NCBI GenBank assembly: GCA_050084515.1
Contig: CM114271.1
Location: forward strand, 20,274,001-20,338,000
Length of the DNA stretch: 64,000 nucleotides
Direction: 5' to 3'
Origin: Blasia pusilla
Taxonomy: Eukaryota
This document shows, in pieces, positions 1-64,000 of the stretch. Numbering within the stretch: the stretch's first letter is position 1; each line of letters starts with the position of its first letter. Under the pieces are notes generated by a model. That model saw nothing but the letters and a program-made list of their open reading frames with translations, was not told the DNA's origin and ran no database searches. The position numbers and the translations under genes were made by a program.

Positions 1-1625
1 GGTAACAGCCTGGATTTGCAACAAGCCGAGCAGTCTGCACTGCCTCTCTGTTGAGTTCTGTGAGTCCATAGATGGCCTCCTTCTGTGAATTCGAAACAAG
101 GTCTTATTCAGAGTACATTACTGCAACTGACATGTTTTTCTACAAAAACCAATCAAATATCCTAAGGTCCAATCCAAACTTCTGTTGTGTTTGATCACAT
201 GGATAGTGTCCAATCACCTGTAAGTCAACTGCACGATGAGGACCATTGTACCACTTTTCATATTCCTTAACATTCTTCAATCTAAAGTCCTGCAAGAGAC
301 ACGATCACCTTCATGGTCACTGATTAACCCAGCTCAGCTCATTAGTTTTGAAAGCTTGAATGTCAAACAAGCATTACAGAAAGTTGGAACTCACTGCTGA
401 CAGGTCGACCACCTTCAGATTGGTTGGCAGTGCTGCAATAATTTCCTGCACAAGCATTTTTGTAACCCACGACGACATCGATCACGAAAATATAAGAAAA
501 AAGCTGATGGGAAATTAAAAAATTATTGTCAAGGAAACTTGACCTGGAAAGTTTTACTTCAGATAGTTTTCAAAGTTTTGATCATTTCACCTCATCAGGA
601 AAAGCATGAACATCAGGTTTGTTGAGTACTGGAGGACTTTGACATTGCTAGATTACATCTCAGTTGATTTATGAGGACAGGCACCTGAGTTGTGCCGTGA
701 GGGAGGCAACAAAAGACCGCATCAACTTGTGAAAAGTCTGCATCCTTCACCGCAACCATGTCTGGTAGATTCTGCATTCATGGCATTACTGTCGGTCATC
801 AGTTCAATTGATTTCCAGAGACCATCTCCTGTCTGTCAATTTGACATCTGGCCAAAAACTAATAGGATGGGCACCAATGGGCACTTGGTACAAGCTAACT
901 AAAGGTTGATGTCCAGTAAATTTCTGACTCACCTGGGTGATCAAATGAGGGAACACAGATGCTAGAGATTGGCCAGCTTTCCGATCAGCTGTCATTACAG
1001 TCACGCAAAATGCCGGGTGGGTTGCAAGAAGCCGCACTATCTGAATGATTTTCGGAAACACTTCAGAGCAAATAACACCTCCACGACAGATAACCTCATT
1101 CTTACCAAACTTGCTCAAACTAACGATTCCTGTCAATTAGTTCAGCTAGATGAATGTCATGAGCTCAGTCCATGGGGCAACTTAGAATTGAACAAGTGCA
1201 CTGATTTACTGCGACGTTGAACATAACGTCGGTACCTCTGATCCCGTATAGCCACTTGCTCCGAGGACACCAATACGAACAACGTCCTTTGACTTGCTGT
1301 CTTTCAGGACTTGTAGGTTCTGAGGGGCAGAGGTTACTGCCATTGTGGTTGCACTCTTCTTGGTCGGCTTTAGACGAGGTAAGACATCTGCCCTCCCGAG
1401 GAAGATACCTTTGTTGGAACCTCCCCATATCTGCAACAAAAAATGCCATGGATACAAATCCCAACACACCAAATTAAGGAGGGGCAAATCGTATCAAGTG
1501 CCTTCAAACTTCCGAGTTAAAAGCTTTTTACATTGTTGTGAATATCCGCTGGCAATACAGAAGCCCACCTCGGAAGCGCGCGAGCATGTAGATGTGGTTG
1601 CTCCTATGCAGAGAGACATCACCAT
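1..1625 (-). CDS. argC: N-acetyl-gamma-glutamyl-phosphate reductase, plastid-targeted; 5' part only, gene continues beyond base 1
   Basis: Hand-spliced GT-AG exons: 1625-1569 (putative first exon, transit peptide), 1430-1236, 1040-933, 771-685, 445-395, 289-218, 82-1. Protein: ...[24 protein letters not shown]...[68 protein letters not shown]...[30 protein letters not shown]. This includes the Rossmann GASGYTG, DLSADFR and catalytic NPGCY motifs. The first exon is the least certain. Confidence 0.93.
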
Positions 1626-3949
1626 TGGGACGAGCTGGGGACGATGTCGGGCTCTTGGACTGTCTTACACGCTTGAAGACAGCACCGCACAACACAATTA
1701 CATGAAAGGAGGAGGTAGGATTGTTTCATGAAGTGGAGCCGTGCAAGCCGTAATTACCAGAAGGGATCTATGACGGTGCAACGTGTGACGATATCAAGCA
1801 ATGTCCTACTCTGACCGACTACAACACCTACGAGAGTACGAGGAGCGTAACCACCGCCTTTGGCTACATTACATGCAGGTGATTTACATACAAGCACAGA
1901 GAAGCAGGGGGGCTTGGAGGAATCGCAACGCACTCACAAGGTAATCAGCGCAAAGCAACGATATGACTTGGTCTGGTAAGCAAGTGTCTCCGTTCTGCTG
2001 ACAGAACAGCGCAGGATAATCAGTACAATTGAGCGCGACATGGACGCTACACGCGTGAAATCACGGAATAGGGGACAAAAGTGAGAATCGCTAGCACTAA
2101 CAAATCCGCACCACTAAACAGAAGAGACTCTCAGTTCCAATTCACCGCGCACGGTTTGTGGACACAAATCACTAAATCAAGGCCAATTCTCTCCGTCGAC
2201 AAATCAGCGACGTTCTTTCGTAATGCACGAAGCCTCTGCACTCGGTTCTCCTCCTCCTTCCACCAGTTCGCTAAAACCCCAAAGATGGAGGCGAATGCAG
2301 AGAAAAACCCTGCAGTGGCCAATGCTAGGGTCCCAGAGGACGTGGGAGCGTGAGGAGGTGTGTGGACCCCAACGGACTCTTTTCTCCAGATCAATCTGAC
2401 ATGCGACAGACAATCTACGCGATGCACGGAGGTAGGAGGACGCAGAATCCTTCCCGTAGACTCTCGATATGTGCACTCTCCTTGTCGCATAGATTCTCCC
2501 TCGCACTCCACCGAGTCCTCTATGCGGATTGCGTCTCTTTATCTCCCCTCACTCACTCTTACTCTCTCTGTGTCTATCTCTCAATCCGCAGACACTCGAA
2601 TTCTTCCATGGTTATTACTATTCCCGTACCTTCACTTTCCTTTCTTCTTTCATACATTGTTAAGGAGTGGACTGTGAACCGGGTCCAACCTCATTGACTG
2701 CAATAAGATCGCAGCAGCAGCAGGAGGAGCGGCGGCAAGTGATGGTCGTCGGCAGACAGACGAAATGCCAAGCGGTGCGCAGATCGCATGGCGCAACAGA
2801 ATCGCCAGCTCAGAAAGTACCCACTGAGCTCCAACTGCTCCCGCACCTCCTCCGCTCCATCGCAGGAGTGATAGGTGGATTGAGAAGATCTCTTGTTATC
2901 AGCTTGCCCAATCACCCGCCACTTCGATTTGCCGTCTAGACTTCTACTGCCATGCAATCACGAAGAAAAGAAATCTCCATTCGCAAAATGGAAAAACAAA
3001 GATTGAGGAACGACATAGAGAGAGTAGACTAGAGTTTTAGTCCACGGCAAGCAGATCTTGCTTATGGGACCCCTTCCATATACATCGTATTTCACATGAC
3101 ACCTTCACATCTAGACTCTCACTCGAAAGATTTGGTTTTTATTTTTATTTTTAAGGCCTGGAATTTTATCTAACCTGGGAGCATAGTCAAGACACACTAG
3201 ATAGAGAGAGATGGAGGGAATGATAAAGTGGAAATGAATAAAGAGAACCACCACGAGAAACTAGTATGGCCCTTATGAGGGAGGACGAAAAATGTCTCTT
3301 CATGCTTGTGGCATGCATGAAGGAATGCTATCACAACTTTAGAATAAGTGGAAAGAGTTCTAAATGCAGTTGGATTCATGGGTGGGTTAGGGGTTTTATG
3401 GAGCTAGGAAGTTGAAGTTGCACAGAGAGAGTTGGAGGGCTTGAGAGTATATTTGATTAAATCTTTAATTGCTAGAATTATCATTGATGGATTAGGCAAT
3501 ATTGGAGTTGTTGTAGAGGATGATGACCTTCCGTATGATCAGAATCCAAGGATTAGGAAAGGAATACAAGTTTTTGGTTTGAGGGTATTCATCCTTGGGA
3601 TAGAAAACGCCATATCAAGTTACTTAGATCATGGGTTCCGGATGGAAAATAGAGTGACTAGTTTATTGTTTCCAAATCTTTCATGCATGAGAACAATGTG
3701 CTCCCAAACTCCATTGGGTCCAAAGTTTGAATCTACTCAAAATTACCCATTTTTGTTAAAATCCATTGTCTGTTCTTATTCATTTCTAACCCCTCTCACA
3801 CTAACTCGAGGATGAATAGGCGCAAGGAGAAAGAATTACATACTTATTTTTTCCCACACCAATATGAAGGAGGTTATAGCACAATGGAGAAAATGCCCCT
3901 ACATATCAACAAGTCTTTAGAAAATGGAAGCTAAATCTTCCACCATAAT

Positions 3950-4620
3950 TCTGGTTGTCTTTAGAAGAGGTATGTTTAGGACTTCTTCTTTCCTAACTCA
4001 CCAATGACTCTCCTTGATCAAATATTTCAAGAATTGCTTCTATTTCTAATCAATGAAGAGGTATGTTTAGAACCTAGTTTTCCTTCAAGTAGATTGCACA
4101 AACGTGGATATTATGTGAGAAGAGGCAATGGTTGAAATTCAGGTTGTGAAAACCAGAATTATGGTGGAAGATTTAGCTTCCAATATCGTGATCAACAAAA
4201 TCAAGGCTATCGAGGTTAGCAACAACCACAACAATATTGTTAGCAAACAAACTTTGGCACATGAAGGAGCAACTTCAAAGGAAAAGGAAATGCCTATATT
4301 CAAGGTTATCGACCACCTTGATTTTTCAATTACTACAGGATCAAATATTATTGCGCCAAAGATTGCTTCAAGAAGTAGAATAACACCGTATTTGGAATTC
4401 TTTGACAACATAATTATGTAGAGTAGAACTAAAGTGACTATCAAGATTTGACCATAAACCAAATCATGGAAGCAAAGAGCTTAAGTACAAATGATGAAGA
4501 ATAGTACATCGATTCAAGAGCATCAAATGATATGATTATTCATAAGTAATGGTTCACCAAATTGGAACTATTGAAGACTCCAAGGGTTGTTGTGAAAGGA
4601 TGTGATACATAACATTATAT
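3950..4620 (+). mobile_element. highly degenerate Ty1/copia gag-protease remnant
   Basis: Resembles the copia gag region at 19000-19450 (opposite strand). Contains a decayed protease-like YIDSRASN at about 4505-4530. Many stops; boundaries approximate. Confidence 0.35.
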
Positions 4621-5274
4621 TACTCACATGAATAATTTTTTTTTCATTCTTCGAACCTCTAAAATTACTTCTTTGGGAGATGTTTTATGTGTATCTCAAA
4701 TGGTGACGGTTTTGATCAAGAAGAGCATAACCCAATATAGGGTAGAGCTTGAGAAGAGCTCAAGTCCTAAAAGAGCTAGATTCCAAGGAGGTTGCAATTA
4801 GCCTCAAATCTTATTTATTTGGTGGTGTGCTCATGGTTGGAAGTCATAGTAACTTAACCTAAAATATTTTAGGATGAATAAGGTGGCCTAGGAAGGCTTG
4901 TGAGGAGATGGTTTGAACTCCTTAAAGATCTAAAAAGTCATGAAAAAGGCCCAAAATTGTTACAATGATAGTTTATGTCGAGGGCCATATATAAGGAGCA
5001 ACCCAAGAAATAATCTTTTTTTAAAGGAGGGGTTGTATTTCTTTAGAACTATATACAAGGAGGGACAAGAGATTGGAACCAAAATCATACCTCTGAAACC
5101 ATGGGGGGTTGAATCAAGCTCGCAAGATGGATTGCGAGGTTGGAAATGAGGGGTTTGACTCGAAGCCAAGTCTACATGATCCAATTTTGATATTAACCTT
5201 GAACTTTGATCCAAGGCTTGGATATTTAGTGTTAGTCAGAGATTCTTTCAAGGTCCATTAGGAAGTTGGAACTA

Positions 5275-5864
<590 letters not shown>

Positions 5865-5865
<1 letters not shown>

Positions 5866-5880
5866 CAAAGAGAGAATGAG
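5865..5880 (+). promoter_or_regulatory. self-complementary primer-binding site of copy 1
   Basis: ACAAAGAGAGAATGAG is the exact reverse complement of CTCATTCTCTCTTTGT at 14916-14931, ~28 nt downstream of a TATA-like site in repeat A. The A1 copy at 5683-5698 has two mismatches. No TGG-type tRNA PBS is present. Confidence 0.75.
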
Positions 5881-8800
5881 AGCTACAATGCGGGAGCTTG
5901 CTGGAGTTTTGCTTTGTTTGCAGGTTAGGGACCGTGTTCCCTCCTTCATGACTCATGGGAGTGCTCACGGGAGCAAGAGTCATTCAGTTTGCTGTTTTCC
6001 GTAACCGTTTTTTCGTACAAGAGAGTGGCGCGCGGAAGCGCTGCCCAAATGTTGGTACAATTTGAGTGTGGGGGCCGATTACCTACTCCGGTGCTCTTGA
6101 GAGCACCATGTAGCTTTCTGATTTGTCTTTTCACAGGTTTTACATTTTCGTTGGGAGAAATCAGCGCGGAAGCGCTGTCGAATTTTGTGTAGAAGAAAGA
6201 GACGTTGTGGTTTACGACAGTCCCCATCAATTTTTATAGGGTTTTCCGATTCAACATACTTTTAACGCCATCATAGATCTTGAAGCTATGCAAGTTGTGC
6301 AACAGATGGTGCGTGATTTGGAGCTGCAAGTAGAAAGTTATGGCAAATTTTGTAATTGCCAATTTTAGGGTAAAAGTCGAAACCCTAAAGCAGTAGCTGC
6401 TGTTGGCGGCGCCGTAACCGTCGACCGCCGTGGCCGTGGCCGTCGTCCAGGCTGTCAACCCGTCGCCAAGACGTCAACCCTTTGCCATGCCCTTCAACCC
6501 GTCAGCTGGCCTATTACCCGTCAAGTTGTCGTTGATCGACTATTACCGTTGCTTAGCCGACGGTTGGGAGCAACGGCCGTTGACTGGTCGTGTCTATGCA
6601 TCGCCAGGTAGTTGTTCAGGCCGCCTTTGTCACACCTTTGTGGAGCTCATCATCGACCGACTGGAGTACTACTCTGGACGACGTGTGACCTAGTGATTTA
6701 TGGGGTCCAAGTTTTCTAGCGGCATTACTATGTTTTGAGTTGGTAGCCGCTCCACGAAGATCCAGTACCGTGACGTGACGCCCGTAGCCGCAACGCACCA
6801 CCGATTTCCGCACCGTGCCGCTCGTGGCCGCACCGCACCGTCTCGATCGCGGAGCCGCACCATCATTGTGGAGCAGATTATGTTTTGCTGGTTTGAGGAG
6901 TTTGGCTTCACAACCGAGTTGGGGTCGAGGTTTGCAGTTGCTGCGGAGAGATTCAACATTTACTGAGGTTACCCATCCTGGTCTTTTGCCCTATATGTGT
7001 GAGGGAATTCCAAGAATTGGGCAGTTATTTGACATATTGGGTTTGTGTGGATGCAGAGAGCATCGTTTATGTGTGTGGATTAAGGGACATAGACATGTGT
7101 GGGATGTCCAAAGTTGATGGGTAGGTTGTCGATGAGATGATATCCTGGTTGATTTGCCGCACCACACCGTCTGTTGCCGCACGTCACACAACTCGGTGAG
7201 AGGGAGTGTAGATCGAGTGCCGCATGTTTAGTCTGAGTGATTACTCACAGACGGGAGAGTGAGTGTGTGCGAGGGCACGAGGATCATCACGGCGTCCTTT
7301 CAGGACTTTGAGAGGCGAGGTGATGAACCTAAGAGTAACTTTAGAGGGTTTACACGGAGTGGCGTGAGGTTTCGAGGGTCTCCACATGAGGGACCCCCTC
7401 GACCTCCTTCTGTGTCATCCTCAGACGAGGGGAAGGGTGTAGAGGAGTTTGTGAGCACATCGCCACACATTGTGAGTGGTCCTACCAGTTGGGCGTACGA
7501 GATGGACGAATGGGGTAGAGGGCCGCGTAGGTTCTCAAGTGCAGTAGGCACCATAGAGTTGCACGACTTCATCGAGGAGGTTAGGAGTTGGTGCGACTCC
7601 GAGCGGGCCAGGAACTTTAGAGAGTTCAACCCGTTTACAGCATGGAACAGTATGTTCCAGCATTTAGAGGGGGCACCCATGGACGATTACCATGAGTTCT
7701 CTCAGAGATATGCTCGTGAGATCGAGGCGTGGAGGCTCTACTATGACCCACATTACGTGTCATGGACAGAGCCAGTCCCAGATGAGGAGGAGGAGTCAGG
7801 AGAGGCTACTTCATCTTCCCCTAGTGATGTACTAGAAGGGGTGAGTCGGACTGGGGCAGTTGCATGGTCCAGTCGGGTTCGTCTTAGGCTCAACCCTGTG
7901 GTTGAGTTCTTTGCTGAGTTGAGGGCGAGCTACCAAGGGGTACAAACGGAGAAGTTGTAGAGCATCCACGACTTCCAGAGGCGCCCGGGTGAGAGTTTGC
8001 GTGAGGCTTACACTCGCTTGCGCCGGTTGATCAACGTCACTCAGGGGGTGACAGAGGCTCAGGCTATCCAATCATGGTACAAGATGCCGCACCCGTGTCG
8101 TCAGGGTCATGGACATGTGCCTCAGCATGGAGGAGGAGATGGTGCTACACCAGGGTGTTATCAGTGTGACTACTGTCAAAGGTATGGTCATACACGCGCC
8201 AGGTGTTTTAGTTTACATCGTGAGTTACGTCCGGATCGAGGGCCAAAGAGGGCACCAGAGCGAGTAGCCGGTCCGGGTGGGCTAGAGATCGTGCACCTGG
8301 TGGTCTTGTTGGGGGACGAGGAGTTGGAGTTGCCCGACAAGGTGGTGGAACTGCCCGTGGAGGAGGTAGAGTCCTACCACCTAGACGCGTCGAGGGAGAT
8401 GTCGGGCGTGAGGCTAGGATGGCTTCTCAGATACATATGCTACAGGAGCAGATTGCCGCTATGGCATAGAGATTACCCGATGCCGGATCCGTGGCATCGA
8501 CATCATATGGAGCAGCCAGAGATATGGAGGATCCTGGTTGGATGTGCGGGGTTGCCCATATGGAGGCAGCCGCAGTTGTGACGCGTGGAGCAGCCGTAGA
8601 GTTGGATCCATAGCGAGGGGAAGCCAAGAAACAAACTAGGCTTCCTCAGTCTTTCACGTTGTTCGAGGCGATGAGGACCCCATCGATGGATCCTCATCAG
8701 AGTTCCTGGAGAGTTGGTGATGTTGTTGGTGTGCAGGCACGAAGGGCGATGGGAGAAGCGAGTGCGACGACTCCTATTGTTGATGCTCAGGAGGGGCATG

Positions 8801-9890
8801 TATTGAGCACGTTGTTGGGGGCGGCCACCATTGTGTACCGCGCTCCTTTATTTTCTGCTTCCGATGTTATGACGTTGGGGGGTACGACCGTCGAGGCTTT
8901 TCGGCTCGCCGCTACGGTATGTGAATATGGAGTTGGAGTTCCTGCATCACGTTCAGAGGTGATTGCACAGGAGGTGATGGACCTGCCCTTGGAGCGGATG
9001 CTCGGGCCGTCCACGTCAGATTCATGGCAGGCTGCCGCTGCTAGGATGGCGGAGATGCCCGCTAGACCCGCGATAGAGCGCGCCATGGCGTCTCCTGGTG
9101 TTGTGTTGGTGGATAACCAAGGAGAGGTCTTCCAGTTGGTGAGTCCCGGAGGTAGAGCTTTTAGTGTGTAGCGCGTCTTGTTGGATTCAGGAGCGCAACC
9201 CCTGATGTTGGGGAAAGCGTCATTCAGAGGATTGGGCTTGACGAGAGCCGATGTGGAGCGTTGTCCATTCCAGATAGAGACATCTTTGGGCGGAGTGAGT
9301 ACTACACAGTATATCACGCGACAAGAGGTCATGGTGAGGATTCGCGCGGGACATCCTACAGATGAGTCCATGGTGCGAGCCAAGGCGATAGTGACTGATG
9401 CAGAGTCCTACGACGTCTTGGTTGGTGGAGTAGTGTTATACCCGATGGGGTTTTTTCCCTGGATTACCGGGAAGAGTCAGCGTCCTACAAACCAGGATGG
9501 GAGTCAGGTGATGGGCGCCTTAGCTCATTACCCGTTTGATTCACATGTGCAGTGATCGAGCAACGGCCAGGAGAGATGACGACCTTAGCAGCATTTAGCA
9601 GTGCCATCACTTGGCCTAGTGATTTGATTGAGGGACATGTCCATGCAGAAGATACTCCCGTTCCTGATATTTCTATGGAGAGGAGTGTTATGGTAGCCGC
9701 ATCCTTCCGTGGAGGAGAGGTGCCGCTGTGGGGCTCGATTAAGGAGCTTCGACGATTGGCAGATGAGCACGTGCAAACCGCGTGGAGCGAGGCGTTTGCA
9801 CCGGAGCATGACGGGTCTGAGGAACCCGAGGTAGCAGGGATTGCTACAATGACACCCTTGGATACCACACCCATTGTGTGGTGTACCCCG

Positions 9891-10878
9891 GAGGAGGGTA
9901 TTCGAGTGTTAGATCTCTTTGGAGGGATTAGCACCGGGTTAGCTGTTGTTTTGCAGGCATGAGTGCGAGTACAACAATACCTGTATGTGGAGAGTGATGA
10001 TGTTGCGAGGCGCGTTTCACTTCGACATGTGGCATAGTTACGCCTACGTTTTCCCGACTTATTGTCTGTGTCCGCGGTACAGGGATATCAGAGTTCCCTA
10101 CCAAGGGATATTTCGTTGTTGGGGGCACAGGACTTAGAGCGGGTAGGGACCATTGATTTGGTCATTTTTGGTTGGCCATGTCAGGGCCAATCGAGTGCTG
10201 GACGAGGTAGCGGGTTGGCTAATACTCGGTCCAGGTTTTTTTGGGAGATGTTGAAGGTCTTACGGCAGTTGTGGAGCACCAATCTCATTCTCCAGCCTAC
10301 ATTCTGGAGAATGTGCCCATTTTAGGAGACTCCAGGTCATGGGTGGTGATAAGTGCTCATTAGGTGCGTGCCTGGATCGGCCCAGGAGTGTTCTTGGATG
10401 CGGTGAGTGTAGGTTCTTGAGCCCATCGCCCACGTCTATGGTGGACCAACTTGGTGCCCCATGCGGTGTTACGTAGGGCGTATGCGAGAGTGGAGCGCCC
10501 CTCCCATTTGTTAGTGGATTCCATTCTGGATCCAGGTCGTCGATCACAGGCAGTGAGGCACGATGATCGACCATCGTTGACTGTGGTCAACAGGGTAGGT
10601 AGGCCGCGGGTAGCCTTTCCCATGTTTGTGAGTTTTCCCGCTTCCTATGCTTACAAGGAGGTTGATCATGGCTTGGTTTGGGATGACCAGGTTGAGAGGT
10701 TGGTGGAGCCCAATGCCAACGAGAGAGAGGGGGCGATGGGATTTCCCCCAGGAGTAACGACAGTCCTGTCAATATCAGAGGCATCACGATATCATGTCTT
10801 GGATCAGGCGATGGACCTGAATAGCTTGACATGGATCTTTAGCTTTGGAGTGGCTGAGCAGCGTCAGATGAGATCGTG
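9891..10878 (+). pseudogene. DNMT3-like C5 cytosine methyltransferase domain within pol (copy 1)
   Basis: Motif I IRVLDLFGGI, II YLYVE, IV DLVIFGWPCQG (catalytic PC, ~10170-10187), VI YILENV (~10300), VIII AHRPRLWWTNL, IX EREGAMGFP, X RYHVLDQAMD. All are in canonical order. Confidence 0.9.
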
Positions 10879-13800
10879 ACAAATCACAGCGGTTGCGTTG
10901 GTGAGCCCCATGCCTACCAAGATTGTGGAGGCAGTGGCTGGGGGCGAGACCCGAGGAGATCAACACACCAGGGGAGATCGAGAGAGACACCCTTGGACTT
11001 CTTGGGATGTTTTGCAGGTACGCCAAGAGATGATAGCCACAACATCGAGCGTGGTTCCGGGCACTTCATGTGGAGGAGATCAGAGTTTGCAGTTGGTTGC
11101 AAGAGAGCGGTCGAGTGTTGTTGTTCGAGACGGGGTTGCGCCATACCAACCACCGATATCCACGCCGAAGAGTCCTACCGTAGTCACGATGGAGACTTGG
11201 GAGCCAGATATGGGCCCTAAGTTGACATGAGGAGAGCAGCGCCAAAAATATCAATTCCTCACGAGTTATAAGAGCTGCTTTGTGTTTAGCATGGAGGATT
11301 TGGGTACGCTGAAGGCACCGGGGATCCGCATTGAGTTGTCGAGTGATACGCCGATCTTTCGATGACCCTATAGGTACAATGATATGGAGAGGGCTGTGAT
11401 TCAGAGTAGGAGCCAGGACTTGGTTGGAGCAAGACTAGTGGAGATGTCGCATGGGGAGTATGCATCTGCCACTGTCATGCCCGCCAAGAAGGATGTGCAT
11501 GGCAACAAGATGGATAGGCGGATGTGTGGGGATTACCGACCTATCAATCGGGAGACGAAGTCCGATAGGTATGCCATGCCCACCCTTGAGGAGATCTTTG
11601 GTGCAATTGGTCATGCAAAGGTTTTCAGTTCATTGGATTTGTGAGCGGGATACTATCAACTGCCTATAAGATTGGAGGACAGGCAGAAGACGTCATTTTG
11701 GGGCATCGATCCTCACGGGAAAGATTGTTTGTACCAGTGGCGGTTCTTACCATTTGGGTTAAAGAACGCCCCGACTGAGTTTCAAAGGGTCATGGATAGG
11801 ATCTTGGCTGGTCTGGATTTTGTTAGGTGTTATATTGATGACATCGTAGTCTTTAGCGCCACGGTTGAGGAGCATGAGCGACATCTAGAGGAGGTGTTTC
11901 GACAATTGCAATTACATGGGCTTAAGCTACATCCAGGCAAGTGCAAGTTCTTCTACGACCGGATTGAGTACTTGGGTCATACGATATACCCAGGGGGCCT
12001 TGGTGTTCAATAGACAAAGGTAGAGGCTATCTCACGCATTCCACGCCCTACAGATGTGAGCCGTGTTCGTGCATTCATGGGATTGGTAAACTTCTATCGA
12101 TGGTACGTCAAGGGATTCAGTTTGATTGCGGAGCCGCTGACCTTGGTGACCAAGGTGGATCACGAGTGGCACTAAGGGGATGAGCAGGAGCGAGCATTTC
12201 AATTGCTCAAGGATAGGTTGACGTCTGTGCCCATCTTGAGGAGACCAATCAGGGGGCGTCCTTTCCAGTTACACACATATTGGAGCATGTTGGGGCTTGG
12301 AGCGATGCTCACCCAGCATGATGATGAGGGTAGAGAGTTCATGGTGGCTTATGCTAGCCGCTCAAAAAATGCTGCAGAGGCGAAGTATAGCTCGTATGAG
12401 GGTGAGTGCTTGGCTGCGGTGTGGGCTGTCGCGCATTTCAGGTGTTCCTTATTCGAAAATCCCTTTACCATCATCATTGATCATCAACCACTGAAGTGGT
12501 TGATGGAGCCCACAAGCTTACATGGAAGCTTGCGAGATGGGCTCTGTTGTTGCAGGAGTATGATTTTCAGGTGGTACATAGATTTGGGACGCTCAACTAG
12601 GATGCAAATGGGTTGAGTCGTAACCCATGCCCGAGTCAACGAGATGCGAGTGGAGCTCAATGGCATGGAGAGAGTGATGAGGAGTCAGTGCCAGGATGGC
12701 ACACGTCATCCTATTTAGGCATGTTGGCTATGGAGAACCAAAGTGTGGAGACTTCAATGGCTGGGTCTAGTAGAGATTCGTTGGATCCTGAGGCCAGTGA
12801 GGAGACGACTGATGGCCGAGATATTCATGATGGTGGAGTAGTCTTGGAGTACCTTTGGACTGGCAGCGTTGCGAGCACCGTGGGTGCTAGAGAGCGGGAT
12901 CCGATCCTAGAGCGGGCCATACGGTACCGTTGGGAGGGGACACATGTTTTGAGGGTTTGGGAGGATGGCAAAGTACGCGTAGTGCCGCATCCTTCGGAGA
13001 GAGCACGACTAGTGTAGCATGCCCACGAGGAGTTTGGTCACTTTGGGATGAAGCGGACGTACAGCTTGCTCCAGATTCAGTATTGGTGGCGAGGCATGCA
13101 GACTGACGATCAGCAGTTTGTTGCCAAGTGCATGGTGTGTGATCGGGTCCGAGCATCGTTCAATGCTCTGACTCCACAGTTGCATCAATTATCGATCATG
13201 GGCTTAGGATATAGATGGAGTTTGGATTTTGCAAGACCTTTGCCTTTGATAGAGCATCATAATGGTTATGTGTTGATGATGGTCGAGCACTTCTCGAAGT
13301 GGATCGAGCTGATTGCATTGCCTGACAAAGCGAGTGAGGGAGTAGCTTATGCCTTCCTTGATAGAGTGCTGAGTCATTATGGCGCACCGGCTGAGGTGTT
13401 GACAGACCAGGATACCGAGTTTTGCCGTGAGTTCCAGGCCTTGTGTGATCAGGCGCTGATCGACCATCGCACGACTTCGCAAGATCATCCCGAGGCGGAT
13501 GGATTAGCAGAGAGAGTTGTGCAGACGGTGAAGAGGGGTTTACGCAAGTATGGCTTGCAGAGAGGTCACCTAGGAGATTGGGACCTCCAGTTTCCCTGGT
13601 TGGCGATGGGATACAGATTCAGCAGGCATGCATCCTTAGCGTCTTTTTCACCGTACTTGCTACTTTATTGCCGAGAGCCAGATTGACCTACGGCCATTCG
13701 TCGAGATGCTGGTGAGGTGCTAGACCTTGATGATCCAGATGTATGGATGTGAGCATGTTCTTAGAGGGCTGAGTTGTTTCGGAGAGTGATTCCCATGGCC

Positions 13801-14118
13801 TTCGAGAACTTGGCGATTGCGCAGCATTGGGATACGTTGAGGTATGCGACTTTTCGGGGTGGTGGTTATCGACCAACTATCCGGAGGTTTCATGAGGGAG
13901 ATTATGTCTACTTGCAGCAGACGGCACCTACGACGTTGGATGTGATTGTAGGGCGCACTATCCTGAGAGTGCGTGACGTTTTGCCATCTGGTGTTCTCTT
14001 GCTGGAGGGACGCGATGGTATGGTATGGAAGGACCATGTGCGTAATTGTGCGCCATGTCACCTTCCTAACATTGATGGTAAAGTATATCCAAACTTAGCA
14101 GTAGTTCCTACAGGCTTG

Positions 14119-14259
14119 CATTGTATGTTGTGTGGTTCTGCCCGTGGTGCGGCCATGATGCTAGTCTGTGATGGATGTTCGAGAGGTAGGCATATGGCAT
14201 GTCTGACGCCATCTCTCACTAGGGTTCCTCGGGGACGATGGATGTGTCCCAGATGTACA
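14119..14259 (+). other. PHD finger (C4HC3) at integrase C-terminus, copy 1
   Basis: CMLC-x11-CDGC-x4-H-x2-C-LTPSLTRVPRGRWM-CPRC, followed by one residue and a stop. Confidence 0.88.
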
Positions 14260-14448
14260 TAGAGGAGATACTAGGTAGGTTTCGATTTCGACTTGTTCTG
14301 TGACATGGATGACAGGAAGGCGACAAATGATGAGGCCACATGAGCACCCGGCCTTCTTGCTCTTAGCATCCGAGAGATGTGTGTTATGGTAGGTAAGGAT
14401 TGATGGCTATATGGAGTTAGAGGGACCTAACCACCAGCTAGGGGGGCG

Positions 14449-15220
14449 ATTTGAGATATTTTAGTACTTCTTGTCTCGTTGTTTGGATGCCATGAGTTAG
14501 TATGGGATCGTGCATGTTTGTGTGTGTGTTTGGTGATAACGATGTATATTGTGTAGCCATGTGTATGCGCACGACAGTTGTCACGTCTTTTAGGATAGAT
14601 CGGTGAGATCTAGTAGAGAGCCTTTGTGAGTAGTGGAGGACACGTTCAGTAGGTCGAGGATCACCTACTGAGGCCCCAGGAAACCTAAGAGAGCAGGTTT
14701 CCCCTTCGTTTCGGCTCATTTGGAGCCATATTGAGAAGCTTACTATTTTAGGTAAGTGACATCTAGAGTATATGATCTACTTTCTATTTTTGGTAAGTGG
14801 CCCTTGACCTCCTATATCAGGTCAAGAGCCAAGGAGGTGACTTGGGAGAAAAGGTTACCATGGAGAGAGCTTGGGAGAGGGGAAGGGTATACCTCAAGGA
14901 GAGAGAGTTTGAGAACTCATTCTCTCTTTGTTGAACTTCTTAGCATGAGGCGGTGGAGCTATGGTCCCTTGCCTTGTGAGTGTAACCCAAGCCTCTCATT
15001 AGGAGAGTGGGTTTGGTTTGACATGAGAGAGAGTGCACATCTTTAAGAGTTATGGTGTGAGATGGTGTAGAGAGAGATTGGATCTTACTTTAATTGGAGA
15101 TATTTTAGTACTTCTTGTCTCGTTGTTTGGATGTCATGAATTAGCATGGGATCATGCGTGTTTGTGTGTGTGTTCGGTGACAGTGATGTATGTTGTGTAG
15201 CGATGTGTATGCGCACGACA
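14449..15220 (+). repeat. 3' terminal block B1-gt-A2-B2 of copy 1
   Basis: B1 14449-14576 and B2 15093-15220 are 128-bp direct repeats. A2 14579-15092 repeats A1. The block is preceded by the PPT TAGGGGGGCG. Confidence 0.9.
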
Positions 15221-16949
15221 ACTACTAGGTGCGATTGAGCCATTTTAGGTTCCTAGACTATAAAGGAAGTTTGTTCCAAATCTTGAAAGAATTTTCAATG
15301 TTGGGGAGTGAGGGGTGAGGTCACTCTCTAACCCTATATAGAAATAAAGAGGTTGAGGGGGAATCCAAGACCAAGACTCGAGAGAAGTAAGGTTGGTTGA
15401 ACCAAAACGTGGCTAATATGAGTGTGTTTGGATGTAGATCAACCATGTGAGTGTGACTTGTTGAACCTAATCATTCTTCTATGATTTCTTTACGACTTAG
15501 TTATGACGGTCTTGCGAGTTGTTTGAGAGTGCTTTGCAAGTAATTTTTTTGGGACTACTTGGACTTGGAAGGATCCGCAAATGACTCGTATAGATGGGAA
15601 AAAGTCAAGAGTCACTTATGAGCATCTAAGGAACATTTTGTGATTAAACTATGACTGAATTGCTAAGGTAAGAAATCAAACAAGTGGTCTCGCTATCGAT
15701 GTGATGGTGTAAATAACCAAATAAAGATGATAGTTTTTAGCCTCACATAGCAAAGCCTTCATGAGTGTGTGCTCATGCAACAAGTGCCTACAACACAAAG
15801 TTTTGAGATGTTATGAATAATGAGATGAAGGCCAAGAGTCTACATAGCGCCTCTTGGCTTCAAATCCTAAATGGATACATGAAGGATAGGGGATTGTAAC
15901 AGAAAGAATATGTAGCACATATAGAGTAAGGCACAAGTGGGCTTTCATGAGTACCATCTCTAACTCAAGATGGATCATCTAGGAAAATTTCACAATAATT
16001 CTATAATTGTTGAAGAATGATACTAATGGGGGTTTCGAATATTGAACAACTTGATGAAGGGTAGATCTAGAGGGATAAAAATAGAGTGACATGAATGTGT
16101 CTTGTGACATCCAATAAATCATCTTTATATTGATTCCATAATCTCTACTCCAACATTATATGCCTTCTCCTCTCAAAATTATAATTTATCTATGTATACA
16201 CTTGCCCCAACTCTTAGAGGGGGTATATGAGGAATATGCATGCATAGTGGATCCTTCCATCCTAGTAGTTAATGATGGTCTACATAAAAGCATTTCTACC
16301 CTTATGATGTGTAGAAGTAAGTCTTGTCTCTCTTTGGATTATGTCATTTTAAAACACTTGTGTGCACTCGTCCCATGCGTTGGATTATTAAGGACCTTGT
16401 AGTCATATCCAATACTATCCACATAAAAATACGAGTGTAAGCTTGTGCGATGCACAAGTTGAAATTACCTCTCAGAATTAACTCTCAAGTGTCACTTTAA
16501 GTAAATTTTGAATGATCCTATTGGTCGAGAAGATGAACGATTCTATTGCCTAGAAGTGCCACATATAAAGAAGAGAGGAGTTTGCAAAATGAATGACACA
16601 CTCTCCAATAATAATAGATTGTATCCTACATGACAAGAGTAGCCTAAGCCCGTGTGATGCAAGAGTTTATTTTCAATCAATTTTGAGGTATCCTATTGGT
16701 TTAGAAGGCAAGTGATTCCTATTTGCGGTGTATTTCCAAGTGCCAAGTGTTAAGAGGAGAGGAGTTTGCAAAATGAAAAGGCACTCTCCAATAACCAATG
16801 TGCGGCCTTGAGAGGGGGGAATTTGAGAGGACAATTAATTATTATACTCGTGTGAAGGACACGAGGATAGGCTGGATAGTGAGAAAAATAAACCAAGTGC
16901 ATGTAAAGGCCATAAAAATATAGATAAGGGTATGGAACATATAGAAGTT

Positions 16950-19900
16950 GAGTTCAATCACCATGGAGTTCTCTCCAACCCTAATAGATTTAATACCAAA
17001 CAAGTACTCAAATATTAATTATATCTATAATTTTGGTTTGACTTGTTATACCATATCTTTAGTAGTCTCAATAATCAAGGGATCATCAATATACTACACA
17101 ATGACAACCATATGGTCTTGTCCTCTCAAGACACATAGTGAGGAATCAGAATGAAAAACCCTAAACCCTAACTCTTGTAGGATATATGTAATCTTGTCAT
17201 ACCAAACTCTTAAAGTTTGCTTGAGCTTGTATGGACCTTTCTTTAACTTGCATACACGAAATGGAAACTCTATATGCTCATATGTAAATGGATCAGTTCT
17301 TTATCTCTTTTCATGCAGATCCCCATTCAAAAAGGCATTCTTAATATCTTGACATCCATGTGATGTAGCCTCCACAGTCTTTTTACTTATTATAACTGCA
17401 ACCATTGTTCTTGTAACCGCTAACTGTGCAACACGACTAAATATCTCTTCATAATCGATATTATATTTTTGTGCATAGCCATTGGCTATTAATCTGGTTT
17501 TGTATATGTTCTCTATATCATATTGATTGTGCTTCGCTTTTTTAATCTATTTGCAACCAATAACTTCCTTACGAAAGACAAATCAACCACCTCCCTAGTC
17601 TCTTGATGTCTTAATGTAGTAAGCTCTTCCTCCATAGCTTCAATTCATTCAACCTTATATGCAACTTCTTCAAGATAACCTTGTTCTTATTCGTAAAGGG
17701 CAATCATCATATATGTATAGTGTATTGCAAGGAATCCTTCACTTATGAATATATGAACATGACGTATGACTCTATTTAATCTACAAAGTTATTTTTTGAA
17801 AGTTGGATGCCTCTGACATTTAACTTGAGCTCTGAATAGTGTCAATAAAATGAATACGTACTCTTCTTGACCATGGATATTTAGATTTAACTGAAGAGTC
17901 TAGGACCTCATCTAACCTTGCACTAATACTTAGGAAATTAGTGGTAATGTCTCTTGGTTTGAAATCATATTCTTCCCCTCAACAGACAAGTTTAAAAGGG
18001 AATAAGCTTAGATGGAGCATACCATGACTTCAGCTCATAAAAAGTAACATCACGACTAATAATAAGTGGCCTAGAGGATGGAATGTAGCTCTTATACCCC
18101 ATAGTTCCATTAGCGGAGCGAATAAAGATGCATCTCTGAAATTTGGGATCTGATTTTTAACATTTTTTAAAATAAATATGAGCATAACAATACAACCAAA
18201 GATTTTTAGGAATGAAAAATCATGTTAACTTCTTGTGAAGACTTCGAATGGAGTCTTATCAAGAACTCGTATTGTTAGAGTTCAGTTCATTAAGAAGATT
18301 GAGCATGCTAGAACTTCTACCCAATACACTTTATATATGCTCTTCTCATTCAACATAGCGCGTACCGCCTCGACAATATGTCGATTCTTCCGCTCAACCA
18401 CTCCATTTTATTGTTGGGTGAAACAACAAGTGACTTGTCATTAAATGTAATTTTGACACAAGTAATCATCAAACTCTATTAAAAGGTATTATCCTCCTGC
18501 ATCACAACGCAATTTGGGAATTTGCTTCTCTAGAAAAATTCTGAATCTCTAGAACACTGAGAATACTTATGACTTCACTTTTAGAAAGTATATCCATATA
18601 TACCTATAAAAGTCATTAATAAATGAAACAAAGTATTGGAAACCACTAAGGCTATGTTATGATATTGTCCACACATCATTATGAATCAATTCCAATATTT
18701 TGGATATTTTATTATCTTGCTTTGGAAATGGAACCCTTGCTTGTTTTTCAAATTGGCTTGAAATCACATCAAACTCTAGTGAAAGGTATTATCCTCTTCC
18801 ATCAAAAAGCTTGTGAGGTCGTGTGATTTAATACATTAGAGTCGATGTACCAATATGATGTTTAGTCTTTCTTCACCATTTCTCCCATATGATTAGTCAT
18901 GACTAAGAGGTATTTAGTTTGTTAATGTTGTCATTCTTGATAATCACTAGGTATTGTTGCTCCACATAGTTTTATTGTTGTAAGGCTTCCGTTCTCATAT
19001 CTACTTTCTTCTTGAAGAAAAATTTTGCATAGTGACCCTTTATCCCATAATAATTGTACAATCTAAGGATCCTCTACTGATGACCTCAACCCTAACGGTT
19101 TTCATCTTTACCACCTTGTAGTTATTTTTTATATTGGTTCACATTTGATTGAGTGAAGTTATGTTGAGTTTCTCTTCCTCCATATTCTTGATATCCACCA
19201 CGACCACAGAAGTTTCTACCACGACCTCTAACGCAATCTCTTGCATACTATGCGAGCTATTACTACCGACTAGGAACATCTTCTCACTAACTCGCTCACT
19301 AATTAACAATATGACTAACTCTTGAAATGTTGGATTTTTCCATCTCATACAGATACAGATCTCAAAAGACTTGTAATCTTTTGAAAAGATTTGAAAAATG
19401 AACATAATGAGATGATCATCTTCTATAGTCTCTCCAATGCTATTCAACTAATCAAGGATATGTCTAATACTCAAAACATAATCATTAATATTTTGCAATC
19501 CTTTCCTCACTTTTTCAATTATTGTTTCAATTAAAGTTTTTGGCCTTTGTAGATGTCTAGAAAAACTTTGAAAAAACATCATAAGCCTGCTTCAGAATAT
19601 CAACATCTTGAATGTGACTAATCATTGACGAACTGATTGTTATTGAATTTAGAACAAATGCGCAAGGCAAGTAGTCAACATCTTAAATGTGACTAATCAT
19701 TGTCGAATTGATTATTATTGAACATTCAAGTCTCATGAGTCACTTTCTAGTTTGGCCCCATCACATGTAACAAGCTCCCAAAGTTCTTGATCCATGAGAA
19801 ATTTATTCATGCAAAACTTCCAAACATTGTAATTTTACTTATCTAGCTTCTCGCTTTTAATCGCTACTGACCTGAGATTTTCCAAAATTGATCTATTGTA

Positions 19901-21150
19901 TCAAAGAACAAGCCAAAATTGGCCATAGAGAGCAAACTACACAACTTTTCTTCACTAATTGCACTCTCCTCCATTAACATTGTAGAAGCTTAGAATGTTA
20001 GAATCAAATGATTTTGGATGTGTTGGAAAGCTCTCAACGAGCTCTACTCGATGGTGAGAACTAGCCGTTTGTATCGTTCTAACCAACGCGGATCCAAATT
20101 TCTGAATCGACCAGAAAAGCCCTAAAACATGCCTCCAAAGTTTTATCATCGTCACAATTCCACTTGCAATCTTCTACCATTGAACTGTGAGTGAAATTTC
20201 TTTGCCCAAAACTGAAAATTTTCCTTCTCTTGCCTCTCTTCTTTATTCAAACATCAAGAATTTAGATTGATGTTCTCCTACCGCTTTGATACCATGTAGA
20301 AAATTGTTAAACAAGCATAATTGATGCGATACAACTCCACGACAACTATCACGTCTTTTAGGATATATCGGTGAGATGTAGTAGAGCGCCTTCGTGAGTA
20401 GTGGAGGACAGGCTTAGTAGGTTGAGGATGACTTGCTGAGGTCCTGAAAAACTTGAGAGAGTAGGTTTCCCCTTCGTTTCGGCTCATTTGGGTGAGAGGG
20501 GTATACCTCAAGGGAGAGAGCTTGAGAGCTCATTCTCTCTTTGTTGAACCTCTTGGCATGAGGCGGCGGAGCTATGGTCCCTTGCCTTGTGAGTGTAACC
20601 CAAGCCTCTCATTAGGAGAGTGGGTTTAGTTTGACATGAGAGAAAGTGCACACCTTTGAGAGCTATGGTGTAAGATGGTATAGAGAGATTGGATCTTACT
20701 TTATTAGAGATATTTTGGCACTTCTCGCCTTTGTGTATGGATGCCATGAGTTAGCATGGGATCGTGTGTGTTTGCGTGTGTGTTCGGTGACAGCGATGTA
20801 TATTGTGTAGCGATCTGTATGCGCACAACACATACACACACGCCACCATGGAAAATTTTTATAAGAGAATGAGTGAAGGTTCCCTTCTCAATTATACAGA
20901 GTATGTGCAATCAACCCTAACCTTAATTCTAACCATAGGCTCGAGTTATGTTAATTGTGATGAATTAACCCTAGTTAAGATTATCGCATTTAGTTAACTA
21001 ACCAAGATTAAGCTTTCCTATTTCATATGAGAACCAAATATAACAGTTCGTGTATCTAATGAGCTTGAATATAACTTAGTCTTTAATATCTACGACCTAC
21101 AACAACCAATTAATAAATTATTAGTTATATGCACAAGTAGGATTTCAACA
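16950..21150 (-). mobile_element. degenerate Ty1/copia element: 5' LTR, PBS, gag, integrase, partial RT
   Basis: LTR 21150-20295 (TG...CA on the minus strand), followed by iMet-type PBS TGGTATCAAAG (20294-20284). Gag-like ORF 19139-19447. Integrase-like segment reads QNGVVERKNRHIVE on the minus strand at ~18370-18410. RT-like remnants at 17000-17650. Truncated downstream. Confidence 0.8.
20347..20830 (+). mobile_element. solo A-B terminal unit of DNMT-gypsy family 1, inserted in the copia LTR
   Basis: Matches 14579-15220 with an internal deletion. Ends GCGCACAACA and is preceded by the junction remnant CACGACA-AC. Confidence 0.85.
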
Positions 21151-21601
21151 TAATGAATTATGGTTTATAGAAAATTTTGGTAGTTTTGAAATGACCAATG
21201 AAGTTCTTATGTGTTTTCAATTGATATGTTGGGGTTCCTCTCTTTCCTTCCACAGACTTGAGGATAAGCTTGTCTACTAAGAAATCAAATTCTCTTCAGT
21301 TTTGCACTTCCATGAAGGAATGTTACGGCAATTTCACGATGAAAGTGCTTAAAAGGCCCCCCAAGAAAGTAATATTGAGCTAGTAAAATAAGCTTAGCTT
21401 ACACTTGTGAGAAAACTTTTGGAAATCATGATAGGGCTCATTGGCTCGTCATCCACATCTCTCACTCCCATAATCGACCAAATCTTGTGTGACAACTTAA
21501 TGTGGTATGGTTGACATACCTCTTATATATACAATGCCTCTTAAGAAACTTCATCTGTTTTTACTTTCATCAATGTATTTCAATAATTTCTTTTATTGGA
21601 A

Positions 21602-21916
21602 TATCACGTCTTTTAGGACAGATCAACGAGTATCCATGGGGCCTTTGAGGAGACTAGGGAATAACCTTAAGAGGTCAAGGGTAGCCTACATAGATCTAGT
21701 GCAACTTAAGAGAGTAGGTTTCCTCTTTGTTTTGGCTCATTTTGAGCTATATTGAGCAACTTGTTATTTTGGTAAGTTCCTATTAAGATTATAGTTTAAT
21801 TTCTACTTTTAGAAATAACCCTTTATCCCCTATTGCAGGTCAAGAGCCAAAGAGATAACTTGTGAGCACATGTTACTATGAAAAGAGCTTGGGGAGAGGG
21901 AGGAGGCCGGTGTACC

Positions 21917-22010
<94 letters not shown>

Positions 22011-22570
22011 TGGACCTCATTCTCTCAAGCTCTTTGTTGAACCTCTTTGGCATGAGGCATGAAGCTATGGTCATAATTTTGTTGTGAGCAGCCCAAGCTT
22101 CTTATTAGGAGGGTGGGTTTGGTTTGATATAAGAAAAAGATTGAGATTATGTACATGATTTGAGAGATCTTGATTTACAAAGAGAGAAGGTTTATAATGT
22201 GGGAGTTGTGAAGCGATAACTTGCTAGTCTTTCCTTGTGTTTTCATAAGGAAAATGTAAATTGGAGATTGGCTTTTCCACTCAACGGCTCATGGGAGTGC
22301 TCAGCGGAGCAAGAGATATTGATTTTTGTTATTTATAAGCCCATTTTTCGTGCATGAGAGATGTGCACGGTAACCATTCCTAATTTTGTGTAGGAACATA
22401 TTGAGTATGGGAACCAAGATCACCATGTTGGGGCTCTTGGGAGCACCCTTTAGGTTACTAGATTAATTTTTTATGTCTCTAGAGTTTTTTGTGGATGAAA
22501 TCATCGCAGAAGCCTTGTCAATTTTTTCGTAGAAGTTGAGGTGATAGGATATATGTCAATTGCCACCAAC
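21602..22570 (+). mobile_element. diverged 5' fragment (A repeat, PBS, 5' UTR) related to family 1
   Basis: Starts TATCACGTCTTTTAGG like 5275 and is collinear with 5275-6230. Contains a (GA)n expansion. Confidence 0.7.
21921..22007. repeat. (GA)n microsatellite
   Basis: Perfect GA run, expanded from the short GA tract in repeat A. Confidence 0.95.
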
Positions 22571-23147
22571 TTCAAATGGAAGGGACGATGAAGGATCTGA
22601 TTGGAGAACGGTATAGATCAAGAAGCTAATATGCACGTAAAGAAAAGCCATGCTGTCACATCTGAGTAGCCGATAGGCCGAGATCTATCGTGAATAGGGC
22701 GTAGGAGCCAGCGGACTATCTTGAGTGTTACTTTGTCCCACGCTGTCAGATGAGGTTGAGGATAGGTCCATTATGTTAGGAACGTCGTTTTTGACAACTT
22801 TCATGTTGAGGTCTTTCACAACCGGGTGACTTGTTGACCAGGTCACCCGCCCCTGGTAACCTGTGCGCGCGGGTTACCAAGGGGAGGGCTATTTTTAGGG
22901 GAAGAGCCTTTTGGCTCTTCCCAATCCTATATAAGAGAGAAAGATGGCTTTCTTAAGCCATCTTTCTCATGTTGGGCCGTTGGAGCACCTCCCTTGTATG
23001 TGTGTGAGATAGGACTAGGATGCTAGCGTCCGGATTCCTTGTTAGCACAGGATAGACGAGGCTCGATATGTCGATATGGATTGAGGAGTGGAGTTTTAGG
23101 CCGGGTGTGCCGTTTTTTCTGCTCTTTATTTTTACATGAGAAAGATG

Positions 23148-26100
23148 ACATGGCACACAATTGTGCACATGATCCTTCCAAACCATACCATCCCGTCCCT
23201 CCAACATGAGGACTCTGGTCGGTAATACATCGCGCACACGTAGGATTGTGCGCCCTGCAGTGACATCTAGCGTCGTGGGTGCCGCCTGCTGTAAATACAC
23301 GTAATCTCCGGGATGAAACCTCCTAATCCCTCGACGATAACCTCCTCCACGAATGGTCACGTACCTCAATGTATCTCTATGCTGAGCAATAGCTAAGTTC
23401 TCAAAGGCCATAGGCATAACTCTACAAAAAACCTCCGCCCTTTGAGAACATGCTTGTATCCACACATCTGGATCATCAAGATCTAACACCTCCGCCATGT
23501 CACGTCGAATCGCTGTAGGTAAATCTGGCTCTCTCCCAAAGAGCAAAAAGTAAGGTGAAAATGACGCCAAAGATGCCTGCCGACTAAAGTGATAACCCAT
23601 AGCCAACCATAGCAACTGTAGGTCCCACTGCCTCAACTGTCCCCATTGCAAGCCATACTTGCGCAATCCTCTCTTCACCGTCTGTACTACTCTCTCCGCC
23701 AACCCATCCGCCTCAGGATGATCTCTGGACGTGGTGCGGTGATCTATCTGCGCCTAATCACACAAGGCCTGAAACTCTCCCCTGAACTCGGTACCCTGGT
23801 CAGTCAACACCTCTGCCAGTGCACCAAAGTGACAAAGCACATGATCTAGAAACGCATAAGTTGTTCCCTTGCTCGCCTTGTCTAGTAGTGCCACCAACTC
23901 TATCCACTTGGAGAAATGCTCCACCATGACCAACACGTACCTATGATGACGCCCCATCAATGGCAAAGGTCCCGCAAAGTCTAAACTCCATCGATAACCT
24001 AAACCCATAATCGGCAAAGGATGTAACTGTGGAGTGGGAGCATTGAAGGATGATTGCACTTTGTCATATACCATACATCTGGCTACAAACTGCTGTATCC
24101 CAATATGCATGCCGCGCCACCAATACTGAACCTGGAGTAAGCTGTAAGTACGCTTTACTCCGAAATGTCCCAACTCCTCATGGGCATGTTGCACTACACG
24201 TGCTCGCTAGGAAGGATGAGGTACCACTCGTATCCTACCATCTCCCCATACCCACAAAATGTGAGTCCCCTCCCACCTGAACCTCTTGGCTCTCTGTAGG
24301 ATCCGATCCCGCTCCCTAGCACTCATTGTATTCGCTATGACGCCAATGTGCAAGAACTCCACAACCTCCACGTTGTCATGGATATCACGACCACCTGTCG
24401 CCTCCTCACTAACCTCCGGATCCAAAGACTCATCATCCAACCCCACCACTCGAGTCATCACCTGTGGCTGACCTGCCATAGTCAACCAACAAAGATAGAC
24501 AGATGCATGCCAACCGGGCACCATCTCCTCATCACTCTATCCGTGTCATCGAGCTCCTGTGTTGTCTCTCAAACTCGCACATAGGTTATGACTCAACCCA
24601 TCTGCATCTTGGTTCAGCCGACCTGGCCTATGAACCACCTCAAACTCATACTCCTGTAGTAATAGAGCCCACCTGGCAAGCTTTCCCGTAAGCTTGTCGG
24701 ACTCCATCAACCACCTCAACGGCTGATGATCAGTGATAAGTGTGAAAGGATTGCCGAATAAATAGCACCTGAAATGTGCCACGGTCCACACTGCAGCCAA
24801 GCACTCTCCCTCGTAGGAGCTGTACTTCGTCTTTGCAATGTTGTTCGATCGGCTCGCGTAAGCCATAACAAACTCCCTCTCCTCGTCATCCCTCTGAGTA
24901 AGCACTGCTCCTAGATCCAACATGCTCCAATACGTATGTAACTGGAATGGGCGACCCCTAATCGGTCTCTGTAAAATGGGTGAGGACATCAACCTATCCT
25001 TGAGCTTCTGAAATGCTCACTCCTGATCATCTCCCCACAACCAAACCTGATCAAGTCTCGTCAACAAGGTCAAAGACTTTGCGATCGCACTTAAACCCTT
25101 GACATACCGTCGATATAAGTTCCCCAGTCCAAGAAATGCTCGGACTCGACTCACATCTGTAGGGCATGGAATCTACGCAATAGCCTCTACCTTTGTCTGC
25201 TGAACGCCTAACCCACTCGGGTATATGGTGTGTCCCAAGTACTCAATCTACTCCTGAAAGAATCTGCACTTGCCTGGATGTAACTTTAGTGCATATAACT
25301 GCAATTGCCGAAACACCTCCTCCAAGTGTCACTCATGCTCCTCAAATGTGGAACTGAAGATAAGAATATCATCTATGTAACATCGTACAAAATCCAAGCC
25401 AATCAGAATCCTATCCATCACTCTCTGAAACTCTGCAGGCGCGTTCTTCAACCCAAATGGTAAGAACCGCCACTGATATAAGCAATCTCTCCTGAACCGA
25501 TCGATCCTCCAGAATGTTGTCTTCTCCCTGTCCTCCAACCTTATAAGAAGCTGATGATAGCCAACACGGAGATCTAAAGTACTCAAGATCTTTGCATGCC
25601 CTACCGCATCAAAGATCTCCTCAGAAGTAGGCATGGCGTACCGATCTGACCTCGTCTGTCGGTTGATAGGACGGTAATCTCCACACATCCGCCTATCCGT
25701 CCAATTGCCATACATATCCTTCTTCGCCGGCATGACTATGGCAGATGCATACTCCCCATGTGATAACTCCACAAGTCCTGACTCCTGCTCTGAATTAAGG
25801 CTCGCTCCATATCAGAATACCTGTAGGGTCGACGAAAGATCGGCGTATCACTAGCCAACTCAATCTGTATCCCGAGATCCTTCAACGTATCCAAGTCTCT
25901 CATACTGAAGGCAAAACAATTGACATGCCCTCTCAAAAACCTATGAACTCGCCGTCGCTCTCCTCCTATCAACTTGAGACCTATCATAGTCTCCCAAGTC
26001 TCCATTGTGACCTCACTCGGAGAGGACGCAACCTCCGGCTTTGGTTGCTATGTAGCAACCCTAGCCACCTCCACAATAGCCACTCCACTTTGACCTCCTA

Positions 26101-29100
26101 CACCATGCTCCACATTCGAAAAATGAACATGTGCTACTCTAGCCCCCTTCGCACTCTCTGCTCGAACGACGTCCCAGGAAGTCCATGGGTGCCTATCTCT
26201 CCTCGTCTCGCCCCCTGCCAATGCCTATACAGACCCTGTAGGCAATGGTCCAACTCGTGGACGTGACGGCATGGATGACACTTGCATCCGTCTTGGCTCA
26301 GCCATACCTCGGCTGACTATCCATGTGAGACACTTGAGATCCATTGCCTGCCCCAACACCTGTCTCCGAGATGCCTCAGTCATCCCTGGCACCGCCGTAG
26401 TACCGGTAGCAGACCCCATGGCGCGCTCGCGCTCATCTACTGTAGGCTCCTCCTATGCTCCGGTCACCTCATCCCAAATCATGCTTGGCCCTCCTTGACA
26501 AAAGGCATGGGATGCTGGGAAGCTCACCAACATAGGTAAGGCTACCCTCAACTCCCCCACCCTATTGGCCATGGCCAACGGTGGTCTATCATCCCTTGTC
26601 ACCACCTGAGATCGACGCTCTGAGCCCAAAATAGCATCCACTGTGAGATGTGATGCTTTTTGGACTCCATCGTATGCTCGACTCAGTACCTCTGATGGTA
26701 TCAGGTTCGTCCATCACAGTCGTGGATAATGGGCACGTGATCCAACTCTCGCCGTATCTAATAACACAACAGGTCCCAACCAGGACCTCACCTGATACAC
26801 ACTCGTCATCACACGTGCACGAGTGTCTCCCAACAATGGCACGTTCTCCAAGATGTACGTTGGAGAACATGTCTGACTCTCCTACAAGTGTCGTACTACT
26901 CGTAGCATCTCCCAAAACATCCATGACCTCGGATCCTGCAATCCAAATCCTCGGCCAACTGATGAATGACCCTGACATGGCCATCCAGCAATCACCAAAT
27001 GAATGGTGCCAACTCTATCCAAATCCTGCGCCCCCACCAAAGATATGTTGGCGGGTGGTGTATGCTGATATCCCCATACTGAAGATACCGGCAACAACTC
27101 AGGATACCTCTGGACTAATCTCGCCATGTGACGTAATGATACTCGCCGCGCGGTCTCATGTCTCTCCACATAAAGGTACTGATGCACCCGTATGCCCGCC
27201 TGAAATACTACAGCCAATCCGATGCTAATCCCTCCGAAGAGATCTAACACCCTAACACCCTCCTCTGGGCACTGCCACACAACGGGTGTGGTATCCAGTG
27301 GGGTCAACGTCTCCACGCCAAGAGCCCGATCGCCACGTGACTCTCGCTGCTCCGGGATAAAAGCATGACTCCAAGCCTGCCTCACGAGGTTGTCGGCACT
27401 CCTCTGTAGCTCTCGAGTCGTACCCCACAATGGTGAAGAGGTCTTGCCAACATGGGAAGAGACACCCGCCATGGCCTGTCTCTACGTGGGACTATCCGCT
27501 ACTGGGACATCCTTCGCATGTGCGTTCCCCTCCAACAACTCTCCTGGCCAGCTAACACTACCTGTGAAAGCCGCCAACGTGGTCACAGACTCGCCTCGTG
27601 ATTGACCATCTCGTCCCGCAAACTGCACGGGTAACTGACTCATCGGGCCATCACCTGACCGCCATCCTGGCCGATAAGCAACAATCTACTCCCAGAAGTC
27701 AAGGATGAATCCTAGGGGATATAACACTGTACTTTCCACCAACACATCGTACGACTCAGCTGGTGTCATAATCACACGTGTGCGCACCATAGCACTATCC
27801 GTCTCATATACTGTGTGGGTGACACGCCCCCAATCGAGGTATGTATCTGGAAGGGACAAGGCTCAATGTCGGCCTTCCGTAACCCCAACGCTAAACACGC
27901 CGCCTTCCCTAACATCAAGGGTTGCGCTCCTGATTCAAGTAGGACGCGTTGCGGGTGGTATACTATCGTTGTCGGACTAACCAAGCGAAATACTCTAGCT
28001 CGATTATCCAGTAGCACTACTCCAGGTGTCACCACTGCTCGCTCTATGGACGGTCGAGTTGGCATATCTACCAACTTCGCCGCCGCCGCATGCCATGACT
28101 CGGTGGGGAACGTCCCAAGCACCGGCTCTGAGGGCACGTCCACCACCTCCTCAACTACCTCTTAACAAGAAGCAGTCATCTCTCCACGCTCACACAACGT
28201 GGCGGCCAACCGGAACACCTCAGCTGGTCCAACTCCCAACTTCGCCAACTCTATGGCGGAAAATAGTGGAGTTTGACACACTCTGGTGGCCACCTCCAAC
28301 ACTATGGTCGACACTGACTCCACTCGAGCCGGCATAGGAGTTGTCATTCCAACTCCTCGTGACGTCGACATAGGTGCCTGAGCTGTAGGCACTGCTGGTC
28401 GTCGAGGCACCATCGATGGTGTGTGTAGTGCCTCCGACAATGTGAATGACTGTGGAACTCTGGCCTGCCGCCCATCGGTCCCCTCTTGTGGGTCAATCTC
28501 AACTCCACCTCTCAATGGCTCGGTGCCTCTTGTAGCACCCCGAGTCACCACTGCAGCTGCCTCAACCTGGGCTGCACTACACATAAATCCCATACTGGCG
28601 AAATCCTCACCCAGGTCAGGGTAAGAGGTAGAAGCAGGAGTCACACTAGTTGCTCGCAGCTCCGTGCCTTCCCTAAGCTGCATCATCGTCATGGCAACAA
28701 TCCTCTGCTCCAACTGATCGATGCATGAGAGAAGTGTCGGCTCTGGTGCTCCTGCGCCATCTCCTCTGGCTGGTGGTGGTCCTCTACCACCACGTCCAGG
28801 AAGGACTCCCCGACCTGCTCCAGGACGACCGCCCCCAAGCCCTCGGCCTACCTCTGGACGTGCCCCTCGGCGAAGGTCAAAACATCTATCCCTAGTGTGA
28901 CCATATCTGTGGCAATAGTCACATTGGTGCTGTGGTGGGACCATCCTCTATGGCTCTTGAGCAATTGGAGGCGTTGGTGGTCCTCTCCCATGCTGTGGGC
29001 AGTCTTTGTGCCTATGGGCCCCTCCACACGTCCAACAAGACCACATCGGTCCCTGTTGGGCAACATATGTAGGTACGGGTCGTTGTCTCATAGGCTCACG

Positions 29101-30140
29101 GTACACCGCCGCTCTCGGGCACACCTTGGCCCGCTCCCGTGGAAATCTTGGTGCTTCTTTGTGGGTACTGTGGGGTCACCGTCGCTCGTGGACCCCTCGA
29201 CTCTCGAGAAAATCCAGCGGTCACTACCTGCTCCTCACTCATGTTGAGCTCAATACGATCGACAACTCAAAGACCACCTTCAATGGGCTGGGCTTTGTGT
29301 GAATCAAAGACCGCATCTCGGACTCTCCTCCGTAGTTCTCGGTCTAGAACCCTGTACCAATGCTGGACTGACTGTGCCTCAGTCACTCCAAACGTAGCAA
29401 TGATCAGCCTCCTCATGCGTGTGAATGCCTCTCTCAGACTCTCACCCGATCGTCGCTGAAAATCATGTAGACTCTTCAGCTTGCCGGTGCGTACGCCCTG
29501 GTAGCTCTTCCCCAACTGTCAGAAGAACTCCACTATGGGGCTGAAGCTAGGTGGCCCTCTACCACCAGAGGTCTCTGCCACATCGCCTGTCTCACTGCAC
29601 TCCTCTCCATCTAGTCTCCGGGCTGATGGTGTGGGTCTCTCTCCTCTCACAATCCCATCATATGCCTCGTGACCACTAGTGGACACATACCCTGGAGCCC
29701 AATACATCCTCCAGGCATCAATCTCTACTGAATATAGTGATCGAAACTCCATGTAGTCATCCATCGGAGGACCCTCCAAGTGCTGGAACAACCCCTTCCA
29801 TGCCATGAAAGGGTTGAACCATGTCGGGGTCCATATCTCCTAGAAGTCCTACCAGGTGTCGAACTCCTGGATAAAATCATCTAAGTCAATGGTGCCCACT
29901 GCACCCGAGAAATGACGCATGCCCCGATGGCCCATGTCGTCCATCTCCTGCCAAGTACTCTCTGTCTCTCATGCGTGTTCTCGTCACGGACCGGTGTCTA
30001 GTGATGACGATCCAGCCACGGATGGATGTCGAGGTAGCTCCTCACTGGTAACCCCTCAGTATCTCACTCCACTCCGTGTCACACCACTACTACTGCTCGC
30101 ACTACCCCGTTCTTCCGAACCCTGGAAGAACGCCGTGATG
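23148..30140 (-). pseudogene. gag-PR-DNMT-RT-RH-IN pseudogene of copy 2
   Basis: Minus-strand ORF pieces: CWTCGGAHRHKDC and CDYCHRYGHTRDRC knuckles; RVLLESGAQP; VRVLDLFGGI...AGWPCQG; RRQVLGQAMD; YIDD; TDHQPLRWL; WSLDFAGPL, VLTDQGTEF, LAERVVQTVK. Confidence 0.9.
26270..27265 (-). pseudogene. DNMT3-like methyltransferase domain (copy 2)
   Basis: EEGVRVLDLFGGISIG, YLYVE, HLVIAGWPCQGHS, ILENV (minus strand, ~26845-26860), ERAMG, RRQVLGQAMD. Confidence 0.9.
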
Positions 30141-31142
30141 ACAAACCCGGTCTCACCCGCTCAAGCACTCAGACTCACCGAGAGTCTCCCACACGCCTCA
30201 CTAGCTCACCTATGCTAACATCAATCATGTGATGACATACCCGGCCTCACGCACACTCAACACTCGGGCTCACCATGAGCCTCCCAATTCACTCACCTAA
30301 CCTAGCGACACTCTCTCGGGTCATGCACACGACCCCTACTCGGCAATCGCCGTATATCCACCAACATGCTACACATGAATAGAATCTACACTCGTCACCA
30401 TCACTACACCCACCTAGCATCAGCTACTACCCGATACCCAACACTCTCAATCACACACGACAAGTGCGGGAAAAGGGACTCGAATGGGTAACCTGATCAC
30501 GCCCTCCAACCTGCCGCTGTCAACATGCACTCCTCCACGTGATATCACAACCTCCGCAACACAACACTCTCCTCGACCAACACGTCGATCCTCTCGTCAA
30601 CAGATGCGGACAACCCGTCGGCATCATGCGCACTGCCCCTCCATCGTCAACTCTCGCAACGCCCTGTCGCGCCCCAAAACATCATGTCACGCAAATCTCT
30701 CCGTCCATCCCCACACGCGACATGTAACCTGACTCACCCTGGTCTGGCTCCACTCCTACCACGTACGCCCTGTCCGACCACGTGAACATGACCCCGACCA
30801 CATCCGCACTCTCAACCACGTAGCTCAATATCATCCACGTCCGCTGTCCAACTATGTCGGTCACTCACCACGTCAAGATCCTCCCCGCCACCACGTTACC
30901 TAAATGGAGGGAACCTTGGCCCGCACCCCTATGGCTCCCTTGGGCCTTAAATGCGGGGAAAAACGGGGGGGGTGGCCCGCACCCCTATGGGCCTCCCCAA
31001 CTTTTGGGGAGAGAAATAAATGAGGGGGAGGGACGTCCAACCCGTGGGGAGGCGCGCCCCCACCCCCCCTTCCCCCCCCTCTCCTCCCGCAGGGAGGGAT
31101 CCCTGCGGGAGGAGAGGGGGAAAAGGGGGGGGGAGGGGCGCT

Positions 31143-31444
31143 CCTACGTGTGGGTGAGGTATTACCGACCGGAGTCCTCATGTTGGAGGGACGGGATTGT
31201 ATGGTTTGGAAGGATCATGTGCGCAATTGTGCGCCATGTCATCTTCCGAACGTATATGGGACGGTGGATCCGAGCTTGGCAGTGGTACCTGTAGACTTGA
31301 GGTGTATGTTGTGCGGATCTGCGAGGGGTGCAGCCACCATGTTGGTATGTGATGGTTGTTCTCGAGCGTGGCATATATCATGTCCGACCCCCCCCTCTTG
31401 ATGTGGTTCCCACGGGACGATGGATGTGTCCGAGATGTGTATAG
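31143..31444 (+). pseudogene. integrase C-terminus and PHD finger of copy 2
   Basis: VLPTGVLMLEGRD...KDHVRNCAPCHLP...CMLCGSARGAATMLVCDGCSRAWHISC...GRWMCPRC, with one frameshift. Confidence 0.85.
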
Positions 31445-32199
31445 GGCAGTAGGTCATGTCAGAGAGATGTGATATTTTCTATCTGGAGTTGGGGGATCCA
31501 ACTCCAGATAGATTTTTACTACTCTTTATTTTTGTTGTGTGATCTCCATGTATATGTATGAGTTGATTTTTGTACATGTGTGGATCGACCCGTGTGTGGG
31601 GAAGATCGGTGTTGTGTGGTGTAGATGTGATTAGCGATGTATGTTGTGTAGCGATATGTATGCGCACGACAATGCGCATTGTCAATGATTGAGTGTAAAG
31701 TTATGGCCATTCTCAGAGGGTTGCCAAAGTCGTCATGTGAGGAGCAATTTTTTAATTTTCCTTAGTAATTCCTTAGTTTGGAGTAGAAAAGTCAAAAGTT
31801 TTGGGTTTGAGTGGAAACATGAGTGAAAACCTTTTATTAGAGGGAATATAATGAAAATATTTGAAGGATGTTGATCCAAAATTTTGGGGCTAGTGGAATA
31901 TGAACTAAATTTGAGATAATTTTAATGGGTTGATCCCTAGGTTGATCCTTTTTCAAGAGATTAGTGGAGTGGAAAAAAAAACAATCAAGATTGGCTCTTA
32001 AGGTTAAAATATATTCCTTGTGCACACATGGGTACCCATGTATGAAATGACATAACTATCGTTCACCATTCATTAATCATGTACCATTCAACCATCTTTG
32101 TATATTTTCTGATTGTCAAGCATCCAAATCTTCCATGGGCGCATAAGGGAGAGTTTGCAAGAGGCATTTACTCTCCTACATCATTTAATTAGTGTCACT

Positions 32200-34150
32200 C
32201 AAGAGATGATAGAGACCCATGTTGTCTAGGCATGTTATGGAATATTGGAGCGAGACCTGCGAAGATGGATGAGAGATATGACACATTTACATTGCATCTC
32301 ACCTACTTTGAGAGAACGTTTTTGAGTTTGTTGAGTGTAGTGAGCACAATATGATCAAAGAGAGTGTGGCAGCCTTGAGCTATGCAGGGAAGGTTCCACG
32401 AGTGTCTACAAGGGTAGCAACAAGTATCTCGAGAGAGGAGTATGGTAGTGCAAGCCTAGGAAGATTATCAAGAGCATGTGCCATATGCATAGAGACCTAT
32501 GCCATTAGATGCAAGTCAATAAAAACCAAGAGGTTTTTGTTATGCATGTGCTGAAGCCCATCATTAGTAGGATTACCCGTGGTAGGGTAGTGGACACTTG
32601 TGCCAAATTGTGGGAGTACATTGGCTCCCATCATGAGTGTTTTAGTGTGACCATTGTCAACGGTATGGTTACACTTGAGTAAGAATATGTAAGATGTTCT
32701 AGTTTATACCTTGAGCTACGTCCGGATCGAGTGCTAGCTAGAGAGGGAACTAGAGCGAGTTGGCGGTCCAAGTGGGGCAAGAGGTCATCCACAAGTGGTA
32801 CTGTAGGAAAACAAGGAGTTGGATATGTCCGTGGGGGATGTGGATATGCCCGTGGGGGAGGTAGAGTCCACCACCTAGATGAGTTGAGGGGGACTATGGG
32901 CATAAGGTTTGGATGGCTGCTCAAATAGAGCAATTATAACAAAAGATTGTAACGATGGCATTGAGATTATCAGATGTTGGGTCAAATGGATCGACCTCAT
33001 ATAGAGTAGCTAAGGATAAAGGGGATCCCAATTGGATGTGCAAGACTACGTAGATAGAGGTAATTGTTGTGGAGCAACCAAAAAGTTAGATCCATAGAGA
33101 GGTGAGGCAAGGAGACAAACCAAGCTTTCTCATTTATTTTCATTCTTCAAGGTGATGGATTCTGATTAGGGGTCCCAAAGGTTGGATGGTGTTCGTGTGA
33201 AGGTTGTCTTGACTATTATGATGGATCGACGAGATCTAGTAGAGCGCCTTCCAAGATACTGGAGAACAGCCTCATGAGGTCTAGATTCAGCTGGTGAGGG
33301 CATGAATTACCCGAGAGAGCAGGTTTCCCCTTTATTTAGGCTCATTTGGAGCCATATTGAGGAACATACTATTTCGGGTAAGTTACCATTTTTGGAATAA
33401 TTGACTGTCCACTTTGGGAAGTGGCCCTTGACCCGCTACAGTAGGTCAAGAGCCAAGGAGATGACCTGCAAGCATAGGTTACCGTATAGAGGGCTTGGGA
33501 GAGGGAAGAGGGTATACCTCCAAGAGAGAGAGCTTGAGAGCTCATTCTCTCTTTCTTGAACCTCTTGGCATGAGGCGGCAGAGCTATGGTTCTCCTTGCC
33601 TTGTGTGTGTAACCCAAGCCTCTCATTAGGAGAGTGTGTTTGGTTTGACATGAGAGAGAGTGCACATCATGGAGAGCTTGGTGTGAGACCTTGTTGTTGT
33701 GATGGAGAGATTTGATTGATTTAATTGGAGATATTATGGTTCTTCTTGTCTCGTTTTCTGGATGTCATGAGTTAGCATGGGATCATGTGTGTTTGTGTGT
33801 ATGTTCGGTGATAGCGATGTATGTTATGTAGCAATATGTATGCGTAGGACATGTGCCTATATGGGCTTCAAATAAGGGGCTTCGACGCTTAGCCGATGAG
33901 CACATGCTTATGGCATGGAGTGAGTTTTTTTGCACCAAACCGCGATGGGTCAGAGAAACCTAAGGTAGCAGGGAAGGCTATGATGTCACCCTTAAACACC
34001 ACACCGATTTGTAGTATATTCGAGAAGAGGGTATTGGATGTTGGATCTCCTTGGAAGGATCAACGGTTTGGTTGTTGTGTATAAGCAAGATTGCATGTAT
34101 AACAATACTTGTATATGGAGCCTCATGAGGTTCCAAGACGTATCTCACTT
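32200..34150 (+). mobile_element. old, heavily decayed internal fragment of the DNMT-gypsy family
   Basis: 32650-33150 is collinear with 8165-8700 (HCQRYGYT, GAGCTACGTCCGGATCGAG). 34020-34060 is a decayed EEGIRVLDLFGG. Interrupted by a solo A-B unit. Confidence 0.6.
33205..33851 (+). mobile_element. solo A-B terminal unit (family 1-related)
   Basis: TGTC...GACA, collinear with 14579-15220 including the A|B junction TTTAATTGGAGATA. No clear TSD. Confidence 0.8.
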
Positions 34151-34356
34151 TGAAATAACTCTAATAAGTAATAAGGTATCGATATAATCGATATCGATCT
34201 CCTCTTCTCTTGTCAATTTAGGGTCCATATTTGTTTTAATTCTCCATTGTGGCTATGGTAGGACTCTCTAGCATGCGTTTTGGCGGGTATGGTACAACCT
34301 TATCAACATTGACAAAATTCAACTCTCCCTAATAGCCAACTTATACATCTCATCTC

Positions 34357-34621
34357 TAAGGTTGCACACAAATGGGACAGGCATATCCACACATATCCAC
34401 CGACATGTTGCCTAGGTACTCGTGGCGCATATTCGAGCCCACCTTTGGAGCCTGCCAAGCCCCTAGTGGATGCTTGGGCTAGCCAAGCCCTTACCCATTT
34501 TGTGGCCCGCGGCCAGGCTTGTAGGGCAGGCTTAGGCCCATGCAAGGATTGCACTTAGCGGGTTGGGCCCCCATAGAGCGGGCTCGCGAGCCCGTGTCGA
34601 ATATACGCGAATATAACCTAA
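34357..34621. mobile_element. GC-rich non-autonomous DNA transposon remnant (hAT-like MITE family)
   Basis: Starts TAAGGTTGCACAC like the TIR at 51202. Interior is GGGC/GCCC-rich and similar to 52305-52728. Confidence 0.4.
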
Positions 34622-36591
34622 AGCAAAGGTACCAACAAGGTTCAAGTATGCAGAAGCTAATCTCAAGACACGATGCCTTAGAGGGAAAGAGTAGAAGGGT
34701 TTAGTTATGCAAACTATGGTTGCATAACTAAATGACGTCCAATATCCAAAATTAATGGAATCTACCCAAAAATAGGAGGGATGCTCCAGTCCAACATTCA
34801 CCCTCCTCAAAATCTCGTATGGCACCAAGTTAGTACACTAAAGGCGCAAATAGTATGCTCGTGAACCTACACTCACCACATCCAAAATATTGCTAGGCTA
34901 ATCCATGCACGAACTTGATGTGCACTCGTCACGACTATTACTCGAGAATCGCCCAAAATTGGAATATTCTTTATAATTTAAGTTGGCGAACGAGTTTGTT
35001 GCCCATGCAAATACCGTAAGATCCTCATTACCTCCCAAAATAATCTGGACCAAAGGTCATTTAAACCGCCACCTCATCCAACACTTGATCAGCCTTTATA
35101 TGGCCAATTTGCAAGGACCGAATCAATGCCCCATCCAATCCAAATCGTGCGCCTACAACAAGGAAATGTCCCTCGATAAGGATTCATGAAGCCTCGTAAC
35201 CTTGCACAACCGATGCATATAAGAAGTTGAGAAAATTCAAGCATGTTGATGAGTCCAGGGATCCGCATTGAGAATGAGAACGCGCAGGAGTACCCTTACC
35301 CCAAAAGTGTCAAGAATCCAAAATGGAAATCGACAATTAGAGCATAATGAGAATTTGTTACTATTTTTTACTCCATCGACATGTGATGTATCAACACATA
35401 TGTATTGATACATGATCTATAACATAAACCAACAACAAGAGGAAAAATGTATATGCATGAAAAAATTTAATAATCAATACCTTAAAGAAATCGAGACTTA
35501 TCTCAATCTTTAGTTTTTGTAAAATATACAACTTTTGTTTGAATTTTCTCTCACAACCAAATTGATTATGCGCAATTGTTTGGAGTTTTTGTTTATTTCA
35601 TGGAATTGAATCAAACTTTGTGTAGAAAATGGTTTTGTTATCCTTAGTCAGTCACTAGATAAGTCCAAACCTTCCAAGATCTTATCCATGACTCTTGGAA
35701 GTTATGTCAAGGCATTTCTTAACCCAAATTGTAAGATCCGCCACTAGTTCAAATAATCCTTCCCTTAAGGATAGATTCCCATAAATGTAGTCTTCCATAA
35801 GTAATCCATTTTGATGCTCCTCACAAAGTTGTTTACTAACTATAGAATTCTCTTCCAAGCAAAGAAACTTTGGCAAACACCATTGACCTTGAGGACCGGA
35901 TAGGAAGGTCTAAGATATTTTCCAATGTGATCCTCGTGATGCACTTAATGAGTGCTATCCCTTACAGATAGGAAAGTATACTTAAAGTTGGGTTCCCCGT
36001 ATGACCATCCCAATTCGAGATAGTGTTAGATGTTGCAACCAATTTGTGGCCTGATTTTGAATTTTTTAATCGCCATTTGTTTGGAGGTTCGGAGAACACT
36101 AATACAATTGGGAGTAACACGGCGAGAGGAAGGCATGATCTAACATGGTGAAGAATAACAATCTATTCTATTCCGCGTTAAAGAGAGCATGAACACTAAT
36201 ACAATGGAGTAATTGGGAAATTTCTATTCATCCGATCATTGAAAAATTCATTTTGGAGGGTTGAGAACTCTACAGAATTACTTGCATTCTGCACGCTTTG
36301 CAGTGGGAATCGAGAATTATAGGGGCCGTAACTAGAGACTCCGCAGGCTCTAACCATAGAAGTCACGCCACATATCCTAATGGCAAGTTTTAGATTTGAT
36401 GACTATGCTAGAATTACCATTGAAGATTGAATGTGAGTAAGCCCATGAAGACATGAGAACTTCAGATGACAGAAGAACTGGACCAACAGTTGCCTAGGAT
36501 CCTAACAGATCAATTGAGATATGAAGCCACAATTAAATATTCTGTGCTTGGCTTGATTTTGGAATACTTACGCATGAACATTGAGATCATT

Positions 36592-36914
36592 CAATAAAAA
36601 TAAGAGTAAAACCAACACACACGGCCTAAAACTCCACTCATGTATCTACATCGGCATATCGAGCCTCATCCACTCCTTGTTATCAAGAAATTCGGACACT
36701 ACCACCATGATCACATCTCACACACAAGCAAGAGAGGTGCTCCAACGACCCAACATGAGAAAGATGGCTCGAGAAAGCCATCTTCCTCCTTTATATAGGT
36801 TTGGAAAGAGCCAAAAGGCTCTTCCCCTAAAAATAGCAATCCTCTTGGTAACCTATGGGCACAGGTTATCAAAGGCGGGTGACCTACTAAACAAGTCCCC
36901 AGTTGTCAAAGACT
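36592..36914 (-). mobile_element. fragment of family 2 repeat A
   Basis: Reverse complement of about 22810-23133. Confidence 0.8.
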
Positions 36915-36949
36915 AAGTACAAAAAAGCAACCAATGCAGTATATGTGGC

Positions 36950-38676
36950 GGTGTGACTTCATCGATTACTTGCTAAGATTGATGTTAGTAACTTAGGACT
37001 TAGCATAATACATACAAGCAATATGAGTAGCTTGACTAATAACCTCGTGTTTCATGCTCGAATAAAGCATGTTTATATGCACTATCACTTTATCAGATAG
37101 AAAATGCTTACACAAGAAATTGATCTTGTGTATATGGCAAAAAAATTGCAAACTTGTCACATATGAGTAGCCAATAGGCCGAGATCTATCGTGGATAGGG
37201 CGTAGGAGCCAATGGACTATCTTGAGTGTAACTTTGTCCCACGGTGTCGGATGAGGTTAAGGATAGTCCATTGTGTCAGGAACGTCGTTTCACACAACTT
37301 TCATGTTGAGATCTTTCATAGTCGGGCGACTTGTTGACCAGGTCACCCACCCCTGGTAACCTGTGCCCGTCAGGTTACCAAGGGGATAACTATTTTTAGG
37401 TGAAGAGCCTTTTGGCTCTTCCCAACCCTACATAAGAGAGGAAGATGGCTTTCCTAAGCCATCTTTCTCATGTTGGGCCGTTGGAGCACCTCTCTTGTAT
37501 GTGTTTGAGATAGGACTAGGGTGCTAGCGTCCGGATTCCTTGATAGCACAGGGTGGACGAGGCTCGATATGCCGATGTAGGTTAAGGAGTGGAGTTTTAG
37601 GCCGGGTGTGCCATTTTTACTACTCTTTATTTTTACATGAAAAAGATGTCAGGGGACTGGTGGGAATTCGTTGTTTGGAGGTAGGCAAGCGAGTTGCCTT
37701 GGTCGGGAGCCCCTGGAGACGCGTATGTTGCGGGTGTTGGTAATTTTTCTGTTCAGAAGGCCGTGGGCGGAAGCGCTGTACATTTTTCTCAGATTTTGCT
37801 AGTGCGGATTGACGGGGGACAGCAGCCGAGTGTAGTGTGTGGTGGGGCATCAAGTGTACGCGATTGAGGGTGTCGAGAGAGAGAAGAAAAGGGCAGGTTT
37901 GGGTCTTGCAGCCGCCGGGGGGTTATCAAGTAAATGCGGCTAGGTTAGGTCACGAAGGCTAGGTTTAGGGCGTAGAGGACGCGCGCGAACAGAGGACGGG
38001 CGCGAAAGGGCGGAAGGGCCACGAGCGTGAACAGGCGAACACCCCCCTCCCCTCGCATTTACTCCCCCTCCCTACGCGTTTAGTATCCCATAGGGGTGCG
38101 GACCGGAAGGCCCCCCGCATTTACTACCTTTTTTGCGAACGTGGTTGGATGGCAACGTGGTAGGGTTCAGGATGTGGTGACCATGTTAATAGGTTGGAGC
38201 TGCTTACGTAGTTAGGAGAGTTACATGGTTAGGGTGAAGATGGACCCTCTATATTGATGAGTTGACAACGGAGAGTTAGCTTTACAAAGATATTGTCTAA
38301 AGATAAGCTTGAGATGTTTAAAAACGATTTTGGTGTTAGAGATATCAATATATGCTTGAGGGGGAGTATCGAAGAATGAGTTATAGTCAAGCTCATCAAA
38401 CAGCCGAACTATTACATTTGGTATTCACATGAAGTAGGGAAGCTTAATCTTGGTTAGTTCGTTAAGTATGATTATCTGAACTAGGATTAGTTAACCACAG
38501 TTACTATAACTCAAGACTATGGTTAGCATTAGGGTTAGGGTTTCTTGTACATACCTTATATAATTGAGAAGGGGATCAGCCTCCACTCATTCTTTCATTG
38601 CAAAATTTCATTCTCCATGGTGGTGGTGTGTGAGAGCCGTATCACATCACTTATGCTCGTTTATCAATTTTCTGTA
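36950..38676 (+). mobile_element. Ty1/copia 3' remnant (RNase H, PPT, LTR), interrupted by a family 2 fragment
   Basis: RNase H-like sequence at 36950-37150 resumes at ~38280 and is similar to 51480-51750. PPT GAGGGGGAG at 38358-38366. LTR 38367 to ~38676 is similar to 49657-49975. Confidence 0.75.
37155..38279 (+). mobile_element. 5'-end fragment of DNMT-gypsy family 2 (A1, PBS, 5' UTR)
   Basis: Starts TGTCACATATGAGTAGCC, nearly identical to 22654-23147. PBS ACATGAAAAAGATG at 37635. The UTR at 38040-38130 matches the reverse complement of ~30945-31030. Confidence 0.85.
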
Positions 38677-41600
38677 AGAGGATCATCGTCCTTTACATAA
38701 GGAATTAGGGGATGATATGGTCCAATCGCCGAATGATATGATATCTAAAACAAACAATATCAATAATCTCATTAATATAATCTATGGGATTGATTGTCAA
38801 CGATTTTATGATATTACCTTCCTCATGGATAGAACTATTTTCACAGCCAGAAATTGAGAGGTGGATCATATAAATACTGAAGTGATGTCCGATTTCATGG
38901 AGAGGTAACATCCTTATTTCATTTTTAATGGATTTATTATTACCTTACAAATGTGAAATGTACCTTTCAAATACTAACATACTTTCATACCTCATGCGTT
39001 GGAGAATACTTATCGTAGTGTGTTGATTCCATTTTAGATGAGGGAATGTCTCATATTTATGTCACAGAGTTTTTAATACTAGCTTATCTTCTCGACAACC
39101 GCCATATTTTTGTCTTAAAGATTGGGGGACTAATCATGTTATTACGAAACATGAATGAAACAAAAGGATAAGCTAATGAGAGAAGATCTGTCATTTGAGC
39201 CTTTTGTGTCATACGCCATTGATGTTGAAATCATTATAGGGAGAAATATTGGAAATTGGATTTTCATCCGAGCATTCCTTTGATTGCGTCTCACTCTCGC
39301 TTACCTTTCGATCTTGATGCATTTCAATTTTGCTATCCCTTCTACTTTTACTATAATTATTAAGAAGTCCCAAGGTCAAACTTAAAAAAAAAGTTGCCAA
39401 ACATATATATTCTCTCGTGGAAAATTAAATATCACTTTATGATAGATACAACGATGTATCTATCATGGCACCCTCCAAATTAATACAATTTGGAGGGTGC
39501 CATGCCGATAAGAAATTCTATACACATAATGTTGTCTATGCTAAGTAAAGCATTTTTTTTTCCATTCCTACTTTTTACAAGAAAATTCCAGCTAGTCCCA
39601 TAAATTCTCAATATAAACTTAGATGAACCATTTTCTTCCAAAATATCACATTTCGTTTTCATTGAAAATGTGGGAAAGAATACATGAGTTGGGGGTGTGG
39701 GGAAAGGAATAAGTGATCACAAACATGGAAGAACCCGTCCGATACAAGTCACGAGTTGAGAGTTTACTACACATGGAAGATATTAGGGGTTTCATTGGCA
39801 CATGGTGAGTATTCATGCGAGCAGAGAAACAACAATGAGGAGCCGAGGAACGGCAGTGCTGCGATTGGAATCAACACTTTGGCTATCGCTACGAAATTCA
39901 AATCCAGGTTGTAACTACCGGGGCACGGGATTCAGGGCTTGGAATTGTGGTGTGAAACAGGTAGACCGAAAACTGTGCAGATGTAATAAATCGAGCGGAA
40001 GTGACGGATAACGAGAAATTTCCGAAGCACATAAAAAGCCGACTGCAGGCATTTACGGGCTGTAGGTAAGAACTGACCACATGGCTGCTATTTTGCTGAT
40101 GGAATGAATGATGGACCCGTTTGCTCCACAGAATTCACATTTAGTTCCTTCACGGCGAGCGTCTCGTAATTTTGGGCTTCTATGAAGAAGAGGAAGGATA
40201 AAATGATGTGAAATTTCTGGAATCTTCGTTTCCTTAAAGTGAGTTGGCTGATCCAATGCTAGAATGTGTGCGTGGAATCTCGAAGAAACTTGTCACACAA
40301 TCGTGTTTGAAACGGACGTGATCAATATTCTTTCCTAGGGCTTTTAAAAAAATTCAATTTCTCCTTCGGCTGCCCTTCAAATGCATATCGTGCGCGTCTC
40401 CCTCGTCTGGTAGCCGCTTGTTTGGGGCTGCTGTGAAAGCTACTTCCTGAATCTGGACAATGCCCAGCTTGTGTTCGCCCGATTTCGATTTCGATTTTCG
40501 CCCTAAACGCCCCTGGTAGCGCGTGCCTTTGAGCAGGAATTCGGCCAGTCGTCCGGTCTCAACAATTTCAGATCTAGAAATTCGAAGGCGTAGCAGGATG
40601 GAACAATCTCATGTTGAATCTGCTGTATCGCAATGTTCCTTGGGTTCAGTGCTTGATCGTAAGGTTGCGACGGACTTCTGACAGCGGAAGGTCATCAGGA
40701 CAAAGAGTTTGCAAGCTCATGCAGGTGTGGTCCATTTCCCTTAAAATTTCACGTCTTCTTAATTGTTGCGACAATCGGAGGAGTCCAGTGCTTTGAGAAC
40801 TGGCATCGGTCTTTTTTCCGGATGGGGTTATCCTTGGACATACTATGTGAAGAGCAGATTACATGAAAGGGAGTTTTCAGGTGGTTTAGGTGCCCCAAGA
40901 ACTGCGCTGCTCTACTTGTGTCCCGTCATCTGCGTCATTGTAGGACTCTCATGACATCAATTTCGGTTTTCTTGGCTTGCTTTTCTTTGCTTCCTACCGA
41001 TTCCACTGCACGTGATAGACGGAAACGCGATGTCGTCTTTTCAAAGTTTCCCATCAGAGTAGCAAATCTTGAAAACCGAGGTATGTCTAGTACTATGAAA
41101 ATTAGCTGCTGCGGATGGAGAGGGAGAAACGGAGGGCTTGTTGTCTGTTAGCCTCTGCACATTGTGTGAATTGTACTCCTCTACTCTGATCAGCGGATTT
41201 CTGCGGTAGATGCGGAATTTTTGGTGTTTGGATTGTGACCGAGGTGAACTCAGAGTAGAGCTGTGAATTCTCAGGATGACAGCTTTTGTTCGTGAGGGTA
41301 AAATGGACTGGCAACACGTGTTTGTTTCAGTTGATTTCAGCAATTTTGTCGCCAACAAATCGTCGGACGCAAGCGGAACGGCCACCTGGCATTTGAATTA
41401 TTATATCTGGGCAATTTGAATTGATCACCGACGAATCACGCATAGACTTCGGATTCCTGAAGGTTGTTGTAAGATTTAGGCGTACTCTATTTCAAGAGGT
41501 GGACACTTTGTGAATAGGATGAGTGCTTGGAGGAAGGAGACGAAAACTGAAAATGTACAGAAGAGTCGTTTCGGCTGCCATTTCTTTCCGGGGAGAGACC

Positions 41601-41970
41601 AGAGGATCACGGACATCGAGGAGACTGATCTGTGGACAAGGCTGGATGGTGATCGTTGCCACTCGACCTCTATCTTCTGATTGCTCTCTTCGACTGAAAC
41701 GAACATATTGTCAAGTCAAATTTCCGTGATAGGGATGTGTTTACGGAAGCAATCAGTTTTATTCAGTGGACTGGATTTGGTCGAAAGATTAGACACCCGA
41801 TCGCCTTTGAAATTGAGGGCGTTTAATTTAGCTGCATACTCGACATTATTGTTCGCGCTCACGTTGGTGCTGCAGCTTAAGATCTCAGTTGATCGGCTGT
41901 CCAACTAATCGTTCCTTGCTGCCACGAGAAGCCACTCAGTACGTGGAGTTGATTTCTGTTAAGTTCTTAA

Positions 41971-44900
41971 ATGGGCAAAGAGAATGATAGTGAAAAGACA
42001 TCTGGAGAAGATTTCGAGATTCTGTCGTCAGACTCCCGCAAGTATGTGTGGATGGGCGCCATTCCGTTACTAGTCCATCTACACGAGTCTGAAGTTACCA
42101 GCCTTCCGGCGCCCCCTCCCTTTCTGGTGAGGTTCAGATCCTTACGGTGTCATCAGGGGGAAATTAGAAATCTTTCGTTCATTCTTCTCCCTCATTTAAG
42201 CAAACTTGTTTCCTAGAGGGTGCGCAGTTCATCTGAACGAAGAAAATACCCTCAGGTTCCACACATTGTAGTCAAAGGTATTTTCTTCGGTCAGATGAAC
42301 TGCGTAGTTCAGGTCAGATGAACTGCGCACATGGTAGAACCTATAAATGTGCGCAGTTCATCTGACCGAAGAAAATACCCTTGACTACAATGTGTGGAAC
42401 CTGTTGGAGTCGGGCGATGCTCAAATTCTCGCTAGAACTGATGCGTTTTGGATGCCGTTTATGGATTGTAGGTACTGGCTCCTCGCAATGGATACTTGCC
42501 ACTCCTTGCAGATGCAATCAAACCCCATTTCCAGAGTGCTCTACCACCCGGTTCTGATACGGTCTGGTTTGACTACGAAGGGCTACCTCTTAAATGGTTC
42601 GATTATTTCACATTACCAAGGCCTGAACATGCCTTCCACTGATCAAAAGATTGGACGTCGCGGTAAATTATGTTGGATATCTTAGAAGTGCACAGAAACC
42701 TGAATGCGGAAGTGGACTGCTGTAAGATGGGGTTCCATGACAGAAATAGAACAAGATGGATTGATGGACCGCTAGTGCTGTCAGTACTGAGAGCATTTCT
42801 GGCCACATGCGATTCTGTCGTTGTTCATCGCAACAACCTTTGATGTGGCATTTATCTCCGAGTTTATGCAGTCTTGAAGTCTGCAGGTCCTGAATTTTGG
42901 AAACAGACTAAGGTGAAAGGAAAATCCTTGCAGGCACATACCAACGGGAGTCCTTTTTGATTTGCTGTGCGTTGAACCTGAAAGGCCTTGGAAATTGACG
43001 GTATGATCCCGAATACAACTCGCTACGTTCAGATTTGGTTTTCGATGGAAGGGTGTACCTGTTTGCACCCCGATATGTGACGATGAAGTAGCATACTCTT
43101 AAGCATTCACAATTTCACTCAAAGTCATTCTATCCTTAAAGGCGTTGCAAAATCTACTACAGGTACATTTTAGAGCATATCCTTTGGAGGTATTGAGTCC
43201 CTGTGATGGAGAAGATGCTGTCAAGTGGCACTTTGTCAACGCCCTTAAAGAGGCATGTGAAAGACTTGGTTTTACCTCTCGGTGTACATGTTCAAAAGTT
43301 TTTTTTTCATCTGTAGACTTTGGCTTATGTTATGTTACGTTAAATAGGTTTTCTTGGCAAAATAATGTTATACATCTAGACGGGGATGGCAATTTACTCA
43401 TCGGAAGGACCAGCAACTGATAGCCCTTTTCCTATTGGTTGTAGGCCTCGTATGTGATGTACGGGAATACCAAAAGTGTAATGAATTTATCTCAGCACGA
43501 CCAGGTGGAGCTTTGGAAAAGTGTGGTAAAGGGTCAGTTTTCTATGGCCACAAATCTCCTTGCATTCTTTCTCTGTGAAATCTATACAATACAGTAGAAA
43601 GAGAACGTTTGTTTTAGTGTGTTTCTGTGAATTGGCCTCACCTTAGTCAGAGTGTCTCACTTGTACACTAAAATCACATCACCATCAAACAGTGATCGTG
43701 TTTGAGCACTCTTCTGGGAAAATGCCCTCTGTCTACAGCTCAATGCAAGGTCAGTCGCAGTTCTAGGTCTTGTCTGAAGATATTTTGGTATGGCAGGTGA
43801 TTTGGAAGGGTACGATCATATCTCAAACCGCTTGAAACCAGGATTGAATCTAAACTCTGCTGCTCCATGGAATTGGGGAATGTCTGTGGGGCGGCCGAGT
43901 AGTGGAGATTCAGACGTGGACAGCAAGTCAGTTGGTAGAGGAGGTACTTCAGCACAAACTTCACGTGTGAAACTGCTAGCACTGTTTTGATATTTTTGTA
44001 TCAAGCATGCCTTCAAGGGAAATTCAATCAGTAATATTTGTTACGCTTAAATTTTGGGTCTTGAACTCAGACCATTCAGGGGACCCTTGACTTGAGGCGG
44101 GTACAACCGTAAAATATGCTCGAAAATGTCCACATGCGTCCCACTTTTCTCCAGAAACCCTATCGCTGCACGTCCTGCTAAAGGTTGATATATTTGATTG
44201 AGAATTTCGTTGCTCCGTCCAAAGAAACTATTTGAGTCCTTAGTTAATTTTTTGGAACCTTGAAACTGAGTTTTTAAAGCCTCATGTAGGGAAATCTATG
44301 TATGTGGTGAAGGTAAATAGACAGAGATAGGTCAGCAGTTGTTACACATTGCCATTAGTCTTCCAACATGATGGGACTTGGGATCCCCTTATTCTGATAT
44401 AGTTGTGAAAGAGTGGATGTTTCTTCTCCAATTATCATGCTGAAAGGTCTGGGGCCAAAAGGTTGCGTTTAAGCACACTGTTTTGCCTCCAGTGAGCGGC
44501 TGCTTGAAAATAAACTCACATAACTTAAATTGATGCCGACTCTACATGGCTCTAATTAGTTTCAAATATATGTGGTGGAAATCCCTGCTTAAAGTTTGCA
44601 CGATCCTTCTTTCCTGATACTACACTATGGAGATGGAGATTTAACACCTTATGTGCTTACTCATAAATGTCTAACCACTTTGAGTACGTAGGATCGGAGC
44701 AATTCAATCCATGATGATTACCACATGTTTCCCAAGTTTATACATGGCGCAACATGATATCAGTGAAGGATTTGTTGTCCCACTGTTGAAGTTATGAAGT
44801 TAACATGCAGAGAAGGGCGAAAAGCAAATCCTCTATCCAGGATAGGAGGATCTTTCCCACGCACCTGCAGAAAACCTTAGAAGTCCGTAGGTATTAGGCA

Positions 44901-46641
44901 GAAAACTAGTTTTCTTAGTAATGCATATAGTAATTCAGTTGGGGTTGGATTGGTTTCAGAAGCATAACGAATCGGCAAGGGATTTGAGAAAATCTGGAAT
45001 ACAGATTTGCTTAGTGTGTGGACTTTAATTCTTACAGTTCTTTCCACGTGTGTGTTCCCGAAGCCCTTCTCTTCTAAGGATACACTTTAATCATAGTTTG
45101 AGGTGAATAATTAGATGCATTATTTCATGTGGGAAACAATTGGAAGGTGGAAAGCGCTCAAAGCACAATGATTAGAGAAACCTTGAAGAGGAGGTTCTCT
45201 TCTTCGAAAAAACTTTCATGTCCCAAATCAAAGTCTGGTTAGTCATATCTGAGTCTGGCCAGTGGTTGGTGGTCAGGACCCCACAGTGCTGAAACGCAGA
45301 AGCCTGATCTGTTTATATCTCTACATTGATGAAGGTATAGTTTGGGAGACTTTACTCATTAAGTAGTGCCTGTTGTAGCCTTGCCACCATAGACCCCGGG
45401 CCCTGGTTGGACGGTGCTTGAGACTGGGATGGGTGTAGAGAGAAGAAGTGAAGAAGGTACCATAGGAGAGGACGGAGACACTCTCATATAGTGTGAGTGC
45501 TGACGGTACAAAGTGTTGGTGCGGAGCTTCCAAGTGTCACCCAGGACGCTCTTCACTTTACCTGATTGGGATCCCCAATAAACATTACTTACCAGTGCAG
45601 CAGCTTTGGGCAGTGAATTTAGGCTACTGAATGTGTTTATAATTTGGGAGAGCGAGAGCCTGAGAGATTTACTGACTAGTGAATATTTCCAGCAGGAAGT
45701 GATGGTAATTGGCCAGGGAGGATACCAATGCGCATATACATAAGATCAATATGTGGTAATCCGGATGATCTGTGTGATAGTCCTCCGGTACATTCATGGG
45801 ACAAGTTGGTGTACATGACAAGACCCATCGATTTCCCGAGAGAAAAAGGTGCTATATCTGGTCGTGTGACAACATTATCTGTTCTTGACATTTGTCCAGC
45901 AGCCGTTTTTGTTTAGGCAAAGGACGACATAGTTGAAGTGACAGCGTCATAGATTATTCACACAAAATGAAGAGACCCCTTGTTGTACAATCCCTCCAGT
46001 TACACTTGAATTGCAGTACAAAGGGTAACATATTTTTTTGAAAGAATGAGGATTCCCTTTACAATATGACACTGAAAAAGTACACTGGTGGAATCTTTAC
46101 AGGTTTGGTGCTTACATTGCGTGATGTATTGATGAAAGTTGTACCTCATCTATTCTTATCTTTCCCGTCGACAGACACAACTGAGACAGAAACTATTGGA
46201 GTAACTTCCGGAGATAGCAATGAAAGGCATCCGGGTGAGTCTAGTGCTGCATCAAACCTTCCTAATGCAGTTTCAGAAAAACCAGAGACACAGGCTGGAG
46301 AAGCGATCGAAACTGCCACATCACCTTCAAGCGATAAGCAATCAACAGAATCATCTACACCTAGTGAGGAGGGGCTTGAGGAACAGGCCCGAATAAGTGC
46401 ACAGGATGCACTTGATGATCTGGACAGGAGTCCTGATGGCCAAGGTGGGACGAGTACACCAAGGCCACCTGAGTGCCTCTGGGAGGGCCAGGCTTTGGGC
46501 AGCGCAAAACAGTTTCAGGGTATTGTGCGCATTCAGGGGATTGAACCAAATCTTGATTTACCGCTTGATTGGGTGGCACGGAACCTTTGTGGACCTGAGC
46601 AATTTATTCATCTTTGCATTTGTACATGGATAACTCCATGA
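41971..46641 (+). CDS. ATG5: autophagy protein 5
   Basis: Exons 41971-42126, 42472-42596, 42934-43000, 43163-43252 (GC donor), 43445-43532, 43797-43934 (or -43943), 45693 (or 45696)-45848, 46103-46641. Protein: YVWMGAIPL...LAPRNGYLPLL...[24 protein letters not shown]...PWKLTVHFRAYP...FVNALKEASYVMYGNTKSVMNLSQHDQVELW...RIPMRIY...IQGIEPNLDLPLDWVARNLCGPEQFIHLCI, all typical ATG5 motifs. Confidence 0.94.
42253..42403. mobile_element. foldback/MITE-like element in ATG5 intron 1
   Basis: ~52-bp near-perfect terminal inverted repeats (42253-42304 and 42352-42403), starting CAGGTTCCACAC. A partial extra copy lies at 42220-42252. Confidence 0.7.
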
Positions 46642-49600
46642 TGGTTTTGTAGCAGGAAGTTAATTGGGTACCCATTCGTCACCTGCGGATGGTGGCGTGG
46701 GCCATAGGTCTATTTGTGTCTGTGCGAGTGGGAGTGGGGTGGCTGTGGACGTAGCCACCAGGATTGAGGTTTCCTAGTTTGCAACGTATTCGTGAGAGGC
46801 CTTTTGGGTCCCACCGGAGCTGTCGGGGTCGAGCTCAAATCGGGAGATGCTGTGTGCAAGGATGACCAATTTCGTCACGACTGATTATCGTCTGACCCAG
46901 GTTGTCACCATGAGTATTGATGAGAAAGTATATGAGGTTGCTCAAAGGTGTAAGTGGGACCTTCAATTTTTAGTAATAGAACGTCAAAGTCAACTTGACG
47001 ATGCTACACGTCTTCTATTACATGACCCTGGCCGAGGAAGGACGGCCCCTAGTTCCACTCGGAGTTAGAAAAGGAGGAGAGAAAGAACAAATTGGAGACT
47101 GTGACAGGTAAACCTCTAGGACCGTCTTGAAAACTTACCAACCATTGATTGCATGAGCTGGAATTCTTTCATGTTGTAAATACAGATATGGAAACTTGGG
47201 ACAGTATTTTATTACTGGCCCGATCTTGTGATTTTCCTTGTTTATACTTCATAGTGGGCCGTGTAGCAATTCACTCGACTGGGCAAGCGGTGCTTGTGTT
47301 CGCAGTTTTGTAAGCAGTGTAGACCAGGGATCAATTTTCAATGTTCCAGGTATGAGCGTGTAGTTGCAGACTTACTCTCCAGATATGTCCATGGAATGAT
47401 GACAGTTTCCGTGTGTGCTCATTTATGGACCTCGTATATCGCATTGTGGAGGTAAGCAGGTGTGTACTTGACAGCCATCGCGTGTCAGTCCATCGGAACC
47501 TTCAAGCTGAGGCTACCCGTCGTCCTCCATAGAAACTACCCAATGACGATATTGAAATGGTTGCTGTTTGGTATAACCCTCCGTGAGGTCCTCCAGTATC
47601 TCGACTGTCGAATACGAGATTGTGATTAGTGCATATCCGATCTGAGGTTACAATTGGTCACGAAAAGCCTTAGTGACGAGCATCATGTGACTAGATTGAC
47701 GTGGGGAGGTGGATGAATTGCCTGGCAGCTGCATACCATCCACATTCAATAGAGCTTGAGTTATAAAGTTCCCTCGGGAGTGAGGCTGCCACAATTAGCC
47801 ATGGCTCTAGTTCATACCCGAGAGACCGATTGTGGCTATTCTCCCTCTGTTTTAGGGACACCAACCATACGGGATGACCCGTGACTGATCCATGCCGACT
47901 CACTTCTCGAATCTGAGATGACCAGTCATCGCAGTAAAAATCCTTGAGCATATGAGTCGGCCGTAGTACAGCCCTTATCAGCCCGGATAAGGGTCCGTCA
48001 GTTCGTCGCGTGCGGGAGTATACATGCGTCTCCGACGGCTCCAATCCTTGCCGAATCAACTTTCGGCCATTGGTAATGGACAAGAGGACACATACGCACA
48101 CGAGGACATGGTAGTCGCACACGAGGACACACACTTTTGTTTCATGGTAGTCGTGTGCTTTCCACATGTGAATTTGTGAAAGAGAGAGAACAAGGTAACT
48201 CCCTATCCTCTAGAAAAGAAAAAAAACACATATCTATAGTATCGATGGAGAATGGTTTTTTTTTCAAAAATTTGCGAACACCTTTTTTGATTCACACCTG
48301 GGTATCTTTTGGTAACATGGGCAGCGAGGAAAAAAATTGTAAGGTGAATGGCAAGAAAACATTACGAAATTTTTTTTTTTATCATGATTTGAGTTGTGCA
48401 GCACATGCTACACACTAGATTGCTAGTTAGGCTTGCAATGGAAAAAGTAGAAAAAAAGGTGTTAGTGTTATCATTGCAGTCCCATAGCTACGTTGCTTTT
48501 GGGGAGCGCTAGTGATATTTTGGGAAAAATTATTATTTTGTGAAACAAAATATATTTTGAACATATGGATACAAAATCTGAGTGCTTCACTTAGTTACAA
48601 TGGAGTGGTGGTAAGTGTCATGTGCTACTTTTGACAAGCATTAAGTTTTGTTTTAGTTATGTGCAAGTCTCTTTATTGGGTATCTTTTATTCTATGACGA
48701 GCATGAAACACTAGTTTCACGTGGAACACTCATTTCATGTGCTTTGCACGAAAAATGTTCTCCTTTTAAAAGTATTTTATCAAAAAATAATCTCGGTTCC
48801 ATATTTTCAACGCTCCACTCCCTTGGCCCAAATAATTTCTTGGCCTTTACAACCACCTCAATTTCTGCTTATTAGAGGAGAAGTAGCAACCCCTTTAATA
48901 AGAAAAAGAAAATCCCATTCTTCCACTTCTTTGAGAATACCATGACCATTGTATTTTACAAATGAAGGAGGTTTAGCATACAACATCCAACAAACATAGT
49001 ATTCGTCATAGAGTCCAACCTTTACTCTTCCTTTCTTCGACTTGAAGCACTCACGACCTTGAGCTTTGCAAGCTAAATTCTTGGGTTCAGTCTCAAAGAC
49101 TCAACGAGTTGCGTGTTTTGTAAGTGGCTCAGAAATCATCTAGCGTACATCGAGTTGAGTCTTCTCAAGTGCGTACTGCTTCCCTAGGAAGCCTCTTCCC
49201 CAAGCCTCCACCAATTTCCCCAAGTTGCTCCTATACACCGGAGTAATTGAGGGAGTGGCCAAACACGATTAGTTCCTTGTTCATGGACTTGAGCATGTAG
49301 CAAGGGAGAGTGGCCCCCTTAAAGGTGCTTATGGGGTTCTCCATGGGAACCCCACTTTCCCCATTGTCCCCCTCAAGCTCTTGATTTTTTTCCTCAACCC
49401 AAACGTGGTCCACGACTCGCAGAGCCACGTTTGATTAATTATCCCTCAAGATGGCTTGATGTAGACTTTGTGAAGATTATGAAATTTTCAACTCTTCAAA
49501 CGTATTTTGGAGCTTGAACCCATGTCAAGTGTTTCTTATGGTTCACGACTGTATTGACATACTCCTTGTTTGGCATCTCATGGTTGTCTTGCCGCCTGTT

Positions 49601-49656
49601 GCATTTGGAGACTAGTTTCGTGGCATCTTGCTCATCTTGACTACTCACGTGTTATT

Positions 49657-52088
49657 TATTGAAGATTGAGTTGTATTCAAGCTCATCAGACACCCAAATT
49701 GCAACATCTTTAGTACTCACACGAAGTAGGAAAGCTTAATCTTGGTTAAGTTAGTTAAGCACCATTATCTTAACTAGGATTAGTTAAACTAAGTTAATCA
49801 TATTTAGTTTAACTCAAGACTATGGTTAGGATTTGGGTTGCTTGTATACACCCTATATAATTGAGAAGGGGATCAGCCTCCAACCATTCTCTCATTGCAA
49901 AATTTTGTTCTCCATGGTGGTGTATGTGAAAGAGTCGTATCCTATCAGTTATGCTTCTTTAGGGGTTTTTCTACATGGTATCAAAGTAATAGGAGAACAT
50001 CACTAAATATCCTTGGTATTTGAAGAGAGAAGAGAGATGCAAAAGAAGCCAAAATTCCTGTTTGGGAGAAGGAATTTTTTTTCAGAGCTTAGTGGCAGAA
50101 GATTTCAGATGGAGTTGTGATGGTGACAAAACTTTGGAGATGTTCTTTAAGGCTTTCCCGTTTGATTCTGAAATATGGGTCCGCATCGGTTAAAATGATG
50201 TCGAAGGCTAGTTCTAATCTCCTTGTAGATCTTGTCAAGAGCTTTCCAATGCATCCAAAACTGTTCAATTTTGACTTTTTAAGCTCCTGCAATAGCAATT
50301 TCACTATAGGAGAGTGCAATTAGTGAAGGAAAGTTATGCAATTTGCTCTCCAAAGGCGATTTTCGACTAGTTCTTCCGTGCCGTTGGTCAATTTTGTCAA
50401 AATTTAGGTCAATTTTTATGTATGAGTAGTCTATGATTCAATTGGAGTCGTGAAGAGCCTGAAATTATATTTTTGTGAGTAAAATCGTTCTTCATGAAAT
50501 ATTCCTCAACAACAATCACAAGCGCAAAGCTAGATAAGCAAAATTACTATGTCTGGAAGTTTTGCATGAAACAATTTCTCATGGATCAAGAACTATGGGA
50601 GCTTGTTACAAGTGATGAGACCAAACCAGAAGCTAGGGTGATTCAACAAACTTCAATATTAAACATACTTCCTGCCCAATCAACATCCGTGAATACTTGT
50701 AATTATAAACTCGGAGAAGGTTCAAATTGAATCCCGAATTGAATAAAGAATTTCACATACCGCATAATCCTCCTCGCAACATCAAGGTGAGGTTTTCGAG
50801 GTGCTTGCATAAATTGGCTCAATAGGCCAGCTGCATAGCTCAAGTTTGCTATGGTTATAGTCAGATAGATTAAACTTCCAACCATACGCTTGTACATATT
50901 AGAATCTACAAGCAACTCTCCTTCATCCACTCTTAGCTTCACACTATGGTCCAATGGTGTAGAGATTTGCTTACAAGCTGTCATACCATATTTTGAAAGC
51001 ACGTGAAGAGCATATTTTTGTTGCAATAATCACATACTCTTTCCAACCCTAATAAACTCAACACCAAGGAAGTACTTGAGTTCTCCCAAATCCTTCATAT
51101 CAAATTCTACCTATAACTTTAGCTTGATTTATTGTACCATATCTTTAGTAGTCCCAGTAATCAAGAGGTCGTCAACATACCCACATCTGGTTATTCATTT
51201 ACAAGGTTGCACAGAAACAGACAAGTGCTTCCTTGGGACGGATATGCTCGGCCCACACAGACATGTTTGTCCATAGGACGGACATAAGTCCGCGGACATG
51301 GACATGTCCACGGACAAGGAGATACTTTTTTCGTGTGTAACCTTGTTCATTTACCTTGGGAAGCGCACTTATAAGTTGTGCTTCAAAGAAGCAATCTATA
51401 GTTGCTTTATCTTCAACAGAGGTTGAGTTCAAAGGAGCAAGTACTGTTGCATTGTTAGGCCGTGTGGCTTCATTGATTACTTGTTGAGATTGGTGTTAGT
51501 AACTTAAGACCTATTGGAATATATGTAGATAATATTAGTAGCATCAAGCTTGCTAATAACCATGCATTTTGAGATGACAAAGCATTTTGAGATGCACTAC
51601 CATTTTATGATAGAGAAAATGTTTGCAGAAGAGATTGATCTTGTGTATCTAGGTACGTATAAATCAATAAATTGTTGATATCTTTACAAAGGTATTATCT
51701 AGAGATAAGTTTGAGATATGTAGAAACGATTTAGGTGTTAGAGATATCGATATGAGTTTGAGGGTGAGGGTGAGTATTGAAGACTAAGTTATAGTTAAGC
51801 TCATCAGACATCTGAACAAGTACATTTGGTACTCACACGATGTAGGAAAGCTTAATCTTGGTTAAGTTAGTTAAGCACAATTATCTTAACTAAGATTACT
51901 TAATCATAATTAGCCTAACTCAAGACTTTGGTTAGGATTAGGGTTAGGGTTGTTTGTACATACCCTATATAATTGAGAAGGGGACCAGCCTCCACTCATT
52001 CTCTCGTTGCAAAATATTTTCTCCATGATGGTGTGTAAGTGTGAGAGTCATATTCCATGAATTATGCTTCTTGAGTAGTTTTTCTACA
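49657..52088 (+). mobile_element. internally deleted and rearranged Ty1/copia element with both LTRs
   Basis: LTRs 49657-49975 and 51775-52088. PBS TGGTATCAAAG 49976-49986; PPT before 51775; flanks TTATT/TTCTT. Gag start KLDKQNYYVWKF (50494-50640). RT segment inverted (~50641-51180). RNase H SKKQSIVALSSTEVEF on +. Confidence 0.85.
51202..51345. mobile_element. hAT-type MITE
   Basis: Imperfect TIRs CAAGGTTGCACAGAAA / TTTCGTGTGTAACCTTG and a perfect 8-bp TSD TTCATTTA (51194-51201, 51346-51353). It splits the copia RNase H sequence. Confidence 0.85.
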
Positions 52089-52304
52089 TTCTTTGCTTCT
52101 TTCCCTTGACTTTGAGCTGACCTCAAAGGTTTGACTCTTACATCGTGAACATGCATGTCTCGCCTAGCGTTAGTCCTCTAGATGATTCTATTGCCATTCC
52201 TAGTCTCACAACAAGCTAGTCGAGATTTTGACTTTGGTGGGTCATAGAAAGGTCTTTCCTCGAGCCCATGATCGTGATTTAATTTATTTTGGATCTCCAC
52301 TAGC

Positions 52305-52728
52305 AAAGGTTGCTCGGAAACGAATTAGTCCAGACATGTCGACGGACCTGCCCGACCCACATCCGAGCCCGCCCAAAGCCTGCACTCGTTACGTGGCCCG
52401 CAATCCGGTCATGGGGCGGGCTTGATGTAGGCTCAAGGCCCGCCCAAACCGCGCATGGCGGGCTCAAGGCCCATACCAAGGTTTAGGGTTTAGGCGGCCA
52501 TAAGGCCCGCGCGAGACCAAAAGTTGGTCCGCTAGACCAGATTTTGCGGGCCCTTGGCACGCCTTGAGCCCATGCCCAGCCCGACCTAGCCCGCACCTTG
52601 CCCACGTTGCGGGCCACGTAACGGATGGGGGCTTGGATGCGGGCTCAAGTGTGGGCCCGCATGCCTGAGCCCGCATGGACATGACAAACATAAGCCGACA
52701 GACATGGACATATCCACGTACAACCTTG
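52305..52728. mobile_element. GC-rich hAT-like non-autonomous element
   Basis: Ends AAAGGTTGC...CAACCTTG resemble the 51202 MITE TIR. Flanks CCACTAGC/CCGCTTGC match 6/8. Shares GACATGGACA subterminal motifs with that MITE. Confidence 0.5.
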
Positions 52729-53949
52729 CCGCTTGCGTGAGCATCATAGACTTAGCTATTCGCAACGCTAGCACAATATATGCTTGATCCGACATATTGT
52801 AGTGCGTCTCCTTCCTAATCTCTTTTAGGACCATATATGTTGAATAAAGAAATATTCCATGCTGTCATGGTAGATGAGGCCTAGGGCGAGATAGTATCGA
52901 GGCCTTAGAGGGGTCTTGTACTTCCCTATTTTGAGAGTTCATATGTGACCTGCTCTTAGGAGGTGACCTATGAGTCTCGGTCATCCTTCCCTTTATGAGG
53001 AGTGGCAACCTTGGAGAGATTGACCTTCCCAACCATGTATGGCTCCACTTGGACCTATAGGGTCGGGGGTTAGTTGGAAGTTGGTCTAATGAGGGGACCA
53101 CATATGTAGTTGTTAGGGAGCTAGTAGGTGTGTACTATAGGTGGGTAGTGACCTACTAGGAGGGAGGTGAACTGTGTGTACATGTCACCCATGGAGGTGT
53201 CTAGGGGGGTATACCTCGCATGAGGCTCATTTGGAGCTCATCTCCTTAGGATCGCAGACCCTTTTTGGGATCCGTGATATGGCACGACTTGCATGTATCG
53301 AGCATGGATTCTCTCTGGCAGAGTGGGCTAAGAGTGATCAATAAAGAGATCACACATTTTGGGAATCCTTGTGCATATTTTTTCTTGCTGTTACACTAGT
53401 GTGTATCTAATTCACGAATATGGCTATTTGGATGAAGCATGGTTGATTGCAGATTTCATCAGAGCTTATAGTGCGTATTCAACTTTATATCCTAAGGAGA
53501 TATCGCGAGGACTTGGCAAGCTGTTGCTAATCCAGTTCAGCATAACTTTCAGGTCATCCATCCCAATTCTATTTCTCCAAAGTGTGCTTAATTGGAGAGT
53601 TCTTTTGCATGTTGTGTTACCAACACCCACAGGGAAGTGAACACTGACTGTTGCACACAAGGGAATTTATTCACTTACCTTGCTGCTTATGGAGATGTTT
53701 GAGGGGTGATTTTTGGGTGACACACATTGTGGATTAGTGCGTTGGTGAGTGCACGGCACTACCGCGACTATTGTTAAGAACTTGGTGGGATGGATGTATA
53801 CCACACTAGTCGGGAGTGACTTAGTTTTCAGGCTATTTCCCGCGTGTTGATCTCAAGTGAGATAAGTGGGGGCGTGTCCATAGTTTGGGCATTTTCTAGT
53901 GCAGAGCTAGTGGCTCGGGAGTGTGTCATAGTTGTTTGCAGGTTTCATC

Positions 53950-56900
53950 ATGGCGCATCCACAGAGTATTGGGGAGCGTGGTAGTGGTAGAGGTGGCGGA
54001 GGATTTACACAAAGTGGGGCTAGGTATTGAGGGTTTCCACATGAGGAACCACCTCAGTCGCTAGTTTTAGTTACTCCAGAGGTGATGTCAGCTTCTGAGT
54101 CACTCGAGAGGCCATAGAGTGTCGCGAGTGTCGCCAAGCCGTTGTTGTGGGACATGGATGATCGCGATACAGATGGGTTCATGAGGGGACCCCGAAAATT
54201 CAAAAGCATGGTAGGAACCATCGAGTTGGATGATTTTATGGAGAAGTTCGATAGTTGGTGCAATGCACAAAGGATGCGGAACCAATAGAGATTCGACCCC
54301 ATTATGGCGTGGAAGGGACTTGAGGCGGAGATCGAGGCGTGGAGACTATTTTGGTCTCCACGATATGTGTCCCTCATAGGGCGTGCGATGTATGATGTGG
54401 CGGCTGCAATAGCACCCACTAACCGTAGGGAGGAGATACTTGGAGGAGTTGTCGACCCGAGTCTTACGAGTGTGACCAGCCGAGTACCACTTGCGTTCAA
54501 CCCATTGGTTGAGTTCTTCTAAGAGTTGGGGAGGAACTATCAGGGAGTGAGGACCGACAAGTTGAAGTCGATTCATCAGTTTCAGCGGAGAGCGGGAGAG
54601 AGTCTTCGAGAGGCCTATGCACGGCTCTACGGTTGATTACAACAACTGAGGGTGTGACAGAGGAACAAGCGGTTCAGTTCTAGTATGCGATGCTAGACCG
54701 CGAGTTGCGGAAGAGAGTGCAAGATGCAACTCTCTTACATGTTGGTTTGCCTACTCTCAAGTCTGTATTTTTGTTGGCGGAAGGATTGAGCTGAACATAC
54801 TTGAGGAGAGAGTTTTGACGACAGGCGTGTCATCTTTGAGGGCGACGACACGAGTGACGGTGTCTTGATCAGTGCCGCAACCCACTACTCGAGATAGAGT
54901 CATGGTACCGAGGGCTACGGGAGGATACCGCAAGCCAAGACCACGACCAGTTCAGTCATGCGCTGGGCAGCAGGGCTCAGGTATTTCTTGTTGGACGTGT
55001 GGAGGATCACATCCTCAGCAAGATTGTAGACAACAAAGTGGAGTGCAGGTAGCACCATCAGCTATATATGAGGCGGTCCAGGGGAGGCCACCCTTACCTC
55101 AGTGTGATCATTGCTAGAGATATGGGCGCACACATGAGAGATATTTCGAGCTCCACCCCAAGCTGCGCCTAAAGGGAGGTCGAGGACCTAGAGGTGGCAG
55201 AGGACGAGGTGTAGGAGGTCGAGGATGTGGTGGAGGCAGGACCCCACCTCCTGATCGAGTGCAACACTTGCATGAGAGGCAATGTTGGCGAGGATTGCTT
55301 AGTTGGAGCAAGGCCTTCAGGCTATGACGGCCCAGCAGGCATCTACATCAGGTGCAGGGGGCACGTCAACTTCCGGATGTGCTCAGACCCAGGATATGAT
55401 GGGAGATTTAGGAGGTATGGGATTTTTGTGCAGCATCGGAGAGGTGGATGCACATGCAGTGGTTACGAGAGGCGCGGTGAGAGCTTCTAAGCCACGAGGA
55501 TCCGATATGGAGTTGGATCCCCAGAGGGGAGAAGCTGGCAGATAGGCTAGACTTCCCCAGTCTTTCACATTGTCAGATGCTCTTCGGACCCCATCGATGG
55601 TCCCTAGACGGCCTTTGAGGAGTGTTGTTGTCGCACATGCTGATGCAGTTAGAGGAGTAGGTGAGGCGAATACGTCTACTAGGCCTACGTAGCATTCGAC
55701 ACGGACTAGTATTGGCACATTATGGGAGATGGCGATGGCTTTGTGTAGCGTCCCACTATTTACAGCCAGAGGTTTGTTGACATGTGGAGGTCGACCAAAT
55801 GATGTTTTTCGGTTGGCAGCGACGCTCTGTGAGAGCGAGGAGTTTGGTTCTTCTAGTGTTGAGACTCGCACAAGAGATGTGGCAGAGGTACCCTTGGAGC
55901 AGGTGCTCGGGATGAGGGCCACATAGAGTTGGCTTGCAGCAGTGGCTAGAGTGGAGGAGTTGCCAGCTAGACCAGCAATAGAGCATGCAACCTTCTCACC
56001 AGGAGTTGTTGTTGTCTTGGACAACCGAGATGGATTTTTCGAGTTGGTTGGTCCATTTGGAGTCGTTTATCCACCGCAGAGAGTGCTACTTGATTCAAGA
56101 GCACAACCCCTTATGTTGGAGAAGGCGACATGTGTAGCGATGGGGTTGCGTAAGTGTGAGATCACTCCATGTCCATTCCAGATTCACACTTCACTGGGAG
56201 GCACATCCCGGACACAGTTCATGACTCGCGATAAGATTATAGTGAGGATTTAGCCCAATCATCTTACGGATAGTGCGATGGTGGGGACGCGAGCGGTTGT
56301 GACACTGGCCGAGTCTTATGATATTTTGGTAGGGGCTACCGTTTTGTATCCTCTAGGGTTCACACTTGAATTTTGGGAGGAGACAGCCTCCTATCAACCA
56401 GGTTGGCAGTCAGGTGAGGGACGAGCCAGTCATCTATCCATGCAGTGTGCAGAGAGACTTGATGGTTCACTCCGAGGGTCGACCACAACAGTTGCTCCTT
56501 ATTGTGGGATACTAAGTTGGCCTGGAGGTTTATTGGAGGGGAACACGGATGCACATCGAGGATATTCTTGTAGAGGATAGTCCTAAGGAGTGGCATGCGA
56601 TGACAAGCGTGGCTACATGGGGTGGCGATACTTCTTCAGCTTTGTGGGGAATGAGCATCGATTTGCAGAGGAGAGCAGATGAGCTTGTGAGGCATGTATG
56701 GAGCCGAGCCTATGCTCTAGAGCAAGATGGGACAGAGTTACCACGTGCTCTTGGAGTGGAGACGTTGACACCCTTGGACACCACATCGACTGTGTGGCAG
56801 TATCTCGAGGAGGGTGTGCGTATACTAGATCTCTTTGGAGGGATTAGTACAGCGTTGGCTGCACTGTTGTAGGTCAGAGTACGAGTACAACAGTACTTGT

Positions 56901-59900
56901 ATGTGGAGAGGGATGAGACTACATGTAGAGTCTCATTACATGATGTGTTGAGACTAGTCCAACAATATCCTCACTTATTGCCAGTGTCTGCAATCAGGGG
57001 ATATCAACATGTATTGCCCGGCGACATTTTTTTGTTGGGGGTGCCAGATTTGGATAGGGTTGGTCCGATACACTTGGTGGTGGCAGGGTGGCCATGTCAG
57101 GGTCATTCTTTGGCACGTTGGGGACTTGGTTTGCAGGACCCGAGGTTGGCCATATTTTGGGAGATGTTGCGAGTTCTTTGACACTTGCAAACTACCCATC
57201 AATGTTCTCCAACTTACATTTTGGAGAACTTCCCATTGTTAGGTGACACTTGAGCCCGAGTGATGGCAAATGTACATTAGGTGCGATCGTGGATAGGATT
57301 GGCGGTGTGTTGGATCGCACGCACACTGTCCAAGATTGTGGTGGACGAACCTTTTACCATCCGAGTTATTGAGACAGGCTTATGATGGAGTCTAGACACC
57401 ATCCCTACTTACAGTGGATGCAATCTTTGATCCAGGGCGGCGATCTCAGGTTGTTACTCGTGATGATGTACCACCGTTGGCAGTGGCCAATCGAGTGGGC
57501 CAGGAGAGGCCAATATTGCCTACGTTGGTGAGTTCTCCGGCATCTCATGCTTTTCGTCAAGGAGGACCAGGTATGATATGGGATGAGCAGGCACGTACAT
57601 TGGTGGAAGCTAACTTCAACGAACGAGAGCGAGCTATGGGGTTCTCTACAGGTACGACGGCGGTGCCTATGATGGCAAAGGCATCCCGCAGACAAGTATT
57701 GGGTCAGGCTTTGGACGTGAACTGTCTTACTTGGGTGTTCAATCTTGGTTTGGCTGAGCAGAAATGGATGCGAGAGGCATTTGTGACATTACGTCCACTT
57801 TGCAGCGTTGTGTCTACCGGGACGGGTGAGACACTAGCTAGGGGCGCGATGGTGATGGAGAGGCATCCATGGACTTCATGGGATATGTCATGAGAGCATA
57901 GAGAGATGGGAGTCCATTTCAATGATGCAAGACATAGTGGAGTTCCTAGAGAGTTGGTGTCTGAGTTGGGAGCGCATGTTGCTGCTCCAAAGGTTGCTAG
58001 TTAGCAACCACCACCCTCCTCTTCTCTAGAGGTCACGAGAGAGACTTGGGAGCCAGTGATTGGTCCTAGGTTGACAGGAGCGGAGAGGAGATCGGTGCTG
58101 CAGTTCTTGTGGAGATTTGGGAACCTTTTTGCATATAGTATGCACAACTTGGGTACATGAAAAGGTCTAGGTATTCGGATCAAGTTAGATAGTGATACTC
58201 CTATCTTTCGACGACCCTACAGGTATTCCGACATGGAGCGATCCTTGATTCAGAGTAGGAGTCGAGACTTGGCTAATGTTGGAATGGTGGAGAGATCACT
58301 TGGAGAGTATGCATCTGCCACAATTATGCCGGCAAAGAAGGACATGCATGGCCAATGGACCGATAGGCGGATGTGTGGGGATTATGGTCCTATCGATTGG
58401 CATACGAAGGCCGATCGCTATGCTATCCCTACTCTCGAGGAGATCTTTTATGCGGTGGGGCATGCAAGGATCTTCGATTTTTTGGATCTCCGTGCTGGCT
58501 ATCATTAGTTGCCCATCCGAGTGGAGGAGAGGGAGAAGACAAAATTTTGGTAGATAGATCCTTTCGGAAAGGATTTTTTGTACTAGTGGCAGTTCTTACC
58601 ATTTCGGTTGAAGAACGCCCTTGCGGGTTATCAGCAAGTTATGGATAGGATTTTGGATGGTTTGGATTATGCGAGATGTTACATCGATGACATTGTCATC
58701 TTCAGTGCCACGGTTGAGGAGCATGAGAAACATCTGGAGGAGGTGTTTCGAAGATTGTAGTTACATGAGCTGAAGTTACATCGAGGCAAGTGCAGGTTCT
58801 TCCATGACCAGATCAAGTACCTTGGACACACTATTTATCCGAGGGGTATTGGAGTTCAGGAAACGAAGGTGGAGGCTATAGTGCGCATTCCTTGCCCTAA
58901 AGATGTGAGTCGAGTTCAAGCTTTCATGGGATTGGCAAACTACTACCGACGGTACGTGAAGGGCTTTAGTGCGATTGCGAAGGCACTGACTTTCTTGACT
59001 AGGTTGGAGCAGGAGTGGTTTTGTGGAGATACAGCGAGCATTTCAGGAGCTCAAGGACAAGTTGACGTCCTCACCCATTTCGAGGAGACCTATGCGTGGT
59101 TGTCCGTTCCAGTTTCATACAAACTAGAGTATGTTGGGGTTAGGAGCGGTGCTCACTCACAGAGATGATGAGGTGAAGGAGTCCGTAGTGGCGTATGCGA
59201 GCCGCTCAAAAGACGTTGCGGATGTGAATTATAGTTCCTATGAGGGGAGTGCTTAGTTGCAGTGTGGGCAGTGGCCCATTTCAGATGTCATTTATTCAAG
59301 AAACCTTTCACGCTCATCACTGATCATCAGCCACTTAGATGGTTGATGGAGTGTGACAAGCTTACAAGGAAGCTTGCCAGATGGTCACTCTTGTTGCAAG
59401 AGTATGATTTTTAGGTTGTCCATTGCCCAAGACATCTAAACTAGGATGTAGAAAAGTTGAACCATAACCCAAGCACGAGCTAGAGCGATGCAACTGGAGC
59501 GTGGTGGCATGGTGAGAGTGATGAGGAGATAGTGTCGGGTTGGCACGCATATGCCTATTTGTGTCTATTGGCTATGTTAGGTCAGCAGGAGGCATCCACT
59601 CTAGGAGGGAGTTTGGATGGTGAGTCCTCACATCCAGATGCTAGTGAGGAGTCAACAGGGAATAGACACCTCCACAATGATGAGATGGTCTTGGAGTACC
59701 TACGTACTGGTGTCTTAGCAAGGACGGTGGGTGCTAGAGAGCGGGATCGAGTCCTACAATGAGCCAAGAGGTTCAGGTGGGAGGGGATGCATGTGCTTTG
59801 AGTTTGGGAGGATGGACAAGTGCGGATGGTGCCGCATCCTTCAAACCGAGCATGAGTCGTGAGACATGCTTACGAGGAGTTAGGACATTTTGGAGTCAAG

Positions 59901-61108
59901 CGTATGTATAGCTTGATTCAGATTTAGTATTGGTGGCGTAGTATGCAGATTGATATTTAGCAGTTTGTAGCCAGATGCATTGTATGAGATAGGATACGAG
60001 CATTGTTCAATGCTCCGACACCACACTTTCATCCTTTACCGATCATGGGATTAGGGTATCGCTGGAGTTTAGACTTTGCAAGACCTTTACCATTGATGGG
60101 ACGCCATAGTTGGTACGTGTTGGTCATGATGTAGCACTTCTCCAGTGGATTGAGTTGATAGCGTTGCCGGATAGGTCGAGTGAGGGAGCGGCTTATGCAT
60201 TTCTTGATAGAGTGCTTAGTCATTTTGACGCACCAGCACAGGTATTGACAGACCAGGGTACTGAGTTTAGGGGTGACTTTCAGGCCTTGTGTGATTAGGC
60301 ATTGATAGATCATTGTACGACTTCTCGAGATCATCCAGAGGCAGATGGTTTGGCAGAGAGAGTTGTGTAGTCGGTGAAGATAGGGTTGCGCAAGTATGGA
60401 CTGCAGAGAGGACACTCAGGAGATTGGGACATACAGTTTCCGTGGTTGGCAATGGATTACCGCTTTAGCCAGTAGGCATCCTTGGCATCATTTTCATCGT
60501 ATTTCTTACTCTATGGGAGAGAGCCAAAGTTACCGTCGTCGATTTGACGAGATGTGGTTAAGGCACTTGACCTCGATAATCCAGACGTATGGGTGCAAGC
60601 GTGTTCTTAGTGGGCTGAGCTCTTTCGGAGAGTCATGCCTATGGTGTTTGAGAATCTGGCTATCGCTCAGCATCGTGATACTCTCAATTACACGACTACG
60701 AGTGGAGGAGGCTATCGACCAAGGATTTGGAGATTCCATTGTGGTGATTATGTCTACCTACAGCAGACAACATCAAAGACATTGGACGCGACGACAGGAC
60801 ACACTATTTTGCGAGTATGAGAGATTTTACCTTCAGGAGTCCTTGTTTTAGAGGGTCGTGATGGCACCGTTTCGAAAGATCATTTGCGTAATTGTGCGCC
60901 ATGTCATCTTCTGAATGTGGATGGGAGGATTGATCCGAGCTTGGCAATTGTTCATGCAGACTTGAGATGCATGTTGTGTGGGTTTGCCAAAGGCGCAACC
61001 ACGACGCTAGTTTATGATGGGTGTTCTCAAGGATGGCATGTGTTGTGTTTGACGCCACCTCTTGACTTGGTTCCTCAGGGACGTTGAGTTTATCCCAGAT
61101 GTACATAG
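53950..61108 (+). pseudogene. gag-PR-DNMT-RT-RH-IN-PHD pseudogene of copy 3
   Basis: CWTCGGSHPQQDC; RVLLDSRAQP; VRILDLFGGIS...VAGWPCQGHS...ERERAMGF...RRQVLGQALD; DRRMCGDY; YIDD (~58680); VLTDQGTEF; CMLCGF...DGCSQGWHVLCLTPPL. Many stops. Confidence 0.9.
56807..57770 (+). pseudogene. DNMT3-like methyltransferase domain (copy 3)
   Basis: Motif I LDLFGGI, IV GWPCQG (~57087-57104), VI ILENF (~57220), VIII RLWWTNL, IX ERERAMGF, X RQVLGQA. Confidence 0.9.
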
Positions 61109-61284
61109 CTGTAATAGGTAAATACAAGATGACTCTTGATGTTATGGATTGCAAAAAGATGACTAACGATGGGGCGGCATAGCATCCGACCTTCTGATCT
61201 TAGCACCAAAAAGATGCATAATATTTAGACTTATTTTGTAAGCTATTTGGAGTTAGAGGGACCTAACTACCACCTAGGGGGGCG

Positions 61285-62147
61285 ATTGGGGTTGTCCAGT
61301 CGTTCATGATTAGAGATGATATGATTCATAGCTAGATGGATCTTAGACATGTGTGTGCATGAGAGCCGATGTATGTTGGCAGTGATGTGTATTCGCACGA
61401 CAGCTATCATGGTAGATGAGGTGTAGGGCGAGATAGTATCGAGGCCTTAGAGGGGTCCTGTACTTCCCTATTTGAGAGGTCATATGTGACCTACTCTTAG
61501 GAGGTGACCTACGAGTCTAGGTCACCCTTCCCTTTATGAGGAGTGGCAAGCTAAAAGAGGTTGACCTTCGCAACCATATATGGCTCCACTTGGACCTATA
61601 GGGTCGTGGGTTAGTTGGTAGTTGGTCTCATGAGGGGGCAACATATGTAGTTATTAGGGAGCTAGTAGGTGTGTACTATAGGTGGGCAGTGACCTGCTAG
61701 GAGGGAGGTGAACTGTGTGTACATGTCACCCATGGAGGTGTCCAAGGGGGTATACCTCGCATAAGGCTCATTTGGAGCTCATCTCCTTAGAATTGCGGAC
61801 TCTTTTTGGGATCCGTGATATAGCGCGGCTTGCATATATTGAGCCTGGATTCTCTCTGGAAGAGTGGGCTAGGATTGATCAATAAGGAGATCACACATTT
61901 TGGGAATCCTTGCGTATACTTTCTCTTGCTGTTACACTAGTGTGTATCTGATTCACGAATATAGTTGTTTGGATGAAGCACGGTTGATTGCAGATTTCAT
62001 CAGAGCTTACATTGCGTATTCAACTTAATATTGGGGTTGTCCAGTCGTTTATGTGTAGAGATGTTAGGATTCATAGCCAGATGGATCTTAGACATGTGTG
62101 TGCATGACAGCCGATGTATGATGGCAACGATGTGTATTCGCACGACA
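61285..62147 (+). repeat. 3' terminal block B1-gc-A2-B2 of copy 3
   Basis: B1 and B2 are 118-bp direct repeats. A2 repeats 52863-53488. Confidence 0.9.
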
Positions 62148-62821
62148 ATGCTTTATCTTGATGAATTTCCATTTTCTTGTATTAAAAATTGTAAAGATGT
62201 TTGTATGCTAACCCCAACTCTTCTCTTGTAGTTCTCAACACACTAACATCATAAATCTTTTCCCTCTTATAAGTATACTTCGGATTATCACCAACAACAA
62301 TTTCCAATCCACCTATTGATGAGATGGAGTTTGAAGAAACTTATACTCATATCTATATCATGTATTTTTTTTATTGAAGTGGAGAATATCTGCACAATTC
62401 TTCATCAGAAATCTATTCAGATGGGTCAAGGATGACTTTGAAATTCTAAGAAGAAGAGTAAGGAGAGTGAGTAGCTTATCCCCTATTTTGGGTTTATTTG
62501 TAGCTATTTTTATGAACTTACCATTTTGGGAAAGTTCCCTATTTTGGCTTATTTGAATTTCTATTTAAAAATTTTTTCTTAGTATGCATGCATCTGTCAT
62601 TGAAGATAGATTGAAAGTACGTTTAACCCAAAGAGATAGTTTAATTAACAACCCATTCTCTCTATATTCAATCTCTTAGATTCCATAAGGCAACGGATTT
62701 ATTGTGCTCCTTATTAATCTTGTGAATAACCCAAGGCTTTCACTATACGAGTAGCCTAAGGTTTGATTTGAAAATATTAGAGAGAGCTATGGAGTGTAAA
62801 TGCTTGTTAATTTAAGATTTT

Positions 62822-62823
<2 letters not shown>

Positions 62824-62897
<74 letters not shown>
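62824..62897. repeat. (GA)n microsatellite
   Basis: Perfect AG/GA run. Confidence 0.95.
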
Positions 62898-62899
<2 letters not shown>

Positions 62900-64000
62900 T
62901 GGGGTGCGGTGATAACATGCAACCCCGAGCTTATAGTGGGACATATTAAGTCTCTTCCGACTTCTCACATCCGACACACTTTTGTGTGACAAGGCGATAT
63001 ATTGCATCGAATGCTAGGCTTGGATGTGTGTCTGAATGTGGTAGCAAGAAGTAACTCTTCATCTTCATGGACATTGTTTACATGGTGGGAGTCTCAGAGA
63101 GAGTGAGAATCCTTGTTGTGTACATCCGACCTTATCCTTATCCGCCACATCCTCCTATGGTTCAGACATAGGTCTCTTCTCCAACCAAGAGAAAGCTCGC
63201 TTCTTGCTTCTTGTGTAGATGCAAGGATGCAACTTATCAATGAAATCTCCTTGTCGCATTAAAGGCTACTTCAACATGTTTGAGGCAGTCTGTTGGCATT
63301 GGAAGGCTAATCGGAGGTGAGAGAAGGTTATACATCTTATTGGTCTAGATCCATGTCCCCTGCTCATCGGCCGGATCCGTGTGTTCCCATCATAGGTAGT
63401 GAGAGAGATGGCTGATTATGGAGTCATATTCAGCAGTCTAGCCCGGGTTGTGATTGGTATTTTTCGAAATAAAGTTGACCGTCTCATGGAGAGTATGTTT
63501 ATGCACTCGCTACTAATGTGTGTATAAATACACTTCTGCGTGTACCCAAAACAATTGTGTACACATGGAAGTAAAATCCTCTAGTAGAATGTGTCATGCG
63601 ATGTAGATGAAATCATTCTCATCATAGAAGTAGATTTATAAGTACTATAGATTCGCTATTGCATTTCAATACAAAAAAAAGTCAGTAGGGAATATTTTCT
63701 GAATCTTGAATATCATGACAATTTGAATTTAATCCAAAGTATCTTGGATTGCAGAGCTAGACTTTGTAGAGGCCCTCATCCATGAGGACCTTATCATTCC
63801 AATGCGAAGCACCTAAAGGACCTCATCCAAGAGTACATGTTGATGAACATTCATCAACTTCATTGTCGAGTTGGTTGACCAAGTAGTCATGTGAGCCAGA
63901 ATCATCTAAATTGGCAGAGGAGTTTAATCGAAAGGGATGAACCGTGCAAATATCTGGTCCAAAATTATCTACGTCCGGATTTTGCAATGGGTGGGTGTAA

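Follow-up and report, generated by a model that had tools for sequence, protein, structure and literature searches.

The segment at 9891-10878 of the window (the whole stretch of 64,000 nucleotides analysed) almost certainly codes for a DNMT3-like catalytic domain of a cytosine-5 DNA methyltransferase (DNMT), as judged from profile comparisons and a predicted fold, and this domain belongs to the coding line of element A, a Ty3/gypsy retrotransposon. Two further elements of the window, B and C, carry the same domain at the same place. Taken as a whole, the explanation that we consider best, and probable, is that the DNMT3-like domain of this gypsy coding line is followed by a leaky stop codon and has a role on the element's own DNA. 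Hosts fight transposons above all by methylating DNA, so that it is paradoxical for a transposon to bring a de novo methyltransferase of its own. In the parts of PMC5890265 considered here, transposon-borne methyltransferases are described only in dinoflagellates and one charophyte alga. The window elements turn this algal curiosity into a question answerable in a plant for which tools for CRISPR, methylomes and transposon reactivation exist, and the candidate leaky stop after the DNMT, together with a PHD finger on the integrase, constrains the possible modes of action.

The methyltransferase domain and its decay

Three-frame translation of A, B and C confirmed the domain coordinates and motifs given in a previous sequence-only reading of this DNA; the limits listed in Table 1 were set by tblastn with an intact Marchantia protein. 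In each copy, motif I, (V/I)LDLFGGIS, is followed by YVE and GWPCQG and then, in the same order, by ILEN(V/F), H(R/Y/C)PRL(W/*)WTNL, ERE(R/G)AMG(F/S) and RRQVLGQA or RYHVLDQA, the variants including ENF in copy C and a degenerate motif X in copy A. Direct reading therefore gives the canonical, non-rearranged order I-IV-VI-VIII-IX-X, unlike that of DRM enzymes. Across an alignment of 35 sequences, G40, E168 and N169 (ENV) never vary, and the conservation of C125 and Q126 reaches at least 90%. The search with PF00145 (cut-off 22 bits) suggested by the same reading found matches in three of the seven ORF pieces of the window: it was positive for A (10038-10325, 31.9 bits) and B (26882-27481, 27.2 bits) but stayed below the cut-off in C (56873-57181, 19.4 bits) and gave no match in the four pieces that hold motif I or motifs VIII-X only. 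ORF1 of an intact relative (L016) scores 51.1 bits.

A, B and C are old, dead copies, each inactivated inside the methyltransferase domain. Copy A has one frameshift near 10272 and stops at 9960, 10035, 10361, 10418 and 10877; copy C has one frameshift near 57308 and stops at 56870, 57179, 57251, 57278 and 57393; the domain of copy B keeps a single frame with three stops, at 26884, 26716 and 26455. Since no intact copy lies in the window, the latter gives no sign of present activity. The relic announced at about 34020 is real and has a degenerate motif I. A second relic, on the opposite strand and spanning motifs IV-VIII, was absent from the sequence-only reading.

Table 1. Retrotransposon features of the window (positions in the window; DNMT, DNA methyltransferase; RT, reverse transcriptase)
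Feature	Position	Strand	Evidence
A: repeat A1	5275-5865	+	88-92% identity to 14579-15092
A: gag with CCHC knuckle CDYCQRYGHTRARC, degraded	7517-9170	+	tblastn, Marchantia P0163 residues 9-200 and 395-753; ORF text
A: aspartic protease VLLDSGAQPLMLGK	9172-9555	+	ORF text; tblastn
A: predicted DNMT3-like C5-MTase domain	9837-10933	+	tblastn, Pfam, translation; sequence-only reading 9891-10878
A: Tyr codon where relatives have in-frame UAG	11144-11146	+	
A: RT and RNase H	11183-12954	+	tblastn; PF00078 90.2 bits on 11645-12013
A: integrase (H2C2 and rve)	13018-13686	+	PF00665 50.8 bits; PF17921 49.6 bits
A: PHD finger, end of integrase ORF	14122-14256	+	PF00628 43.9 bits; cut-off 24
A: repeat B1, preceded by purine run TAGGGGGGCGAT	14449-14576	+	91% identity to 15093-15220
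A: repeat A2	14579-15092	+	partner of A1
A: repeat B2	15093-15220	+	partner of B1
Solo A+B repeat unit, element A family	20338-20830	+	86-90% identity to 14570-15220
Solo A+B repeat unit, element A family	33203-33851	+	80.8% identity to 14577-15220
Relic, DNMT N-terminus, degenerate motif I MLDLLGRINGLVVV	33846-34156	+	72.6% nucleotide identity to 9713-10028; translation
Second relic, DNMT motifs IV-VIII	34754-35191	-	tblastn with P0163 residues 944-1089; translation
B: RT, RNase H, integrase	23142-25996	-	tblastn; ends at 23142, ahead of PHD finger
B: in-frame TAG CAA CCA between DNMT and RT	26042-26050	-	sequence
B: predicted DNMT3-like domain	26228-27319	-	tblastn, Pfam, translation; sequence-only reading 26270-27265
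B: gag CDYCHRYGHTRDRC and protease VLLESGAQPLMLGK	27800-29944	-	tblastn; ORF text
Integrase end and PHD fragment, B-like copy	31142-31444	+	PF00628 26.1 bits on 31024-31401
C: repeat A1	52861-53490	+	91.4% identity to 61403-62031
C: gag and protease, degraded	54175-56553	+	tblastn; ORF text
C: predicted DNMT3-like domain	56753-57824	+	tblastn, Pfam, translation; sequence-only reading 56807-57770
C: in-frame TAG CAA CCA between DNMT and RT	58002-58010	+	sequence
C: RT, RNase H, integrase, homologue of A's PHD region	58047-61108	+	tblastn
C: repeat B1, preceded by TAGGGGGGCGAT	61285-61402	+	92% identity to 62030-62147
C: repeat A2	61403-62031	+	partner of A1
C: repeat B2	62030-62147	+	partner of B1

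Architecture of the elements

In all three elements tblastn gave the order gag-PR-DNMT-RT-RNaseH-INT, which upholds the placement of the domain between protease (PR) and RT in a Ty3/gypsy element; the Ty3/gypsy set RVT_1, RT_RNaseH, rve and Integrase_H2C2 is present in the order PR-RT-RNaseH-INT. A CX2CX4HX4C knuckle can be read in the gag of A and B, and the relative P0022 has a zf-CCHC domain. The protease piece of element A has no Pfam match, and the homologous part of L016 matches Asp_protease_2 below the cut-off. Element C is similar in nucleotides, at 60807-61056, to the PHD region of A (13961-14210). Element B is rearranged and no terminal repeats were found for it; the PHD-bearing fragment of a B-like copy lies inverted relative to B, with a 93% inverted match to 23142-23245. 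The window contains no Rfam family or tRNA, and among ORFs of 110 aa or more none outside the elements is host-like.

The domain had been described as lying inside pol. This is right as to its place between protease and RT but has to be amended, since a conserved in-frame UAG parts DNMT from RT in B, in C and in intact relatives, so that the DNMT would end a gag-PR-DNMT product. Indeed, element B keeps one frame from the DNMT to the start of RT, and in the relatives L016 and L020 ORF1 and ORF2 share one frame divided by a single TAG. Among 37 sequences examined, 28 of the 29 carriers have a stop-CAR-YYN signature 13-21 codons upstream of a landmark motif, many of these 28 being near-copies of one family; the stop is TAG in 20 and TAA in 8, and the third codon after it is CCC in 22 and YYA in 6 (CCA 3, TTA 2, TCA 1). 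Four database proteins (Marchantia, Calypogeia, metagenome) terminate at this stop. Two exceptions have no stop at the site, namely copy A, with its Tyr codon, and a related clade (P0159), which has one continuous gag-PR-DNMT-RT-RH-INT ORF of 2138 aa; the gag-PR-DNMT ORF of L016 has 1369 aa. The tobamovirus type of leaky UAG context is UAG-CAR-YYA. The elements resemble it in that an in-frame UAG, with CAA or CAG and then YYN after it, lies between the structural and polymerase frames, and differ from it by a third codon that is mostly CCC and by the protease and DNMT upstream of the stop. The conserved UAG is likely to be a leaky stop.

A PHD finger (PF00628), absent from the sequence-only reading, follows the integrase; its nearest solved relatives are CHD4, PHF12, PHF21A, KDM5, ATXR5 and UHRF1. 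Pfam gave no Chromo match, and the PHD finger stands at the integrase C-terminus instead. Chromoviruses likewise have a histone-reader module at this place, but it is a chromodomain and not a PHD finger.

The repeats are split in the arrangement A-coding-B-A-B in A, C and the relative L025, i.e. in all three elements readable at both ends, L016 and L020 being outside this comparison because their contigs are too short or without repeats. A purine tract precedes repeat B1 in A and C; no target-site duplication or PBS was identified. The LTRs had been called unrelated in the three elements; this is supported for A against C, whose repeats have no blastn match at E 1e-10. As read from the copies together with their intact relatives, the ancestral design is, in its 5' half, repeat A-gag(CCHC)-protease-DNMT-in-frame UAG (CAR YYN) and, in its 3' half, RT-RNase H-integrase-PHD finger-purine tract-repeat B-repeat A-repeat B.

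Proposed mode of action

We propose that the main product would be Gag-PR-DNMT and that the RT-RNaseH-INT-PHD extension would be made only upon UAG readthrough. Being encoded upstream of the leaky stop, the DNMT would be as abundant as Gag and in excess over RT and integrase. It would travel with Gag into the particle or the pre-integration complex and would methylate de novo the newly made DNA of the element itself, or that of the landing site. The PHD finger of integrase would tie insertion to a particular state of histone tails. Self-methylation by the element's DNMT, taken on its own, is a tentative proposal that we put below even chances. The CpG observed/expected ratio is 0.66-0.78 in the elements and 0.43-0.69 in their flanks; as it is no lower in the elements, it bears no mark of particular CG methylation and is uninformative as to self-methylation. 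A broader scheme, which we regard as rather unlikely, would see in these elements an ancient streptophyte gypsy lineage, extending from charophytes to mosses and liverworts, with a 'write and read' kit in which the DNMT, made at Gag level ahead of a leaky stop and then packaged, pre-methylates the element's cDNA and the PHD finger steers insertion towards a chosen histone state. If this were true, new copies would be pre-marked, perhaps by a benign CG pattern pre-empting harsher host silencing, and the scheme could be tested in Marchantia polymorpha, in which apparently intact gag-PR-DNMT frames, at loci such as the Mp_4g09160 type, are annotated. In Mpmet mutants of Marchantia, transposons are reported to be de-repressed (10.1101/363937).

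The same position upstream of the stop, and the excess over RT and integrase that it implies, would also suit an action in trans, in which DNMT made at Gag level enters the nucleus and methylates host genes, rival transposons or viral DNA, or diverts the host DNMT3 in a DNMT3L-like manner. An antiviral role of transposon methylases is proposed in an opinion paper, in the part of it considered here, and the titles of the PDB matches mention that mammalian DNMT3 enzymes oligomerise with DNMT3L. However, the conserved catalytic residues PCQ and ENV argue against a purely regulatory, inactive partner, and a benefit to the host leaves unexplained the conservation within a selfish, here dead, element. 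We judge action in trans unlikely and prefer a role on the element's own DNA.

Resemblance to DNMT3

The identification as a DNMT3-like C5-MTase, already predicted in the sequence-only reading, is supported by profile, PDB matches and predicted fold. The 35-sequence profile gave 75 bits (E 1.9e-20) for DNMT3A, 37 for plant DRM, 35 for M.HaeIII and 28 for M.HhaI, and neither DNMT1 nor CMT is found among the best 60 of its 220 matches. The best 25 of the 27 PDB matches of the Marchantia homologue are DNMT3A/B/C. The AlphaFold model of copy B, with stops entered as X, has a pLDDT of 89.1, and all the Foldseek matches listed for it (ranks 1-49) are DNMT3A/B/C, with E of about 1e-16 and TM of about 0.8 on the target. 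The label 'DNMT3' expresses nearest-neighbour scores and not phylogeny, because the tree holds no host DNMT or Klebsormidium sequence.

Mammalian DNMT3A/3B/3C are thus the nearest solved relatives by sequence and fold. They share the motif order, and their motifs VIII, IX and X are closely similar to those of the transposon domain: in the PDB alignment, AHRARLWWTNL faces AHRARYFWGNL of DNMT3A in motif VIII and ERERAMGF faces EMERVFGF in motif IX. In contrast, identity is only about 20%, the stretch between VIII and IX is longer in the transposon domain, and motif IV is PCQ where the aligned DNMT3A chain has PCN. The likeness is limited to the catalytic domain, since no Pfam match to PWWP or ADD was obtained on the polyproteins scanned; the companion domains of host DNMT3 are PWWP and ADD in animals, and in plants one whose function is unknown (PMC12344493).

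The PCQ of motif IV, as in bacterial enzymes, could suggest that the domain derives from a C5-MTase of bacteria or of viruses (phage or giant virus) and not from a eukaryotic DNMT3. Moreover, of the three PF00145 clusters nearest in the Atlas, compared by language-model features without alignment, two are mostly viral (Uroviricota) and score the same as the streptophyte cluster. Against such an origin, the profile places DNMT3A/B/C 28-47 bits above M.HaeIII and M.HhaI, the fold matches listed are all DNMT3, and the stretches of motifs VIII and IX align with DNMT3A, which makes it, in our view, very improbable.

Selection and transcription

Between the window copies, dN/dS of the DNMT is 0.177, 0.168 and 0.196 (330-338 codons), values that are rough because dS is saturated (1.07-2.06); PR (0.10-0.19) and INT (0.15-0.21) give similar values. 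For intact pairs, DNMT values are 0.136 (L016-L020) and 0.228 at a dS of 0.22 (L016-L017). The dN/dS check proposed with the sequence-only reading therefore agrees with purifying selection (about 0.14-0.24 in window copies and intact relatives), and these ratios indicate that the DNMT retained its catalytic motifs while evolving under such selection.

These data bear on a further explanation, that of a functionless passenger captured once, the conservation of which would merely reflect the kinship of the copies. It would be in keeping with A, B and C all being dead and with the weaker constraint on DNMT than on RT and INT in intact relatives (dN/dS 0.14 vs 0.03-0.04). It would also fit the sole published assay in the text consulted, in which the Klebsormidium Gypsy-DNMT3 domain gave no methylation in yeast, a result that its authors call inconclusive (PMC5890265). 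However, dN/dS is 0.14-0.24 throughout, intact pairs at unsaturated dS included, tblastn aligned the window copies with the Marchantia protein over about 345 residues without indels, and the catalytic motifs were kept across a clade whose members are only 34-45% identical. This explanation thus appears slightly less credible still than a bacterial or viral origin.

Finally, a separate insertion out of frame with pol, or a host gene fragment caught inside the elements by chance, has nothing beyond the broken copies in its favour and a negligible probability: it is ruled out by the continuous ORFs of the intact L016 and P0159, which contain the domain, and by the place, order and frame shared by three copies 65-75% identical in DNA.

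RNA-seq reads were found on copy B in three runs of the same species label (133, 95 and 144 reads). They are mostly 95-99% alike to it, about half fit partially, almost all run in one direction, and they are sparse over the DNMT; they derive from related copies and represent low-level family transcripts at most, not those of copy B. None of the listed runs that contain the window stretch is recorded as RNA.

Distribution in bryophytes

Occurrence in land plants is upheld by named relatives in Marchantia, Calypogeia and Sphagnum. The closest are 'hypothetical proteins' without annotation from Marchantia polymorpha, Calypogeia fissa and Sphagnum; among the 30 rows of relatives listed, all 15 named rows are bryophytes, and Marchantia accounts for 15 of the 64 rows of a second listing. 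All the rows listed by these two word-index searches are transposon copies, and no Klebsormidium protein appears among them. The 15 Marchantia rows are gene-model clusters of Marchantia polymorpha, of the Gypsy-DNMT3 kind, that bear the label of hypothetical proteins, and Sphagnum jensenii and S. troendelagicum are among the cluster members. In the DNMT tree, the window copies form one clade with Marchantia, Calypogeia and Sphagnum (SH-aLRT 99); the three elements, previously presented as diverged families, are diverged lineages indeed but three sublineages of this one clade.

In the literature searched, we found no description in an embryophyte, in agreement with the sequence-only reading, and no mention of the Marchantia gene-model identifiers. 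According to one paper, in its part considered here, land plants 'such as tracheophytes' lack transposons that encode methylases. Gypsy-DNMT3 is a known kind and, by their sequence, the window elements extend its apparent range to bryophytes, in which this gypsy form of methyltransferase-bearing transposon is, as the predicted proteins indicate, widespread. This is also a warning that transposon copies enter the automatic tallies of 'DNMT genes' for bryophyte genomes.

Comparison with known systems

The closest described system is KnitGypsy-Dnmt3 of Klebsormidium nitens (de Mendoza et al. 2018, PMC5890265), a Gypsy element of the LTR class whose polyprotein line includes a DNMT3-related domain that is not rearranged; what follows compares it through its published description only, in the parts considered. 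Its key residues are conserved, its Ka/Ks is below 0.2, its acquisition is placed in the lineage of K. nitens, a charophyte alga, and its repeats are arranged A-coding-B-A-B as in DIRS, according to the legend of Fig. 4c (PMC5890265). The window elements resemble it by a DNMT3-related domain in a gypsy polyprotein line with dN/dS of about 0.14-0.24, and the repeat layout of A, C and L025 is, on the wording of that legend, the same. The hosts differ, being a charophyte alga for KnitGypsy-Dnmt3 and liverworts and mosses for the named relatives of the window elements.

Gypsy elements from metagenomes and from the green alga Monoraphidium, represented by unnamed database proteins, have a related DNMT (33-41% identity) and also a PHD finger, but in the order RT-RNaseH-DNMT-INT-PHD, with the DNMT between RNase H and integrase and not before RT. 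In the DNMT tree, 45 DNMT-before-RT rows group in a single clade (SH-aLRT 100), separate from 55 of the 57 rows with the other order; two DNMT-before-RT sequences on long branches (P0235 and L071) are placed among the RH-DNMT-INT rows.

The dinoflagellate SymbioDIRS-Dnmt3 and SymbioLINE-Dnmt are also retrotransposon-borne DNMTs, and SymbioDIRS-Dnmt3 is described as methylating CG de novo in yeast (PMC5890265, parts considered). Going by that description, they are DIRS (tyrosine recombinase) or LINE elements, not Ty3/gypsy, in unrelated hosts. Finally, the EpiLTRs of Cymbomonas and Euglena combine a DAM adenine methylase, a DNMT4-related DNMT and a chromodomain, and their authors hold this acquisition to be distinct from that of Gypsy-DNMT3 (10.64898/2026.05.21.726589, in the portion available to us); as described there, they resemble the window elements in being LTR elements that carry both a chromatin reader and a DNA methyltransferase.

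Structure of the elements and state of the copies

Self-comparison of the window delimited three long elements, A, B and C, which share 65-75% DNA identity and in which gag, protease, methyltransferase, RT, RNase H and integrase follow in identical order (tblastn with database polyproteins). Three-frame reading confirmed the positions and motifs that a sequence-only reading had proposed for a C5-methyltransferase (DNMT) domain between protease and RT, the motifs appearing in canonical order (LDLFGGIS, YVE, GWPCQG, ILEN(V/F), H.PRLWWTNL, ERE.AMG(F/S), RRQVLGQA). The domain is broken in all three copies, by one frameshift and five stops in A and again in C, and by three stops and no frameshift in B; no indels relative to an intact Marchantia protein were found in the domain of A, B or C. 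The relic placed by the same reading near 34020 is present, and a second one, absent from its list, was also found. Because the repeat pairs are only 88-92% identical, the insertions are old. The window contains no active element.

At the cut-off integrase end of B, 104 bases (23142-23245, -) have an inverted 93% match at 31142-31444 (+), which adjoins the gag end of B and runs on into a PHD finger; this reflects either an inversion splitting B or another B-like copy that runs the opposite way. About 1.65 kb separate repeat A1 of element A from its first gag match (5866-7516), versus 0.7 kb in C, and may be an insertion or a long leader. On the sense strand of the internal regions of A, B and C, G exceeds C and T exceeds A. 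Measured on the + strand, GC skew is near +0.2 for A and C and near -0.2 for B; the intact metagenomic relatives L016 and L020 are more weakly skewed (0.11-0.13). A repeat of ~500 bases (90% identical), outside the DNMT elements, occurs at 22654-23156, beside the truncated end of B, and 14.5 kb off at 37155-37657, with an inverted partial copy at 36595-36913. Another repeat family, of about 300-390 bases, has four copies in both directions (72-83% identical).

Positions of elements, relics, stops and repeats (window coordinates, except for L025, a locus of a relative)
Feature	Position	Strand	Basis or remark
Element A	about 5275-15220	+	self-comparison
Element B	about 23142-29944	-	self-comparison
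Element C	52861-62147	+	self-comparison
DNMT relic	33846-34156	+	self-comparison, translation
Second DNMT relic	34754-35191	-	tblastn, translation
TAG CAA CCA, copy B	26050-26042	-	homologous place, in frame with both neighbours
TAG CAA CCA, copy C	58002-58010	+	homologous place, in frame with both neighbours
Repeats of element A	A1 5275-5865; B1 14449-14576; A2 14579-15092; B2 15093-15220	+	B1/B2 91% identical
Repeats of element C	A1 52861-53490; B1 61285-61402; A2 61403-62031; B2 62030-62147	+	B1/B2 92% identical
Repeats of L025	A1 from 1676; B1 10238-10350; A2 from 10350; B2 10693-10805		B1/B2 94% identical
Repeat family of ~300-390 bases	38277-38663, 49657-49976, 51679-52089, 20835-21088	both directions	similarity

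Family assignment of the domain

PF00145 upheld the methyltransferase reading: three of seven ORF pieces matched, two of which passed the gathering score of 22 bits (31.9 and 27.2 bits) and one of which fell short of it (19.4 bits), and the four pieces with the first or last motifs only gave no match. DNMT3A, 3B or 3C account for 25 of the 27 PDB matches of the Marchantia homologue, followed by M.HaeIII (E 1e-3) and tobacco DRM (E 2.6e-3). A profile built from 35 relatives scored DNMT3A at 75 bits (E 1.9e-20), DNMT3C at 72 and DNMT3B at 66, DRM at 37, M.HaeIII at 35 and M.HhaI at 28; neither DNMT1 nor chromomethylase was among the best 60 of 220 profile matches. Copy B, modelled as a read-through with X at its three stops, gave a predicted fold (pLDDT 89.1, pTM 0.89) for which Foldseek returned a DNMT3A, 3B or 3C chain in all matches listed (ranks 1-49). 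Since the nearest neighbours by PDB, profile and predicted fold are all DNMT3, we classify the catalytic domain of the window as DNMT3-like, on this nearest-neighbour basis. Motif IV reads PCQ in the window domain, whereas the aligned DNMT3A chain has PCN.

Relatives and phylogeny

Scanning all of 1.84 billion representative proteins gave 939 proteins at E up to 1e-3. Searches with named entries returned 30 rows, 15 of them named, and every named one is a bryophyte (Marchantia polymorpha 11, Calypogeia fissa 2, Sphagnum 2). When the Marchantia domain was the query, Marchantia supplied 15 of 64 rows, 83-100% identical to it where aligned; Calypogeia, Sphagnum fallax, Monoraphidium (green alga) and a bacterial MAG, presumably contamination, supplied one row each, and the rest were unnamed; cluster members added Sphagnum jensenii and S. 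troendelagicum as hosts. In Marchantia Mp_4g09160 the gag-PR-DNMT frame is complete and every motif is present. Domain identity is 57-66% among the window copies and 59-66% between these and the Marchantia, Calypogeia and Sphagnum copies.

A tree built from 113 DNMT domains (LG+G4 model, quick search, SH-aLRT support, without an outgroup) joins the three window copies with bryophyte and some unnamed proteins in one 14-member clade (support 99). A 45-row clade (support 100) contains five of the seven DNMT-before-RT rows, the three window copies, 37 rows with a DNMT-only ORF and none of the 57 RNaseH-DNMT-INT rows; the database protein P0235 (flagged long branch) and locus L071, both DNMT-before-RT, group among the RNaseH-DNMT-INT rows.

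Mp_4g09160, a Calypogeia and a Sphagnum jensenii protein (P0163, P0166 and P0240) form a tight subclade (support 98). The Calypogeia copy is 76% identical to Marchantia, yet three copies within one window are only 57-66% alike, which suggests several old sublineages and, perhaps, moss-liverwort transfer or a sublineage that changes very slowly. P0056 (1417 aa), in the DNMT-before-RT clade, combines the C5-MTase with a Dam-type adenine methylase (PF05869, 45.9 bits), recalling the dual-methylase elements in the accessible part of a 2026 preprint (10.64898/2026.05.21.726589). P0236, an integrase-PHD protein of the same transposon group, is assigned to a Spirochaetia bacterium MAG, probably because eukaryotic sequence contaminated that bin.

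A conserved stop codon between DNMT and RT

In L016 and L020, which are intact, one TAG separates a gag-PR-DNMT frame (1369 aa in L016) from a downstream RT-RNaseH-INT-PHD frame (1047 aa) in the same register, the stop contexts being TAG CAG TTA and TAG CAA TCA. Copies B and C retain such a TAG; copy A has a Tyr codon at this position. A landmark motif where the RT frame begins is present in 29 of the 37 sequences examined, 28 of which have a stop-CAR-YYN 13-21 codons upstream (TAG 20, TAA 8; third codon CCC 22, CCA 3, TTA 2, TCA 1), representing about six independent lineages because many are near-copies of one family. Four database proteins (two Marchantia, one Calypogeia, one metagenomic) end at the stop site, and in the tblastn map two Marchantia gene models in which DNMT and RT are joined pass over the linker, as if a predicted intron removed it. 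A clade further removed (P0159, 2138 aa) has a single uninterrupted frame.

The sequence context suggests that this is probably a leaky stop resembling the UAG-CAR-YYA type. Ribosomes would then quite likely read through the UAG into the RT-RNaseH-INT-PHD extension, and the DNMT, lying before the leaky stop, would be part of the abundant Gag-side product, from which the protease would free it.

Selection, expression and possible role

We calculated dN/dS from homologous codons, piecewise and without repair. Between window copies it is 0.177, 0.168 and 0.196 for the DNMT (330-338 codons), 0.10-0.19 for the protease, 0.10-0.18 for RT and 0.15-0.21 for integrase, ratios that are rough since dS is saturated (1.07-2.06). 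Between intact metagenomic relatives, DNMT dN/dS is 0.136 for L016-L020 (RT-RNaseH 0.036, integrase 0.027) and 0.228, at dS 0.22, for L016-L017. The DNMT values are all far from 1, in agreement with the earlier proposal of a selected module: selection kept the domain, less tightly than the replication enzymes.

The enzyme might methylate the element's own new DNA, which we advance tentatively; action in trans seems unlikely. CpG content of the elements gave no methylation footprint either way. RNA-seq reads with the window's species label are sparse on copy B, mostly 95-99% alike and nearly all in one direction, so related copies are transcribed at a low level at most.

PHD finger and split repeats

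A PHD finger (PF00628) closes the integrase frame of A (43.9 bits) and is found in the B-like fragment 31024-31401 (26.1 bits) and in ORF2 of L016 (40.6 bits); Pfam found no chromodomain on the integrase frames scanned. Among solved structures it is closest to the PHD fingers of CHD4, PHF12, PHF21A, KDM5A/B, ATXR5 and UHRF1, several of which read the unmodified H3 tail; similar reading by the transposon finger is, by analogy, a lead. Retrotransposon-PHD fusions in general are already known, as the accessible part of the literature indicates.

Elements A and C and locus L025 share the repeat layout A-coding-B-A-B (letters here denoting repeats), and in A as well as in C the purine run TAGGGGGGCGAT lies before B1. 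The two solo units (20338-20830 and 33203-33851) consist of A+B, the form expected from A1 x A2 recombination.

Comparison with known systems

The feature is real; element design, conserved stop, purifying selection and nearest-neighbour family assignment are established. Searches by family name, Marchantia gene identifiers and bryophyte terms found no description in bryophytes, and the supplementary DNMT surveys of 2018 and 2025 may include bryophyte copies. One paper states that land plants "such as tracheophytes" lack transposons encoding methylases. In their accessible parts, Marchantia methylation papers name host enzymes only; a 2025 paper (PMC12344493) and the 2026 preprint, citing the 2018 work, mention DNMT3 in retrotransposons of "streptophytes"; and de Mendoza et al. 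2018 (PMC5890265) describe DNMT-bearing retrotransposons in Symbiodinium and Klebsormidium nitens only, place the acquisition by gypsy in "the K. nitens lineage" and report no methylation by the Klebsormidium domain in yeast, a result they call inconclusive.

The window elements belong to the known Gypsy-DNMT3 kind and are not categorically new. They extend it from a charophyte to bryophytes, a genetic model plant among them, and three added structural features (the stop after DNMT, the PHD finger and the split repeats) bear on mechanism. Host DNMT3s have reader domains, whereas Pfam found none of these in the transposon polyproteins scanned. Copies are few in K. nitens according to the accessible text of de Mendoza et al. 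2018 (PMC5890265), whereas the family reaches word depths in the thousands in a DNA run with the window's species label, and no named protein is more than 65% identical to the window domain; both points argue, short of proof, that the window is unlikely to come from K. nitens. Finally, the legend of Fig. 4c in that article gives KnitGypsy-Dnmt3, the K. nitens element, the same A-coding-B-A-B layout as A and C.

Follow-up and report, generated by a model that had tools for sequence, protein, structure and literature searches.

Self-priming of reverse transcription has been demonstrated for the retrotransposon Tf1 of Schizosaccharomyces pombe and proposed for Tj1 of S. japonicus; as described in PMC4600332, the site next to the 5' repeat of these elements complements the 5' end of their own mRNA, and no tRNA is needed. 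Among plant elements, the Tcn1 lineage, present in mosses and club-mosses, and the copia lineage TAR are predicted to self-prime (Neumann et al. 2019, PMC6317226); for SM-Tcn1, an earlier study (PMC2864245) detected neither a tRNA site nor a self-priming site.

Another element, KnitGypsy-Dnmt3 of Klebsormidium nitens, is described (de Mendoza et al. 2018, PMC5890265) as having the gypsy order, a Dnmt in Pol and, "as in DIRS", repeats arranged A - coding - B - A - B. In the main text of that paper the words "primer binding" do not occur, and priming, the polypurine tract (PPT), target-site duplications (TSDs) and a permuted LTR are not treated. A search of main texts, mostly of openly available papers, yielded no paper on priming, PPT, TSDs or a permuted LTR for this lineage.

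The locus analyzed here, a stretch of 64,000 nt from Blasia pusilla (contig CM114271.1, positions 20,274,001 to 20,338,000, below referred to as the window), contains copies of three element families, F1, F2 and F3, that belong with the Dnmt-bearing gypsy elements of Klebsormidium. In each of them the bases that follow repeat A (S') are the reverse complement of a short word within the same repeat (S), and most likely this stretch is a primer-binding site for the 5' end of the element's own RNA, as in Tf1. The most complete map was obtained for F1, with the following features.

5271-5274 and 15221-15224, + strand: TSD ACTA, the same 4 nt on the left and on the right side
5275-5865, + strand: repeat A1, starting with TGTCACG, 88-92% identical to 14579-15092 in self-BLAST
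5653-5660, + strand: TATA-like word GGTATACC within A1
5683-5698, + strand: S word in A1, the predicted RNA 5' end, 29 nt after the TATA start
5866-5880, + strand: S', the predicted self-primer binding site, adjoining A1 (16/16 counting base 5865)
7241-14259, + strand: interior, broken by stops and frameshifts
10038-10322, + strand: C5 DNA methylase (Pfam)
11645-12010, + strand: reverse transcriptase, RT (Pfam)
12176-12613, + strand: RNase H (Pfam)
13018-13683, + strand: integrase (Pfam)
13765-14259, + strand: PHD finger (Pfam)
14438-14448, + strand: PPT CTAGGGGGGCG, directly before B1
14449-14576, + strand: repeat B1, ending with CGACA, 90.6% identical to 15093-15220, followed by the 2-nt spacer GT and then A2
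14579-15092, + strand: repeat A2, with the S word at 14916-14931
15093-15220, + strand: repeat B2, ending with GACA; the A2/B2 joint is at 15092/15093, and the TSD ACTA adjoins

The coding content was established by Pfam searches of 135 open frames of the window (at least 88 aa) and by tblastn between copies. Three homologous broken coding regions were identified, on the plus strand at 7241-14259 (F1) and 54004-61105 (F3) and on the minus strand at about 23112-30190. The order of domains is gag-like, C5 DNA methylase (PF00145), RT, RNase H, integrase (H2C2 and rve) and PHD finger. PF00145 is situated upstream of RT in F1, in the inverted interior of F2, in F3 (a weak match) and in the first frame of L053, a nearly intact relative from the metagenome scan described below; the K. 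nitens entry P0047 carries it as well. In place of a chromodomain, which Pfam does not report, F1, the F2 fragment and L053 all have a PHD finger (PF00628); nor is a tyrosine recombinase reported for the window elements or L053, where rve and Integrase_H2C2 are present. The elements are copies, all of them decayed in the window, of a streptophyte Ty3/gypsy lineage with gag-like, protease, methylase, RT, RNase H, integrase and PHD parts.

In L053, a frame of 1369 aa encodes the protease and the methylase, and a frame of 1047 aa encodes RT, RNase H, integrase and PHD; a single stop codon separates the two frames between the methylase part and RT (976-8226), and a GC-rich word occurs at both ends of the contig, which gives the impression of an assembly joined back onto itself. 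Among solved structures, Ty3 Gag-Pol is the best relative of its pol protein. Among the matches listed, the nearest named homologues are from liverworts (63-64% identity), followed by K. nitens (41-48%) and Closterium; many homologues carry both methylase and PHD domains, and the best 120 are all either of the PHD lineage or unnamed. The likeness to KnitGypsy-Dnmt3 thus comprises the gypsy order with a methylase, the repeat order and this level of identity, while the host is different and the nearest named relatives in these matches are the liverwort ones.

Self-comparison and alignments give the repeat plan A1-S'-interior-PPT-B1-A2-B2 with 4-bp TSDs outside, and the order A - coding - B - A - B is observed in F1, F3 and the metagenome loci L005, L019 and L051. 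The preliminary description had treated A as the repeat of LTR families; the repeat does exist, but it is the larger half of a split repeat composed of A and B and not a whole LTR. In F1, A begins with TGTC and B ends with GACA, and the joint between B and A is a near-palindrome, which in the metagenome family M1 reads CATGACAGCTGTCATG. F3 has the same plan.

52859-52862 and 62148-62151, + strand: TSD ATGC, left and right
52863-53488, + strand: repeat A1, with the TATA-like word at 53208-53215 and the S word at 53240-53252
53340-53345, + strand: AATAAA within A1
53489-53501, + strand: S', starting at the first base after A1 (13/13 to 53240-53252)
54004-61105, + strand: decayed interior, with homology to F1 extending from the gag-like part to PHD (tblastn, BLASTN)
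61274-61284, + strand: PPT
61285-61402, + strand: B1, followed by the spacer GC
61405-62029, + strand: A2
62030-62147, + strand: B2

Since the A2/B2 joint is visible and B starts directly after the PPT (which is conserved in F1, F3, M1 and M2, the second metagenome family), the last base of U5 can be located without presupposing any mode of priming. F1, F3 and M1 all have S' starting at the base that follows. In particular, A of F1 ends with ...CTTACTTTA, followed by the start of B in the 3' copy and by CAAAGAGAGAATGAG in the 5' copy, and A of F3 ends with ...CAACTT(T/A)AT, its 5' continuation being ATCCTAAGGAGAT. The complementary stretch, beginning at the first base after U5, therefore sits where the minus-strand primer site must lie, and the pairing is absent where B follows A.

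Among the copies of F2 in the window, one is an insertion with an inverted interior.

22650-22653 and 31672-31675, + strand: TSD ATGC, flanking a single insertion, 22654-31671
22654-23133, + strand: repeat A, copy 1, with TATA at 22929, a hairpin at 22937-22968 and the S word at 22959-22972
23134-23147, + strand: S', copy 1 (14/14 to 22959-22972)
23148-31141, - strand: inverted interior (Pfam, tblastn and reading of the junctions)
23757-24206, - strand: inverted integrase (Pfam)
24549-25016, - strand: inverted RNase H (Pfam)
25332-25811, - strand: inverted RT (Pfam)
26885-27481, - strand: inverted methylase (Pfam)
31142-31671, + strand: 3' end in direct sense, with the PHD region, the remnant of the A end and B2
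31512-31533, + strand: remnant of the A end, 22 nt, joined to B2
31534-31671, + strand: B2, ending with GACA
36595-36913, - strand: partial repeat A, followed by a B-like start and not by S'
37155-37648, + strand: second 5' end, with A at 37155-37634, S at 37460-37473 and S' at 37635-37648 (13/14)

The exact reverse-complement pairs noticed in the preliminary description are all present. The pairing is 16/16 in F1 (5865-5880 vs 14916-14931), 14/14 in F2 (23134-23147 vs 22959-22972) and 13/13 in F3 (53489-53501 vs 53240-53252), and in all three families it begins, as had been claimed, directly after repeat A, at 0 to 1 nt from its end. The perfect partner in F1 is situated in the 3' repeat copy, A2; the 5' copy of the S word (5683-5698) matches S' at only 14 of 16 positions, and the two mismatches, which we read as decay, fit an old insertion, as the A copies of this element are only about 90% alike. 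The suggested spacing of about 30 nt from the TATA-like motif also agrees with the data, S starting 29 (F1), 31 (F2) and 30 (F3) nt after its first T.

In order to estimate how frequently such complementarity occurs by chance, 20000 random 25-mers were drawn from the window, and their longest complements were compared with the observed lengths, draws overlapping the true sites being included. The observed length was reached by 2 (F1), 51 (F2) and 7 (F3) of them, all explained by overlap with the true sites or with the inverted F2 copy; no other random 25-mer came near the observed helix lengths.

Further families were identified in metagenome contigs, which were scanned with two aligned integrase pieces from the window (F1 and the inverted F2 copy). 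This yielded 443 matches, 232 of which encode relatives, and the best 80 of these 232 loci (60-82% identity) were taken for analysis; a scan of viral contigs with the integrase alignment yielded 159 pattern matches and no relatives. The best 80 loci contain two more families, M1 and M2, with the same design and different words. Most of them belong to M1, whose A is about 340 nt long and ends with ...CATTTTC. In 5' copies of M1, A is followed by ACTCAAAGAAC(T), complementing a word 26-33 nt after TATA, and in 3' copies the start of B follows directly. Of the 12 nt that follow A, those paired with the S region number 8, 8, 9, 9, 9, 10, 10, 11, 11, 11, 11, 11, 12 and 12 in the 14 distinct 5' copies, while in 15 copies with B after A the best pairing is 5-7 of 12. 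Moreover, in an M1 subfamily (L062) the S word differs at two places and S' is changed to match, giving a helix of ten Watson-Crick pairs and one G-U pair with changes on both sides. Most of the S region is lost in the M1 copies L009 and L038.

M2 is represented by L053, with an S:S' pair of 15-16 nt. The order of A and S' is seen here in a contig that runs from B1 through A into the leader, A1 and A2 having seemingly been collapsed in the assembly. When regions upstream of the integrase were searched for inverted pairs in an unsupervised way, chance 10-mers made up most of the output. A 12-nt inverted pair in L047 was considered as S and S' and rejected, being a hairpin inside a tandemly repeated leader unit.

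Thus, the word pair differs between all five families and its two positions are kept, S starting 26-33 nt after the TATA start in every one of them. When S regions are compared with A tails across all five families, own pairs form helices of 11-17 nt, and foreign pairs reach 3-6 nt. The earlier claim that the words differ and the pairing is kept is therefore borne out in a larger set than the original three families. Such co-variation between families in the same or related hosts would not be produced by a single host primer, and the presence of three different sites in one genome also argues against one host primer.

Consistent with the preliminary description, no TGG-type tRNA site was found at or near the end of A in the five families, where A is followed by CAAAG, ACATG, ATCCT, ACTCA and CTTGA. 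The contrast drawn there with a neighboring copia element can be kept in a weak form only, as the TGG-type site of the latter (20283-20294, - strand) matches a 12-nt tRNA-type word with one mismatch, but 21 of 100 shuffled sequences match at least once too. Neither the window nor 40 loci contain tRNA genes predicted by ARAGORN, and Rfam gives no matches at the gathering score in the window.

Self-priming in these elements would proceed as follows. The RNA would start at S, most likely about 30 nt after the TATA-like word in A, and its first 11-17 nt would fold back onto S', the exact complement adjoining A1. By analogy with Tf1 (PMC4600332), cleavage of this duplex by RNase H would then release a 3' end from which minus-strand DNA would be extended across U5 and R, followed by the first strand transfer to R of A2; the plus strand would be primed by the PPT at the start of B. 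The inference of Tf1-like priming made in the preliminary description is supported by the U5 boundary, by the agreement of five families and by the M1 copies, with "Tf1-like" to be understood as applying to the mechanism and not to membership in the group.

An additional element of this design is a second copy of the S' word upstream of S (S'u). The inverted repeat that had been noticed over the predicted transcription start of F2 (22937-22968) is a real hairpin with 13-nt arms and a 6-nt loop. Similarly, in M1 (L005, about 1833-1858) and M2 (L053, about 8828-8855) the S word forms a perfect hairpin with S'u, situated between TATA and S; a weak version of it exists in F1 and none in F3. Assuming that transcription starts at S, the S'u arm would be absent from the RNA 5' end and present in the 3' copy and in read-through RNAs, and S words located elsewhere than at a proper 5' end could be held off the primer site by it. 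At the same time, this arm slightly weakens the argument for self-priming, since some of the complementarity of M1 tails runs upstream into it (in L061 reaching 19 nt after TATA), so that the helix is not strictly bounded by a plausible start site.

Several other explanations of the S:S' complementarity have to be considered. One is that S and S' form a structural stem of the leader, acting in packaging, dimerisation or translation control, and that the true primer is a host RNA binding elsewhere. Retroviral leaders carry U5-leader stems, in F1, F2 and F3 alike the predicted minimum-free-energy fold is closed by the S:S' helix, and the S'u hairpin demonstrates that the S word is not confined to a single structure. 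Still, this explanation seems unlikely, as the five families lack a TGG-type site near the A end, S' starts exactly next to U5, where a primer site must be, and no conservation between families is seen downstream of S'.

Even less probable is the possibility that S'u and S' are direct repeats flanking R-U5 and providing homology for strand transfer or circle formation. It would agree with the identity of the S'u and S' words in F2, M1 and M2 and with the fact that split repeats call for some unusual joining step, but F3 has no S'u and F1 a weak one, both having perfect S:S' pairs, and neither loss nor doubling of the segment from S to the A end is seen in any of the 14 5' copies. Finally, the words of F1 are GA/CT-rich, the F3 word is partly palindromic, and inverted 10-mers at such spacing were common in the unsupervised upstream scan, so one might ascribe the matches to chance, low complexity or palindromes. 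This is refuted by the controls: the helices, exact and 13-16 nt long, are offset by 0 to 1 nt relative to the end of A, random 25-mers attain such lengths only via overlap with the true sites, the same design occurs in five families, and the complementarity is missing where B follows A. Self-priming from the element's own RNA is therefore the preferred explanation.

The inverted F2 insertion may bear on the length of such a primer. The left breakpoint of the insertion 22650-31675, which lacks the PPT, B1 and most of A2 at its 3' end, lies within the last 6 nt of S' (AAGATG), and this hexamer is shared with the complement of CATCTT in the linker between integrase and PHD. A piece of 104 nt flanks the inverted block in opposite sense (23142-23245 and 31142-31245). 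One reading is that the end of a plus-strand strong-stop DNA coincided with that of the self-primer copy and that this DNA annealed at the wrong place, in which case the breakpoint would be a fossil of the primer length; alternatively, the inversion may have been caused by a later genomic rearrangement. The direct repeat formed by the two F2 copies (22654-23147 and 37155-37648) includes S' in both of them, as both are 5' ends. No other leader matches what follows S' in the second of these copies, nor the inverted interior at its far end.

Compared with Tf1 and Tf2 of S. pombe and Tj1 of S. japonicus, the elements studied here have in common the self-complementary site and the Ty3/gypsy type. 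The Tf1 helix is 11 nt long, compared to 11-17 nt here, and the Tf1 self-primer is reportedly not removed. The differences are as follows: the integrase ends with a PHD finger and not with a chromodomain as in Tf1, the window elements have a C5 DNA methylase before RT and split repeats, and many copies add the upstream hairpin partner for the primer word. Of the features characterizing the Tf1/sushi group, exact complementarity of 13-16 nt is observed, and S as the RNA 5' end is predicted from the TATA spacing of 26-33 nt, but there are neither chromodomains nor ordinary identical LTRs. Kinship with this group is thus not supported by the PHD finger and the split repeats, and the likeness is in the mechanism only. 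Tcn1 elements also differ in having chromodomains and ordinary LTRs, and TAR is of the Ty1/copia type. With DIRS, Ngaro and PAT-like elements the lineage shares the split direct repeats (A1 - interior - B1 - A2 - B2), while its integrase is of the DDE type with an H2C2 zinc finger, a tyrosine recombinase is missing, target duplications are 4 bp long and the ends are of the TG..CA type.

The positions of the predicted primer site and the PPT imply that the LTR of reverse transcription is B+A, a circular permutation of the integrated ends, the latter being the start of A and the end of B. This leads to the tentative suggestion that reverse transcription makes a B+A LTR and that the integrase acts on the internal GACA-NN-TGTC joint between B and A rather than on the cDNA tips. 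If a linear cDNA, [B A]..[B A], were cut at its two internal sites, a short form, A-interior-B, would result, whose own RNA could not serve to restore the promoter half of A. For the long form, A-interior-B-A-B, the cDNA tips would have to be joined beforehand, the A end to the B start, via a two-LTR circle or an end-to-end template jump of the plus strand.

Both forms are found. In 44 rows with B after the PPT, read by eye and including cross-sample duplicates, B is followed by A2 in 19 and by unrelated flank in 25. The short form (A-S'-interior-PPT-B, no terminal repeat) is thus common, and it carries 4-bp TSDs (TACA/TACA in L009, ATTA/ATTA in L041 and TACA/TACA in L061; three of four positions match in L064, none in L049); among long forms, TSDs are AAGG in L005 and TCTC in L019. 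The short form could also have arisen by recombination between B1 and B2. No mirror form (A, B, A, S', interior, B) was observed, the left flanks of 11 distinct 5' A copies being unrelated, and A follows B2 in none of 20 B2 rows. The lack of the mirror form argues against a randomly cut two-LTR circle and for a directional step, such as a template jump. Moreover, the A/B joint of M1 varies, mostly with AG added, in other copies AA or GAA (1-3 nt), and in one case the final bases of the polypurine region together with an extra piece of about 20 nt (examples are L012 3050, L016 2687 and L005 10693); it looks as if the joint is made anew in each round.

Further copies in the window are F1-like.

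20338-20830, + strand: F1-like A with a deletion, followed by B
21601-22535, + strand: diverged F1-like 5' end, A and leader
33203-33851, + strand: F1-like A with B after it, surrounded by fragments of another copy

In the diverged copy 21601-22535, the S'-like word (22178-22190) now matches its own S poorly. A (GA)n run occupies 21920-22005 between the TATA-like word and S of this A, and another such run is at 62824-62897. The window also contains a copia-type gag fragment with a weak Pfam match (19142-20337, - strand), and the repeat 19868-20337 recurs inverted at 49932-50411. A separate family of repeats, about 300-390 nt long, has four copies, at 38277-38663, 49657-49976, 51679-52089 and, inverted, 20835-21088, some of them flanking the region of ATG5, a host gene at 45694-47116 with the UblB domain at 46042-46638. 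Over 44001-64000, contigs of four runs, presumably of RNA, cover the ATG5 exons and leave F3 nearly uncovered. The run contigs join 45846 to 46101 over a GT..AG intron in the ATG5 gene. In all four runs, the GA-rich segment 45335-45640 has contigs at a depth of thousands with many odd joints, probably a simple-repeat pile-up.

LTR finders that expect equal LTRs and a tRNA-type site would miss these split-repeat elements or misplace their boundaries, above all those of the repeat-less form. As the primer site and the PPT reveal the permutation, DIRS-like repeats become a testable scheme in which the ends made by reverse transcription are not the ends used by the integrase, a point relevant to the long-standing issue of whether integration can ever proceed from joined LTR ends. 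Self-priming was previously known in the Tf1/sushi group and predicted for two plant lineages; if the interpretation given here is correct, it would operate in a third, structurally very different lineage, ranging from charophyte algae to bryophytes.
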